A DNA stretch of 58,257 nucleotides from an uncultured Pseudomonadales bacterium (GCA_964653045.1 CAZZBW010000004.1:1-58257), one strand, 5' to 3'. Positions 1 to 58,257 are shown, numbered from the stretch's first letter. The notes: generated by a model from the sequence alone, not told the origin. Numbers and translations: made by a program.

Positions 1-167
1 TGAGTCACGAACTCATCTGCCACGTCTGCACCAGTGACTTTTTTCCCCATGTCCGTCAAGCACTGGGCGAGTGAGGTCATGCCCACTCCTTTAATCCCTA
101 CTAAATAAAATTGTTTTGCTTCATCGAGTAATGTCGAAATTTCAGATGCAGTTGCAGATTTGTTCAT
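1..167 (-). CDS. murC: Mur ligase family protein, MurC-like N-terminus (partial; 3' part lies beyond the left window edge)
   Basis: ATG at 165-167 (minus strand) opens MNKSATASEISTLLDEAKQFYLVGIKGVGMTSLAQCLTDMGKKVTGADVADEFVT. The GIxGxGMSxLAxxLxxxGxxVxGxD pattern is typical of the MurC N-terminal domain. It follows murE in the dcw cluster. Not in the ORF track because it is open-ended. Confidence 0.5.
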   Translation of the reverse strand, partial: MNKSATASEISTLLDEAKQFYLVGIKGVGMTSLAQCLTDMGKKVTGADVADEFVT

Positions 168-191
168 AAATAGCCCGCAAATTACTAATAA

Positions 192-1430
192 TTAGCTGAT
201 AATTGGTCCTAAAACCGGCTTTTGATGCTTGAGTGCCAATTCAGCAGCTTCTGTATCGCTCCATGAGTGTTCGTCTTGGCCAAAGCACAGGCTTTTTTCG
301 TGACCCTTGCCTAGAATTACTACAGTATCTCCTGCTTTAGCTAGGTGATTTATGGCAAAATAGATGGCCGCGCCTCGATCGGCGATCGAGAGGACTTTGT
401 GGTGATTTTTACCGAGGTCTGACTTGAGTTGAGTAATGATTGACCAGACGTTTTCCACTCTGGGATCTTCGGCGGTAAAAATCACCAAATCAGCATGCTC
501 GGCAGCCAGCTTTCCCATTTTTGGTCGCTTGGTGACATCACGTTGTCCAGCGGAACCGAGCACAGTGATTAATCTTCCTTTTGCGTTAGAACGTTGGGTT
601 TTTAATGATAATAACGCCGCCTCAACAGCTTTTGGTGTATGGGCAAAATCAACGATCACTCGAATTTTACGTGAGTTGGAAATTTGTTGCATCCGTCCGC
701 TCAGTTGTGGAAACTTTCTAATAGCCTGGGCAATGATTTTTGGGTCAATTTTAAGCTCAATTGCAATTAGAGAAGCTAGTTTGGCATTTAACTGATTGTA
801 GGCTTGATCGAAACGGGCGCGAACCGATTGTTTAATTACTAGAGGTAAATAAGAACTGGGTGAGTAAGCAACCAGATGTTGTTTTAATACTTTTTTCAAT
901 AATGTAAATGATTGATCTTCTTGATTAATCCAGACTTTGGGTGTGTGGTGGAATAAACTGGCTTTGGCCAAGACGTACTGGCGAAAATTAAGGTGATAGT
1001 CAAAGTGTTCGTGAGAGACGTTGGTGATAGCGCCAATTTGAGGAGTCAGCCCAAAATTACGAAATTGATATGCTCCGTGTGAAGTCATCTCGATCACGAG
1101 ATGAGTGCAGTCTAGATCAACCATTTTTCTTATAATTTGAAACAGCAGCTTGGGAGTGGGATTAGTCACATGTAGACCGGTTTCAATCTCATCACTACCA
1201 ATTTTTGCCCCAAGAGTAGAAATTAAACCAGTCTTGATCCCCGCCTGAGTAAGGATGTGATGAATCAGGGTGCTGGTGGTTGTTTTGCCATCTGTGCCAG
1301 TAATGGCAATGATAAACAATTTTTTCTGTGGAAAGTTGGTTTGGATGATGGCTGGAACTGCTTGACCAAGGGCGGTTTTAAAAAAGTGGTAAACCCGTTT
1401 CAACCTATATAAATACAATCTCCACTGCAT
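192..1430 (-). CDS. murE: UDP-N-acetylmuramoyl-L-alanyl-D-glutamate--diamino acid ligase (MurE-type Mur ligase), short form
   Basis: 412 aa. P-loop ITGTDGKTTTSTL, DFAHTPKAVEAAL, AEDPR and DRGAAI...GKGHE motifs are typical of MurE. It sits directly downstream of ftsI. The P-loop is at about residue 45, so the usual N-terminal domain is missing. Confidence 0.85.
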   Translation of the reverse strand: MQWRLYLYRLKRVYHFFKTALGQAVPAIIQTNFPQKKLFIIAITGTDGKTTTSTLIHHILTQAGIKTGLISTLGAKIGSDEIETGLHVTNPTPKLLFQIIRKMVDLDCTHLVIEMTSHGAYQFRNFGLTPQIGAITNVSHEHFDYHLNFRQYVLAKASLFHHTPKVWINQEDQSFTLLKKVLKQHLVAYSPSSYLPLVIKQSVRARFDQAYNQLNAKLASLIAIELKIDPKIIAQAIRKFPQLSGRMQQISNSRKIRVIVDFAHTPKAVEAALLSLKTQRSNAKGRLITVLGSAGQRDVTKRPKMGKLAAEHADLVIFTAEDPRVENVWSIITQLKSDLGKNHHKVLSIADRGAAIYFAINHLAKAGDTVVILGKGHEKSLCFGQDEHSWSDTEAAELALKHQKPVLGPIIS

Positions 1431-1470
1431 ATCTAGAAAAGATTATAGCATCGCCAGCTTGAGAATGGGC

Positions 1471-3249
1471 TTAGGGAGTTTTGTCTGGTGGAATGTTTAG
1501 GAGTAAATATAGGTCCTCAGCGACAGTGTACCAGAGTGGGGCGGCCGTTTCGGCCGCCCAGGGCGAAGTAGTGGGTTCAATTAACTTGACCAGCATCAGG
1601 AACTTTGGTTGATCGACTGGGGCAAAACCGATAAAGCTGGCAATAGTTTTGGTGGAGTCGTAACCACCTGGGTTAGCAACTTGAGATGTTCCAGTTTTGC
1701 CTGCCACTGTATGATCTGGTTGATACGTCCACTTGGCCTCACCTTGGCTAGCAGCCTCAACCATCATTTTTTTCATTAAAGTGGCAGTTTCTGGTTTGAT
1801 TACCTGCCTGATTGATTTAGGTTCGACCTCAATTTGGGTTTGAGAAATGGGATCATCGACATGACTCAGAATCTGCAGCTGCATCATCTCACCATTGTTG
1901 GCGATTGCTCCTACTGCTTGGGCCAGTTGAAGTGATGTAGTAAAAATACCTTGACCAAATGAGACCGTTGCTAACTCAACTGGCGCCCAAGTTTCTTTGA
2001 ACGGCGTGCTGGTGTCTCCTTGGAGGTCGAGGCCAAGAGGCGAACCCACTCCAAAATTTTTTAAGTACTCGCGGAATTTTTCTGCACCTAGAGATTCAGC
2101 GATATATATCATGGCTACGTTATCAGATTTAGCCAGAGCATCGGTAACGGTGATGTTGGGAGTGTATTGATCGTTCCAAGTTTTGATTGTGAATTGGCCA
2201 AATTGGCGTGGACCGGCGCAATTGGGACAGGTGCTGTTTGGAGTGATTACTCCAGCATCGAGAGCACTGGCAACAGTCAGAAGTTTAAATGTTGAGCCAG
2301 GCTCATAGGCAGCACTTAAGCTGGGATTGCGATAAAATTCTGGATCAAATTCAAAAAAAGTCCGCGGATCAAAGTTGGGCCAACTGGCCATTCCCAGAAT
2401 TTTACCGGTTGTTGGATCTGTGACGACAATCTCGCCAGCTTTTGCTCCATACTGTTCGATTCCTTGACGAAGGTGTTTTTCCAAACTGTATTGAACACTC
2501 CGCTGAATTGAAGTGGTAACATTTCTGCCGTCGAGTTGTTCAGCCTCTAGGACTGTAGCCTCTAAAGCGACACCTTTTGCGTCGGCTGTGAGGTTTTCTT
2601 CGCGGGAGCGCGGTTTCAATTCTTGGTGCATACCGCCCTCCAGCCCAAAGTAGCCCACATCTTCTCCCTGGGAGTTTTTACCCACAAATCCTACCAACTG
2701 TGCTGCTAAAGACGCTTCTGGATAATAGCGCTGAAAATATTGATCAAAACCAAGATACGGATGATTCAACGCCTCAATCGCAATTTTGGTTTCGGAGTTG
2801 ATTGGTTGATAAAGACTCACCCACTTAATTTTCGGTTTGGTGAGTTTTTGTAGTAATGAGTGCTCTAGATTTTTTTGCTCCTCTCCCAAATTGGTAATGA
2901 GTTGATTGGTTTGTCCTTGAATAATCGTTTGAGCCAGGATTTGGGCGAGCGATGCCAGTTCATCTTTGGGAATTAAATGAGGTTGGGCAAATAAACGGTA
3001 AACTTCTTGGTTGGTGACCAAAGGTTGGCCGTCGGCAAAATATATTTCCCCCCGTTGGCCAGATTGTAAATAGGTACGTTGATATTGCGCTTGAGCAACC
3101 GCTTCAAGCTCAGTATGTTTGATGACTTGCCAATAAAATAATCTCATTACTATCAGGGCGAAAGAAGTCAAGATAAAACCAAGAAAAAATCGGACGCGGT
3201 GATAAATCGGTGTAATAACTTTGGTTTGAGTTCGTAAATGGCGACGCAT
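1471..3249 (-). CDS. ftsI: Penicillin-binding protein 2 / FtsI-type peptidoglycan D,D-transpeptidase
   Basis: 592 aa. N-terminal TM helix (FFLGFILTSFALIVMRLFYW). Transpeptidase motifs SxxK (GSTFKLLT), SxN (KSDNVAM) and KTG (AGKTGTSQ). dcw position after ftsL. Confidence 0.9.
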   Translation of the reverse strand: MRRHLRTQTKVITPIYHRVRFFLGFILTSFALIVMRLFYWQVIKHTELEAVAQAQYQRTYLQSGQRGEIYFADGQPLVTNQEVYRLFAQPHLIPKDELASLAQILAQTIIQGQTNQLITNLGEEQKNLEHSLLQKLTKPKIKWVSLYQPINSETKIAIEALNHPYLGFDQYFQRYYPEASLAAQLVGFVGKNSQGEDVGYFGLEGGMHQELKPRSREENLTADAKGVALEATVLEAEQLDGRNVTTSIQRSVQYSLEKHLRQGIEQYGAKAGEIVVTDPTTGKILGMASWPNFDPRTFFEFDPEFYRNPSLSAAYEPGSTFKLLTVASALDAGVITPNSTCPNCAGPRQFGQFTIKTWNDQYTPNITVTDALAKSDNVAMIYIAESLGAEKFREYLKNFGVGSPLGLDLQGDTSTPFKETWAPVELATVSFGQGIFTTSLQLAQAVGAIANNGEMMQLQILSHVDDPISQTQIEVEPKSIRQVIKPETATLMKKMMVEAASQGEAKWTYQPDHTVAGKTGTSQVANPGGYDSTKTIASFIGFAPVDQPKFLMLVKLIEPTTSPWAAETAAPLWYTVAEDLYLLLNIPPDKTP

Positions 3250-3263
3250 TGCAAAAAATTAAA

Positions 3264-3590
3264 TCATGGGGCGACAAGATTCGCAACAGCACCGGACTCA
3301 GACAAACTCAGATATATCTGCATTGGCTCATAGGCCAGAGAAGAACTGGCAGCGACTGAACGCGTCACTGATTTGTTTTGATCAATCTCAGCTTTCAATT
3401 GGCTGATTTCGTCAGCCAATTGTCGTTGTTGCTTTTCTAATACCACCGAAAGATTGCGCAAGCGAATGACTTGGGCAGATTCCCAAAGCGTCTGGCCAAT
3501 GCTCCAAGTCGTCAAGCTAAACAAAAGAATATAAAAGAGCAAAAATCTCTTGCGTGGTTTAGGTTGTGAGCTTGGGGTTAGTCTGAGCAT
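3264..3590 (-). CDS. ftsL: FtsL-like cell division protein (small bitopic coiled-coil protein)
   Basis: 108 aa. One TM helix (FLLFYILLFSLTTWSIG) followed by a coiled-coil-like segment (LEKQQRQLADEISQLKAEIDQNK). Located between rsmH and ftsI. Assignment rests on position and architecture only. Confidence 0.5.
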   Translation of the reverse strand: MLRLTPSSQPKPRKRFLLFYILLFSLTTWSIGQTLWESAQVIRLRNLSVVLEKQQRQLADEISQLKAEIDQNKSVTRSVAASSSLAYEPMQIYLSLSESGAVANLVAP

Positions 3591-3597
3591 AATACTT

Positions 3598-4473
3598 TCA
3601 AATGAGTTCGATAGCTCTTAACTTGGTACTTCTTGAACGTGGGTTATCGGAAATTTCTTGGCTGGACGGCGTCAGTGGTTTGGGAGTCAAAAGTTTGGCC
3701 TGACCAAGCTTGGTCAGCTCTGCAAAGAAGTTTTTGACAATTTTATCTTCACCCTGATGGAACGCAAGGCATACCATTCTACCCTTAGATTCAAGTAACT
3801 CGCTGACCTTTGGTAGTGCTTGCTCGATATTATCTAGCTCACAGTTGACCGCGATCCGCAAGGCTTGAAATACCTTGGTGGCGGGATGAAGCTTACCGCG
3901 CTTGTGGCGATTTAAGTTTTCGATTAACTCAACCAACTGTTTGGTCGTTTTAATTGGGTTGGGGGCGGTCTTGATTGCTTTGGCAATTGCACCAGCTTGA
4001 GTTTCTCCCCCAGCTGATCGGAATAGATTGGTTAGTTGTTGTGCAGATAGCACTTGAATCAAATCTGCAGCTGAAACTCCGAGCTCTTGGTCCATGCGCA
4101 TATCTAGTGCTGATTCGTGTTGAAAGCTGAAACCGCGATTTGGCGCCAGCAGCTGATCACTGCTGGCGCCAAAATCGAACAAAGCTCCTGAAAGCCTGGA
4201 CAGGTGATTGGCTTTCATGACTTGTTCGGCGTGAATAAAGTTGGATTTAACTAAAATCAGTTGATTGTTGGCAATTGGCTGAGCTAATGCCTGGCGACCG
4301 TACTCAATTGCATCTTGATCGCAATCTAGAGCCAAAACTTTTCCACCAGCATTGAGGATAGCTTCCGTGTGACCGCCCCGACCAAAAGTAGCATCCAGAT
4401 ACCAATGATTTGGTTGAATGTTGAGGTTCTCGATCGTTTCCTTGAGCATGGCTGGTTGGTGAATCTTTTGCAT
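3598..4473 (-). CDS. rsmH: 16S rRNA (cytosine1402-N4)-methyltransferase RsmH/MraW
   Basis: 291 aa. DATFGRGGHTEAIL SAM motif, FDFGASSDQL, FSF...LDMRMD and NPRSRSTKLRA tail are all characteristic of RsmH. Second gene of the dcw cluster. Confidence 0.95.
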   Translation of the reverse strand: MQKIHQPAMLKETIENLNIQPNHWYLDATFGRGGHTEAILNAGGKVLALDCDQDAIEYGRQALAQPIANNQLILVKSNFIHAEQVMKANHLSRLSGALFDFGASSDQLLAPNRGFSFQHESALDMRMDQELGVSAADLIQVLSAQQLTNLFRSAGGETQAGAIAKAIKTAPNPIKTTKQLVELIENLNRHKRGKLHPATKVFQALRIAVNCELDNIEQALPKVSELLESKGRMVCLAFHQGEDKIVKNFFAELTKLGQAKLLTPKPLTPSSQEISDNPRSRSTKLRAIELI

Positions 4474-4475
4474 AT

Positions 4476-4907
4476 TTAGTTTTTGTTCTCCACAACTATT
4501 TGTTCGGCAATTTTTTCTGCATCAGGAGACAGAGTGTCAAGATGCTGGTGGTATTTAACTTGATCCCAAATCTCGATGTATTGAAAACTACCGACAATTA
4601 CCACTTGTTTATCTAGTCCCGCTTGAGTAATTAAGTAATCTGGAACACTGATCCGACCCAGCGAGTCAGGCTTGACCTCTTTAGCATCATTAGTCAACAA
4701 CCGGGTTAGTTCACGCTGGTTCTTGTTGGTAAAAGTTTGTGCCGCGATCAAGCTCAGGTTTTTTTCAAACTCTTTGAAAGGTAGCAAGAAAAGGCAGCCT
4801 TCAAATCCACGGGTTAGCACCCAGTTAGGCTGCTGATGACGGAATGCTTTGGGTAGGGACAACCTGCCCTTTGATTCAAGCCGGTGGTAGTATCTGCCGA
4901 TAAACAT
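4476..4907 (-). CDS. mraZ: Transcriptional regulator MraZ
   Basis: 143 aa. MFIGRYYHRLESKGRLSLPKAFR plus a second SpoVT/AbrB-like half (GRISVPDYL). First gene of the dcw cluster, followed 2 nt later by rsmH. Confidence 0.9.
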   Translation of the reverse strand: MFIGRYYHRLESKGRLSLPKAFRHQQPNWVLTRGFEGCLFLLPFKEFEKNLSLIAAQTFTNKNQRELTRLLTNDAKEVKPDSLGRISVPDYLITQAGLDKQVVIVGSFQYIEIWDQVKYHQHLDTLSPDAEKIAEQIVVENKN

Positions 4908-5076
4908 ATTGTAAAAAAATTATATAAGATTATTTACCACCTTTTTCCATCTATTGTCAAGTAGAAGATTAGCAGAAAGCGTAGTTTCAATACCTTTTGT
5001 CACGTAATTAATACTCAAGAGTTACTCGAGAAAAGGAAAAATCTGTAAAAAACTGAAAAAAGAGGAAAAACAAAAA

Positions 5077-5916
5077 CTACTCAGCTGTAGCGTTAGGCAC
5101 GATTGCTAAGAAAAGTTCTGCCAATTTAACTGTCGCTGTGATCGCTTTGCCATCAACTGTGCCAGGATAATACTCCCAAGCCTCACCGTCCCAGGCCGCG
5201 ATCTGTAACTGACCTTCTTCGTTTGCTCTGAGAGTTAGCTCTCCTTCTCCGGAGAGCTGAGTGGAACCCTGCAGAGAGTAAATTTCTGAAACAACTTTTC
5301 CCTCTACTTCATCTGGATATCCGGGAGCATTAAAGACAATCACGTAGCGTTGCTGGGCTATACCATCGGCAGTCAGTTGAAACTTGGCATCTTTTGAAGC
5401 CACCTGGGTTTCTTTGGTATCGTTATCGAAATATCGCCAGTCTGATTTCAGCACATACTTTTCATCACCGAGAAAGCGCGTAAGTAGCGTCCCACCCTTG
5501 ATGTCAGTGTGATAGGTACATGCGCCTCCGGCGCTACAGCTGCCAAACAAGATTTTCTCACTGAACGGAAGGCTGGATAGATCTAACGCCCCAAAGGCTC
5601 CTTGAAGTAAGGTACCTGCTTGGTACTCAAGTTCATACTCGCCCTCGGAGGCGGGTTTTTTGATACTTGCCAGGGTAATCTCGACATTTTTACCATCTGC
5701 TAGTGGTGTAAGGTAAACATAAGGACGTTGATCCACTGGGATGACATTGATTTCTTCGATCTGTTTCTTTTTTTTCTCTTCGGTTGGAGTTGGAGGTGCG
5801 TCTGGACGAGCTGTAATTTTGACGACAGCAACTATGCCAATAATTAACAGCAACGTTGCCGCTCCAATTGCTATACCTAGTTTTGGATTAGATTGAATTT
5901 TGGTCAAAATATTCAT
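5077..5916 (-). CDS. Hypothetical membrane-anchored extracytoplasmic protein
   Basis: 279 aa. Single N-terminal TM helix (LGIAIGAATLLLIIGIVAVV), then a Pro/Lys-rich linker and a beta-rich-looking domain. Start overlaps the glyQS stop by 4 nt (ATGA coupling). Confidence 0.7.
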   Translation of the reverse strand: MNILTKIQSNPKLGIAIGAATLLLIIGIVAVVKITARPDAPPTPTEEKKKKQIEEINVIPVDQRPYVYLTPLADGKNVEITLASIKKPASEGEYELEYQAGTLLQGAFGALDLSSLPFSEKILFGSCSAGGACTYHTDIKGGTLLTRFLGDEKYVLKSDWRYFDNDTKETQVASKDAKFQLTADGIAQQRYVIVFNAPGYPDEVEGKVVSEIYSLQGSTQLSGEGELTLRANEEGQLQIAAWDGEAWEYYPGTVDGKAITATVKLAELFLAIVPNATAE

Positions 5917-7319
5917 TTTAAGTGTTGATCTAAAAACTGAGTCAATTTTTCCAAACTAATTCGAGTTTGGGCAGCGTTATCGCGCTCACGGACAGTAATT
6001 GTATCATTATCCAACGTTTCAAAATCAATAGTCAAACAGAATGGTGTACCGATCTCGTCTTGAGACAGATAGCGCTTGCCAATATTGCCCCGATCGTCCC
6101 AGACTACGCGGTACTTTCCAAGCAAGGAATGATAAATTTGCTTGGCTTTATCGACCAATTCAGGCCTATTTTTCAATAATGGGAAAACTGCCGCAGTAAT
6201 CGGTGCCAAAGATGGTTTGAAACGTAAAACAATGCGATTTTTGGCTTCATCATGCCAGTAGGCATGATGAAGCACCATTAGAAAAGCTCGACCAATGCCT
6301 AGTGCCGGTTCAATTACGTGGGGAATAAAACTGTCGCCAGTTTGGGGGTCGCGGTATTCTAAGCTGGTGCCTGAATACTGCTGGTGTTGTTTGAGATCAT
6401 AATCAGTTCGGTACGCGACCCCCCACAACTCTTTAAAGCCAAAGGGAAATTGGTACTCGAGGTCATAGGTATCTAGTGAGTAATGCGAACGTTCTTGGTC
6501 AGTGTGTTGGCGCCAGCGCAGGCTTGATTCCTCAATACCTAAAGTCTGGTGGACAAACTGCCACATGGCTTCTTTCCACTCGTTGAGAAGTGTCTGCCAT
6601 TCTTGAGTTTGAGGATTGAAAAAGTACTCAATTTCAGCTTGCTCTATCTCCAGAGTGCGGAATACAAACTGACCCGTGGTGACTTCGTTACGAAATGATT
6701 TGCCCATCTGTCCTACGCCAAATGGTAACTGCATTCGAGTTGAGTCTAGAATTTGTTTAAAGTTGGTAAATATACCTTGTGCGGTTTCACCCCTGAGATA
6801 AACTTTGGCTTTTTCGCCAGTGACTGCACCAATCGCGGTTTCAAACAACAGGTTGAATCCTTTGGGTGCCGACAAAGGATTGCCTTCGGGACTTACAATG
6901 CGATGTTTGGAAATCAATTGTTCCATTTCAACCAAACTCAGGTTTTCGATAATTAGGGTTTGCAAATCAGGGTTACTTAGCTGTGAAGGCAGTTGCAACC
7001 AAGTTTCTATGAGATGATCTGCCCGATAACGTTTGTGAGTAACTAAATCTTCAACTAAAGGATCGTTAAATTCTGCAACATGACCAGAAGCAATCCAGGT
7101 TTGAGGGTGTTGAATAATTTGGCTATCAATGCCAATCATGTCAGGACGCGACTCAATAAAGTGGTGCCACCATAAGTCGCGAATGTTTTTTAACAACTGG
7201 GTGCCCAAGGGACCATAATCATATGAGTTGGCTAATCCACCATAAATCTCGCTAGTGGGATAAACGAAACCGCGGCGTTTAGCTAACGACACCAGTTCGT
7301 CTAATGTGGCTGAGTGCAT
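5913..7319 (-). CDS. glyQS: Glycine--tRNA ligase (dimeric alpha2 type)
   Basis: 468 aa. N-terminus LAKRRGFVYPTSEIYGGLANSYDYGPLG, GETAQGIF and FRNE...RTLEIEQAEIEYF motifs, plus a C-terminal anticodon-binding region, are typical of GlyQS. Confidence 0.95.
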   Translation of the reverse strand: MHSATLDELVSLAKRRGFVYPTSEIYGGLANSYDYGPLGTQLLKNIRDLWWHHFIESRPDMIGIDSQIIQHPQTWIASGHVAEFNDPLVEDLVTHKRYRADHLIETWLQLPSQLSNPDLQTLIIENLSLVEMEQLISKHRIVSPEGNPLSAPKGFNLLFETAIGAVTGEKAKVYLRGETAQGIFTNFKQILDSTRMQLPFGVGQMGKSFRNEVTTGQFVFRTLEIEQAEIEYFFNPQTQEWQTLLNEWKEAMWQFVHQTLGIEESSLRWRQHTDQERSHYSLDTYDLEYQFPFGFKELWGVAYRTDYDLKQHQQYSGTSLEYRDPQTGDSFIPHVIEPALGIGRAFLMVLHHAYWHDEAKNRIVLRFKPSLAPITAAVFPLLKNRPELVDKAKQIYHSLLGKYRVVWDDRGNIGKRYLSQDEIGTPFCLTIDFETLDNDTITVRERDNAAQTRISLEKLTQFLDQHLK

Positions 7320-7396
7320 AAATCAAAACCTATGTTACACGAATGAGGTGTAGTCTAACAAAAAACCCCCTACTCTACCAGTGCGCAAACGGCAGC

Positions 7397-7978
7397 TTAA
7401 ACCCGGAGAAACTCAAAACTATTCAATTTTCGTTCTGCTAATGCGCTGACATAGGCAGATATTGAAGGATATGGTGATTCTTCCGGGTCGGCAAAACCCA
7501 GCGCCATAATTATTTGACGCAGTTGGAGCTTGATTTCTTTATTCGAGTTGTGAAGCTCAGTAATGAGGCTACGAGTAAGTAAGATTTTTTGGAATAGTTG
7601 TTCGTCGAGCTCCTGCTCGACGAACAGATTGTCCAGAATTTCTAGGTATTCAGATAGTTGACGATAGGCTTTTAAATCCAGGCAGGCGTGAGTCTGACTG
7701 GCCGCTTTGGCCTCAGTTAAAAGCGGCCAGTCACTGCGGGTAAAGACCAGGTAAGCTTCCGCCACGCTGCCGGGTTCTAGTAGGGCTCTTTTATTTGACT
7801 TGAGTTTGCGCGCTCCTTTGGCTAAACAAGTGATTTTGCCAAACTCGCGGGTGAGAAGTGTCACCACTCGATCAGTTTCGCCAAAATTGTAGCGTTTGAT
7901 GATGATCGCAAGAACAGTTTGGCTGCGGTGTGACATAGGTAATCTATGGATATAAATTAATTTAAAACTCAAGCTCAA
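7397..7978 (-). CDS. recO: DNA repair protein RecO
   Basis: The OB-fold N-terminus (VLAIIIKRYNFGETDRVVTLLTREFGKITCLAKGARK) resembles RecO. recO next to glyQS is a synteny known from Bacillus. A more likely start is the second Met (MSHRSQ..., 7936), which would remove the 17-nt overlap with the upstream gene. Confidence 0.8.
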   Translation of the reverse strand: MSLSFKLIYIHRLPMSHRSQTVLAIIIKRYNFGETDRVVTLLTREFGKITCLAKGARKLKSNKRALLEPGSVAEAYLVFTRSDWPLLTEAKAASQTHACLDLKAYRQLSEYLEILDNLFVEQELDEQLFQKILLTRSLITELHNSNKEIKLQLRQIIMALGFADPEESPYPSISAYVSALAERKLNSFEFLRV

Positions 7979-9998
7979 TCACTTTGTCGCCCATGATTTC
8001 ATACTGTGATTGGTCACCGTTCAAGTCAAGAATTAGCGGAAATTTGACTACACCGCTTTGTTTCCACACCTGGAGACGGTAATAATCCTGATCAGTGTAA
8101 GGCACAGAGTATGTCAGTTTAAGCTTGGCTACAGAGTCTGGTTCGAGGGTGAAAAAGCCGTCAAACACAGTAAAACCCGCCTCATCGTAAGTACTAGGTT
8201 CTTCAATAAATCCGGTAGACTCAATTAATTTCGAGCCAGCTGGAACATATATCCTAGTCCAATCGCGCAAAGTTGAGTTGAGACAAAGCAGTCCTGCCTC
8301 TAGATTACAATTATCAGCCTTGTGATTGTTTTTGTAGGTAATTTCGACAGTTTTACTGATGGATTGCTCGTTTTCTCGCATTACGCCTTGTTCTATTTCG
8401 TAATTGATGAATAGATTCGATTTGGCTCCACCCAAATTTGAGTTAACAACGGCAAAAAAATCAGCAGATGTGGATGAATCGGGGGTGATCATCCGGCCGG
8501 CAACGTTAGCAGTTTCTGCGGCAGTTTGTAACTGTTCTTCAGGGAAATAAAACTGAACGTGTTTGCCGGCCAATAAATCAATAGCGACTTGGAATAATGC
8601 TGAATTTTTGTCACTGGGTGCATCGTAGACCTTGGTCAGGACTTCGCGCATTAGTGGCCCGAGAATTCCCTTGCGATCTTCACGAATATAGTTTGTCGGT
8701 CGAGTGATGATTTCGGATAGGGCGTAAACCACTTGAGGACAGTCACACTTGGGTGTTGGCTCGGACGTAAACGTACCATATCCAGGCACATTGACCGGTC
8801 CGATGATGTTGAGTAAGCGGGTCAGCACTTCAGTGTCAACTGCAATGATGCCATCAAGATCCTTGGCTCCCACTTTTTGGAACTCAGGAAAAAATTGCTC
8901 CATAGAGGTCCGAAAATCTGGAGAAATATTCATATCGCGCAAATTCCAGTATCTTTCCGTCGTCAAGTATTTGCCTAATTGCTCTGGAATTGGAGTGCGG
9001 GAACGATATTTTTGGTCAAGTTCATAAATGTCATCTGAGTAGTCAGGAGTAACTTTACCGTCTTCTATATAAATTATTGAGTAAGCAGTGAGAAATCCTC
9101 CCGTGGGCCGGAGTTCATTGTCGTTTTGGAACAAGACTAGGTATTTTTTCCGTGCGCCGCTCGCTCCGGCCACATTAGGAATTTGTTCAATCACTGGACG
9201 AAACTCACTAAGCAGACTCGATGCCATATTGGCGGTATTTTGGATTTGAACCACTCTAGACCTGAGTGGCTGTCCAGCTAGTTGTTCTGGATAGTCATCC
9301 GGATTGATGCTGCTCAACTCACTCGAAACAACTGTAAGCTCGGCGGCAATTGAGTCAAGCTCGGGCAACGATTTTTCCAAAGTTTCCAGCAAAAGCTTAA
9401 TTCGGTTTTCAGCGTTAGCTGAGTTGGGATCCTGAACGGTACCGCTTAAACCCAATACATCACTATATGGCTCAATGGTAGTGATAAACTTATCCCCAGC
9501 CACTTCTCCTGATCGAGCAGCCCTGATAATCGCTTGGCCATCTTGCCAATATTTACTTGAAATGGGTAAGTGAGATAAAAAAACTAATTGATTAAGTTGA
9601 GCTTCCATCGTGTCAATCTGACCAGATATTTTTTCATACTCAGCTTTAGCACCCGGAAGGTTTTGAGACTTGAACTGGTCAGCAACTGCTCGGACAGTCA
9701 CCTCGGTTTGGGTTAGGGAAAATTTCAATTGTTGTGCAACACGATAAGTGTAGAAGCCCACTCCACCACCAATACCTAATATTAATCCAACAACAATTAA
9801 TACTCCTAATAACATCTTTTTCTTCGGAGATAAATTGGTGTTGAACGAGTTTGTCAGAGTTTTAGATGTTTTTGGAAGTCGTTTAAAACCTCGCGCTAGT
9901 TGATCAGTCAAGCTGGTGAATTTTTGCCGCAGTTGAAAACCCAGCGAGGCGCGGTTTTTTTCGATTGGCTCAAGCTCGTTTAAGATTGATTCAAACAT
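7962..9998 (-). CDS. DUF4012-like membrane-anchored extracytoplasmic protein
   Basis: 678 aa. One TM helix near residue 65, then a large extracellular part containing the NDNELRPTGGFLTAYS motif that I associate with DUF4012 proteins. These are commonly encoded beside cell-wall polysaccharide loci. Confidence 0.65.
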   Translation of the reverse strand: MFESILNELEPIEKNRASLGFQLRQKFTSLTDQLARGFKRLPKTSKTLTNSFNTNLSPKKKMLLGVLIVVGLILGIGGGVGFYTYRVAQQLKFSLTQTEVTVRAVADQFKSQNLPGAKAEYEKISGQIDTMEAQLNQLVFLSHLPISSKYWQDGQAIIRAARSGEVAGDKFITTIEPYSDVLGLSGTVQDPNSANAENRIKLLLETLEKSLPELDSIAAELTVVSSELSSINPDDYPEQLAGQPLRSRVVQIQNTANMASSLLSEFRPVIEQIPNVAGASGARKKYLVLFQNDNELRPTGGFLTAYSIIYIEDGKVTPDYSDDIYELDQKYRSRTPIPEQLGKYLTTERYWNLRDMNISPDFRTSMEQFFPEFQKVGAKDLDGIIAVDTEVLTRLLNIIGPVNVPGYGTFTSEPTPKCDCPQVVYALSEIITRPTNYIREDRKGILGPLMREVLTKVYDAPSDKNSALFQVAIDLLAGKHVQFYFPEEQLQTAAETANVAGRMITPDSSTSADFFAVVNSNLGGAKSNLFINYEIEQGVMRENEQSISKTVEITYKNNHKADNCNLEAGLLCLNSTLRDWTRIYVPAGSKLIESTGFIEEPSTYDEAGFTVFDGFFTLEPDSVAKLKLTYSVPYTDQDYYRLQVWKQSGVVKFPLILDLNGDQSQYEIMGDKVIELEF

Positions 9999-10044
9999 AA
10001 GACACCTTGGTTTATGTAAGCATGTTTAAGTATACCAAACTGCT

Positions 10045-10689
10045 TTACCATTTTGAAAGCATGGCTTTGGGGGTCTTAAGGATAATCAATAGATCTTCGA
10101 TGACGCTCTGATGTAGGGCATACTCTGAATCTATCTTGGCGCGTTTGGTAAACGGAATCTCATTTCTTCCAGAAGTTTGCCAAACTCCGGTGATGCCAGG
10201 TTTAGCAGCCAGAATCAGGGGCAAGTATTTTTTTGTTTCTGGATAACGTTTGGTTTGTTCTTCGAGTTCCATCCGCAAGTATGCTCTCGGACCAACCATG
10301 CTCATCTCTCCGCGTAAGACATTAAGCAACTGCGGAAACTCATCGATGGTGAGTTTCCGCAATACTTTCCCGACTCTAGTAACCCGAGGATCATTGCGCA
10401 TTTTCCAATCTCCATTTTTGAACTCCTCAAGTAATTTGCTATCATGCTTGTGAAGTAAATCATCGGCATCTTTAATCATGGAGCGAAATTTATAGAGCTC
10501 AAACTCATTTCCAAACCGACCGACGCGCTTGTGCTTGAAGATGGCGGGGCGGCCAGAATCAAAAATAATCAAGATAGGAACGATTATCCAAAAAGGGGTG
10601 AATAAAATCGTCAAAGTGGAAGCGACAATCAAATCAAAAAACCGCTTAATTACTTCATAAGAATTTTTTGGTTGATTTGGTTTGAGCAT
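10045..10689 (-). CDS. Small monotopic phosphoglycosyl transferase (bacterial sugar transferase family, PglC/WbaP C-domain type)
   Basis: 214 aa. N-terminal hydrophobic helix, KFRSM, DEFPQLLNVLRGEMSMVGPRA and PGITGVWQ motifs are diagnostic of the Bac_transf family. Confidence 0.9.
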   Translation of the reverse strand: MLKPNQPKNSYEVIKRFFDLIVASTLTILFTPFWIIVPILIIFDSGRPAIFKHKRVGRFGNEFELYKFRSMIKDADDLLHKHDSKLLEEFKNGDWKMRNDPRVTRVGKVLRKLTIDEFPQLLNVLRGEMSMVGPRAYLRMELEEQTKRYPETKKYLPLILAAKPGITGVWQTSGRNEIPFTKRAKIDSEYALHQSVIEDLLIILKTPKAMLSKW

Positions 10690-10701
10690 TGCTAGCTTAT
10701 T

Positions 10702-11814
10702 TTAGAGATATTGGTCTTTTTTTTCATCTTTAAGTCTTTCAACTAATTTTTTGACTGACTGACTTTTGCTTTTGGGAGCAACCAGCAAAATTTCTGGTGT
10801 ATCGACTATGATCATATCATTGACTCCCAGAAGGGCGATTAATCGACCATCAGTATGAACTAAGTTATTTTGTGATTCAATTGTCAATGCGGGTATGCTT
10901 TGGTGCTTTTTATCGGTAATGATGACATTGCCAGCCAAATCTTTTATGCCCAAGTCATACACAACTTGCCACTCGCCAATGTCATTCCAGCCAAACTCGC
11001 CAGGAATCAGCAGCAAATTATCAGCTTTTTCTGAAATGGCGTAGTCAATCGAGATTGACATTGTTTGTTCGTATATCTTGGGGAGAAGTTCTCGAAATTG
11101 TTTCGAAGTTGCAGAAAATAATTTTTGGATTAACTGATATGTTTTTGGCTGGTACTTTTCAAACCCTTTAATGATCGCATCGCTTGACCAAACGTAATGA
11201 TTGGCGTTCCAAAAATACTTACCTGTCGAGAGGAAAGCTTGAGCGGTAGCTTTATCTGGTTTTTCGATAAAATTCTTAACCAAAAAAACTTTTGCATTTA
11301 TACCTTTCGGAGGATCGATCTCTTCGCCGATACGAATGTAGCCAAACGCCGTTGATGGAAAACTAGGTTTTATACCTACAGCGATTAAACTTTGGTAATC
11401 ACTAGCAAAATGAGCCGCGGCCTTCATAATCCGGACAAACTCGGTTTCGTTTTCGACGACATGATCGGCCGCGTCGTTGACAACAATAGCTTTAGGATCC
11501 TGATTTTTGGCATAAATGGCGCCCACTAGCATGGCCATGGCAGTGTCACGTTTGTCAGGTTCTGCAATAATTTGAGATTTACTAATTTGTGGTAACTGTT
11601 GTGCCACTTGGGTTTCATATTTTTTATTGGTAATAATAATAATTTTTTTCCAATCAACAAATTGCGCAAATCTTTCAGCAGTGATTTGCAGCATTGTTTT
11701 ATCACCTAATAGTGTCAAGAATTGCTTGGGAGTATTGTTTCTAGATTTAGGCCACAAGCGGGTGCCTCCACCACCTGCTAAAATTACTGCGTAGGTATGA
11801 TCTAGAAAATTCAT
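10702..11814 (-). CDS. manC: Mannose-1-phosphate guanylyltransferase
   Basis: 370 aa. AVILAGGGGTRLWPKSR...PKQFL nucleotidyltransferase motif, GYIRIGEE and FIEKPD segments are typical of ManC/CpsB without the isomerase domain. Confidence 0.85.
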   Translation of the reverse strand: MNFLDHTYAVILAGGGGTRLWPKSRNNTPKQFLTLLGDKTMLQITAERFAQFVDWKKIIIITNKKYETQVAQQLPQISKSQIIAEPDKRDTAMAMLVGAIYAKNQDPKAIVVNDAADHVVENETEFVRIMKAAAHFASDYQSLIAVGIKPSFPSTAFGYIRIGEEIDPPKGINAKVFLVKNFIEKPDKATAQAFLSTGKYFWNANHYVWSSDAIIKGFEKYQPKTYQLIQKLFSATSKQFRELLPKIYEQTMSISIDYAISEKADNLLLIPGEFGWNDIGEWQVVYDLGIKDLAGNVIITDKKHQSIPALTIESQNNLVHTDGRLIALLGVNDMIIVDTPEILLVAPKSKSQSVKKLVERLKDEKKDQYL

Positions 11815-11904
11815 ATTGCTCTTTCTTTTGAGTTGGTACTGATAAGAATTATTTTTGTTATTTTCCCACGATTAATAATAAATTGTCATACAAAGTATGA
11901 CAAT

Positions 11905-13224
11905 TTAAGAAGTGTAACACACTCGCCAATGTTTACGCCACTCGCGATCGATCAGGGAGCGCCAGGTTTGGATAAACTGCTCAGGACTCAATTTCAATTG
12001 AATTTTGGGATCGAGAGTGGTGTGAACTGGAAGTTCGGTAATCTGCTTAATTATTTCTTGAGTATTGTTGGTATCTACAATCGCTGCTCCACTTTGACCT
12101 GCCAATAACTCAGCCAAGCCGGAGTTCTGGGAAATTACGATCGGGGTGCCTTGATTGAGAATTTCTGCGCCGACTAAACCCAAGTCTTCGTCACCGAGCA
12201 TTAAACCTGTTCGAGCGAAGCGAAACAGGAGCTGCAGCTCAAGCTCATTCAATTGATTAAGAAAAATAATTTGAGCTTGAGCTTGGATTGATTTTTGAAA
12301 AGCTTCGAGAATGGTTTGATCTTCCTGACGAATATATGTTTGATCAGGAAACAATTCGGCGCAATATTTGAGATGAATGCCTGTACCAACGATTAATATT
12401 TTCTTGTTTAATTTTTGAGCAATTTCGATTGCCAGTTCTGTGCGTTTGTAACTCACTAGGCGGTTGGCGACGATTAGGTACTCTCCCAATGATTTTTTTT
12501 GCAGAAAAGTTAACAATCGATCAAAAGCTGGCGTATCAACAAGTTTGGGCTTCAGCGGTGGATAAATGATTGTTGAAGCTAAACTATATCGGGTCGCGAT
12601 TTTTTTCGCAGTAATTGAAGATAAGGTATAAATTAGATCAGGTCTTAAACTGGCTTGCTTGTCCCACCACTTGAGATAACGGACAAAGTAGCTGAATATG
12701 GGGTAAAAAAATTTAATGATGCCGGTGGAGCTTAGATATCGTTCCTGAAACTCATAAAGATATTTTGGCGGAGAAAAAATGTAGCTGATGTGAAGTTGGC
12801 TGGGTTTGGTAATCACGCCTTTGGCCTCGGCACTGGTCAAAGAAATAATAATGTCATACTCATCAAGCTTGAGCGACTCGAAAGCCAGCGGCATCAGAGG
12901 CACCAGCCACTGATGCCGCGTCCTCATCCAGCCAAGCTTTTGTAAGAAAGAAGTTTTGACTCGATTTTTATCTACCCAGTTGGCCTGAGGATGATAAATG
13001 CTGGTAAAGATTGGGGCTTCAGGAAAAGCATCGAGCAGCAGTTTGATCAAGTACTCTGCTCCACCATAGCGAGTGTTAACCCGGTCATATATAAAGGCGA
13101 GTTTAGGCGATGGAGGTTGAAGTTTTGCTGTCACTGAGTGCAGTTTATAAGTAATATTTACTAGGATTTCAGCTGCAGGGCTTGTCGATAGGCTTGAAAG
13201 GTAAGTTGGGCAGTATTTTGCCAA
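11905..13224 (-). CDS. Glycosyltransferase, GT-B fold (GT4-like)
   Basis: C-terminal GT-B signature (GDEDLGLVGAEILNQGTPIVISQNSGLAELL). The N-terminal KLAFIYDRVNTRYGGAEY resembles GT4 N-termini. The ATG at 13224 overlaps the upstream gene by 64 nt, so a GTG at 13134 is an alternative start. Confidence 0.8.
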   Translation of the reverse strand: MAKYCPTYLSSLSTSPAAEILVNITYKLHSVTAKLQPPSPKLAFIYDRVNTRYGGAEYLIKLLLDAFPEAPIFTSIYHPQANWVDKNRVKTSFLQKLGWMRTRHQWLVPLMPLAFESLKLDEYDIIISLTSAEAKGVITKPSQLHISYIFSPPKYLYEFQERYLSSTGIIKFFYPIFSYFVRYLKWWDKQASLRPDLIYTLSSITAKKIATRYSLASTIIYPPLKPKLVDTPAFDRLLTFLQKKSLGEYLIVANRLVSYKRTELAIEIAQKLNKKILIVGTGIHLKYCAELFPDQTYIRQEDQTILEAFQKSIQAQAQIIFLNQLNELELQLLFRFARTGLMLGDEDLGLVGAEILNQGTPIVISQNSGLAELLAGQSGAAIVDTNNTQEIIKQITELPVHTTLDPKIQLKLSPEQFIQTWRSLIDREWRKHWRVCYTS

Positions 13225-14249
13225 CTGTATTGGGCAGCTACTTTTATGCCTTGAATTATTAATTTTGATTTTTGGCTGGGGATTTGTTTAACTAAATCAA
13301 CGAGTGAATCGTGATTGTGAGGATCAAAATACAGTGCTCCGTCTTGATATATTTCACGGAAAACAGGTATGTCAGAAGCAAGTAATGGTGTGCCGGCAGT
13401 CAAAGCTTCAACTCCAGTTAGCCCAAACCCCTCTGAGAGTGAGGGTTGGATTAAGCAGAAAGCTTTTCGATAAATTGTGTGGAGCTGGGCATCGCTAACC
13501 TGATGCAGTACTTGCACACGTGACTTCAAATTGTATTTTTTGACCAAGTGTAAGAATTGTTGGGTAAATGCTGAGCGAGCAGAAATAACCACTAGTGGGT
13601 GCGAAATGTGGCTCATGGCTTGAAGTATTAGCTCGACGTTTTTATGGGGATAGAGAGAGCCAACGTAAAGTATGTACTTGTCTGGGAGCGAGTCAGTTAT
13701 GGGCTCAGGTGGTAAGAGAGACGCGCCCTCGTAAGTCACTTGGATTTTAGCTTTAACGTCCGGGTAAAGTTGGCTCAAAGTGGAGCGAACTGAGTTTGAT
13801 GGAACCAAGATTAGCTTGGCGCGGGTCAGAGCCGATCGAACAACTAGCTTATAAGCAAAATACTTGGGCCAGTAAATCCACGAAGGTAGGGTGGTGACCC
13901 GCGCTCCGCGTTGGGTATGCCAAAGTAGATCGTGAATAGTAATCACAACCGGCTGGTTGTACATGATCGGTAAATTGAAGTGGGGAACGTGGAGAAGGTC
14001 TAAATGGGCAGATTGGAAAATCTGCCACATCTGCCATTGTTCTCTAAGTGTGTAGTGTTTGACTGGAGAGTAGATTGCTTCGAAACGACCGAGATGGGCA
14101 AAGAGCTGGTGCTGTTTTTTTTGAGAAAAAAACAGCACCCACTCAATTTCTTGATGTTCTGTCAGCAACTGGCTGACTAAGCTTTGAATATATCGACCCA
14201 AACCTGCGTGCTCAATGCCCGCTAGTCGACAATCGATGCCGATGCGCAT
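13161..14249 (-). CDS. Glycosyltransferase family 4
   Basis: 362 aa. MRIGIDCR... N-terminus and SEGFGLTGVEALTAGTPLLASDIPVFREI (EX7E-type motif). Confidence 0.85.
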   Translation of the reverse strand: MRIGIDCRLAGIEHAGLGRYIQSLVSQLLTEHQEIEWVLFFSQKKQHQLFAHLGRFEAIYSPVKHYTLREQWQMWQIFQSAHLDLLHVPHFNLPIMYNQPVVITIHDLLWHTQRGARVTTLPSWIYWPKYFAYKLVVRSALTRAKLILVPSNSVRSTLSQLYPDVKAKIQVTYEGASLLPPEPITDSLPDKYILYVGSLYPHKNVELILQAMSHISHPLVVISARSAFTQQFLHLVKKYNLKSRVQVLHQVSDAQLHTIYRKAFCLIQPSLSEGFGLTGVEALTAGTPLLASDIPVFREIYQDGALYFDPHNHDSLVDLVKQIPSQKSKLIIQGIKVAAQYSWQNTAQLTFQAYRQALQLKS

Positions 14250-14257
14250 GCGCTTAT

Positions 14258-14671
14258 TTATTTCTTGCTTGTTTTTCTGCTTGCAGCTTTTACTTTTGGT
14301 TTACGATTTGCCTTAAGAGTTTTGTCAACCATTTTTTCCAGTTCTTCGATCTCTTTTTCCTCAAGATCGATCGAGAGATCTTCTGGATGAGCTAATTGCA
14401 TACCTAATCGTCGAATTTGTTTTTCTCTAAAGAAATTAATCGTTAAAGCATAGATGGTGTATAGAATCGATAGCGCTAAAGCACCAACTGGGATAGCTTC
14501 ATAGAACCAAGGAGCTTCCAAGAATTGTTGCTCAGAGAAAAACATGGAAATTATTAACGATGGGGCGAAAGCACCAAAGAAAATACAAAATACTACGACA
14601 CCAATCATTTCCAGCAATGTCTGGATGCTTTTGGAGCGCAGGTCAGAGATTTGAAATTGGATCGGGTTCAT
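14258..14671 (-). CDS. Hypothetical small membrane protein with a Lys-rich tail
   Basis: 137 aa. Two predicted TM helices and a charged C-terminus. Its start overlaps the stop of the upstream GT2 gene (14668..15546) by 4 nt, and the GT4 gene at 13161..14249 follows 8 nt downstream. No recognisable motif. Confidence 0.6.
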   Translation of the reverse strand: MNPIQFQISDLRSKSIQTLLEMIGVVVFCIFFGAFAPSLIISMFFSEQQFLEAPWFYEAIPVGALALSILYTIYALTINFFREKQIRRLGMQLAHPEDLSIDLEEKEIEELEKMVDKTLKANRKPKVKAASRKTSKK

Positions 14672-15546
14672 AAACCGCCTTTCATTAAATTAATAAAAAT
14701 ATACAAACACTGTCGGAATATTTTTGGATACTCACGAGCATAGTGTTTGTCGTAATATTGTAGCATGGTGTCAAAAAAATAAGCACGGGTTTTTTTGGCA
14801 ATTTTTTGAGATGTGTTCTTGATGCCGGATTTATGTTTGTGATGAATGATGGTCGCGCCTGGGTAATAGACAACGAGGTATCCTGCTTCTCTATTTCTTT
14901 TACACCAATCCAGGTCCTCAGCGTACATAAAAAATCTTTCGTCTAGTCCACCGATGGTTTGATAAACTGGGTCTTTGATTAAGAGACTGGCTCCGGAACA
15001 GGCATCAACGGTGTGAATAGTTGCTAAATCTTTGTAAGTTTGATGATATTGACCAAATAATTTGGAGTGGGGGAAAAGTTTTTCCAGTCCGAGAAAGTAA
15101 AATAAACTAGCTTGAGGCGTGGGCTCGCCGCGATGGCAAGCTGGATCCAGCTTGCCATCAGAAAACTCAAGTCTAGGTGTGATAATCCCGACTTTTTTTT
15201 GACGGGCGGCAAAATTCAGCAAGGCATCGATGTTTGAAGCAGAAGTCAGTTCAGTATCGGAGTTGAGCAAGAGATAATGTTTGGCGGGTTGAGCTTGGAG
15301 GGCCAGATTGTTGGCAACAGCAAAGCCACGATTTTCGTCCAGCTTGATTAATTTTGCCCACGGATATTGTTTTTCGACAAGCTTAATTGAGTCGTCTTGG
15401 CTGTGGTTGTCGACGACAACCACAGCTACTTTTTTTTGAGTTTGCAGCAAGTAATGATCGTGAAGCGATGAGAGGGTTTTGTCTAACCAAAATTGGCTGT
15501 TGTATGTGACAATGATGATTGAAAGGTCGAGTTGGTTTTTTTTCAT
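14668..15546 (-). CDS. Glycosyltransferase family 2
   Basis: 292 aa. LSIIIVTYNS, VVVDNHSQDDS, LLLNSDTEL and YAEDLDWC motifs indicate a GT-A fold with DXD. Confidence 0.88.
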   Translation of the reverse strand: MKKNQLDLSIIIVTYNSQFWLDKTLSSLHDHYLLQTQKKVAVVVVDNHSQDDSIKLVEKQYPWAKLIKLDENRGFAVANNLALQAQPAKHYLLLNSDTELTSASNIDALLNFAARQKKVGIITPRLEFSDGKLDPACHRGEPTPQASLFYFLGLEKLFPHSKLFGQYHQTYKDLATIHTVDACSGASLLIKDPVYQTIGGLDERFFMYAEDLDWCKRNREAGYLVVYYPGATIIHHKHKSGIKNTSQKIAKKTRAYFFDTMLQYYDKHYAREYPKIFRQCLYIFINLMKGGL

Positions 15547-16739
15547 GATTTTTCGCCGATGGTTTGATAGATCTTATCTAATTTCCGAGAAATTAGTGAC
15601 CAGTCGTAATGATTGGTGACAAAGCGTAACCCAGCTTGGGCCAATTGCTCGCGCCTTCGATCATCATTAAGTAATTCCAGAGCGTGTTCGGCAATTTCTG
15701 GTGCGGTATCGGCAATAAGTGCCTGTTTGTTGGGAGTAAGTCCTAAACCTTCGACAGCAGTTTTAGTGGCGACGATGGCAGTTTGTGAAGCCATGGCTTC
15801 CAAAATTTTGTAGCGGGTGCCTTTGCCATCAAAGACTGGAGCAATCAAAATATGAGCATGAGCAAAAGCATCACGGATATCCGGAATGCCACCCTGAACA
15901 GAAATATTTGGATACTTATTAATGTAGCCGAGGACTTCAGTTGTTGGGGCATTGCCGACAATCATCAACTTGGCTTTGGGTAATTTTTGATAAATCAGAG
16001 GCCAAACTCGGTTAACTAAAAACCGGACTGCCTCTTGATTGGGTAACCAGTTGAATGTTCCAACGAACAAGACAGTTGGAGAGTTGGGTAACTGCTTAGC
16101 TTTTTGAGCAAACCAATCGATGTCGACACCGTTAGCTACTACATCGATTTTGTTTGGTTGAGACACATGTTGAGTAATAAACTTTTTATCTTCGTTACTC
16201 ATCACAATCAGGCGATCGGCAATTTGCCAGTAATGTTTTTCCCAACGACGAATTTTATTGATATCTAAGTTTAGGACTCCCCTCACCAGCCAGCTGGCTT
16301 TTTTGGCGTAGCTTTCATATCCAGAGTACTCGATTGTTTGTTCCACCAGAATGGTTGGCACATTTGTTTTAGGTAAGTGCGGCATCATGTAAAAAGTCTC
16401 GGCATGAATTAAGTCGTATTGAGTATTCATTAACTCAGCTTTGACGGCATCGGTGACTTCAGCGACGCGATTGCGGACAACTAGAAATGGGTACTGGGAG
16501 ATGGCGGTGTGAAAAATATTCTTGAGGGTGAAGGGTTTTTCGGAGCGCCGAAAAACCTGAACTTTTTTGCAATATGGAGCAATCTGTTTGATTAACTGCT
16601 TTTCTGATTCATGTTTGATCAGCGAAAACAACGTAATCTCATGTTTAGGTGCGAGCTGTTTGAGGAGATTGTAAGTCCGAATCTGACCGCCAGAAAGCAG
16701 CGGATAAGGGAGATAGGGAGTAAGCATTAAAACTTTCAT
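15543..16739 (-). CDS. Glycosyltransferase family 4
   Basis: 398 aa. MKVLMLTPYLPYP...GGQIR N-terminus and GKGTRYKILEAMASQTAIVATKTAVEGL C-terminal motif. Confidence 0.85.
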   Translation of the reverse strand: MKVLMLTPYLPYPLLSGGQIRTYNLLKQLAPKHEITLFSLIKHESEKQLIKQIAPYCKKVQVFRRSEKPFTLKNIFHTAISQYPFLVVRNRVAEVTDAVKAELMNTQYDLIHAETFYMMPHLPKTNVPTILVEQTIEYSGYESYAKKASWLVRGVLNLDINKIRRWEKHYWQIADRLIVMSNEDKKFITQHVSQPNKIDVVANGVDIDWFAQKAKQLPNSPTVLFVGTFNWLPNQEAVRFLVNRVWPLIYQKLPKAKLMIVGNAPTTEVLGYINKYPNISVQGGIPDIRDAFAHAHILIAPVFDGKGTRYKILEAMASQTAIVATKTAVEGLGLTPNKQALIADTAPEIAEHALELLNDDRRREQLAQAGLRFVTNHYDWSLISRKLDKIYQTIGEKS

Positions 16740-18175
16740 CAGCTTTTCTGTTTTGTTAAATCGAGAATTAAATACTCGTCTGTTTCTTTAATAATTGTGT
16801 ATTTTTCTTTAAGCTCGTTGGCTTCATCGTCTTTGGAAGTAGTCACATAGTGGGTGGCGCCGGCAGTAATTTTTTTATCAATGTCAAAACCAAGTGGCCA
16901 GCCTCGCCGATTGGTTTGATAAAGGAACATCGTGTCTCCCATGGCAGGGGCGATGACTATTGCATCAGCGGGGAGAAGCTCATCAACAACTTTGCCTGCA
17001 CGCTGGTACTCCCAGTGATTAATATTGTAAAACCCCCGAATTTGAGTCCAGGAAACACTGACCCCAACTAAGTATAAAATTATTACCAACACCCAAGAAA
17101 CAAAAGGGATGAGGCGCCTTGAGAAAATCCGAGCAATGATAGTCATGCCCCGACCAAGACTGAGAGCCAAGATTGGTAACATCAGATTTTGATAGTAATC
17201 ATGTTGAACATTGCCGGTGGCAAACACAATCATAAACGCCACTATCCCGCCCCACCAACAGCTGTAGACAAGTAGCTCTTTGTTTTTAGGATAAATTATA
17301 CTTAAGGGTATGAAAATTATACTGGTATAGCCTAAAAACAATTTTGTCACTCGCTCCCAAATCAGCCAGCGAAACCAAGCTGGGCGTAAACGAATGCCGT
17401 TACTGTTATATAGCCAGTCTGACACTGGGATGCCAGTAGGAAAATTTTGTATCCACTCTCGCCATAGTAACAAGGGGACAATGGTGACTGAAAGGCAGAT
17501 AACAGCCAGCCAGTCCCAGAGCTTAAGTTTGTATCTCTCAGCAATAAGTAGTCCGATAAAGACAGGAGCCAGAAATACGGCGAAGGGTTTGAGCAAGAAG
17601 CTCAAACCCAGCAAGAAGAAAGTAAGGACATATGCCCACCAACGTTTAGAAATTAGCCAATATTGAAAACAAGCGACCGCACTAGTGCTTGCTGCCAGCA
17701 GGTAGGGCTCGGGCAAGATAGCTCGGGAATAATAAATGGCAAAAGGGAGAGTGGCGAAAACAGCAGCTGCTGCTACCCCAACAATTTTACCTGACCAGGT
17801 ATAGCCTAAGTAATAAATCGCAGCCAGGGTAAATAACGAAGCTAAAGCACTACTCAGTCGGCTGAAGGTGACTAAATCAAGATTGGGAAAAGTCCTGATT
17901 ATAACTGCCAGCAGACCATTAATAATCGGAAACTCCACCATCCGATACCCTTCGGGATTGTCATGACCGCTTTGGATGTTTGACAGATCGTGATATTTGG
18001 GTCGGAGCAGATCAATGCCGTTTTTGACATATTCCCTGGTGACTGAAGCAGTATCTGCTTGTCTGAAACTATGCCAATCGAGAATGGGTGAATTAATTTT
18101 GTATAGGCGCAACAGTATTGCCAGGAGACCAATGACAACTAGAGGTATTAATTTAAGCAGCAGTTTGAAACTCAT
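16739..18175 (-). CDS. Polytopic membrane glycosyltransferase, GT-C fold (ArnT/PMT-like)
   Basis: 478 aa with about 11 hydrophobic helices. A conserved acidic first loop (FRQADTASVTREY) and a soluble C-terminal tail. Sits inside the glycan operon. Confidence 0.6.
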   Translation of the reverse strand: MSFKLLLKLIPLVVIGLLAILLRLYKINSPILDWHSFRQADTASVTREYVKNGIDLLRPKYHDLSNIQSGHDNPEGYRMVEFPIINGLLAVIIRTFPNLDLVTFSRLSSALASLFTLAAIYYLGYTWSGKIVGVAAAAVFATLPFAIYYSRAILPEPYLLAASTSAVACFQYWLISKRWWAYVLTFFLLGLSFLLKPFAVFLAPVFIGLLIAERYKLKLWDWLAVICLSVTIVPLLLWREWIQNFPTGIPVSDWLYNSNGIRLRPAWFRWLIWERVTKLFLGYTSIIFIPLSIIYPKNKELLVYSCWWGGIVAFMIVFATGNVQHDYYQNLMLPILALSLGRGMTIIARIFSRRLIPFVSWVLVIILYLVGVSVSWTQIRGFYNINHWEYQRAGKVVDELLPADAIVIAPAMGDTMFLYQTNRRGWPLGFDIDKKITAGATHYVTTSKDDEANELKEKYTIIKETDEYLILDLTKQKS

Positions 18176-19847
18176 TGTGTTTTATAGCCATTATGATACC
18201 GGCCATCAGCCAATAGGTGTACGCGACTTTGGATGCTGCAAATACATCAATGTACAAAGCATTGATGAGAATACCGATGCTGCCGGCAGTAAATCCTAGG
18301 ACTAATGCCTGGGTAACTGGGTTTTTGAGTTTGAACAACATCCTTGCAGATGTGTAAAGGATATAAATGATTATTCCGTAGAAACTCAAAAACCCTAAGA
18401 TGCCAGTTTCACCCAGGGTTCTCAAGTAATTATTGTCGGTCCCGTCAGCAAAAGTAAACTCACTGACGTATTGTTTATTGAGTGTGGCATAGCCGGTACC
18501 GAGGAGAGGATTGTGTTGAAAAGATTGAATTGCCCAAGGCCAGAGTGATTCGAGGCGAATGCAGAGCGATAGCTCATATTTAAGAGCGCACTCGGAAAAA
18601 GTCCGAGGTTGGTGTAAAACTACAGACTTTTTGGTACCATCTGGCAAGGTGACTTCGGTCAAAACAGGTTCAGGTATGTCTTCGTAAACATCACGGGGGC
18701 GTTCAGGATTGATGTTAGCTTCGGATCCTGGTTTAACTGTTGTCGGTGGTTGATCGCTTGGTGCTGATACTTGTGCTAAGAGATTGTCATTTTCTGTGGG
18801 TGCCGGCTGAGATGATGTCGGCACCCCAGCTTGTTTTGGTAACCAAGCGTACAGTTCGTCAGAAGTGGGAATGGGCAAGTCATCGAGAGTTTTATCCAAA
18901 ATTTCAGAGAGATTGACCGGCTGGTCGCTGGTACTCAGGACATTACTCAAGCGGTCAAGCATACCTTGACCAAAATAATAGAGCAAGAAAAATAACATTA
19001 AACCGTAGCTTAATGAGTGAGAAAGCCAACTTAAAAGTCTATCTTTCCAGGTTTTTTTAAACCAACCAACCAACAAAATGACTACGGCGCAAGCCACGAT
19101 GTAAGCAAAAAAAGGAATACGGGAGGCTGACATCACCATTAGCCAACTGCCGCAAAAAAAGAGGACTATTGCTGCCCACTTGTAATACCTTTTTAAGGTT
19201 AAACCAATGCTGAAGATTAAAGGCAAAATGATGACTAAGTACGCCGCCAGGTCGTAATGACCGGCAAAGGTTGATTGGATCCGAGCGTTTTCGGTTAAAT
19301 AGAGCTTAATACCTTTACTAAACTCGCGATTCATGGTGGACCAAACCGGCCAATAATAAAACTTTTGCATATAGCCGTAAATAAAGATCGTGGCTAAAGT
19401 GCTAAGAATAATAAGTAGGAGTTTCAATAAGTCACGACGATTTTTGATCGCGGCAAAAGTAACCAGAAAGACCGAGAAATACTCAAGATAGCGAAAATAA
19501 TGAAGCATGGTTTTGCCTAGATGTAAAAGCTCTAGGGGTACAGTTTTTGTGATAAAAACGGCGCTCACTACCGAGAGTAAACCTACCAGAGCATAAAGGG
19601 CAAATAACTTAATAATCACAGGTTCAAACCGGGCTTTTTTTCGCAGAATTTGCACCAAGGTAATGGGAACAGCAATAGCGATTAATAAATCTTCAAGTCT
19701 GACTCTGACAATGTACTCCTCTATGGGGCTCCAAAGCGGAATTTTGGGATAGAGTGGGATAAAAACAAGAAGTAATCCTGCCAGAAAAAGCAAGATATGT
19801 TTGTCAAAGAACTGAAGTAGCTGATTGGTTTTCTTCGCTTTCGGCAT
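18153..19847 (-). CDS. O-antigen ligase/polymerase-like (Wzy_C-type) membrane protein with a long Pro/Ser/Thr-rich loop
   Basis: 564 aa, polytopic. The C-terminal NPLLGTGYATLN ... DNNYLRTLGETGILGF resembles the O-antigen ligase family signature. A low-complexity insert of about 130 aa lies between the TM blocks. Confidence 0.65.
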   Translation of the reverse strand: MPKAKKTNQLLQFFDKHILLFLAGLLLVFIPLYPKIPLWSPIEEYIVRVRLEDLLIAIAVPITLVQILRKKARFEPVIIKLFALYALVGLLSVVSAVFITKTVPLELLHLGKTMLHYFRYLEYFSVFLVTFAAIKNRRDLLKLLLIILSTLATIFIYGYMQKFYYWPVWSTMNREFSKGIKLYLTENARIQSTFAGHYDLAAYLVIILPLIFSIGLTLKRYYKWAAIVLFFCGSWLMVMSASRIPFFAYIVACAVVILLVGWFKKTWKDRLLSWLSHSLSYGLMLFFLLYYFGQGMLDRLSNVLSTSDQPVNLSEILDKTLDDLPIPTSDELYAWLPKQAGVPTSSQPAPTENDNLLAQVSAPSDQPPTTVKPGSEANINPERPRDVYEDIPEPVLTEVTLPDGTKKSVVLHQPRTFSECALKYELSLCIRLESLWPWAIQSFQHNPLLGTGYATLNKQYVSEFTFADGTDNNYLRTLGETGILGFLSFYGIIIYILYTSARMLFKLKNPVTQALVLGFTAGSIGILINALYIDVFAASKVAYTYWLMAGIIMAIKHNEFQTAA

Positions 19848-19857
19848 CAGGAATTCA

Positions 19858-20844
19858 TTATATCGTAATTAAAGTATCAAGTAAGCGGCGGTAGGTTTTG
19901 GCTTGGATAGGCCGATCAAGAATGGTAAACAGCTGTAATCTTAGCCAGCAGCCAACCACAACCATAGGATAAACGCTTCGCCAAAATCCTTCAGAATAAT
20001 GCTTAGTCAAAATGTACTTCAAGGATTTAACTTCGCCAAGTTTGGCTTCGATTTGGCTGGAGCTGGCTGAGCCGAGGTGAATGATCTCGGCTTGGGTGGC
20101 GATCGCGGTTCGCCACCCAAGCCGGGCAGCTCGCATGCATAGGTCCAAGTCTTCACCGTACATAAAGATCATTTCATCAAACCCACCTAGCTGTTGAAAC
20201 AACTCACGTTCAATTACCATCGCAGTGCCCCCGATCCAACCTCTGAGGACTAAGCCATCGTTTTTGTCGGAATTAATGTTTTTGGGCAGTTTTTTCTGCA
20301 GAGACGGAAAAAACTGCCCTACTAGAGGTAGGTCATCTAGCCCCAACCATTGGCAGGTAATACTTAACATACTGGGTAGATCGCCACCCTGATGTTGTTG
20401 TGTCCCATCGGGATTGAGTAATCGGGCGGCAGCCAAACCGAGTTTGTTAATCTGTGCAGTTTGAGTTTGAAAGGTTGAGAGCAATTGGTCGAGGCTACCT
20501 GATTTGACGATGGTGTCGGAGTTAAGAAACAGCAGGTACTTACCTTGAGCATTTTTGGCTGCATAATTATTTGCCTTACTAAAGCCCATGTTGAAGTTGG
20601 ATTTAAATAAAGCAAATTTTTGCCCCAAATTGGTTTTGTGAATGAGATTTTCAATTGTCACAGCCGATTGGTCGCGGGAAGCGTTGTCAACCACAAGAAT
20701 CTCAGTTTTATCCTTCAAACTTGGTGAGAAACTTATCTCGCTGATTAATGAGTTGAGGCAGTCGAGGGTAATTTGAGCGGTGTTGTAGGAAATAATGATG
20801 ACAGAAAGAGTAATGTCAGGAATACTCTGCTGGTTTGAGTTCAT
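19858..20844 (-). CDS. Glycosyltransferase family 2
   Basis: 328 aa. LSVIIISYNT, VVDNASRDQS, FLNSDT and YGEDLDLC motifs. Confidence 0.88.
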   Translation of the reverse strand: MNSNQQSIPDITLSVIIISYNTAQITLDCLNSLISEISFSPSLKDKTEILVVDNASRDQSAVTIENLIHKTNLGQKFALFKSNFNMGFSKANNYAAKNAQGKYLLFLNSDTIVKSGSLDQLLSTFQTQTAQINKLGLAAARLLNPDGTQQHQGGDLPSMLSITCQWLGLDDLPLVGQFFPSLQKKLPKNINSDKNDGLVLRGWIGGTAMVIERELFQQLGGFDEMIFMYGEDLDLCMRAARLGWRTAIATQAEIIHLGSASSSQIEAKLGEVKSLKYILTKHYSEGFWRSVYPMVVVGCWLRLQLFTILDRPIQAKTYRRLLDTLITI

Positions 20845-20907
20845 TCACTCATTATAAACATAACTATCGATTGATTAATATGGTGAGTTTTGATATAAGT
20901 CAAGAAT

Positions 20908-21240
20908 ATGAATGAACATCAACCAAATAGTCGAGAAAGAACTAAGCCCCCAAAAGTGACGCGTATTGATCAGAGAATAATGGGAATAATTGAGGGTATG
21001 CAAAGGGAAAAAGAAAAGAGGATTAGGAAGAATAATAAGGAACTCTTTCAGCGAAATTTTAAAGAAATGGGGCTGAAAGGAAGAGCTGTCGTCCGTGAAG
21101 ATGAGGATGCAAGAAAGCAAAGGTTTATTTATTCAGTTGGCGGTGTGGACCATGTATTATTTGTTGTAGATTTTGGGGTTAGGCTTGATTCTGCCGAAGT
21201 AAGAAGAAAGTTTGCTAACCTTCTCGTTCCACGATCATAG
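20908..21240 (+). CDS. Hypothetical small basic protein
   Basis: 110-aa ORF with an ATG start in an otherwise 415-bp gap. The composition looks protein-like (Arg/Lys/Glu-rich N-half, beta-like C-half). A competing minus-strand 81-aa ORF looks less protein-like. No motif recognised. Confidence 0.4.
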   Translation: MNEHQPNSRERTKPPKVTRIDQRIMGIIEGMQREKEKRIRKNNKELFQRNFKEMGLKGRAVVREDEDARKQRFIYSVGGVDHVLFVVDFGVRLDSAEVRRKFANLLVPRS

Positions 21241-21259
21241 ATTTTGCTTGAAAAGCTTC

Positions 21260-21838
21260 CTACTGAAACCAGCGGGCTCGACCGAGGCGGTAATTTAGTT
21301 CTCCCACCTTGCGCTCACCTATGGGTGTGGCGGGTACGCCAGCAACAATTTGCTTTGACGCTACGTTTTTGGTGACGACGGCGCCGGCGGCCACGACGGC
21401 GCCACGACCAATGGTCACGCCGGGAAGTATGATTACTCGTGGGCCAATAAACACATAATCTTCAATAGTTACAGCCTTTTCTTCAGCATGAAAATCATTC
21501 GAGTGGATATCATGTTGACTGGTCCAGATCATGACCTCAGATGCAATATCAACATGATTGCCAATTACTAAGCCGCCTTGTGAATTGGGTAGTTGTTTGC
21601 GGCCATCTAGAGTGGCGCGCTCGCCAATGATGGTGTCCGTGCCAATCTGAATGTGGCGCGGATCATAAATCCGCGCCATCATGTGAATTGTCGAGCCCGC
21701 ACCAATGGTCATTCCAAATAGGCGATAAAATAACCGTCGCGCGTGGTGAAACGGACAGTACCCCACCCCCCACCAGAGAAAACCAGTAATAAATTCCAAG
21801 TATATTGCACTCAGGCGACGAACGACTTTTTTTAACAT
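21260..21838 (-). CDS. Hexapeptide-repeat (LbH) acetyltransferase, WcaF/NeuD-like
   Basis: 192 aa. Left-handed beta-helix repeats ([13 protein letters not shown]..., [31 protein letters not shown]) after an N-terminal hydrophobic segment. Confidence 0.85.
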
Positions 21839-21862
21839 AAATTTAATTTTAGCAGAGTTTGA

Positions 21863-22858
21863 TTAAAACCCGAGGTGTTTTTTGGCAATTTCTGTTACTA
21901 CCCGACCCTTGGGGGTGCGTTTGAGGAAACCAATTTGGAGTAGGTATGGCTCGATCACTTCTTCGATAGTGCCAGTGTCTTCGTTGAGAGTGGCGGCTAG
22001 GGTGGTTAGACCAACTGGGCCGCCACCATGATTTTTGATTAACTGCTCCAGGAGCATTTGGTCGTGTTGATCGAGGCCGAGCGAGTCGATCTGATACATA
22101 TCAAGTGCTTTGATGACAGTCGCAGCTGTGATTGCCTGAATGTGCTCAACCTGGGCGTAGTCGCGAATGCGTTTGAGCAGTTTGAGGGCAATGCGTGGTG
22201 TACCGCGGGCGCGTTGGCCGATGGCCAGCGCGCCAGGATTATCTAACTTGACACTCAGTTTGCGAGAGGCTTCGTCAATAATCGTCAGTAACTCCTCTGG
22301 TCGATAGTAATTCAAGCGATGGACGATGCCGAACCGGTCGCGAAACGGTCCGGCGAGCAAACCAAAGCGAGTGGTGGCTCCGACTAAGGTGAACTTGGGT
22401 AGATCAAGACGTAAAGTTCTGGCCGATGGACCTTTGCCAATCACAATATCTAGGGCAAAGTCTTCCATAGCGGGGTAAAGCGTTTCTTCAACAGGCTTAG
22501 GTAACCGATGAATTTCGTCAATAAACAGCACGTCACCCGGCTCCAGGCTCGTTAGGATCGCGGCAAGATCGCCAGTTTTACTGATGGCCGTCCCAGAAGT
22601 AACACGAATATTGACGCCCAACTCCTTGGCAATTAAGTGTGACAGCGTGGTTTTACCTAAGCCAGGAGGTCCATAAAGCAAGACGTGATCAAGAGCCTCG
22701 TGGCGTTCTTTGGTAGCTTGAATGGCAATCAGGAGCGCCTTTTTTAAGTTTTCTTGACCGCGAAACTGTTCCCAGCTCTGGGCACGCAGCGACGAAAACA
22801 ACATTTCTTCTTCGGGAGTTGAAACTTGGTTAAGCTCGTCGCTTATTTTCTTGGGCAT
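21863..22858 (-). CDS. ruvB: Holliday junction branch migration ATPase RuvB
   Basis: 331 aa. Walker A LLYGPPGLGKTTL, DVLFIDEIHRL, TLVGATTR and GTPRIALKLLKRIRD are typical RuvB motifs. Confidence 0.97.
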   Translation of the reverse strand: MPKKISDELNQVSTPEEEMLFSSLRAQSWEQFRGQENLKKALLIAIQATKERHEALDHVLLYGPPGLGKTTLSHLIAKELGVNIRVTSGTAISKTGDLAAILTSLEPGDVLFIDEIHRLPKPVEETLYPAMEDFALDIVIGKGPSARTLRLDLPKFTLVGATTRFGLLAGPFRDRFGIVHRLNYYRPEELLTIIDEASRKLSVKLDNPGALAIGQRARGTPRIALKLLKRIRDYAQVEHIQAITAATVIKALDMYQIDSLGLDQHDQMLLEQLIKNHGGGPVGLTTLAATLNEDTGTIEEVIEPYLLQIGFLKRTPKGRVVTEIAKKHLGF

Positions 22859-22981
22859 AATTACATCTGATGGAATACAGCAGATATGATAACACCTAAT
22901 TGAATTTTACAAATAGTTTACTAGTTTTGATCTATTCAAAAAAATATAAACAAACATTAACAACTCAATAAATATCATAAA

Positions 22982-23010
22982 TTGACAAAATAAAAGTTAT
23001 AGGGTAATAT
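22982..23010 (+). promoter_or_regulatory. Near-consensus sigma70-type promoter (TTGACA-N17-TAATAT) for the orphan gene between ruvB and ruvA
   Basis: TTGACA at 22982-22987, a 17-nt spacer, then TAATAT at 23005-23010. It lies within a very AT-rich 178-bp intergenic region, 27 nt upstream of the ATG at 23037. Confidence 0.5.
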
Positions 23011-23036
23011 TTGATTTGTTCCATAAGTGTAATTTT

Positions 23037-23984
23037 ATGAAGGGATATATGGCTAGAGGAAATTCAGAACGAGAAAGAATTGCGCAAACGGGTGAAAATG
23101 CAATATTATTTGAAAAACGAAAGCCGGAATTAAACGCTTTAGTTAGAGAATATGTCTTCGATTTGCTTAGAAAATGGTTTGGAGATAGTTTTGATTATAG
23201 TGTGAGCGTTGAGATATCAGAGTTAAAAATGTTTATTGGTGTGACTGCCACTATTCCATCTCTTCCTGATGTAACGGCATTCAAATTTGATGACGAATTC
23301 GCATTTGGTGATAATACTGACACTCTTTTTGAGTTGCTCCGAGATAATAACGATGAAGGATTAATTTATTTTCTTAATAGGATTGCTTTAGAGACATTGG
23401 GGAAAGGATATGGAAAATCTGGATTAGTTGGATGCGAGCCAGCCAAATCTGATACTCAAACACAAGGTGAAACACTCGGACTTGATTCATCTGAGCACCG
23501 GTCTTTAATAACTTCTAGAATGTGCCTTTCATTAGCAAAGGAATTAGAATCAAAGTGGAAGATTCCTACTCACGTTTTTAGGGCTAAAGTTCTAATCAAT
23601 GAAACTGGTTCGTTATCAATTGTTCTGGTATGGAGACAAAGCGGACAGAAAACAGGATTTGAGGTAACGGTGGAAGCTGCGGAGCTCAAGCTCGTTTATC
23701 AATCGGCTGATCAGCTTATTGAGCAAGTGACCACCAAGGTTCTTTTGGGAGGGTCTAATAATGATGTTGTTGAAAAAGAACCACTTTCTAGTGCTCCTGG
23801 CCTGATAGAGACAAACGTTAGGGACAATATTGTTTTGCAACTTATTCAATTAATATTGAGTGTACATAAAGTAAGACAATCGCGCCCAGCCCACCAAACT
23901 GACCTAAACACTGGATCCCAAGGTAGTAATGATGGACCAAAAGATTCAGTAATGCCAGAAAGTGATGCTGTGGTCAGTGAATAA
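23037..23984 (+). CDS. Hypothetical protein (orphan, AT-rich, inserted between ruvB and ruvA on the opposite strand)
   Basis: The ORF-track start 23016 is TTG and overlaps the predicted transcription start. ATG codons are at 23037 and 23049, the latter preceded by GAAGGGA. 315 aa with no recognisable motif and a disordered Ser/Pro/Gln-rich tail. Confidence 0.65.
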   Translation: MKGYMARGNSERERIAQTGENAILFEKRKPELNALVREYVFDLLRKWFGDSFDYSVSVEISELKMFIGVTATIPSLPDVTAFKFDDEFAFGDNTDTLFELLRDNNDEGLIYFLNRIALETLGKGYGKSGLVGCEPAKSDTQTQGETLGLDSSEHRSLITSRMCLSLAKELESKWKIPTHVFRAKVLINETGSLSIVLVWRQSGQKTGFEVTVEAAELKLVYQSADQLIEQVTTKVLLGGSNNDVVEKEPLSSAPGLIETNVRDNIVLQLIQLILSVHKVRQSRPAHQTDLNTGSQGSNDGPKDSVMPESDAVVSE

Positions 23985-24047
23985 GATTGAAATAACTGGC
24001 TTATTATTTCCTTTTGGCTCTGAGAATTAAGTTCAGCGCAATTGTTT

Positions 24048-24614
24048 TTACCGGTTAACTAGTTTTAGCGCTTGTTTGATTAACAATTCCAGCGGTTGGG
24101 AAAAATCAAGTAATTTAAGCCGGAGGAGCGCCTCTTGTTCCTCAAATCCAAGTGCTAACAGAGCATCGTACACCTCTTTTTGCTTGGGGTCAGTAATACT
24201 GCCTAGCTCAAGCTCGCGCAGGCTGCCGAGCTTACTCTTGAGCTCAATAATGATTTTTTGGGCTAATTTTTTGCCAACTCTGGGAGTTTTGGTGAAAAAT
24301 TGGACATCAGCTTGTTGGACTGCTTGGGTAATATTTTGAGCACCGCTTTCACTAATATTAAGGGCGGTTTTGGGACCGACACCACTGACAGTTAGGAGTA
24401 GCTCGAAAAGTTTCTTATCCGCTGTTTCAAGAAATCCGAACAGCTCGACTGCTTTGTCACTAATATGGGTGTAAATAAAAATCGAAACCTGGTCTTTACC
24501 ACTAAGTTTAGCTAAAACAGAGTGAGTTACGGCTACGGCGTAACCAACTCCATTGACATCCAAAATCAGTAAGTTTTCGTCGATAATTGGTTGACCGGTG
24601 AGGCGTGCAATCAT
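24048..24614 (-). CDS. ruvA: Holliday junction DNA helicase subunit RuvA
   Basis: 188 aa. MIARLTGQPI...LDVNGVGYAVAV OB domain, two HhH motifs (VSGVGPKTALNI; PRVGKKLAQKII) and a C-terminal domain III. Confidence 0.93.
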   Translation of the reverse strand: MIARLTGQPIIDENLLILDVNGVGYAVAVTHSVLAKLSGKDQVSIFIYTHISDKAVELFGFLETADKKLFELLLTVSGVGPKTALNISESGAQNITQAVQQADVQFFTKTPRVGKKLAQKIIIELKSKLGSLRELELGSITDPKQKEVYDALLALGFEEQEALLRLKLLDFSQPLELLIKQALKLVNR

Positions 24615-24633
24615 GGGCTGATCATAACAGATT

Positions 24634-25119
24634 TTAATGAAAACAGGCAGTGATCAAAATCGCCAGGGCATCGATGGTATCGTCAACAATCTTCTCCTTT
24701 TCTAATCGGAGTTGGAGGCGGACCATTTTTTCTAAAGCAATTTTGTCGGCTTGGCCGTCGCCAGCGACGGCCAACTTTATCTCATTGGGCGTGAGCTCAA
24801 TAATCTCCATTTGGGCGTTGAGCGCGGTGATGATGATCACCCCCCTAGCCTCTGAGACTTTGAGGGCGGTGGTTTTGTTTCGGGCAAAAAAAAGTTTCTC
24901 GATAGCCAAAATTTTGGGCGAGTGTTCTTGAATAATTTGCAGGACTTGATTTTGGATCTGGAAATAACGTTGGAATAACGATGCAGCTCGATCAGTCTGG
25001 ATTAAGCCGTGGGCTGTTGTAATTACTTGATTAGCTTGCTTATACCCGACTGCCCAACCAACCCGGTCGAAACCTGGGTCGATGGCTAAGATTAGTGGTG
25101 CATTGAGTCTACTTGGCAT
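24634..25119 (-). CDS. ruvC: Crossover junction endodeoxyribonuclease RuvC
   Basis: 161 aa. ILAIDPGFDRVGWAV (catalytic Asp), AIEKLFF and DDTIDALAI motifs of the RNase H-fold resolvase. The start overlaps the stop of the upstream GT4 gene by 11 nt. Confidence 0.9.
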   Translation of the reverse strand: MPSRLNAPLILAIDPGFDRVGWAVGYKQANQVITTAHGLIQTDRAASLFQRYFQIQNQVLQIIQEHSPKILAIEKLFFARNKTTALKVSEARGVIIITALNAQMEIIELTPNEIKLAVAGDGQADKIALEKMVRLQLRLEKEKIVDDTIDALAILITACFH

Positions 25120-26266
25120 GTTTGATTGCCTGACGGACGGCTTTTAGTACTACTTGGGCAGATTGTTCCCAGCTGTACTGTTTCACTTGTTCTTGAGCTT
25201 TTTTGCGCAACTGCATCCGTTCTAGATAATTTAGTCTAGTGACACGATCGAGCTGATTAGCAATTTTCACTGGACTGAAGGGAGGGACTTGAAAGCCGGC
25301 TTGCCCGACTGCTTCGGGCAAGCCGGCGGTATTGGCGACAATTGGGATGGTGCCGTATTGGAGCGCTTCAAGAGCTGGGATGCCAAAGCCTTCATACTGA
25401 CTAATCGAGATTGAACTCAAAGCGCGAGTTAGGAGTGCCGCTTTTTGTTGATCAGTCACGAACCCTAGGCGGACAATCTCGTTTTGGTACGGAGAGTTTT
25501 CCAGAGCGGTGAGGATAGGTTTGGCCAACCAGCCAACTTTGCCAGCCAGTACCAACTTAGGCAACTGAGGCAGTTGTTTGCTTGGTAGGAATTCTTTGGC
25601 ATAGATTTCGTAAGCCTTAATCAAGTTCAAAATATTTTTGCGTGGTTGGAGAGTACCAAGGTAGAGAAAAAATGGTTGATTAAGTTTAAAGGGACGGAGG
25701 ATTTGAGTGACTTGATTCTCGGTTAACTCGATTTTACGCTGCGTCGCCGGTGGCGCCACCAGAATGTCGGTCAATGGGCGATGATAATGCTGGTGGATTT
25801 CAGACTGAGTGAAGCGGCTGATAGCAATAATTTTTTGGGCTTGACGGATCGACCGGTTAGTACCGAGCGTTAGTTTGAGCCAATCTGCGAAAGTGAAGTT
25901 GCTCGGATAATGATGAAAACCCAAGTCCATAATTGAGACAACAGTAGGGATAGGTGAAACAAACGGTAAGTAGTGACCAGGTGAGTACAACACATCAAAC
26001 TCATCTGCGTGAGCAAATAAATACTTTGGGAATGCCCAGTAAACCCAAAATGATCGAGATGGAAGCACTTGATACTGCAAATTAGCTGAAGGTTTGGGTA
26101 GCTCGGGACGTGGCGGTTGCCGCAAAAAAACAGTGGCGCTGTAGCGGCTGGAATTGTCAATCAAGGGTTTCAACGCTTTGAGTAGTTCAAAAGCATAAAC
26201 ATTGCTCCCAACTCGGTTTGTGACGTTGGCTTCATTGCCGTCAATAACGATGCGAATTTTATCCAT
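25109..26266 (-). CDS. Glycosyltransferase family 4
   Basis: YEGFGIPALEALQYGTIPIVANTAGLPEAVG motif. The start was moved to the internal MDKIRIVIDGNEA (26266), which matches GT4 N-termini and gives an 8-nt overlap with the upstream gene. The ORF-track start is 26341. Confidence 0.85.
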   Translation of the reverse strand: MDKIRIVIDGNEANVTNRVGSNVYAFELLKALKPLIDNSSRYSATVFLRQPPRPELPKPSANLQYQVLPSRSFWVYWAFPKYLFAHADEFDVLYSPGHYLPFVSPIPTVVSIMDLGFHHYPSNFTFADWLKLTLGTNRSIRQAQKIIAISRFTQSEIHQHYHRPLTDILVAPPATQRKIELTENQVTQILRPFKLNQPFFLYLGTLQPRKNILNLIKAYEIYAKEFLPSKQLPQLPKLVLAGKVGWLAKPILTALENSPYQNEIVRLGFVTDQQKAALLTRALSSISISQYEGFGIPALEALQYGTIPIVANTAGLPEAVGQAGFQVPPFSPVKIANQLDRVTRLNYLERMQLRKKAQEQVKQYSWEQSAQVVLKAVRQAIKHAK

Positions 26267-27401
26267 GGTGGTCCGTATAAAAGTGATCAATACAAGTTTG
26301 GTAAGCAAGTAAAGTTTTTTCGGCAGTTGTTTGCCAGTCAAACAACTGCAAACGAATCACCATGCGTTGAGTACGCACGGCTTGTTCAGCTTCTGATTCG
26401 TTCAAGACCAACTCAATCCCAGCTTGAATGCTTGCCACTGATTCCGGATCAATCAGTACGGCAGCGTTTCCAGCCACCTCAACCATGGCGGATGAATTGC
26501 TGGTAATAACTGGACACCAGTGGTGAAATGCTTCCAGAATTGGCAAACCGAACCCTTCGAAAAGCGATGGGTAGACAAAAGCGGTCGCTTCAGTGTAAAG
26601 AATTGAGAGAACCCGATCGCTGACTCTGCCAAGATACTTGGGTTGATGTTGGTACTCTGCCGTTGGCTTGTTATCCCAGCCAGCCTCACCCACTACGACA
26701 AGGTCGACATATGGAGCAAACATCTGCCAAGCAGCGATTAAGCGAGCCAGATTTTTACGTGGCTCTCTGGTACCGACGAACAGCAGGAATGGTTTTTGGT
26801 CTAAGCCCAACTTGGCTTTAGTTTGGAGTAAGTCTGTTTCGCTTAGTTTGGCCGTTCTTTGAGTGAGTTCAGTGGGTAGTGCTTCATGGACTAAGTGGAC
26901 ACGGTAAGGAGGAATTTTGAGTAAGTTGATCACGTCAGCGCGAGTGGCGCGACTGACGGCAATCACATGGGCGCCGGAATCAACCAGCCGGCGCCATACC
27001 CGTTGATGCGCTGCTAGCGCTTTGGGATGGGCAACTTCAGGAAAGTGGAGCATGGCTAGGTCATGAATGGTTACGATTAAAGGAATATTTTTGTCTGGTG
27101 GCAGCTGCCACTCCCACCCATGAAAAATTTCTATGCCAGGTAGTTGGTGGGCGATTTGGTTGAAGCCAAATCGCCACAATTGATTAACCACTCCCACTGG
27201 TAATGCCTGAATTGACTCAATAAACGGCTCGGGTAATGTTTGATCAACAAGGTGGGACAGCAACTGTTTTTTACCAAAGCTGGAGCCGTAATAAGCTAGC
27301 TCCACTCCAGACATCTGTCCCAGCGCTCGAATCAAGTTGGCTGTGTAGCGCGACACGCCTCTTTGATAAATTAAGCTAGTGACGTCAAAACCAATTTTCA
27401 T
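26259..27401 (-). CDS. Glycosyltransferase family 4
   Basis: 380 aa. MKIGFDVTSL N-terminus and FEGFGLPILEAFHHWCPVITSNSSAMVEVAG motif. 4-nt overlap with the upstream GT-C gene. Confidence 0.85.
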   Translation of the reverse strand: MKIGFDVTSLIYQRGVSRYTANLIRALGQMSGVELAYYGSSFGKKQLLSHLVDQTLPEPFIESIQALPVGVVNQLWRFGFNQIAHQLPGIEIFHGWEWQLPPDKNIPLIVTIHDLAMLHFPEVAHPKALAAHQRVWRRLVDSGAHVIAVSRATRADVINLLKIPPYRVHLVHEALPTELTQRTAKLSETDLLQTKAKLGLDQKPFLLFVGTREPRKNLARLIAAWQMFAPYVDLVVVGEAGWDNKPTAEYQHQPKYLGRVSDRVLSILYTEATAFVYPSLFEGFGLPILEAFHHWCPVITSNSSAMVEVAGNAAVLIDPESVASIQAGIELVLNESEAEQAVRTQRMVIRLQLFDWQTTAEKTLLAYQTCIDHFYTDHHG

Positions 27402-29020
27402 TCGTTAATTTCCGTTTTTTCAAATACTCGGATGTAACCAATCTGTGGATAGTCTAGCAAATCGGTGGGTAGATAACCATGCTGGCTGAGCTGTTTGATC
27501 ACCAGCCTATCTGGATCAGTCAGATCTGTCATGTAATCAAAGTAAATTATTTTCGCGTCAGTATAATTATGTGTTGTTCTGGCAATCAGGAATTTAGCTA
27601 GATCTTCGTTGGCTGCGTTTTGGTTCATTAAGGCAAAATCGTTAATCATACTTAAGTTTGAGAACTGTTGGTCGTACCAGACCCAACTGGCAAAGGGTGC
27701 AGAAAAGACAAAAATCTTGGGTGTTCTGTCGGAGTATTTTTGATTGATTTCTTGCCAAAGCTCACGCCAATTTTCGCGTTGCAGAGTGGGCGTACGCCAG
27801 TAAGTGATCGTGCTGGACAGATTCAGATATAAAAGCAAGCACAGTAGCAAGACTGGAGTGAGATTTTTGCAGGAGAACTGTCGCTGCTGCCAAGCTGTTT
27901 TTGCTTGAATCAAGAGTGGTGACAAAATCATGGCAATGGATAGGTAAAATCCGGGAAGTATGAATAAGACGCGCTTGGGTTGAATGACGGGCACGAAAAA
28001 GGAGATCAACCAAGCTGAAAGAAATGGAATGAATAGCCAAAAGATAGTAATTTGGAATACGAACTGTTTGTTGACAGTAAAACGTGATGGAGAGCGAACA
28101 TTTTTCCACCAGAAATAAATCGTTAAGGAAAGTAGTAAACCGAGTATGATAGAAGTTAAGAAAAAGTAGGGCGTGAGCGCTAGATCGCTCACGCCAAAGA
28201 TAAACTTGGCCGGAGTTAGAAGTAACGCTTTGAGCTGCGGAGTGGAGACGACATTCTCCCAACCAGGTAATTCAGCTCTGAGTAACTGTCCAGCTTGGAG
28301 CTGGGCTAAGAATGATGGCAACCACGGCAGAAAACCTAGAATAATCACTAGGCAGAGTGCCAGCCAGCGGCTGGCACTCTGCCGCAGCCTTGCCCACTTA
28401 ACTTGGTTTTTCCATAACGGACTGAATAGATGAAACCCGATATACCCTAGTTGTCCAAGCAGCACAAATGGGTAGAGATACGAGGTGTACAGCCCAAGAA
28501 TTGAGATTAACGCCCAACTTAAACCTATTTTCCACCAATTCGTGTTAAATTTGTTTTCAAACAATCGTTGTTTCTTTGTCAGTAGCAAAAACCAGCTGAG
28601 TACTGCCCAAAGCGTGGGCAGCGAGTAGGGGCGCAGCTCTTGGCTGAAATAAATATGGAATGAGCTGGTGGCTAGCAACAAGGCGGCTATCCCACCTGTT
28701 AGTTTCCCAATATTTTCTTTTTGATTTAGCTTGATGCCTAATTGGTAAACGAGCAAAACGGTTAGCAATCCTGGTAGTACCGCTCCCCACCAGCGCAACC
28801 ACCACTCTGTTGTATCAACGCGAATGAAAATGGCGGTCAGTAAGTGTAGCAAGGGTGGCTGGAAATCTGGTGTTAACTCCAGCTGCTCTGACCAAGGTCT
28901 GGCGCTTTCGAGCGCCTGAGCAGCTTCATCCAGCCAGAATGAGCCATTGAGCAGTGGCAGGCGTAACATCAATGCCAAAACCACAATGCTAGTCAAGATA
29001 AATACAGAGTTCTTGATCAT
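27398..29020 (-). CDS. ArnT/PMT-like membrane glycosyltransferase (GT39/GT83-type, GT-C fold)
   Basis: 540 aa, polytopic. The first-loop motif GSFWLDEAAQALES is a DE motif typical of GT39/ArnT-like enzymes. The C-terminal domain is soluble. Confidence 0.75.
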   Translation of the reverse strand: MIKNSVFILTSIVVLALMLRLPLLNGSFWLDEAAQALESARPWSEQLELTPDFQPPLLHLLTAIFIRVDTTEWWLRWWGAVLPGLLTVLLVYQLGIKLNQKENIGKLTGGIAALLLATSSFHIYFSQELRPYSLPTLWAVLSWFLLLTKKQRLFENKFNTNWWKIGLSWALISILGLYTSYLYPFVLLGQLGYIGFHLFSPLWKNQVKWARLRQSASRWLALCLVIILGFLPWLPSFLAQLQAGQLLRAELPGWENVVSTPQLKALLLTPAKFIFGVSDLALTPYFFLTSIILGLLLSLTIYFWWKNVRSPSRFTVNKQFVFQITIFWLFIPFLSAWLISFFVPVIQPKRVLFILPGFYLSIAMILSPLLIQAKTAWQQRQFSCKNLTPVLLLCLLLYLNLSSTITYWRTPTLQRENWRELWQEINQKYSDRTPKIFVFSAPFASWVWYDQQFSNLSMINDFALMNQNAANEDLAKFLIARTTHNYTDAKIIYFDYMTDLTDPDRLVIKQLSQHGYLPTDLLDYPQIGYIRVFEKTEINE

Positions 29021-29070
29021 TGGTCGTTAAGTAGTATCTCACGGGTGGTGAGTTTGGTACAATCATCGTT

Positions 29071-30042
29071 ATGCAAAAACAGGTTTTGATTGCGGGAGTC
29101 GCTGGCTTAATTGGTTCACACTTGGCTGAAGCCTTACTGGCTCAGGATTACTATGTCGTTGGGGTGGATAATTTGATCACGGGTAAGAAGAAGAATCTTA
29201 GTACTTTTATCACCAACCCCAGCTTTCGCTTGGTTGAGCTAGATATTACTCAAAGTTTGAGCACACTGGAGGAAAAGTTACCGGAATCATTTGAGCTGGT
29301 GTTTCACCTGGCTTCACCAGCCAGTCCGCCGTGGTATCAAAAATATCCTAGGGAAACATACCTGGTAAATTCAGTTGGTACTGATAATTTATTACTGTTG
29401 TTAATGGAAAATAATCGTAATGGTCGGTTTGTTTACGCCAGTACCAGTGAAGTATATGGCGATCCCCAAGAGCATCCGCAAAAAGAAAGCTACTGGGGTA
29501 ATGTTAATCCTAATGGCGCGCGCTCGTGTTATGACGAAAGCAAGCGCCTAGGTGAGACGATCTGTGGAGTGTTCGCGCGCCAACATGCCATCGATACCCG
29601 GATTGCCAGAATTTTCAATACTTACGGTCCCCGCCTGGATCCGGCCGATGGCCGGATCATTTCCAACTTCATCAACCAGGCTCTTCGCAGAGACAAGATG
29701 ACGATTTATGGCAGCGGTGAGCAAACTCGCTCCTACTGTTATGTGGCTGACTTAGTCGCTGGATTGATCAAATTGGCCACCGAGCCTGCTGCCAAGAATC
29801 AAACCGTCAACCTTGGTAATCCTGAAGAAATGACAGTTGTGGAGACGGCGCGGTTGGTCTACCGCGCCGTCCATCAATCTTCCGCCGATCCCGAAATTGA
29901 GTTTCTTCCTCTTCCCAGCGACGATCCTGTTCGTCGCCGCCCCGATATCTCTCTCGCCCACTCCCTCCTCGGTTGGCAGCCCACCACTCCTTTTTCCGAA
30001 GGTATCGCTAAAACCATTGAGTGGTTTCGCACTCAGGCTTAA
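29071..30042 (+). CDS. UDP-glucuronate decarboxylase (UDP-xylose synthase-type SDR)
   Basis: 323 aa. Rossmann motif IAGVAGLIGSHL, HLASPASP, catalytic YDESKRLGE (YxxxK), RIFNTYGPR and QTRSYCYVADLV are all typical of the UXS/ArnA-decarboxylase family. Confidence 0.88.
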   Translation: MQKQVLIAGVAGLIGSHLAEALLAQDYYVVGVDNLITGKKKNLSTFITNPSFRLVELDITQSLSTLEEKLPESFELVFHLASPASPPWYQKYPRETYLVNSVGTDNLLLLLMENNRNGRFVYASTSEVYGDPQEHPQKESYWGNVNPNGARSCYDESKRLGETICGVFARQHAIDTRIARIFNTYGPRLDPADGRIISNFINQALRRDKMTIYGSGEQTRSYCYVADLVAGLIKLATEPAAKNQTVNLGNPEEMTVVETARLVYRAVHQSSADPEIEFLPLPSDDPVRRRPDISLAHSLLGWQPTTPFSEGIAKTIEWFRTQA

Positions 30043-30055
30043 TTTTATTGACCGA

Positions 30056-31120
30056 CTACCTGCGATTAAGTGAAGTGGGATGTGCCCGATTTGAGGCTGG
30101 TTTTCTCTGGTTACCATTCCTTCCTTGCTTTCCATTTCCATTTGTAGGTTTAGGTTGGGATGCAAAGATTACTTTTGGTTGGATATTGCTTGTTCGATCA
30201 CTTTGAGGTTTGGAGCTCAGCGTTGGCCCAGTGTCCAGCATTCTTTCACCAGTTAATTTTTCAATCAGTAACGCTATGCATCCGTCAACATTTAAAAATT
30301 TGTAATCGCGCCACAGGACTCCGTTTGCACATAAGCTAATACATTTTTGGATTAGCGTAGGATGCAATATCTGTAAAAATTGTTCGGCCGCAATACTCCC
30401 AGATCGCAGATAAATTAATTGAAACAATTGAGCCACAAAAGGTACAAATACACCCGCTTCGGTTACTGCCCCAGCTCCACCGTTAAGAAAAACGAAGCAT
30501 TCACTGACAATAATTCGAACAACATTTTCTGTACTCACCTGTCGCTTATCAGCTAATTTTTTTAAATACAATTCTAGGAATTTAGGATTTGATTTAATTT
30601 GGACCTGAATAGTATTAGAACGTAGTAATTGCGCAATTTCAGAACTTACTCGAATTGTTAAATCAGTACCATTCTTATCTGCCTCAGAATTGTGAGCTTG
30701 TGGATCTAGAGCGACAATCCAAGGAAGTAAATTGGGATTAAATAAAATTTCAGCAACAGCTTGTTCAGAATCAGGACCACGTTTTTCACCACAATCGGTG
30801 GTAGGTGGAATCTGAGCGTCTTGGTGTTCTATGTACTTTTTGAGAGCGTTCAGAAGTGAGTGCGCCAGACACTTATATGCATCATCACTATCGTTTTCAA
30901 GATTTTGCCAGCACTCTTCAATTTTTTCAGGGTGCTGGACACTGACTGGACCAATACCGTTTTTGGAGGTAATAATCCGACCCCCATTTTCATTCCCTGC
31001 GCAAATTATTCCATCTTTACGACAACAATAACAATAGGTTGTCATTTCTTCTATTGTTCTTGGAGAACTTAACAATAGTTCCTGTCTAGGGCAAGCCGTT
31101 AATACAAACGATCTGCTCAT
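30056..31120 (-). CDS. Hypothetical protein with a possible PD-(D/E)xK (DUF4365-like) nuclease core, an N-terminal Cys cluster and a basic tail
   Basis: 354 aa. The segment EQAVAEILF...SEADKNGTDLTIRV...TIQVQIKSN resembles the E...DxGxDxxI...QxK arrangement of restriction-endonuclease-fold DUF4365 proteins. The N-terminus has CYCCRKDGIICAG and the C-terminus is Lys/Arg/Asn/Gly-rich. The function call is tentative. Confidence 0.35.
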   Translation of the reverse strand: MSRSFVLTACPRQELLLSSPRTIEEMTTYCYCCRKDGIICAGNENGGRIITSKNGIGPVSVQHPEKIEECWQNLENDSDDAYKCLAHSLLNALKKYIEHQDAQIPPTTDCGEKRGPDSEQAVAEILFNPNLLPWIVALDPQAHNSEADKNGTDLTIRVSSEIAQLLRSNTIQVQIKSNPKFLELYLKKLADKRQVSTENVVRIIVSECFVFLNGGAGAVTEAGVFVPFVAQLFQLIYLRSGSIAAEQFLQILHPTLIQKCISLCANGVLWRDYKFLNVDGCIALLIEKLTGERMLDTGPTLSSKPQSDRTSNIQPKVIFASQPKPTNGNGKQGRNGNQRKPASNRAHPTSLNRR

Positions 31121-31214
31121 CTTGCGTTAAACAGTGGGCAGTTGTCAATTAGTAATTTTGATATACTGAGTTTAGTCAGTAATATTTATAATTTAAATTA
31201 GCAGGAGTGTCAGT

Positions 31215-32297
31215 ATGTCAGATCAAGTAACCCCAATTATCCAAGCTGACCCAAATGAGTTAGAGGCAACTCCCGATCAACCCAGAGATTTGGGTGAGTC
31301 GACTCCCCCACTGCCTGAGCCCGATCCAGAAATCGCAGTGACCGAAGCGCGCGATCGTGTAGTTCGTAACTTCGAATTGGCGCAAGATTTACGCTCAAAA
31401 GTAGTGAGTTTGGGTCTAATTGATGGTAACGCGGCTGATGAGTATCAGCTGCCTGAAGTTGCGGAAAAATCTCAGCCCAAAGCCCGTGAGGTTGTCGAAA
31501 AGTGGGAGGAGGTCAAGCAGAAACTGGATTCTGCAGATGAGACCGATCAAGAGCGTAAGCAGCTTGAACAACAGCAAGCCGATCTAGCCATGGAGTTTGC
31601 ATACAACACTACTGGGCTTTTGTATTTTTGTTATCAAACGAAATTAAACGAAAAAATTGATGCCATCCGAGACAGTTTTGCTGATCCGGCGCAAAGTGCG
31701 GCTCAGACAATTGAGCTTGCTACACAAGCCGGAAAAGACATCGCCGCAATGGGTGGTTTGAGCACAACGCTCGAAGCTTTTTATAAAAATGTCAGTCGAG
31801 TGGTGCCAGACATGATTAAGTCCTTTCCTGAGCTCAGCTCACGAGCTTACAACCTCAATCAAGCTGTCCGGATTGAGATTGGCATGAGTCGAGAAAATGC
31901 GCCCAATCTTAATGCCGCTCAAGATGCAGATCTGGGTAACTTACTAAATATCTTGTCATCCCGAGTCAAATTGGAGCGACTTGATGATATTAAGCAAAAA
32001 ATTGAACAATTCATTGCTTCACTACAAAATCAAGTTCCAATCCAACCAGTTACGCCTACACCGGCTGCTGAAAGTTCACCAACGCTAAATGAATTCAGTG
32101 GAGCAACTGATGCGGCTGTGGCAACCATGGCACAGCCGCCCACCCTCGAAAGTATGTTAGAAAATTTAGACGTACCTGGAGGCAGCGCAAACCCTCCAGA
32201 AGAACCTTCTCAACCCCCGAGCTTAGACAAGCTATTAGCAGATGTTAATCTCGACTCTGTTCCACAATCACCCGAGCCTGCTACTCAAACAGAGTAG
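31215..32297 (+). CDS. Hypothetical acidic protein with Pro-rich termini and a helical core
   Basis: 360 aa. ATG preceded by AGGAG 8 nt upstream. An extended -10-like TGATATACT is at 31159-31167. No motif recognised. Confidence 0.65.
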   Translation: MSDQVTPIIQADPNELEATPDQPRDLGESTPPLPEPDPEIAVTEARDRVVRNFELAQDLRSKVVSLGLIDGNAADEYQLPEVAEKSQPKAREVVEKWEEVKQKLDSADETDQERKQLEQQQADLAMEFAYNTTGLLYFCYQTKLNEKIDAIRDSFADPAQSAAQTIELATQAGKDIAAMGGLSTTLEAFYKNVSRVVPDMIKSFPELSSRAYNLNQAVRIEIGMSRENAPNLNAAQDADLGNLLNILSSRVKLERLDDIKQKIEQFIASLQNQVPIQPVTPTPAAESSPTLNEFSGATDAAVATMAQPPTLESMLENLDVPGGSANPPEEPSQPPSLDKLLADVNLDSVPQSPEPATQTE

Positions 32298-32364
32298 TTT
32301 GACCCCCTTTGTGGTTGATAATTTTCATTGTTATGAGATAATAATTTCATCGAAAGATTGAATT

Positions 32365-33126
32365 ATGTCTGGATACCTTAACCGCCGCTTAACTGAAGTG
32401 TTTGGTGATTTAGCAGAAATAGCTTATGGTGAATCTCCTAAAATGATTGCGAACTATTCTGGTTTCAGGAAACTTCTCAGAAGGCATGAGATTCGTTCAG
32501 AAAGCGGAGAGCCTGATTTGGATGATCTAATCGAGCAACTTTCTAATCAACTCGGTACTTTAATTGCGGTTGTTAATCAGATATTAGAGAATAAAGCTGA
32601 ACGTCCCCATCAGCATTCAGATATACCTTTGTCTCAAGAATTATTAGATAAATATTCGCATATTTTAATAATTTACTCGAATTTTGTATCTGAAGACAAT
32701 GCACATAGTGCTCATGGTTTACTACGGCAAAGAAATCCCAAAATATTGAAGTTGGCTGAGCGTTACAATCTCTCAGAACTCAAAGACTTGTTGCTTTTAG
32801 CTGAGGAGTACTCTAATGTTCTTGTTTATTTATGGGGGATTTTTTTGGCTGGCATGAATTCAGAACAGAGCCCCCAAGTTCAAGGCACTGATGAATTCAA
32901 CTATCAGCTATTTTTCGAGCTGTTTTGTGAAGGAGTTTTTTCAGAGCTTAAGTTTAAATGGCAAGAATGTGAAGGACTAACGAACCAGGCTAAGCTGGTA
33001 TCTGAGCATTGGAAAAGTATTATCTTAGCTGAGCTTTATGCTGTTGATTCATTAGAAGGCGTTGATCGCTTGCAACGCGTGGTAGAAGAAGTGTTTCTTC
33101 AAGATAATGTTGTTCGAAAAAAATAA
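32365..33126 (+). CDS. Hypothetical protein (predicted all-helical)
   Basis: 253 aa. ATG start with a promoter-like TTGATA-N16-GATAAT upstream (about 32309-32336). No motif recognised. Confidence 0.6.
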   Translation: MSGYLNRRLTEVFGDLAEIAYGESPKMIANYSGFRKLLRRHEIRSESGEPDLDDLIEQLSNQLGTLIAVVNQILENKAERPHQHSDIPLSQELLDKYSHILIIYSNFVSEDNAHSAHGLLRQRNPKILKLAERYNLSELKDLLLLAEEYSNVLVYLWGIFLAGMNSEQSPQVQGTDEFNYQLFFELFCEGVFSELKFKWQECEGLTNQAKLVSEHWKSIILAELYAVDSLEGVDRLQRVVEEVFLQDNVVRKK

Positions 33127-33273
33127 GGTTTCAGTTTAGATCGAGATGTGGTTCTTAATGTCTATAACGCAATTTGTGATTACCAACTGCCAGTCAAAAT
33201 TGGGTTCAAACCATTGTCTAGTGACTAATATCGAAGTAACAAAAATGATAGTATTTTCTGAATAGATAGAGAT

Positions 33274-34338
33274 ATGTCAGCTAAACCTGAGACAGGTGGT
33301 AGAGCAGCTAGCGAAGGTTTGACAACACTGGAGGCTGAACTATTAGTTAACTGTGGTTCTCCCGATAAATTCGATGGTAGGCTACGTCGACATTTGGCTA
33401 AAATTTTTCGAGATAGTGGAGTTGAGCGGCGAAAGGCAAATACTTTTATCGAATTTTCTCGAAGATACTTCCACATCCAAAAGCTTCGAGTGTTTTTGTA
33501 TAGTCTTTCTCATAATGATTTAGGACAGTTGATTGCTCTGGTGAATAAGTTTCTTCCAGATCAAGAATCAATCCTAGAAAGCATCTTCTATTTACTGTTT
33601 GCTTATAATTTTATCAATGGCATGACACATGACACTGAGAAACGCTTCGCTCAGATTTTTATTGATGTAAAAAATAATAGCTTGATTGCCCAGTTTTTGC
33701 ACTGGTTTCAAACAGCTTTAGCTAATCCACCGGCCAACGCCAGCCCATATCTTGCCTGGTATAGATTCATGGCTTCTGAACTGCCTTTGTTACCAGGGCA
33801 GTTTGGCTTGTCGGCCGCAGCTCAACCCCCGCCCCATCGCTCTGAACGAAGATTGAGTATAAATCTCAAACATCTGTATGTTTCTCCCGATTCTAAAGGT
33901 TTGTGTCACAAATCTGAACGCTGGTATGAAACCTCCGCAGGATACAGTCAAGATCATCGCTTGGTCTTGACCGCCCACCATGATGAAAAACTACTGCCAG
34001 TGGCTTTTGTCAAAACCTACGAAATGCCGTCGATTTTAATTCTTGAAGATCTGGTCGCTTCGACTAGTGTGTTTTTGCCCCAAGGTCTACTGTTGACTTG
34101 CTCATGCAAAAGAGATGTTCAAGAAAGAGTGACTGACCGGATTGCCAAATTTACAGGTTCAGCTTGGGAAGTTAATACCGGTAAATCACAACAGTATCTA
34201 ATTGAGTTTGAATGGTTTCCTGCCCGAGGGATACAACTGACTGGGTTCGATGGTAGCGGCGAGTATGTCAAACCCAGCTTTAATCAGTTAAAAGCCTTGG
34301 CGGCTCGGTTTAAGGTGGCTCTGGCTACTGAAACTTAA
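33274..34338 (+). CDS. Hypothetical protein
   Basis: 354 aa. ATG start, a helical N-half and a beta-rich C-half. The 3' end overlaps the convergent gene 34325..34933 by 14 nt. No motif recognised. Confidence 0.6.
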   Translation: MSAKPETGGRAASEGLTTLEAELLVNCGSPDKFDGRLRRHLAKIFRDSGVERRKANTFIEFSRRYFHIQKLRVFLYSLSHNDLGQLIALVNKFLPDQESILESIFYLLFAYNFINGMTHDTEKRFAQIFIDVKNNSLIAQFLHWFQTALANPPANASPYLAWYRFMASELPLLPGQFGLSAAAQPPPHRSERRLSINLKHLYVSPDSKGLCHKSERWYETSAGYSQDHRLVLTAHHDEKLLPVAFVKTYEMPSILILEDLVASTSVFLPQGLLLTCSCKRDVQERVTDRIAKFTGSAWEVNTGKSQQYLIEFEWFPARGIQLTGFDGSGEYVKPSFNQLKALAARFKVALATET

Positions 34339-34933
34339 TCAAATAACATGGCTGGTGTTCTACCACACGCTTTTTAATCTGTCCCAACGCAACTAAACTG
34401 CAGAACTCTTCAATGGTGACTTGTAACTGTCTGGCTGCGGTTAAAATCGTATCTAAGCTATATTGATGGCGTGAGGCAATCCTTTTCAGCTCCGCTTGTT
34501 GGTGGTCATTTAGCTCATTCCATCTGACTTTTTCTCCAGTAATCAACGCGTAGGCGCGTATGACGAGATCGACATCATCAAGGTTTTCTGCAATTTTGAC
34601 ATGATGAGCAGCTCCTCTTGGTTGTAAGCTGAGGGAATACTTGACCTCGCCGATGAGTACGTCTAGTTGCGCTAAACCATAATCAATATCTGTAATCTCA
34701 TCAAGGCTCAATCCAGCCGGATTGAGCCGACATATTCTCCACGCGGCCAGCCACTTCTTCAATTCATCAGGATCTTTTACCACTTGTTCAAGTACTCTTT
34801 TCCCCAAACCAAACTGTAATTCATGAGTCTCGTCGCTGAACTGAAGTGGCTCATCTTGATCAACGGGTGGTTCAGTAAGTTGATTTCTTGCTTCAATACC
34901 TCTGCTTGGGTTCATAGGTTGGTATTTTATCAT
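34325..34933 (-). CDS. Hypothetical protein with a C-terminal excisionase/MerR-like helix-turn-helix
   Basis: 202 aa. The C-terminal YSLDTILTAARQLQVTIEEFCSLVALGQIKKRVV looks like an HTH_17-type DNA-binding motif. Divergent from the NYN gene across a 54-bp spacer. Confidence 0.5.
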   Translation of the reverse strand: MIKYQPMNPSRGIEARNQLTEPPVDQDEPLQFSDETHELQFGLGKRVLEQVVKDPDELKKWLAAWRICRLNPAGLSLDEITDIDYGLAQLDVLIGEVKYSLSLQPRGAAHHVKIAENLDDVDLVIRAYALITGEKVRWNELNDHQQAELKRIASRHQYSLDTILTAARQLQVTIEEFCSLVALGQIKKRVVEHQPCYLIKFQ

Positions 34934-34987
34934 TTAATCGATCAATGCTAGTCTCGCTACAGCTAAAGTAAAGAATCATCCGCTACC

Positions 34988-35521
34988 GTGGACGTTATGC
35001 TCAGGCCTGTCGTGTACGCGTTCATTGATAGCCAGAATCTCAATCTGGGCGTCAGATCCCAAGGTTGGGTGCTGGACTTCCGCAAGTTTCGGCGATACCT
35101 AACTGATAAGTATAATGTGTCTAAAGCATACTTATTTGTTGGTCACGTACCCGGAAATGAACAGCTGTACACTTATTTGGTCAAATCTGGTTATCTATTG
35201 ATCCTTAAACCAACAACAAATATCAAGTTTCAAGACAAATACAAAATTAAAGGTAATGTTGATGCAGAGTTAGTGTTGTATGCAATGATTTACTATCCAA
35301 ATTATGACAAAGCGATCATTGTTTCTGGAGATGGTGATTTTTACTGTTTAATTAAATATTTAGATGAAAATCATAAATTAGCAAAAATCTTAGTGCCAAG
35401 TGGAAAGTACTCGAGTTTATTAAAACAATTTAATCGAAAAAGTCTAATTGCGCGGGTTGATTTACTAAAATCTATGTTAATAAATAAAAAAGCTGGCATT
35501 CGCGTTCGGTCGAAACCTTAG
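34988..35521 (+). CDS. NYN domain (LabA/DUF88-like) predicted ribonuclease
   Basis: 177 aa. Acidic motifs AFIDSQNL, KGNVDAELVL and IVSGDGDFYCLIKYL match the NYN/LabA-like PIN-related fold. GTG at 34988, with an alternative ATG at 34997. Confidence 0.75.
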   Translation: MDVMLRPVVYAFIDSQNLNLGVRSQGWVLDFRKFRRYLTDKYNVSKAYLFVGHVPGNEQLYTYLVKSGYLLILKPTTNIKFQDKYKIKGNVDAELVLYAMIYYPNYDKAIIVSGDGDFYCLIKYLDENHKLAKILVPSGKYSSLLKQFNRKSLIARVDLLKSMLINKKAGIRVRSKP

Positions 35522-35661
35522 GCTAGTCCAGCTATGGTAATGATTGTATAGTACCACGTACCTGCATACAGTCAAGCTGTAACCAATACCTTGTTACCAC
35601 TAGCTAGATTTTGACTTTTATTCGAACTTGAACGGTAAATTAGAGTAAAATATTGGTACTG

Positions 35662-36605
35662 ATGAAGTTCAAGATCCCGCTCTGGCTCAAGCTAGCTGTC
35701 TCCGTTGGCCTGTTGATTTTTCTATTTAAAAACACCGATCTGAACGAAGCTTGGCGGAACGTGCGCAACGTTCCGCCAACATTGATTCTCCTTGCCCTGT
35801 TTGCCAACCTAGCAGCCATACTGATCAACTCCTACCGCTGGGCGATCATTATCCCCGTCTCGCTAACTTGGCAAAACGTCAAGCCACTAATAATTGCTTC
35901 TTACCTCGGCACTTTTTACTCGGTTTTTTTACCCTCCACACTCGGAGGTGATCTGATCAAGTGGGGGCTGGCGGGTCGACCCGCCAGCCGAGCTCGCACC
36001 GCCACTTCATCTTCATCGATCGCCTGGTTGGCCTAATTTCTTCGACATTACTTTCCCTGATGGCTTTAGCATGTTTGTATTTCTTCAATCAATCATCAGT
36101 TCCTACTCTCATCTTTCAGCTAGTCAGTGGTATCTCACTAGCAATTACGATTGCCATTGTGGCTTGGTCATTATTAGTCAAGATGGCACCCAACTTCCTC
36201 CATCACCTACCCATTCCGGTCAGCCTGAAGGATCCAAGCTTGATGAAAATCTCGTCTAAACAACTTTTTTTCAGCTTGCTGATTACATTTTTTAATCAGC
36301 TGGTGATCGTCAGCTGTTCATACTTGCTCGTAAGGGCTTTCAATATTGATTTAAAGTGGTTTCAGCTGCTGCTGGTGACTCAGCTCAGCTGGCTGGTGGC
36401 GGCCATTCCGATTTCATTTGGTGGATTTGGCACTACTGAGATCAGTTTCGTTTTTCTTGCCAATCTCTTTGGGGCATCGGGGCAGCAAGTTTTATCAATT
36501 GTTTCATTGGGGATAGTCATGCACTTACTGATTATCATTTTTTCTGGCATTATCGGCTGGGCGTTGTTCTTGCCCAGCCGGCCTCAGACAATCAACGCCA
36601 AATAA
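35662..36605 (+). pseudogene. UPF0104 / lysyl-PG-synthase-TM-type flippase-like membrane protein, interrupted by a frameshift near 35965-36015
   Basis: The ORFs 35653..36036 and 35961..36605 are the two halves of one polytopic protein. The first carries the family motif LPSTLGGDLIKW. The second resumes with FIFIDRLVGLISS in the +2 frame relative to the first ORF. The spacing from the GGD Asp codon to the DR Asp codon is 68 nt, which is not a multiple of 3. The shift coincides with a GC-rich perfect 20-nt palindrome. Confidence 0.7.
35968..35987. repeat. Perfect 20-nt palindrome CTGGCGGGTCGACCCGCCAG at the frameshift site
   Basis: Read directly: the sequence equals its own reverse complement. 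It is embedded in an unusually GC-rich stretch of about 48 nt (35961-36008) in an otherwise AT-leaning region. Confidence 0.95.
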
Positions 36606-36661
36606 TTAGACCTGCCAGATCGCAGACAAATTTTGAGAAAAGAGATACAATATCAGCATTG

Positions 36662-37597
36662 ATGAAGCTATTTATCACCATTCCTGCATACAACGAGGCG
36701 ACCACTATTAGCCGAGTGATTAAAGCTCTCCCTAAAAAAATTGCTGGAGCCCAGTCTGTTAAAGTCCTGGTGTGGAATGATGGCAGTAGCGATCAGACAG
36801 CCACAATTGCATCTAAAGCTGGCGCTGATTATGTGTTTTCCAGCAAACGTAACCTTGGCTTAGCTCGTACATTCGACTTAGCCAGCTCAAAGGCTGTTGA
36901 GCTTGGTGCTGACATCATCGTCAACATTGATGCAGATGATCAATACGATCCCGACGAGATTCCCCTACTGATTAAACCAATTCTTGATGATCAAGCCGAT
37001 ATCGTCAATGGTGATCGGCAGATCGATAACTTGAAACACATGCCCAGTGCCAAAAAATACGGCAATCTGCTGGGTAGTTACATTATTCGCAAGCTGACCG
37101 GACTAGAGATTAATGATGCGTCCAGTGGCTTTCGTGCCTACACCGCCCACGCTATCAACCAGCTGTTCGTGTTTTCCCGACATACTTATACTCATGAAAC
37201 CCTGATTCAAGCCGCTTTTGGCGGGCTGACGGTGGCGGAAGTACCGATTACCTTTCGCGCTCGCACCGGCTCCGCTGGTGGCTCGCGCCTCATCTCCAGC
37301 GTCCTCTCCCACATTATCAAGTCTGGCTCGACCATCATCCGCACCATTCTGATGTACCGGGCATTTAAGGTTTTTGTAATAGTTGGGTTGTTTTGGCTAT
37401 TTTGTTCCTTTGTTCTTGGGATTAGGTATTTATATTTCTTACACATTGAACCCGATGCTGGTCATGTCCAATCGTTGATTTTATCTTCGATGCTATTTAC
37501 TATGGGTTTATTTTCAATTTTTATCGGTTTAATTGCAGATTTGATTTCAATTAATCGTAAGATTTACAATAATACTTTCCAACATGGTCTCAAATAA
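36662..37597 (+). CDS. GT2 polyprenyl-phosphate glycosyltransferase (GtrB/CsbB/ArnC/DPM1-like) with two C-terminal TM helices
   Basis: 311 aa from the ATG at 36662. ITIPAYNEATTI, VWNDGSSDQT and NIDADDQYDP (DXD) motifs. Two C-terminal helices (FKVFVIVGLFWLFCSFVLGI; LILSSMLFTMGLFSIFIGLIADLI) match the GtrB-type architecture. Confidence 0.85.
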   Translation: MKLFITIPAYNEATTISRVIKALPKKIAGAQSVKVLVWNDGSSDQTATIASKAGADYVFSSKRNLGLARTFDLASSKAVELGADIIVNIDADDQYDPDEIPLLIKPILDDQADIVNGDRQIDNLKHMPSAKKYGNLLGSYIIRKLTGLEINDASSGFRAYTAHAINQLFVFSRHTYTHETLIQAAFGGLTVAEVPITFRARTGSAGGSRLISSVLSHIIKSGSTIIRTILMYRAFKVFVIVGLFWLFCSFVLGIRYLYFLHIEPDAGHVQSLILSSMLFTMGLFSIFIGLIADLISINRKIYNNTFQHGLK

Positions 37598-39161
37598 TTT
37601 CTCTGCCAATATGAAGCTACAGTTGCAGCGTACCGTACTCGAGTATGCTCCAAGGTTATTGACCCAGCTTGATCGCGACCCATTATCGCCTACTTATGGC
37701 TGTTTTGATCGAAGCTATTGGCACTATAAAATCAGAGACTTTTCATCCATGGTTCTACAGCAAAATATTCTTTCACTCGCATATTTATATCATTATCCAT
37801 TTAAAAACAGTTCATATTACCGTTCTCCGCTCATTCTTGAATTTGTTCATGCGAGTATTAATTACTGGGCTAAAACCCAACACCGAAATGGCGGCTTTGA
37901 TGAATATTGGCCGAATGAGTGTGGATATCCACCACTCGTCTTTTCTACGCACGCTGTGTTGCGGGCTATCATTTTATTAAAGCTGAAAAGTGCACCATAT
38001 AAAAAATTCCTATTAAAAGCTATCTCCCAAATTTCTCAATATCAAGAAAAAAACGCGCTGAATCAAGAAGCCGCAGGTGTTATGTGTCTTTATTATTATT
38101 ATCAGATATTTGGCGATCAAAACATTAAGAAAACTTTTGAGATTCGATTAGAATCCCTACTTAATCGCCAATCAAATGAAGGGTGGTTTCCTGAGTATGG
38201 TGGCGCTGATATAGGTTATTCTAGTGTCTTTTTAAATTACTTATCCGAGCTAGTATCTACTGAATATCACGCGCTAGTTATAGAACCACTCAGTAAGCAA
38301 ATTGAATTTTTACATAACTTTGTCCATCCAGATGGAACTGTCGGAGGTGAGTATGGTAGTCGTAACACCGAGTACTTTTTACTGTCTGGACTTGTGCGGA
38401 TGCAAAAATTTTCTAAACAAGCATCTTGGATGATAAAAAATATTAAATGGAATCTCAATAATTTAGATGATCGCTACTTATATCACTACATTTTTCATTC
38501 CTATATTGAAGGATCATATAATTTATCTGCAATTGCACCAAATTCGTTTGTTATAAAATCACAAGTACATTATTTTCCAGAGTCAGGTTTATACGTAAAT
38601 AAGTCAAGTAGTATATATTTTGTATCGAACTTAAAAAAGGGTGGTGTTTTTAAATTATATCTTAACCAAGTTCTTCATCAAAAATGTGGTGGTTATAGGA
38701 TTAAATCTGGTAATAGTTTTTTTGTAACAAATTGGTTGACAGATGCTGGCTCAGTAAAAATTAATAACTCTATGATTAAATGCTCTACATTTCTTCATAA
38801 AAACAACTTTCAGGTTATTACACCAATTAAACATTGCTTTTTGAGAATGATTGCAGTTCTGCCATATAAACAAACTATTATTTCTTCAATAAAAAAATTG
38901 TTAATACATCAAGACAAACCAACCCCTACTCTTTTCCATCGATCTTTCTCGTTTTCGAATACAAAACTGGTTATAACCGATAGTTTTACACCCCCCCAAT
39001 CTATTAATGCCGATTGGTCTATAGAAGGATCTTTGCGCTTTGTTCCATCAAGTAAATTTTATGATTCATCAGTAAATACAATTAAAGATTCTCATGCGCT
39101 CATTAATTTTCAACCAGGGAAAATGCGCACTTGGGTTATAAAGTATGACAAAAACAAGTAA
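37584..39161 (+). CDS. Hypothetical protein, possibly an (alpha/alpha)-toroid repeat enzyme
   Basis: 525 aa. Recurrent motifs QHRNGGFDEYW, QSNEGWFPEYGGADIGY and HPDGTVGGEYGSRN are spaced about 60-100 aa apart, reminiscent of the QW-type repeats of toroidal enzymes. The C-terminal ~200 aa look beta-rich. 14-nt overlap with the upstream GT2. Confidence 0.35.
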   Translation: MVSNNFSANMKLQLQRTVLEYAPRLLTQLDRDPLSPTYGCFDRSYWHYKIRDFSSMVLQQNILSLAYLYHYPFKNSSYYRSPLILEFVHASINYWAKTQHRNGGFDEYWPNECGYPPLVFSTHAVLRAIILLKLKSAPYKKFLLKAISQISQYQEKNALNQEAAGVMCLYYYYQIFGDQNIKKTFEIRLESLLNRQSNEGWFPEYGGADIGYSSVFLNYLSELVSTEYHALVIEPLSKQIEFLHNFVHPDGTVGGEYGSRNTEYFLLSGLVRMQKFSKQASWMIKNIKWNLNNLDDRYLYHYIFHSYIEGSYNLSAIAPNSFVIKSQVHYFPESGLYVNKSSSIYFVSNLKKGGVFKLYLNQVLHQKCGGYRIKSGNSFFVTNWLTDAGSVKINNSMIKCSTFLHKNNFQVITPIKHCFLRMIAVLPYKQTIISSIKKLLIHQDKPTPTLFHRSFSFSNTKLVITDSFTPPQSINADWSIEGSLRFVPSSKFYDSSVNTIKDSHALINFQPGKMRTWVIKYDKNK

Positions 39162-40497
39162 TTATTATTCAAAACTTCAATCTGAAGTAATTAATCAGGG
39201 TTTATGTACTCATTGTGGTCTATGTGCCGGGATGTCTGCCAACACTCTTAAAATGACTGATACTCCCAGTGGTCCCCTTCCATCCAGGTGCTCAAATAAA
39301 GCACCGATTGTTAATCATGAAGTTTTTCAATCATGCCCTGGAAAAGGCATAAATTATCCCAAACTCAATAAACTTCTTTTTAATAAACTTCCTGACTCAT
39401 GGCTGGTTGGCAACTTTCTCCATAGTTATATTGGTCACTCCACAAGTAAAGAAATTAGACGAATTGGTGCCTCTGGGGGCTTAATTACCCACGTTTGCTT
39501 GTATTTATTAGATAAGGGTTTAGTTGATGGAATTATTATGTCTAGAATGCGATCAGACATCCCGTGGCAACCAGAAACCATTATTGCAACGACTAGCGAG
39601 CAGATAAAGAGTTGCGCGCAGAGTATATATCAACCAATACCTGTTCTAGAAATAATTAATCAGCTTAAAAAATTTACTGGAAAAGTTGCTATGGTTGGCT
39701 TACCTGACCAGGTGGGTGCAGTTCGGTCCATGCAAACACAAGGAAATTTACTAGCTAATAAAATTTCCTTCATTATTGGGCCATATGTTGGCACTAATAT
39801 GTATTTTGAGTCGATTAAAAGCTTCTTGCGTAGTAACGGAGTATCGGACTTCAAATCTATAAAAAAATTGAACTACCGTGATGGCGAATGGCCGGGATAT
39901 CTATCAATTACCTTAAAAAATGGTCGAAGATTTACAGCAGAGAAATTCTATTATAATTATTTAATCCCTTTTTTTATTACAAGATCGTCACTTACCTCAA
40001 TTGATTTAACTAATGAATTAACTGATATATCTGTGGGAGATGCCTGGAACCCAACTTATGAGAAGAAAGGTCAAGGTTTCTCTGTAGTTATCGCTAGATC
40101 TAAACGCGGATTAGAAATTCTTAAAGAGATGAAAATCAATAAATTGATTTCTTTAAATGAAATTGATCTTCAACAAACTATTAAGATGCACGCTCATATG
40201 ATTGAATTCAAAAAAAGAGGTGCTTTCATTAGACTGAAGTTGAGAAAGTTCTTTAGTTTAAATTCACCAGAATATGGTTATAAAATTACAAATATCCCGT
40301 TGGTAAGAATTGTGATAGAACTTATTATCAGTGGTATCTTTGCTGTATGCAAATTAGGAATAGTAAAAAAGATTATGGAATTAATTCCAATTAAAATTCT
40401 GGGTAAAGTATTCAACTTTATTCGCATCAATTGGAAAAAGGTTACTAAATCATCGAAACGTAAAGGACTAGTTAGTTTTACTTATGAAGTGGAATAG
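39145..40497 (+). CDS. Coenzyme F420 hydrogenase/dehydrogenase beta-subunit family (FrhB/FdhB-like) Fe-S flavoprotein
   Basis: 450 aa. N-terminal cluster motif CTHCGLCAGMS, plus GASGGLITHVCLYLLDKGLVDGII and VGLPDQVGAVR..., are typical of the FrhB_FdhB N and C domains. The C-terminus has a hydrophobic helix (VRIVIELIISGIFAVCKLGIV). Confidence 0.7.
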   Translation: MTKTSNYYSKLQSEVINQGLCTHCGLCAGMSANTLKMTDTPSGPLPSRCSNKAPIVNHEVFQSCPGKGINYPKLNKLLFNKLPDSWLVGNFLHSYIGHSTSKEIRRIGASGGLITHVCLYLLDKGLVDGIIMSRMRSDIPWQPETIIATTSEQIKSCAQSIYQPIPVLEIINQLKKFTGKVAMVGLPDQVGAVRSMQTQGNLLANKISFIIGPYVGTNMYFESIKSFLRSNGVSDFKSIKKLNYRDGEWPGYLSITLKNGRRFTAEKFYYNYLIPFFITRSSLTSIDLTNELTDISVGDAWNPTYEKKGQGFSVVIARSKRGLEILKEMKINKLISLNEIDLQQTIKMHAHMIEFKKRGAFIRLKLRKFFSLNSPEYGYKITNIPLVRIVIELIISGIFAVCKLGIVKKIMELIPIKILGKVFNFIRINWKKVTKSSKRKGLVSFTYEVE

Positions 40498-40867
40498 TAT
40501 AATTACTAGTCAATTAATTAAGTTTGGATGGCTTAGGGTTGCATCATTCTTTCTTTCCCTTTTTTTTATGCATTTATTTCATGTCACACTATCAATAGAA
40601 GAACGAACAGCTTATGCAATGGTTTTGCTGATATTACTCATTATTAGTTATTTTATATCTGCAATTTGGGTATTTCATACAACTCTAACTAAGCGAACAT
40701 TTTTTCAATACTTTGGCTATATTGGTTTAATTTCAATAATATCAGTACCTCTTTTTGATTTTTTAAGTTCTAAGTTACATGTAAATTACTTATTCAATAC
40801 AATAATTTCATTAGGATTGGTGTTCGTATTAAAATTTATAGTATTAAAAAATAATGTTTTTAAATAA
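40484..40867 (+). CDS. GtrA-like small 4-TM membrane protein (putative polyprenyl-P-sugar flippase component)
   Basis: 127 aa with four hydrophobic helices. The paired motifs YFISAIWVFH and KFIVLKNNVFK match the GtrA family pattern (...WVF at the ends of TM2 and TM4). Confidence 0.7.
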   Translation: MKWNSIITSQLIKFGWLRVASFFLSLFFMHLFHVTLSIEERTAYAMVLLILLIISYFISAIWVFHTTLTKRTFFQYFGYIGLISIISVPLFDFLSSKLHVNYLFNTIISLGLVFVLKFIVLKNNVFK

Positions 40868-40940
40868 TTAATATTACAATTTAGTTTTTGAAAGAAATTC
40901 AATATTAATAATTGGATTGGAATATTTTCAAACGACCCCT

Positions 40941-41399
40941 ATGAAAAACGCCTTATCAAATAAAAAAGTTTTTGTTAGTGGCTGCTATGATTTAATTCAT
41001 AGTGGTCACATACATTTTTTCGAACAAGCATCTCGATATGGAGATCTTTATGTCTCAATAGCATCAAATAAAACCATTTTGGATCTAAAAAAAAGAAAAC
41101 CGATTACGACTGAAAATGAAAGACTATTTCACATTCGATCAATTAAATACGTCTTTAAAGCTTTTGTTTCCAGAGGCACTGGAATGATGAACTTTCTAGA
41201 AGATTTTATAAAAATTGAACCAGATTTTTTTGTAGTCAACGAAGATGGCGACAAGTCAGAAAAAAAACAACTTTGTCATAAGTATGGAGTTAATTATATT
41301 GTTTTAAAGCGAGAACCAAAAAAGGGACTTCCAGCCCGTTCCTCATCTGAGTTATATACTTTAATTGCATCGACTGAATCTGATGCCTTTGAGCAGTGA
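40941..41399 (+). CDS. Cytidylyltransferase-family nucleotidyltransferase (TagD / RfaE-domain-II-like)
   Basis: KKVFVSGCYDLIHSGHIHFFEQA matches the (T/H)xGH signature of the CTP_transf_like fold, and the size is similar to TagD. The ORF-track start 40917 is TTG, so the ATG at 40941 was used. Confidence 0.75.
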   Translation: MKNALSNKKVFVSGCYDLIHSGHIHFFEQASRYGDLYVSIASNKTILDLKKRKPITTENERLFHIRSIKYVFKAFVSRGTGMMNFLEDFIKIEPDFFVVNEDGDKSEKKQLCHKYGVNYIVLKREPKKGLPARSSSELYTLIASTESDAFEQ

Positions 41400-41540
41400 T
41401 CAAATATGACAACCTCATTTTTATCAAGCGGTCTTTTTGTACTTTTATTTAATTTGATATCTTCAGGATCTCTTTCAGTTTTGGTTAACCTAGGAAGAGG
41501 AGTTGGCTACAGTTCTCTTCATGTAATTGTCTAATACATT

Positions 41541-50786: not shown

Positions 50787-51836
50787 ATGATAGCAAGACC
50801 AACAAGTGTGCTCAAGCAAGCTATTCGTACCAGTCCGATATCTTATTATCGTCTTGCACTTAGATATTCTAGATTAACTTCAGATAAAATTCGATTTTCT
50901 ACACCAGTGCGTCTTGTAAAAGAGCAAACGAAGAATACTGTAAAAAATATTTTTGTAATTATCCTACGTGCTCGTTTTTTTTATCGTATGAAAAATGTCA
51001 GGTATCGAGTGCTTGCTAAGACTAATAAACCAAAAGTTGACGTGAGTGTGTTAGTACCAACCTATGGCTCAGTGGAGAACATAACCAGATTGCTCACGTC
51101 CTTGAGTAAGCACCGCCAGATGAACTGTAGCTTTGAGGTTATTGTATGCAATGACTTGCCAGAAGAAGAATCGGCGATTGTTGATTGGACGCAAAGATCA
51201 AAAAAGTTACTTCAAGAACTGAATGCAACTGTGCTAACTGGATCTCATAACTGTGGTTTTGTACCAACCATCAATAAGCTTGTGTCAATCGCGCATGGAA
51301 AATATGTTTGCTTGCTCAATGACGATATAGAAATTTTAAATTCTCAGTGGCTGGACAGCCTTATCTCTGAGCTCAATAAGCCGAATGTTTGGGTAGCGGG
51401 TAGCTATTTGATCTTTCCGAACAGAGTGGCCGTCCAACACGCCGGCATGTACCCGTTTCGTAAGACTGATGGAGAGATATATAATTATCACTACTATAAA
51501 CTTTTCAATGTCAAGTATTCTGAAATATTAACACGCACAGTACCAATGGTGACTGGAGCAGCTTTGCTCATACGAAAGACTCACTTTGAAGAACTGGGTG
51601 GTCTTGATCACAACTATCTTGGTGCAGCTGGATTTGATGATTCAGATCTCTGCAACTCTGTGCGCCAACGTGGAAAAAACATCGTATTTTGTAAAGAGAG
51701 CACGTTGATTCATTACGAAGGAGCTTCTGTCAAACACCTCTCTAGAGCTCAACAGTGGCTTTTTGTACACAATCATCACTATTATCAGCAAAAGTGGTCA
51801 CAGTATTTAGAGTCAGAATATCCAGAATATGTCTAA
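50787..51836 (+). CDS. Glycosyltransferase family 2 (with an N-terminal extension)
   Basis: 349 aa. VSVLVPTYGS, VCNDLPEEES, CLLNDDIEI and DDSDLC motifs. The catalytic domain starts near residue 84, so the alternative start MKNVRYR at 50988 is possible. Confidence 0.85.
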   Translation: MIARPTSVLKQAIRTSPISYYRLALRYSRLTSDKIRFSTPVRLVKEQTKNTVKNIFVIILRARFFYRMKNVRYRVLAKTNKPKVDVSVLVPTYGSVENITRLLTSLSKHRQMNCSFEVIVCNDLPEEESAIVDWTQRSKKLLQELNATVLTGSHNCGFVPTINKLVSIAHGKYVCLLNDDIEILNSQWLDSLISELNKPNVWVAGSYLIFPNRVAVQHAGMYPFRKTDGEIYNYHYYKLFNVKYSEILTRTVPMVTGAALLIRKTHFEELGGLDHNYLGAAGFDDSDLCNSVRQRGKNIVFCKESTLIHYEGASVKHLSRAQQWLFVHNHHYYQQKWSQYLESEYPEYV

Positions 51837-53064
51837 ACAAAAAGTACTTTATATTGTTCACGGCTTACCTCCAGAATCTAGGGGGGGAACCGAAGTATAT
51901 ACCTCCAATTTATTTGCTGAGTTCAAAAAAAGTACTCGTTACCAACCGTTGGTACTAACCCGATCAAACACAACTCCCTACTGGCTCAATGCAGTATGGG
52001 GTGACGAAAACGACCCACATCTGTTTCATATTCATACTGTACTATCAGATATTTTTTCTTTGCTTAATCCTGCAACAGATGATGCTTTTAAAGAATTCCT
52101 AATTAATATTCAACCAGATATCATTCATTTTCAACATTACTTCAATTTATCAATATCATGGTTAAAAATAGCGAAAGAATTATTTCCGAATGTACCACTG
52201 ATTTTAACAACCCATGAATTTTTGGCATTATGTCCCAATTCTGGTCTTATGATCAAAACCAAATGGCAAGGAAATGCCCTATGTAGTCGATCATCTGCTG
52301 AGGATTGCGCCCACTGTTTTCCTAACCTATTAAAACGTACCTTTGTAAAGAGAGAGCGAACTGTCAGACAGATGTTTGGTTATTTAGATCTATGTATTGG
52401 ACCCTCAGCATTTATCAAAGATCGTTATGTAGATTGGGGCTTTCCTGAGTCAAAATTTATTGTTTCAGAAAATGGTCAGCACCACTTCACGCCTCTAATA
52501 AATAATACTCAAGGGAATAAGTTGCGATTATGTTACTTTGGTCAAATAAATTGGCATAAAGGTTTGCATGTACTATTGAGTGCAATGGAACGAATTAAAG
52601 ACCACCGAGATATTACATTGGATGTATATGGTTTGATGCAAGACAATCAGGAATATAACAAACGAGTAATTACTCAAATGAAAAAATTGCCAAGTGTAAA
52701 CTATCATGGTTCGTATAATTCTGATCAAATTCCGACAATATTGAGTAAAACCGACTTAACAGTTGTACCATCTGTATGGTGGGAAAATTCTCCGTTAGTT
52801 ATTCAAGAAAGTTTTATCGGGAAAGTACCTGTATTATGCTCGAATATTGGCGGCATGGCTGAGAAGGTTGTGGATGGTAAGTCTGGAATTCATTTTGCTG
52901 TCGGTAATAGTCAAGATTTAGCAGATAAAATAGTGCAGTTATATAATGATAAGACTCTGCTCAAGAAATTGATTGCCGGCATAAAACCTGTCAAGACGAT
53001 CAAAGAAAATAGAATTGAGTTGGAAAACGTGTACAACACACTTTTGAAAGACAGAGCTAGCTAA
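51829..53064 (+). CDS. Glycosyltransferase family 4
   Basis: 411 aa. KVLYIVHGLPPESRGGTEVY N-terminus and WWENSPLVIQESFIGKVPVLCSNIGGMAEKVVDGKSGIHF motif. 8-nt overlap with the upstream GT2. Confidence 0.85.
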   Translation: MSKQKVLYIVHGLPPESRGGTEVYTSNLFAEFKKSTRYQPLVLTRSNTTPYWLNAVWGDENDPHLFHIHTVLSDIFSLLNPATDDAFKEFLINIQPDIIHFQHYFNLSISWLKIAKELFPNVPLILTTHEFLALCPNSGLMIKTKWQGNALCSRSSAEDCAHCFPNLLKRTFVKRERTVRQMFGYLDLCIGPSAFIKDRYVDWGFPESKFIVSENGQHHFTPLINNTQGNKLRLCYFGQINWHKGLHVLLSAMERIKDHRDITLDVYGLMQDNQEYNKRVITQMKKLPSVNYHGSYNSDQIPTILSKTDLTVVPSVWWENSPLVIQESFIGKVPVLCSNIGGMAEKVVDGKSGIHFAVGNSQDLADKIVQLYNDKTLLKKLIAGIKPVKTIKENRIELENVYNTLLKDRAS

Positions 53065-53075
53065 ACGAGAAAGCT

Positions 53076-53300
53076 CTAATTCGGTGCTTTAAATGCTATT
53101 CCCTCATATCTCCAGACAAATTCAGGGTAAGTGGCAATAATCAGGTTTTTTTCGTCTTCGAATGCGGTGTAGAAATGAGCCTGATTTTGATCACTCCAGA
53201 AACGATAAATGGGGCTTGATGCGACTGAGGTACCAGAAGGGAAGACATAGTAGGCTATTCCTTCATATCTCCAAACGTACTCTGGATAAGTGGCAATAAT
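53076..53300 (-). repeat. 225-bp segment identical to 54620-54844 (3' end of paralogous repeat-module coding sequence)
   Basis: Base-by-base comparison of the two stretches shows identity from the stop codon through ...GTGGCAATAAT. Divergence begins at 53301 / 54845. Confidence 0.95.
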
Positions 53301-54587
53301 CAGGTTTTTCTCGTCTTCGAATGCGGTGTAAAAATGCGCTTGGTTTTGGTCGCTCCAAAAACGATAGAGCGGAACTGTGCCTTGGGTTTGAGTACCAAAT
53401 GCCCTATATGCAACAGATTCGTATCTCCATACATATGGATCATATGAATTAACAATTAAAGTTAACTCATCGTCATGAGTTGTGTAAAAGTGTGCTTGGT
53501 TCTGATCGCTCCAGAATCTATAAACACGTTTAGATGTGGTAACGAGTCCTTCAAAGGTTGCATAAACTGTATGACTGGAATCTATGTTTGAAAAAGTGTA
53601 ATAATTAATAGGTCCAACACTGACACCATCTATTTGTACATCAGCAATTTGATATCCAGAGTTTGGGGTAATGTTAACAGTTAAAGAACTACCTGATGAT
53701 ACTGTTTGTGACGTTGTAATTGATCCATTGCTTCCTGATGTTGTTGAAATTTGATAATCAGCTACATACAATACAGGCTCAACTGATACATTATCAAGGT
53801 AGAAAGCTATTGAGCAGTTTGGGTCATCATTAATATGAAGGAAGTCTATATATACATCATGTGAACCAATTTGCGAAATGTTAGCGACTGTTGACGCAAG
53901 AAAACTTGTTTGGACATAATTGTAATCCCATGCGTCAAGCTCAGCGTCATGTGCATTTACTACATAAGTTACATTTCTGTCAGTATCAGTAATATATACT
54001 CCAACACCATTGGTACCATAAGCATAATCACAACTACCAAAATATACTAATCTATAAGCATAACTGATTCTGAAATCTACTGTATTACTTGGTACCTGCG
54101 AAGAGTTCGATATAAGCCAATCAAAATCCGTCAAATAAGCATACCAACTATTATATCCACCACTGCCAGCACTAATAATGAAATCATAATCTACCCAATT
54201 GCCTGCGCTGTTTAAATATAATTCTTGCCAACCAGTATGCCCTAATTCAAAGTTTCCATTTTGAAGAATATTGCTGGAATAACTATATGACGACGTATCT
54301 ACATCATTCGAAAGTTGATAAGTACTTACATTATCTTTAAGATCTACGGTTTGAAAATCTTCAAAAAGCTGTTTTTTAGAAATATAATCATCACTGAGCA
54401 GAGTTTCAGACGATTGTGATAACTCAAAATCTGTATTATTTGATAATTTATGGTCCTTAGTTTTTTTGTAGAACTCGAAATCCGAGTCCACTAAAGAGTT
54501 ACTAGCATAAGCAGAGGAAAAATTATTAAGTAGCAAGCAGATAACAATAAAACTTAGTTTGAATAATAATTTATATCCAAATATCAT
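53076..54587 (-). CDS. Secreted protein: signal peptide, CBM4_9-like jelly-roll, InlB-B-repeat-like Ig domain and 3 C-terminal YRFWSDQNQAHFYT repeat modules
   Basis: 503 aa. Signal peptide ending AYA/S. NGNFELGHTGWQ...FYLDNVSVEP resembles carbohydrate-binding jelly-roll modules. SGSNGSITTS...NITPNSGYQIADVQIDGVSV resembles divergent InlB B-repeats. Three ~45-aa repeats are shared with the neighbouring protease. Confidence 0.75.
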   Translation of the reverse strand: MIFGYKLLFKLSFIVICLLLNNFSSAYASNSLVDSDFEFYKKTKDHKLSNNTDFELSQSSETLLSDDYISKKQLFEDFQTVDLKDNVSTYQLSNDVDTSSYSYSSNILQNGNFELGHTGWQELYLNSAGNWVDYDFIISAGSGGYNSWYAYLTDFDWLISNSSQVPSNTVDFRISYAYRLVYFGSCDYAYGTNGVGVYITDTDRNVTYVVNAHDAELDAWDYNYVQTSFLASTVANISQIGSHDVYIDFLHINDDPNCSIAFYLDNVSVEPVLYVADYQISTTSGSNGSITTSQTVSSGSSLTVNITPNSGYQIADVQIDGVSVGPINYYTFSNIDSSHTVYATFEGLVTTSKRVYRFWSDQNQAHFYTTHDDELTLIVNSYDPYVWRYESVAYRAFGTQTQGTVPLYRFWSDQNQAHFYTAFEDEKNLIIATYPEYVWRYEGIAYYVFPSGTSVASSPIYRFWSDQNQAHFYTAFEDEKNLIIATYPEFVWRYEGIAFKAPN

Positions 54588-54619
54588 TATTGTTTCCTTA
54601 TGGCTGAATATTACTCGAA

Positions 54620-54844
54620 CTAATTCGGTGCTTTAAATGCTATTCCCTCATATCTCCAGACAAATTCAGGGTAAGTGGCAATAATCAGGTTTTTTTCGTC
54701 TTCGAATGCGGTGTAGAAATGAGCCTGATTTTGATCACTCCAGAAACGATAAATGGGGCTTGATGCGACTGAGGTACCAGAAGGGAAGACATAGTAGGCT
54801 ATTCCTTCATATCTCCAAACGTACTCTGGATAAGTGGCAATAAT
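54620..54844 (-). repeat. 225-bp segment identical to 53076-53300
   Basis: Same comparison as for 53076-53300. The two copies are direct repeats 1544 bp apart. Confidence 0.95.
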
Positions 54845-57184
54845 TAGGTCTTTCTCGTCCTCAAAAGCAGTGTAGAAGTGAGCTTGATTTTGGTCGCTCC
54901 AAAAACGATATACAGGTGTTGAGTTTGGCCTGCTAGTACTATACGCAGAATAAGCTATTCCCTCATATCTCCAAACGTACTCTGGATAAGTGGCGATAAT
55001 CAGGTTTTTCTCGTCTTCGAATGCAGTGTAGAAATGAGCCTGGTTTTGATCACTCCAAAAGCGATAAACTGGCTTAAGAGTACTATCTGCTTCTAAAGTA
55101 GCACGATATGCATTGAGACGTTTACCACTGACTGTGGTAGAAGTGAAGGTACTTTTGCTGTCACCAGTTGAAGTAAGAATATTTTTAACTTGGCTGGCGG
55201 TAAGTGTGCTATCTGTGTTATAGACTAGAGCCGCTGCCCCTGCCACGTGTGGCGTGGCCATTGAAGTACCGTCATTAGAAGTGTAGGTATTTACAGGCGC
55301 AGTTTTGGTATTAATCTGCAATTCGTCAATGTAACAACCATTGCCAGTTGAGCCGTAGTCAGAAGCATCAGTAACCCAGTGGAAGCGCATCCGAAAGTTA
55401 TCATTGATATACATTGATGGTAGCTCATAGGTTAAGTAAGCAAGTGAATAATCCCCATCACGAAGACCCAAATCTTCCAGAGCTACCTCATCCCAACGTA
55501 ACGCTTCCGTATAACTTGACCCATCGGCACTAATTTCAAGAGCCATATAATCTTGAGAAACATCAGAAGCAAGTTCAGTATCACAGGCCGTGATAAAGCT
55601 AATTTCTGCCCCATTATAGGCACCGATAGAGATGACAGATGTGGTGATTAAAGAGTCTGTGTTAGGCAAATAGGGAGTATTTAAATCACTAAACAAAACC
55701 GTTTGCAAGCCAGAAGAGCTTGTCCCCCAAAAATCAGTTGATGACCAAAAATTGGGAATGTTGGGTGTAACAAGAGAATCAAAATCCTCATCAAGGGGCA
55801 GTCCGTCCGTAGTGGTAAATCCAGTACTGACAATGTTAGAGCCGGGAGCGGCAATGTCGACTGCCACACTTCCATAGTTGGAATAATCTGCCAGAGCATC
55901 AGTATGAGTTGAAGCAGCTACGCAGATGATGTTAGGTGAAGTGAACGCACATGGATACATTGGATAAGTGGCAAGATTCACGCTATCGTTACCAGCGGCG
56001 GTCACAAATAGGCCGGGAAAGCCATCAATCGCAGCTTTCAAGGCGGTGTCATTGCCGTAACCACCCCAACTAGCGTTAATGATGTTGGCATCGTTGTATC
56101 GTGCAAAGTTGACACTTTTGATATTTCCCAGTGAAGTCAAATCAGTTTTAATTGCCATAATCTTGGCAGAAGGCGCTACTCCAGCCGTACCCATACCATT
56201 ATTTTTGATAGCGGCAATCGTACCAGCCACGTGAGTACCGTGCTCGCTCATGCTTGGGTAGGGTGTACCATCATTGTCTAGATAGTCATAGCCGTGCGAA
56301 CAAAAGCCGATATAATTATGACTGTCGCTGACACATTCTCTACCATTCCACATATTGTCGACTAAATCAGGGTGGTCGTAGCTGACACCCGTATCGATCA
56401 CCGCCACAATTGTGTCTGCACCGACAGAATAATTCCAGGCTTCAGGCGCATCGATATCAGCATCGATTACACCAGGTACGGCATCATAGGTTTGACCAGT
56501 ATTGGAAAGTCCCCAAAGCTGGGTCGAGTAGGTGTCATTTGTGCCTATGCTCTGCAGTTGGTAAATATAATTTGGTTGGGCGTACTCAATGTTTTCATCT
56601 TGTTCTAGCTCTTCAATTAAACGGGAGACTGTCCGGGCGTCACTGGCGCGGAGGAGGCCAAAGTTCATCGTTTCAGCCTGATCAACTAACTCTAATTGTC
56701 GGCTTTGAGCTAGCTGGCTGGCGCGTTCTCTACCTGAGATAGAGCTGAGATTTACTTTATCTGTTTTGTACTTAACCAAGACCTCACCCGGCCGATATTG
56801 AGCCTGACCCGGTTTGGGTTTGGGATCGAAACTCATCAGGGGAAATTGGCGTTTGGGTGTGGCAGAAAGCTCTACTGTTGAATTGGTTTTCGATTCGTTC
56901 ACAACGTCTTTGGTTACTGATGGCGTAATTGTGACAGATGGTGGGCTGGAAACTTCAGCTGTGGGTGTAGTTGAAGGGGTGATAGTTGGCGTGAGTGTTA
57001 GAGTAGGTGTAAGTAGCTCACCAGCTGGAATGGTCGGAGTGAGGGTCAGGGTGACGATGGGAAAAGTCAATTCCGCGGGTGAAGAAGCAGTCTCGGGTGT
57101 AGGCGCAGTGTCTTGGCTGAAGGCGGTGTGAGTGAAAATCGGAAAAAGAAGTACAAAAATTAATAACCCGATAAATTTATGCAT
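54620..57184 (-). CDS. Secreted subtilisin-like serine protease (peptidase S8) with a Thr/Pro-rich linker, propeptide, inserted ~184-aa domain and 3 C-terminal repeat modules
   Basis: 854 aa with a signal peptide. Catalytic triad motifs VAVIDTGV (Asp codon 56393-56395), HGTHVAGTIAA (His 56240-56242) and GTSMATPHVAGAAAL (Ser 55262-55264). An I9-like propeptide (GEVLVKYK...IEYAQPNY). An SD-like AAGGGGA lies upstream of the ATG. Confidence 0.92.
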   Translation of the reverse strand: MHKFIGLLIFVLLFPIFTHTAFSQDTAPTPETASSPAELTFPIVTLTLTPTIPAGELLTPTLTLTPTITPSTTPTAEVSSPPSVTITPSVTKDVVNESKTNSTVELSATPKRQFPLMSFDPKPKPGQAQYRPGEVLVKYKTDKVNLSSISGRERASQLAQSRQLELVDQAETMNFGLLRASDARTVSRLIEELEQDENIEYAQPNYIYQLQSIGTNDTYSTQLWGLSNTGQTYDAVPGVIDADIDAPEAWNYSVGADTIVAVIDTGVSYDHPDLVDNMWNGRECVSDSHNYIGFCSHGYDYLDNDGTPYPSMSEHGTHVAGTIAAIKNNGMGTAGVAPSAKIMAIKTDLTSLGNIKSVNFARYNDANIINASWGGYGNDTALKAAIDGFPGLFVTAAGNDSVNLATYPMYPCAFTSPNIICVAASTHTDALADYSNYGSVAVDIAAPGSNIVSTGFTTTDGLPLDEDFDSLVTPNIPNFWSSTDFWGTSSSGLQTVLFSDLNTPYLPNTDSLITTSVISIGAYNGAEISFITACDTELASDVSQDYMALEISADGSSYTEALRWDEVALEDLGLRDGDYSLAYLTYELPSMYINDNFRMRFHWVTDASDYGSTGNGCYIDELQINTKTAPVNTYTSNDGTSMATPHVAGAAALVYNTDSTLTASQVKNILTSTGDSKSTFTSTTVSGKRLNAYRATLEADSTLKPVYRFWSDQNQAHFYTAFEDEKNLIIATYPEYVWRYEGIAYSAYSTSRPNSTPVYRFWSDQNQAHFYTAFEDEKDLIIATYPEYVWRYEGIAYYVFPSGTSVASSPIYRFWSDQNQAHFYTAFEDEKNLIIATYPEFVWRYEGIAFKAPN

Positions 57185-57220
57185 TTAACGCTTCCCCTTT
57201 CAATATTTTTCAATACTTTT

Positions 57221-57484
57221 TTAGGACATTTCAATCTTATACCCTTTTTTTTCAGAATTGTAGGTTAGCTTTTGTCCTGTTAGAGTTTCCAAGTGATCAA
57301 TCGATTGACCAGCCCAAGGTTTAACTTCCACCCAAGTATTACTCTCATAGAGAAATGCAGATAGTTTGCCGCTCGCATCCATGACTAAACCAGCACGGTA
57401 CTGGGTGTGACCAGTACCCTCGGGATAGGTCAACATTCTGTCTGCCGGATCTGTATTATTGGGTGAATCAATTTTTTCAGTCAT
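57221..57484 (-). CDS. Hypothetical small protein
   Basis: 87-aa ORF with an ATG start, immediately upstream of the protease gene on the same strand. No motif recognised. Confidence 0.5.
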   Translation of the reverse strand: MTEKIDSPNNTDPADRMLTYPEGTGHTQYRAGLVMDASGKLSAFLYESNTWVEVKPWAGQSIDHLETLTGQKLTYNSEKKGYKIEMS

Positions 57485-57597
57485 AAGATATTATCCCATA
57501 AAAAGTGCAGATTTTACATACTGCGCGGATCGTATCAGCGGATGATCAAAAATTTGCTGAATCGGTAGGTGGAGGCGATGCGGGCGAGATAGATAGC

Positions 57598-57682
57598 CTA
57601 ATTAGCGCTAATTGCGTAAATACGTTTTCCTAATTAGCGCCAATTGCGCTAGTATGTTAGCGGAATTAGCGCTAATTGCGCT
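57598..57682 (+). promoter_or_regulatory. Three copies of the palindrome-containing box AATTAGCGCTAATTGCG at exact 32-bp spacing (candidate operator or iteron array)
   Basis: Cores are at 57600-57616, 57632-57648 (one T-to-C mismatch) and 57664-57680. AATTAGCGCTAATT is a perfect 14-nt palindrome. The array ends about 30 nt upstream of the ATPase ATG at 57712. Confidence 0.8.
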
Positions 57683-57711
57683 AAGAGTGATTTTCTGCTA
57701 GAATAATTGTG

Positions 57712-58257
57712 ATGATTAAGCGCTTGATTGAACCTGATATAACTAAGCATTTGTTGAGTGATCACCAGGTAATAATTGTCTATGGACCTAGGAGAGTTGG
57801 TAAAACCACCCTGATCAATCACATCTTGGACTCAATTCCTCTCAAATCTCTGAGAATAAATGCCGAAGAACCGCGGTATACGCAAGACTTAGCTTCTCGG
57901 GATGTAGCTAGATTAACTGCCTTGGTGGGAGGCTACGATCTGGTATTTATTGACGAGGCGCAACATATAGAAAATGCCGGACTAGTGCTAAAACTCATTC
58001 ATGATCACATTCCTCAGGTGAAAGTTATTGCTTCGGGATCTAGCTCTTTTGATTTATCCCAAAGAGTCACAGAACCTCTGACCGGTAGAAAGTGGACATA
58101 TACCCTCCTACCCATTTCCTACCAAGAATTGGCCGCCCAGTATAATCAATACGAGCTAGGTCAGCAACTTGCGGAACGCTTGGTTTGGGGATCATATCCA
58201 GATATTTTTAATTACTCAAGTCTTCAGTCGCGACGAAAGTATTTAACCGAGCTTTCG
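57712..58257 (+). CDS. AAA_14 / DUF4143-type ATP-binding protein (partial; continues beyond the right window edge)
   Basis: My own translation from the ATG at 57712: MIKRLIEPDITKHLLSDHQVIIVYGPRRVGKTTL (Walker A) ... DLVFIDEAQHIEN (Walker B) ... VIASGSSSFDL ... TGRKWTYTLLPISYQEL. This is the typical N-terminal layout of the widespread AAA_14 plus DUF4143 ATPases. Open-ended, so absent from the ORF track. Confidence 0.8.
   Translation, partial: MIKRLIEPDITKHLLSDHQVIIVYGPRRVGKTTLINHILDSIPLKSLRINAEEPRYTQDLASRDVARLTALVGGYDLVFIDEAQHIENAGLVLKLIHDHIPQVKVIASGSSSFDLSQRVTEPLTGRKWTYTLLPISYQELAAQYNQYELGQQLAERLVWGSYPDIFNYSSLQSRRKYLTELS

Follow-up and report, generated by a model that had tools for sequence, protein, structure and literature searches.

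A variable gene slot with a candidate nuclease/partner pair in the glycan locus of a Woesebacteria-like bacterium

DUF4365 has been shown experimentally to be the effector nuclease of SPARDA short-Argonaute systems (PMC10810196, PMC12205087). The window examined here, by which we mean the whole 58,257-nt stretch of DNA, holds at 30056-35521 six genes (P1 to P6), the first of which probably encodes a core of this type, and a first-pass annotation had taken the six for one candidate conflict or defence module. The ORFs were recovered at exactly the coordinates it had given, with the same strand order (-,+,+,+,-,+) and the same 14-nt convergent overlap, and are listed here together with two junction regions used below.

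30056..31120, minus strand: P1, 354 aa; probable DUF4365/Mrr-like PD-(D/E)xK core, four regions
31215..32297, plus strand: P2, 360 aa, strongly acidic; recurrent partner of P1
32274..32342, no strand: P2-P3 junction, the 3′ end of P2 and the P2-P3 spacer; conserved junction sequence
32365..33126, plus strand: P3, 253 aa, acidic; no family assignment, closest relatives only
33274..34338, plus strand: P4, 354 aa; strain-specific, without detectable homologue
34325..34933, minus strand: P5, 202 aa; no family assignment, single homologue (L007)
34934..34987, no strand: P5/NYN intergenic region, a 54-nt spacer between divergent genes
34988..35521, plus strand: P6, stand-alone NYN (LabA-like, PIN-related) predicted RNase

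P1 is convergent with the UXS-like gene to its left across a gap of 13 nt, P4 (ending at 34338) converges with P5 (minus-strand end at 34325), and the pairs P1/P2 and P5/P6 diverge. When the confident genes of the window were used to train a codon model, it scored the own reading frame best in 6/6 cases, and codon usage of the six ORFs is host-like. Compared with their orthologues, P1, P2, P3, P5 and P6 gave dN/dS values of 0.2-0.56, indicating purifying selection and therefore five real genes, though dS was saturated in most comparisons and the rate estimates are accordingly rough. The promoter-like elements previously credited to these genes showed no enrichment, with 13 seen against 11.3 ± 3.0 expected by chance.

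The flanking genes do belong to cell-envelope glycosylation as had been noted, comprising the UXS-like SDR NDP-sugar dehydratase, a flippase-like LPG_synthase_TM gene and a polyprenyl-phosphate GT2. The gene at 29071-30042 had been called a UDP-glucuronate decarboxylase; since all its NCBIfam matches fall below cutoff, it can be assigned only as an SDR NDP-sugar dehydratase/epimerase and not at the equivalog level. RuvBAC, GT4, GT4, PMT-like and UXS follow one another in a conserved order, the PMT-like neighbour shares 83% identity with its counterpart in a ‘Candidatus Woesebacteria’ MAG, and nearly all of 80 related loci are titled as Patescibacteria-group, unclassified or probably mislabelled MAGs. 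Judged by these sequence relationships, the host is a Woesebacteria-like, ultra-small bacterium of the Patescibacteria (CPR).

P1 can be divided into an N-terminal Cys-cluster resembling a zinc ribbon (residues ~28-70), a DUF4365/Mrr-like PD-(D/E)xK core (~110-215), a conserved helical C-terminal domain with the motif LNGGAG...PF.AQL...RDY (~215-296) and a basic disordered tail of net charge +10 (297-354). The proposal of a DUF4365-like core gained indirect support from relatives of P1, although neither P1 itself nor its closest homologues have a Pfam match at E≤1. An exhaustive profile search of 1.84 billion proteins yielded 35 representative relatives at E≤0.001, and six of the 10 shorter relatives scanned with coordinates match DUF4365. 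One of these exceeds the gathering score, P0030, which the P1 profile recovers at E=2.9e-5 and which matches PF14280 with 26.8 bits (cutoff 24.3) in the same region as the P1 core; the five others match at E=4e-4 to 0.035, with P0034 among them also matching Mrr_cat. P1 is in this way transitively homologous to DUF4365 through members of its own family. In an alignment of 36 sequences, conservation reaches 90% or more at D148, D153, Q174, V175 and K176, and E119 is also widely kept, which gives the catalytic E...D...(E/Q)xK motif. In the AF2 model (pLDDT 78.8 overall, >90 in the core) the core elements follow the alpha-beta-beta-beta-alpha-beta order (H110-126, E135-140, E154-158, E170-176, H180-193, E209-213). 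Foldseek searches of this model against PDB and BFVD returned nothing at E<0.001 and did not recover the solved SPARDA DUF4365 structures; the best PDB match of the uncropped model was the PD-(D/E)xK restriction enzyme Ecl18kI (E=0.21, probability 0.12). The nuclease fold is therefore argued from sequence motifs and the order of secondary structure, and on that basis P1 is probably a nuclease of the PD-(D/E)xK/DUF4365 type, with a DNase-type domain. The family is small, and wherever the context of a member was viewed, this was either a glycan locus of CPR type or a short contig.

P2 has a pI of 4.3 and a net charge of -31, and an alignment of 7 homologues shows a helical middle and Pro-rich, apparently disordered ends, with D-x-G-E-A conserved as an N-terminal motif. 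Searches of Pfam, PADLOC and PHROG gave no match for P2, and those of PDB no credible one. Gene distributions were determined by jackhmmer over the ORFs of the fetched loci, placing P1, besides the window, in L003, L004, L005, L013, L016, L033, L055, L087, L089, L090, L092, L093 and L095, counted as 12 distinct loci, and P2 in eight with the window included (L003, L007, L004, L005, L027, L089, L093). The two genes stand next to each other in divergent orientation in the window, L003, L089 and L093 and lie <5 kb apart in L004 and L005; P2 is absent near P1 in L016, L033, L055 and L095, and L027 has P2 and no visible P1. Across several Microgenomatia lineages P1 and P2 recur as a pair, mostly divergent, and we regard them as a candidate new nuclease/partner pair. 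All six genes together were never seen outside the window's strain. The two genes are divergent and not co-transcribed, and each is also seen without the other, which we count against the explanation preferred below.

P1 adjoins the UXS-like gene in the window, L003, L004, L016, L033 and L055, with a single GT2 gene between them in L095, and it keeps this place even where the PMT-like proteins of the lineages share only about 40-50% identity. Its position next to the UXS-like gene is stable across several divergent lineages, and P1 is not imported cargo. We also count this constancy against the preferred explanation, as it could equally reflect a conserved lineage function tied to the locus.

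The remaining genes are much narrower in their distribution. P2, P3 and P4 had all been described as complete orphans, which was true of P4, but related genomes carry homologues of P2 and P3. Those of P3 occur in the closest relatives only (L003 and L007, so 3 loci with the window) at 26-28% identity, and the one in L003 is split into two overlapping ORFs; P3 has a dN/dS of 0.33 and no family or PDB match. For P4, a word-indexed search of 5.8 billion proteins found only P4 itself, its 90%-identity cluster has one member, it is absent from every other distinct locus fetched, and no PDB or viral relatives were found; its codon usage is coding-like over the whole length. It stands between P3 and P5, which adjoin each other in L007. 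P5 is limited to the window and L007, where its sole homologue (31% identity) has the same position and orientation relative to the NYN gene. An excisionase/MerR-type HTH (e.g. HTH_17) had been suggested for the end of P5 and was not supported, as P5 has no Pfam or NCBIfam match at E≤1 and no PDB profile match, and its last 40 residues show no conservation in the homologue from L007.

The reading of P6 as a NYN/LabA-like RNase was confirmed by a PF01936 match of 57.3 bits (cutoff 24.2, E=3.4e-15) over residues 11-137. Four homologues, one of them only 23% identical, all have D14, N17, D92, D115 and D117, and from established knowledge of NYN/PIN proteins we take D14, D92, D115 and D117 to be catalytic or metal-binding positions. 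To our knowledge, few stand-alone NYN proteins have been assigned a function. PADLOC matches of P6 were weak (NYN, E=1.1e-5; HEC-09, 2.1e-5), and as the NYN match is also partial, covering positions 147-288 of a longer profile of 310, membership of P6 in a defined defence system is unsupported. P1 matched PDC-M02A at 0.013 (3.7e-4 at best across 36 P1-family members), and beyond such weak single-protein matches no system model in PADLOC-DB v2 was matched. No toxin-antitoxin (TA) family match was found among the window's six proteins, which do not form a type II/VII TA module, and no PIWI, MID or APAZ match was found in them or their neighbours, so the locus does not qualify as SPARDA.

L003 and L007 share 98-100% amino acid identity in the UXS-like gene, both GT4 genes, RuvC and RuvA (dS 0.04-0.23), yet differ at four points between the UXS-like and NYN genes. 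Their P1 alleles (P1 and P1b) are only ~19% identical (hhalign probability 83%, E=8.5e-6); L007 has an inserted gene of 222 aa, bordered on both sides by a 51-nt direct repeat that duplicates the equivalent of the P2-P3 junction (32274..32342); P5 in L007 is replaced by MNT/HepT in L003; and the NYN alleles are 59% identical at the amino acid level. The window and L003 share 84% nucleotide identity in the left flank and 98.6% in the NYN gene, the latter segment having its left boundary at 34952 in the P5/NYN intergenic region, and their amino acid identity is 64% for P1, 42% for P2 and about 27% for P3. What near-identical strains exchange are gene-sized cassettes and alleles that have diverged deeply, and the breakpoints fall in conserved intergenic junctions, although all relatives are metagenome contigs and chimeric assembly of co-occurring strains could inflate the mosaicism. 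Homologous recombination through the flanks would be expected to give this pattern. The same slot holds TA or Fic cargo in L003, L004, L005/L006 and L095, the type II/VII TA and Fic modules in relatives being MNT/HepT, Gp49(HigB-like)/HTH_3, Phd/ParE and Fic.

With moderate confidence, we explain 30056-35521 as an accessory-gene recombination hotspot between the UXS-like and flippase-like genes, which holds independently inherited units and conflict-type cargo and has the candidate P1-P2 pair as its anchor. The first unit would be this recurrent divergent pair, in which P1 may act as a Mg2+-dependent DNA endonuclease effector and P2, by analogy with nuclease/immunity or toxin/antitoxin pairs, may control it as neutraliser, sensor or scaffold. 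P3 and P5 would form a second, fast-evolving unit confined to closest relatives, P4 a strain-specific third inserted between them, and the predicted stand-alone NYN RNase a fourth. The content of the slot may be conflict-related (anti-phage, anti-MGE or addiction), with its diversity possibly maintained by frequency-dependent selection. The earlier suggestion of nuclease-bearing, conflict-type content is supported in part by the NYN domain, the probable DNase-type domain and the conflict modules in relatives' slots, and not by any PADLOC system, and we consider a defence role of the interval plausible.

Less probably, and in our view unlikely, P1 and P2, perhaps with P3 and P5, are not conflict genes but lineage-specific CPR housekeeping or host-interaction genes tied to the glycan or RuvABC neighbourhood, with roles such as DNA processing, regulation or surface biology, and look hypervariable through fast protein evolution in episymbionts. 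The stable place of P1 across divergent lineages fits this, as do the P1-P2 pairing kept by several of them, dN/dS <1 in all measurable genes and the lack of detected mobile-element signatures. However, P1 lies directly beyond the UXS-like gene in only 6/61 loci with the UXS/PMT-like pair, and P1-bearing loci are scattered over the PMT-like protein tree, which is too patchy for an essential function. Alleles as divergent as those of P1 and NYN in near-identical strains are unexpected of housekeeping genes, and TA and Fic modules fill the same slot in relatives. Surface proteins are also disfavoured because 0/6 proteins have a segment that resembles a signal peptide or is hydrophobic enough to span a membrane (Kyte-Doolittle means over 19 residues reach at most 1.55).

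The original proposal, that all six genes came in as a single island and form a novel multi-gene system for defence or abortive infection, now seems very improbable. In its favour are two nuclease-type proteins within one non-glycan interval, the 5/6 genes without an annotated family and the conflict genes in the slot of relatives, but it is largely refuted by the gene distributions, which differ for each gene, with single genes swapped between near-identical strains and one (P4) without any detectable homologue. The NYN gene lies on the opposite side of the flippase-like gene in L004, and a single operon is hard to square with mixed strands and a convergent overlap. As for accessory cargo, the interval is indeed non-glycan and strain-variable within a glycan locus, but nothing points to recent import as one island: searches bore out the reported absence of an integrase, tRNA or flanking direct repeat, found no Rfam match and no repeats above chance, and the 1-kb GC of 0.40-0.44 lies inside the 0.38-0.48 range of the window's left-hand 38 kb. 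Integrative islands and prophages are recognised by an integrase or recombinase, tRNA/att repeats, atypical composition or viral relatives, and none of these was seen; P1, P4 and P5 have no relatives on IMG/VR viral contigs, PHROG matches were not meaningful, and no phage or plasmid links were found. For the same reasons it is highly doubtful that the interval is what a decayed, integrated mobile element or prophage has left behind, with drifting genes, as its many orphans, mixed strands, frameshifted flippase-like neighbour and the split P3 orthologue in L003 might suggest, given also the host-like codon usage, the purifying selection on 5/6 genes and the recurrence of P1 and P2 at the same chromosomal site across divergent lineages.

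Among described nucleases, P1 is closest to DUF4365 (PF14280) and Mrr_cat, sharing the helix-E, D...D (G-I-D) and Q-V-K-S motifs of the core, but it falls below every Pfam threshold, has no significant Foldseek neighbour and adds a family-specific N-terminal Cys cluster, helical C-terminal domain and basic tail. It differs from the DREN/DUF4365 effector of SPARDA in that its recurrent neighbour is the acidic P2, and not an Argonaute or APAZ partner. P6 resembles stand-alone NYN/LabA-like proteins (PF01936) in having a full-length NYN domain with conserved Asp residues. The slot as a whole is most like defence islands and TA hotspots, as it is a fixed chromosomal place between conserved genes with content varying among near-identical strains, and in relatives it has MNT/HepT, HigB-like/HTH, Phd/ParE and Fic beside nuclease-type genes. 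It differs from them in that, apart from the generic NYN domain, the genes that fill it in the window fall in no recognised TA or defence family, and neither an integrase nor an integron-like attC structure was found; exchange seemingly proceeds via conserved intergenic and gene-end junctions, and the slot lies inside a CPR glycan biosynthesis locus.

The six open reading frames (ORFs) proposed for the interval were recovered at precisely the coordinates first assigned to them, and the convergent overlap of 14 nt is present, lying between P4 and P5. An independent Logan assembly (L001) carries an identical block with the same gene calls.

ORFs of the interval, from the ORF listing
30056–31120, minus strand: P1, candidate nuclease
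31215–32297, plus strand: P2, acidic neighbour of P1
32365–33126, plus strand: P3
33274–34338, plus strand: P4
34325–34933, minus strand: P5
34988–35521, plus strand: P6, the NYN gene

With a codon log-odds model trained on 17 confident genes of the window, the annotated frame scored best for all six ORFs, P4 included, and the scores fell within the range of control genes. The interval genes that have orthologues show a dN/dS of 0.20–0.56, and values of 0.01–0.16 were obtained for the RuvA/C, UXS, GT4 and PMT-like genes. Together with the codon scores, this shows that the interval ORFs are real genes under relaxed or fast evolution and not noise.

The host belongs to the Patescibacteria and is of Microgenomatia/Woesebacteria type, and gene content on both sides of the interval bears out the glycan/envelope setting that the first-pass annotation had described. 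To the left lie a UXS-like SDR NDP-sugar dehydratase/epimerase, for which no NCBIfam equivalog cutoff was reached, a PMT-like membrane protein of 540 aa and two GT4 genes; to the right lie a flippase-like LPG_synthase_TM gene, a polyprenyl-phosphate GT2, an FrhB-like protein and GtrA. The flippase-like gene (LPG_synthase_TM/TIGR00374, 35653–36605) is read in two overlapping frames, 35653–36036 and 35961–36605, with a frameshift near 36009, and its intact 321-aa homologue in the related locus L004 aligns to both pieces (frames +2 and +1). The L001 sequence is identical here; the gene is a pseudogene or carries a genuine frameshift, and a one-off assembly error is not the cause. Further right, at about 38000–55000, GC content is 0.27–0.41 (0.31–0.39 in most 1-kb windows) compared with 0.38–0.48 in the left-hand 38 kb; this stretch carries more genes of glycan type (a methyltransferase-GT4 fusion and a second UXS-like gene) and large proteins of 847 and 647 aa with no Pfam match, and could be a glycan cassette block that was acquired separately. 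The interval had also been credited with promoter-like elements of its own, yet the 13 sites counted are no enrichment over the 11.3 ± 3.0 expected. A mild enrichment is seen for terminator-like hairpins (10, with 4.3 ± 2.2 expected). At its 3′ end the UXS-like gene has a hairpin (30017–30036) that scores as terminator-like on both strands. Just after it comes the 13-nt gap that leads to the stop codon of the convergent P1 gene, and the two genes may share the hairpin as a bidirectional terminator.

P1 had been called PD-(D/E)xK/DUF4365-like, a call that transitive homology and motifs make probable and that does not rest on fold search. There was no direct match to P1 in Pfam, NCBIfam, PADLOC or PHROGs. 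A word-indexed search returned only two relatives, and exhaustive HMMER with a three-sequence profile returned 35 cluster representatives among 1.84 billion proteins; the three-sequence alignment found no relatives in genome and metagenome contigs, nor did smaller queries for P1, P4 and P5 in viral contigs. Pfam scans found DUF4365 in several members of this family, including the remote member P0030 (26.8 bits, cutoff 24.3), and Mrr_cat in another, P0034, and these two matches span the region aligned to P1 residues ~140–208. Across the 36 aligned sequences, 'RG..SE' (E119), 'S..D..GID' (D148, D153) and 'QVKS' (Q174, K176) are near-invariant. An AlphaFold model from this alignment reached a pLDDT of 78.8, above 90 in a core ordered alpha-beta-beta-beta-alpha-beta (a model from only 3 sequences was poor, with a pLDDT of 54). 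Foldseek of the 36-sequence model against PDB and BFVD gave no significant neighbour, and its top match, the PD-(D/E)xK restriction enzyme Ecl18kI, was below significance (E = 0.21). Taken together, the P1 core is probably PD-(D/E)xK/DUF4365-like. The longer members of the family have in common an N-terminal C-x-C-C...C...C module, which the model renders as short beta-hairpins, and a conserved helical C-terminal domain, and P1 in this lineage has a basic tail with a net charge of +10. We class P1 as a small, divergent and new subfamily, known only from contexts of Patescibacteria type. In SPARDA systems the collateral nuclease is a DUF4365 protein (PMC10810196, PMC12205087), and by this parallel P1 may act as a metal-dependent DNA endonuclease. 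No SPARDA architecture was recognised at this locus.

P2 is very acidic (net charge −31); its ends are rich in Pro, its centre is helical, and it carries a conserved D-x-G-E-A motif. It adjoins P1 divergently in the window, L003, L089 and L093, is no more than 5 kb from P1 in L004 and L005, and is also found in L007 and L027; P1 and P2 thus form a recurrent divergent pair. P2 might regulate or neutralise P1, given that the two recur side by side and that their charges complement each other, P2 being acidic and the tail of P1 basic. In L093, from another lineage, the nuclease-like gene has been duplicated in tandem: two P1-family paralogues of 291 and 295 aa (1618–3403) lie divergent from the P2 homologue (604–1512). 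A protein of ~510 aa, not assigned to a family and with an internal TAT-signal-like match at residues 306–326, directly follows the P2 homologue in L005 (15157–16686) and L027 (2975–4510); the window has no counterpart. PDB sequence-profile searches of P1–P5 gave no credible match: those of P2 to designer PPR proteins were repeat artefacts with no single stretch passing, and an anti-sigma factor (8hep_B, E = 1.4e-3) was too weak.

Of the three genes first described as complete orphans, only P4 holds to this, matching nothing but itself among 5.8 billion proteins, while P2 and P3 have homologues in related loci. Neither P3 nor P5 matched a family or a PDB entry, and the excisionase-type HTH read at the P5 C-terminus was detected by no model, in a stretch that its sole homologue does not keep. 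The NYN call for P6 (34988–35521) was confirmed by PF01936 (E = 3.4e-15), the sole real match among the six proteins in Pfam, NCBIfam, PADLOC and PHROGs. Its residues D14, D92, D115 and D117 do not vary among homologues, even at 23% identity. P6 is an ordinary, stand-alone NYN-family member with its acidic residues intact.

Related loci were gathered by exact-protein look-ups and by a genome scan that used the PMT-like neighbour as its anchor and gave 80 loci, and gene distributions were determined using jackhmmer over the ORFs of all loci. P1 stands directly beyond the UXS-like gene, in convergent orientation, in the window, L003, L004, L016, L033 and L055. L095 has it at that backbone position too, separated from UXS by one GT2 gene, and it is further present in L005, L013 (where the contig breaks off within it), L087, L089, L090, L092 and L093. 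P3 is found only in the window, L007 and L003 (split there), P5 only in the window and L007, and P4 only in the window; the NYN gene is present in the window, L003, L007, L004, L044 and L036, in L004 beyond the flippase-like gene. In the 61 loci that have the UXS/PMT-like pair, what follows UXS is a member of a ~1000-aa family in 16, a member of a ~430-aa family in seven, P1 in six, and a singleton or a member of one of various small families in the others. On a neighbour-joining tree built from the PMT-like protein, the loci that carry P1 are scattered. The slot between the UXS-like and flippase-like genes holds a HAD-like gene, Fic and Gp49(HigB-like)/HTH_3 in L004, and HTH_3 with Phd/ParE in L005 and L006 (with an extra Gp49 gene in L006); in L095, HTH_3 with Phd/ParE lies between P1 and the flippase-like gene. 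No empty site, with UXS adjoining the flippase-like gene, was seen in the four loci that have a flippase-like homologue.

L003 and L007 come from almost the same strain, with UXS, both GT4, RuvC and RuvA 98–100% identical (dS 0.04–0.23). Between UXS and NYN, however, blastn shows a mosaic.

L003 compared with L007, gene by gene
P1 position: no alignable DNA (blastn)
P2: 92% nucleotide identity (blastn)
222-aa gene: L007 only, between copies of a 51-nt direct repeat that takes in the 3′ end of P2
P3: 85% nucleotide identity, frameshifted in L003 (blastn)
P5 position: P5 in L007, MNT/HepT in L003
NYN gene: 75% nucleotide and 59% amino acid identity

The L007 gene at the P1 position encodes 401 aa and is a remote P1 homologue (hhalign probability 83%, E = 8.5e-6, 19% identity over 139 columns spanning the E / D / ExK core). 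The two copies of the L007 repeat (2264–2314 and 3018–3068, 84% identical) bear the last codons of the P2 orthologue and bracket the 222-aa gene missing from L003, which looks like the footprint of an insertion event; this gene has no similarity to P4. The P3 orthologue in L003 (1297–2177) is two overlapping ORFs of 129 and 173 aa, intact at 292 aa in L007; in one strain it has likely undergone a frameshift or become a pseudogene. Over the left flank (24063–31259), which includes the more divergent P1 gene (64% aa), nucleotide identity between the window and L003 is 84%; P2 (42% aa) and P3 (about 27% aa) are far more diverged. Window positions 34952–35522, the NYN gene and 36 nt upstream, are 98.6% identical to L003 1–571, where that contig ends inside the NYN gene, so the segment is seen only up to there. 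Because this exceeds the left flank, and the sister L007 allele is at 59% aa, the comparison indicates a recent transfer of the NYN allele between lineages.

The content of the slot is modular and strain-variable, and TA or Fic modules occupy it in relatives. The putative cassette junctions lie at 31259, 32047–32342 and 34952. Gene-sized cassettes, breakpoints in conserved junctions and this TA/Fic cargo point to a hotspot for conflict-type cargo and not a co-inherited six-gene system; we consider a recombination hotspot of independent modules the probable reading. Whether the function within such a hotspot is truly defence or addiction is close to an even call. Frequency-dependent selection could maintain the diversity, as in defence or addiction loci. 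A fuller proposal, which we put forward tentatively and think rather unlikely to hold as a whole, is that P1/P2 would be an undescribed two-gene conflict module, found only in Patescibacteria-type contexts among the sequences examined, with P1 a zinc-ribbon/DUF4365-type DNA nuclease gated by an acidic, possibly DNA-mimicking P2. Alleles down to about 19% identity would be kept in co-occurring, otherwise near-identical strains by balancing selection, and the adjoining slot would be a cassette-exchange site for immunity/addiction genes (P3, P4, P5, NYN and TA modules).

The positional stability of P1 next to UXS favours a lineage-specific, non-conflict role for P1/P2, which we regard as unlikely. 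One six-gene system, as originally suggested, is highly improbable: distributions differ gene by gene, L003 and L007 are mosaic, and the locus does not behave as a co-inherited unit; no PADLOC system or TA family was recognised among the window's six genes. A decayed mobile element is just as doubtful, and the interval showed no tRNAs, Rfam families, meaningful repeats (the repeat search gave short chance-level matches) or integrative-island signature.

What is left once the six-gene system dissolves is a deep allelic polymorphism between near-identical CPR strains and a recurrent nuclease/acidic-partner pair, both of which are testable. CPR/Patescibacteria have tiny genomes and, to our knowledge, few recognised defence systems, and their handling of phages and mobile elements is poorly understood. 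Even these streamlined genomes keep a strain-variable slot, where near-identical strains exchange nuclease-type genes and TA cassettes. The DUF4365-like nuclease and its acidic partner form a concrete candidate, open to cloning, for an immunity or addiction module specific to CPR bacteria, and the six genes should not be carried as a unit into annotation or defence-system catalogues. P1 would work like DUF4365/Mrr-type nucleases and is distantly related to them, with the catalytic motif intact, but falls outside direct Pfam membership and carries accessory domains of its own. As a whole, the locus resembles variable defence/TA-type hotspots, here inside a CPR glycan locus.
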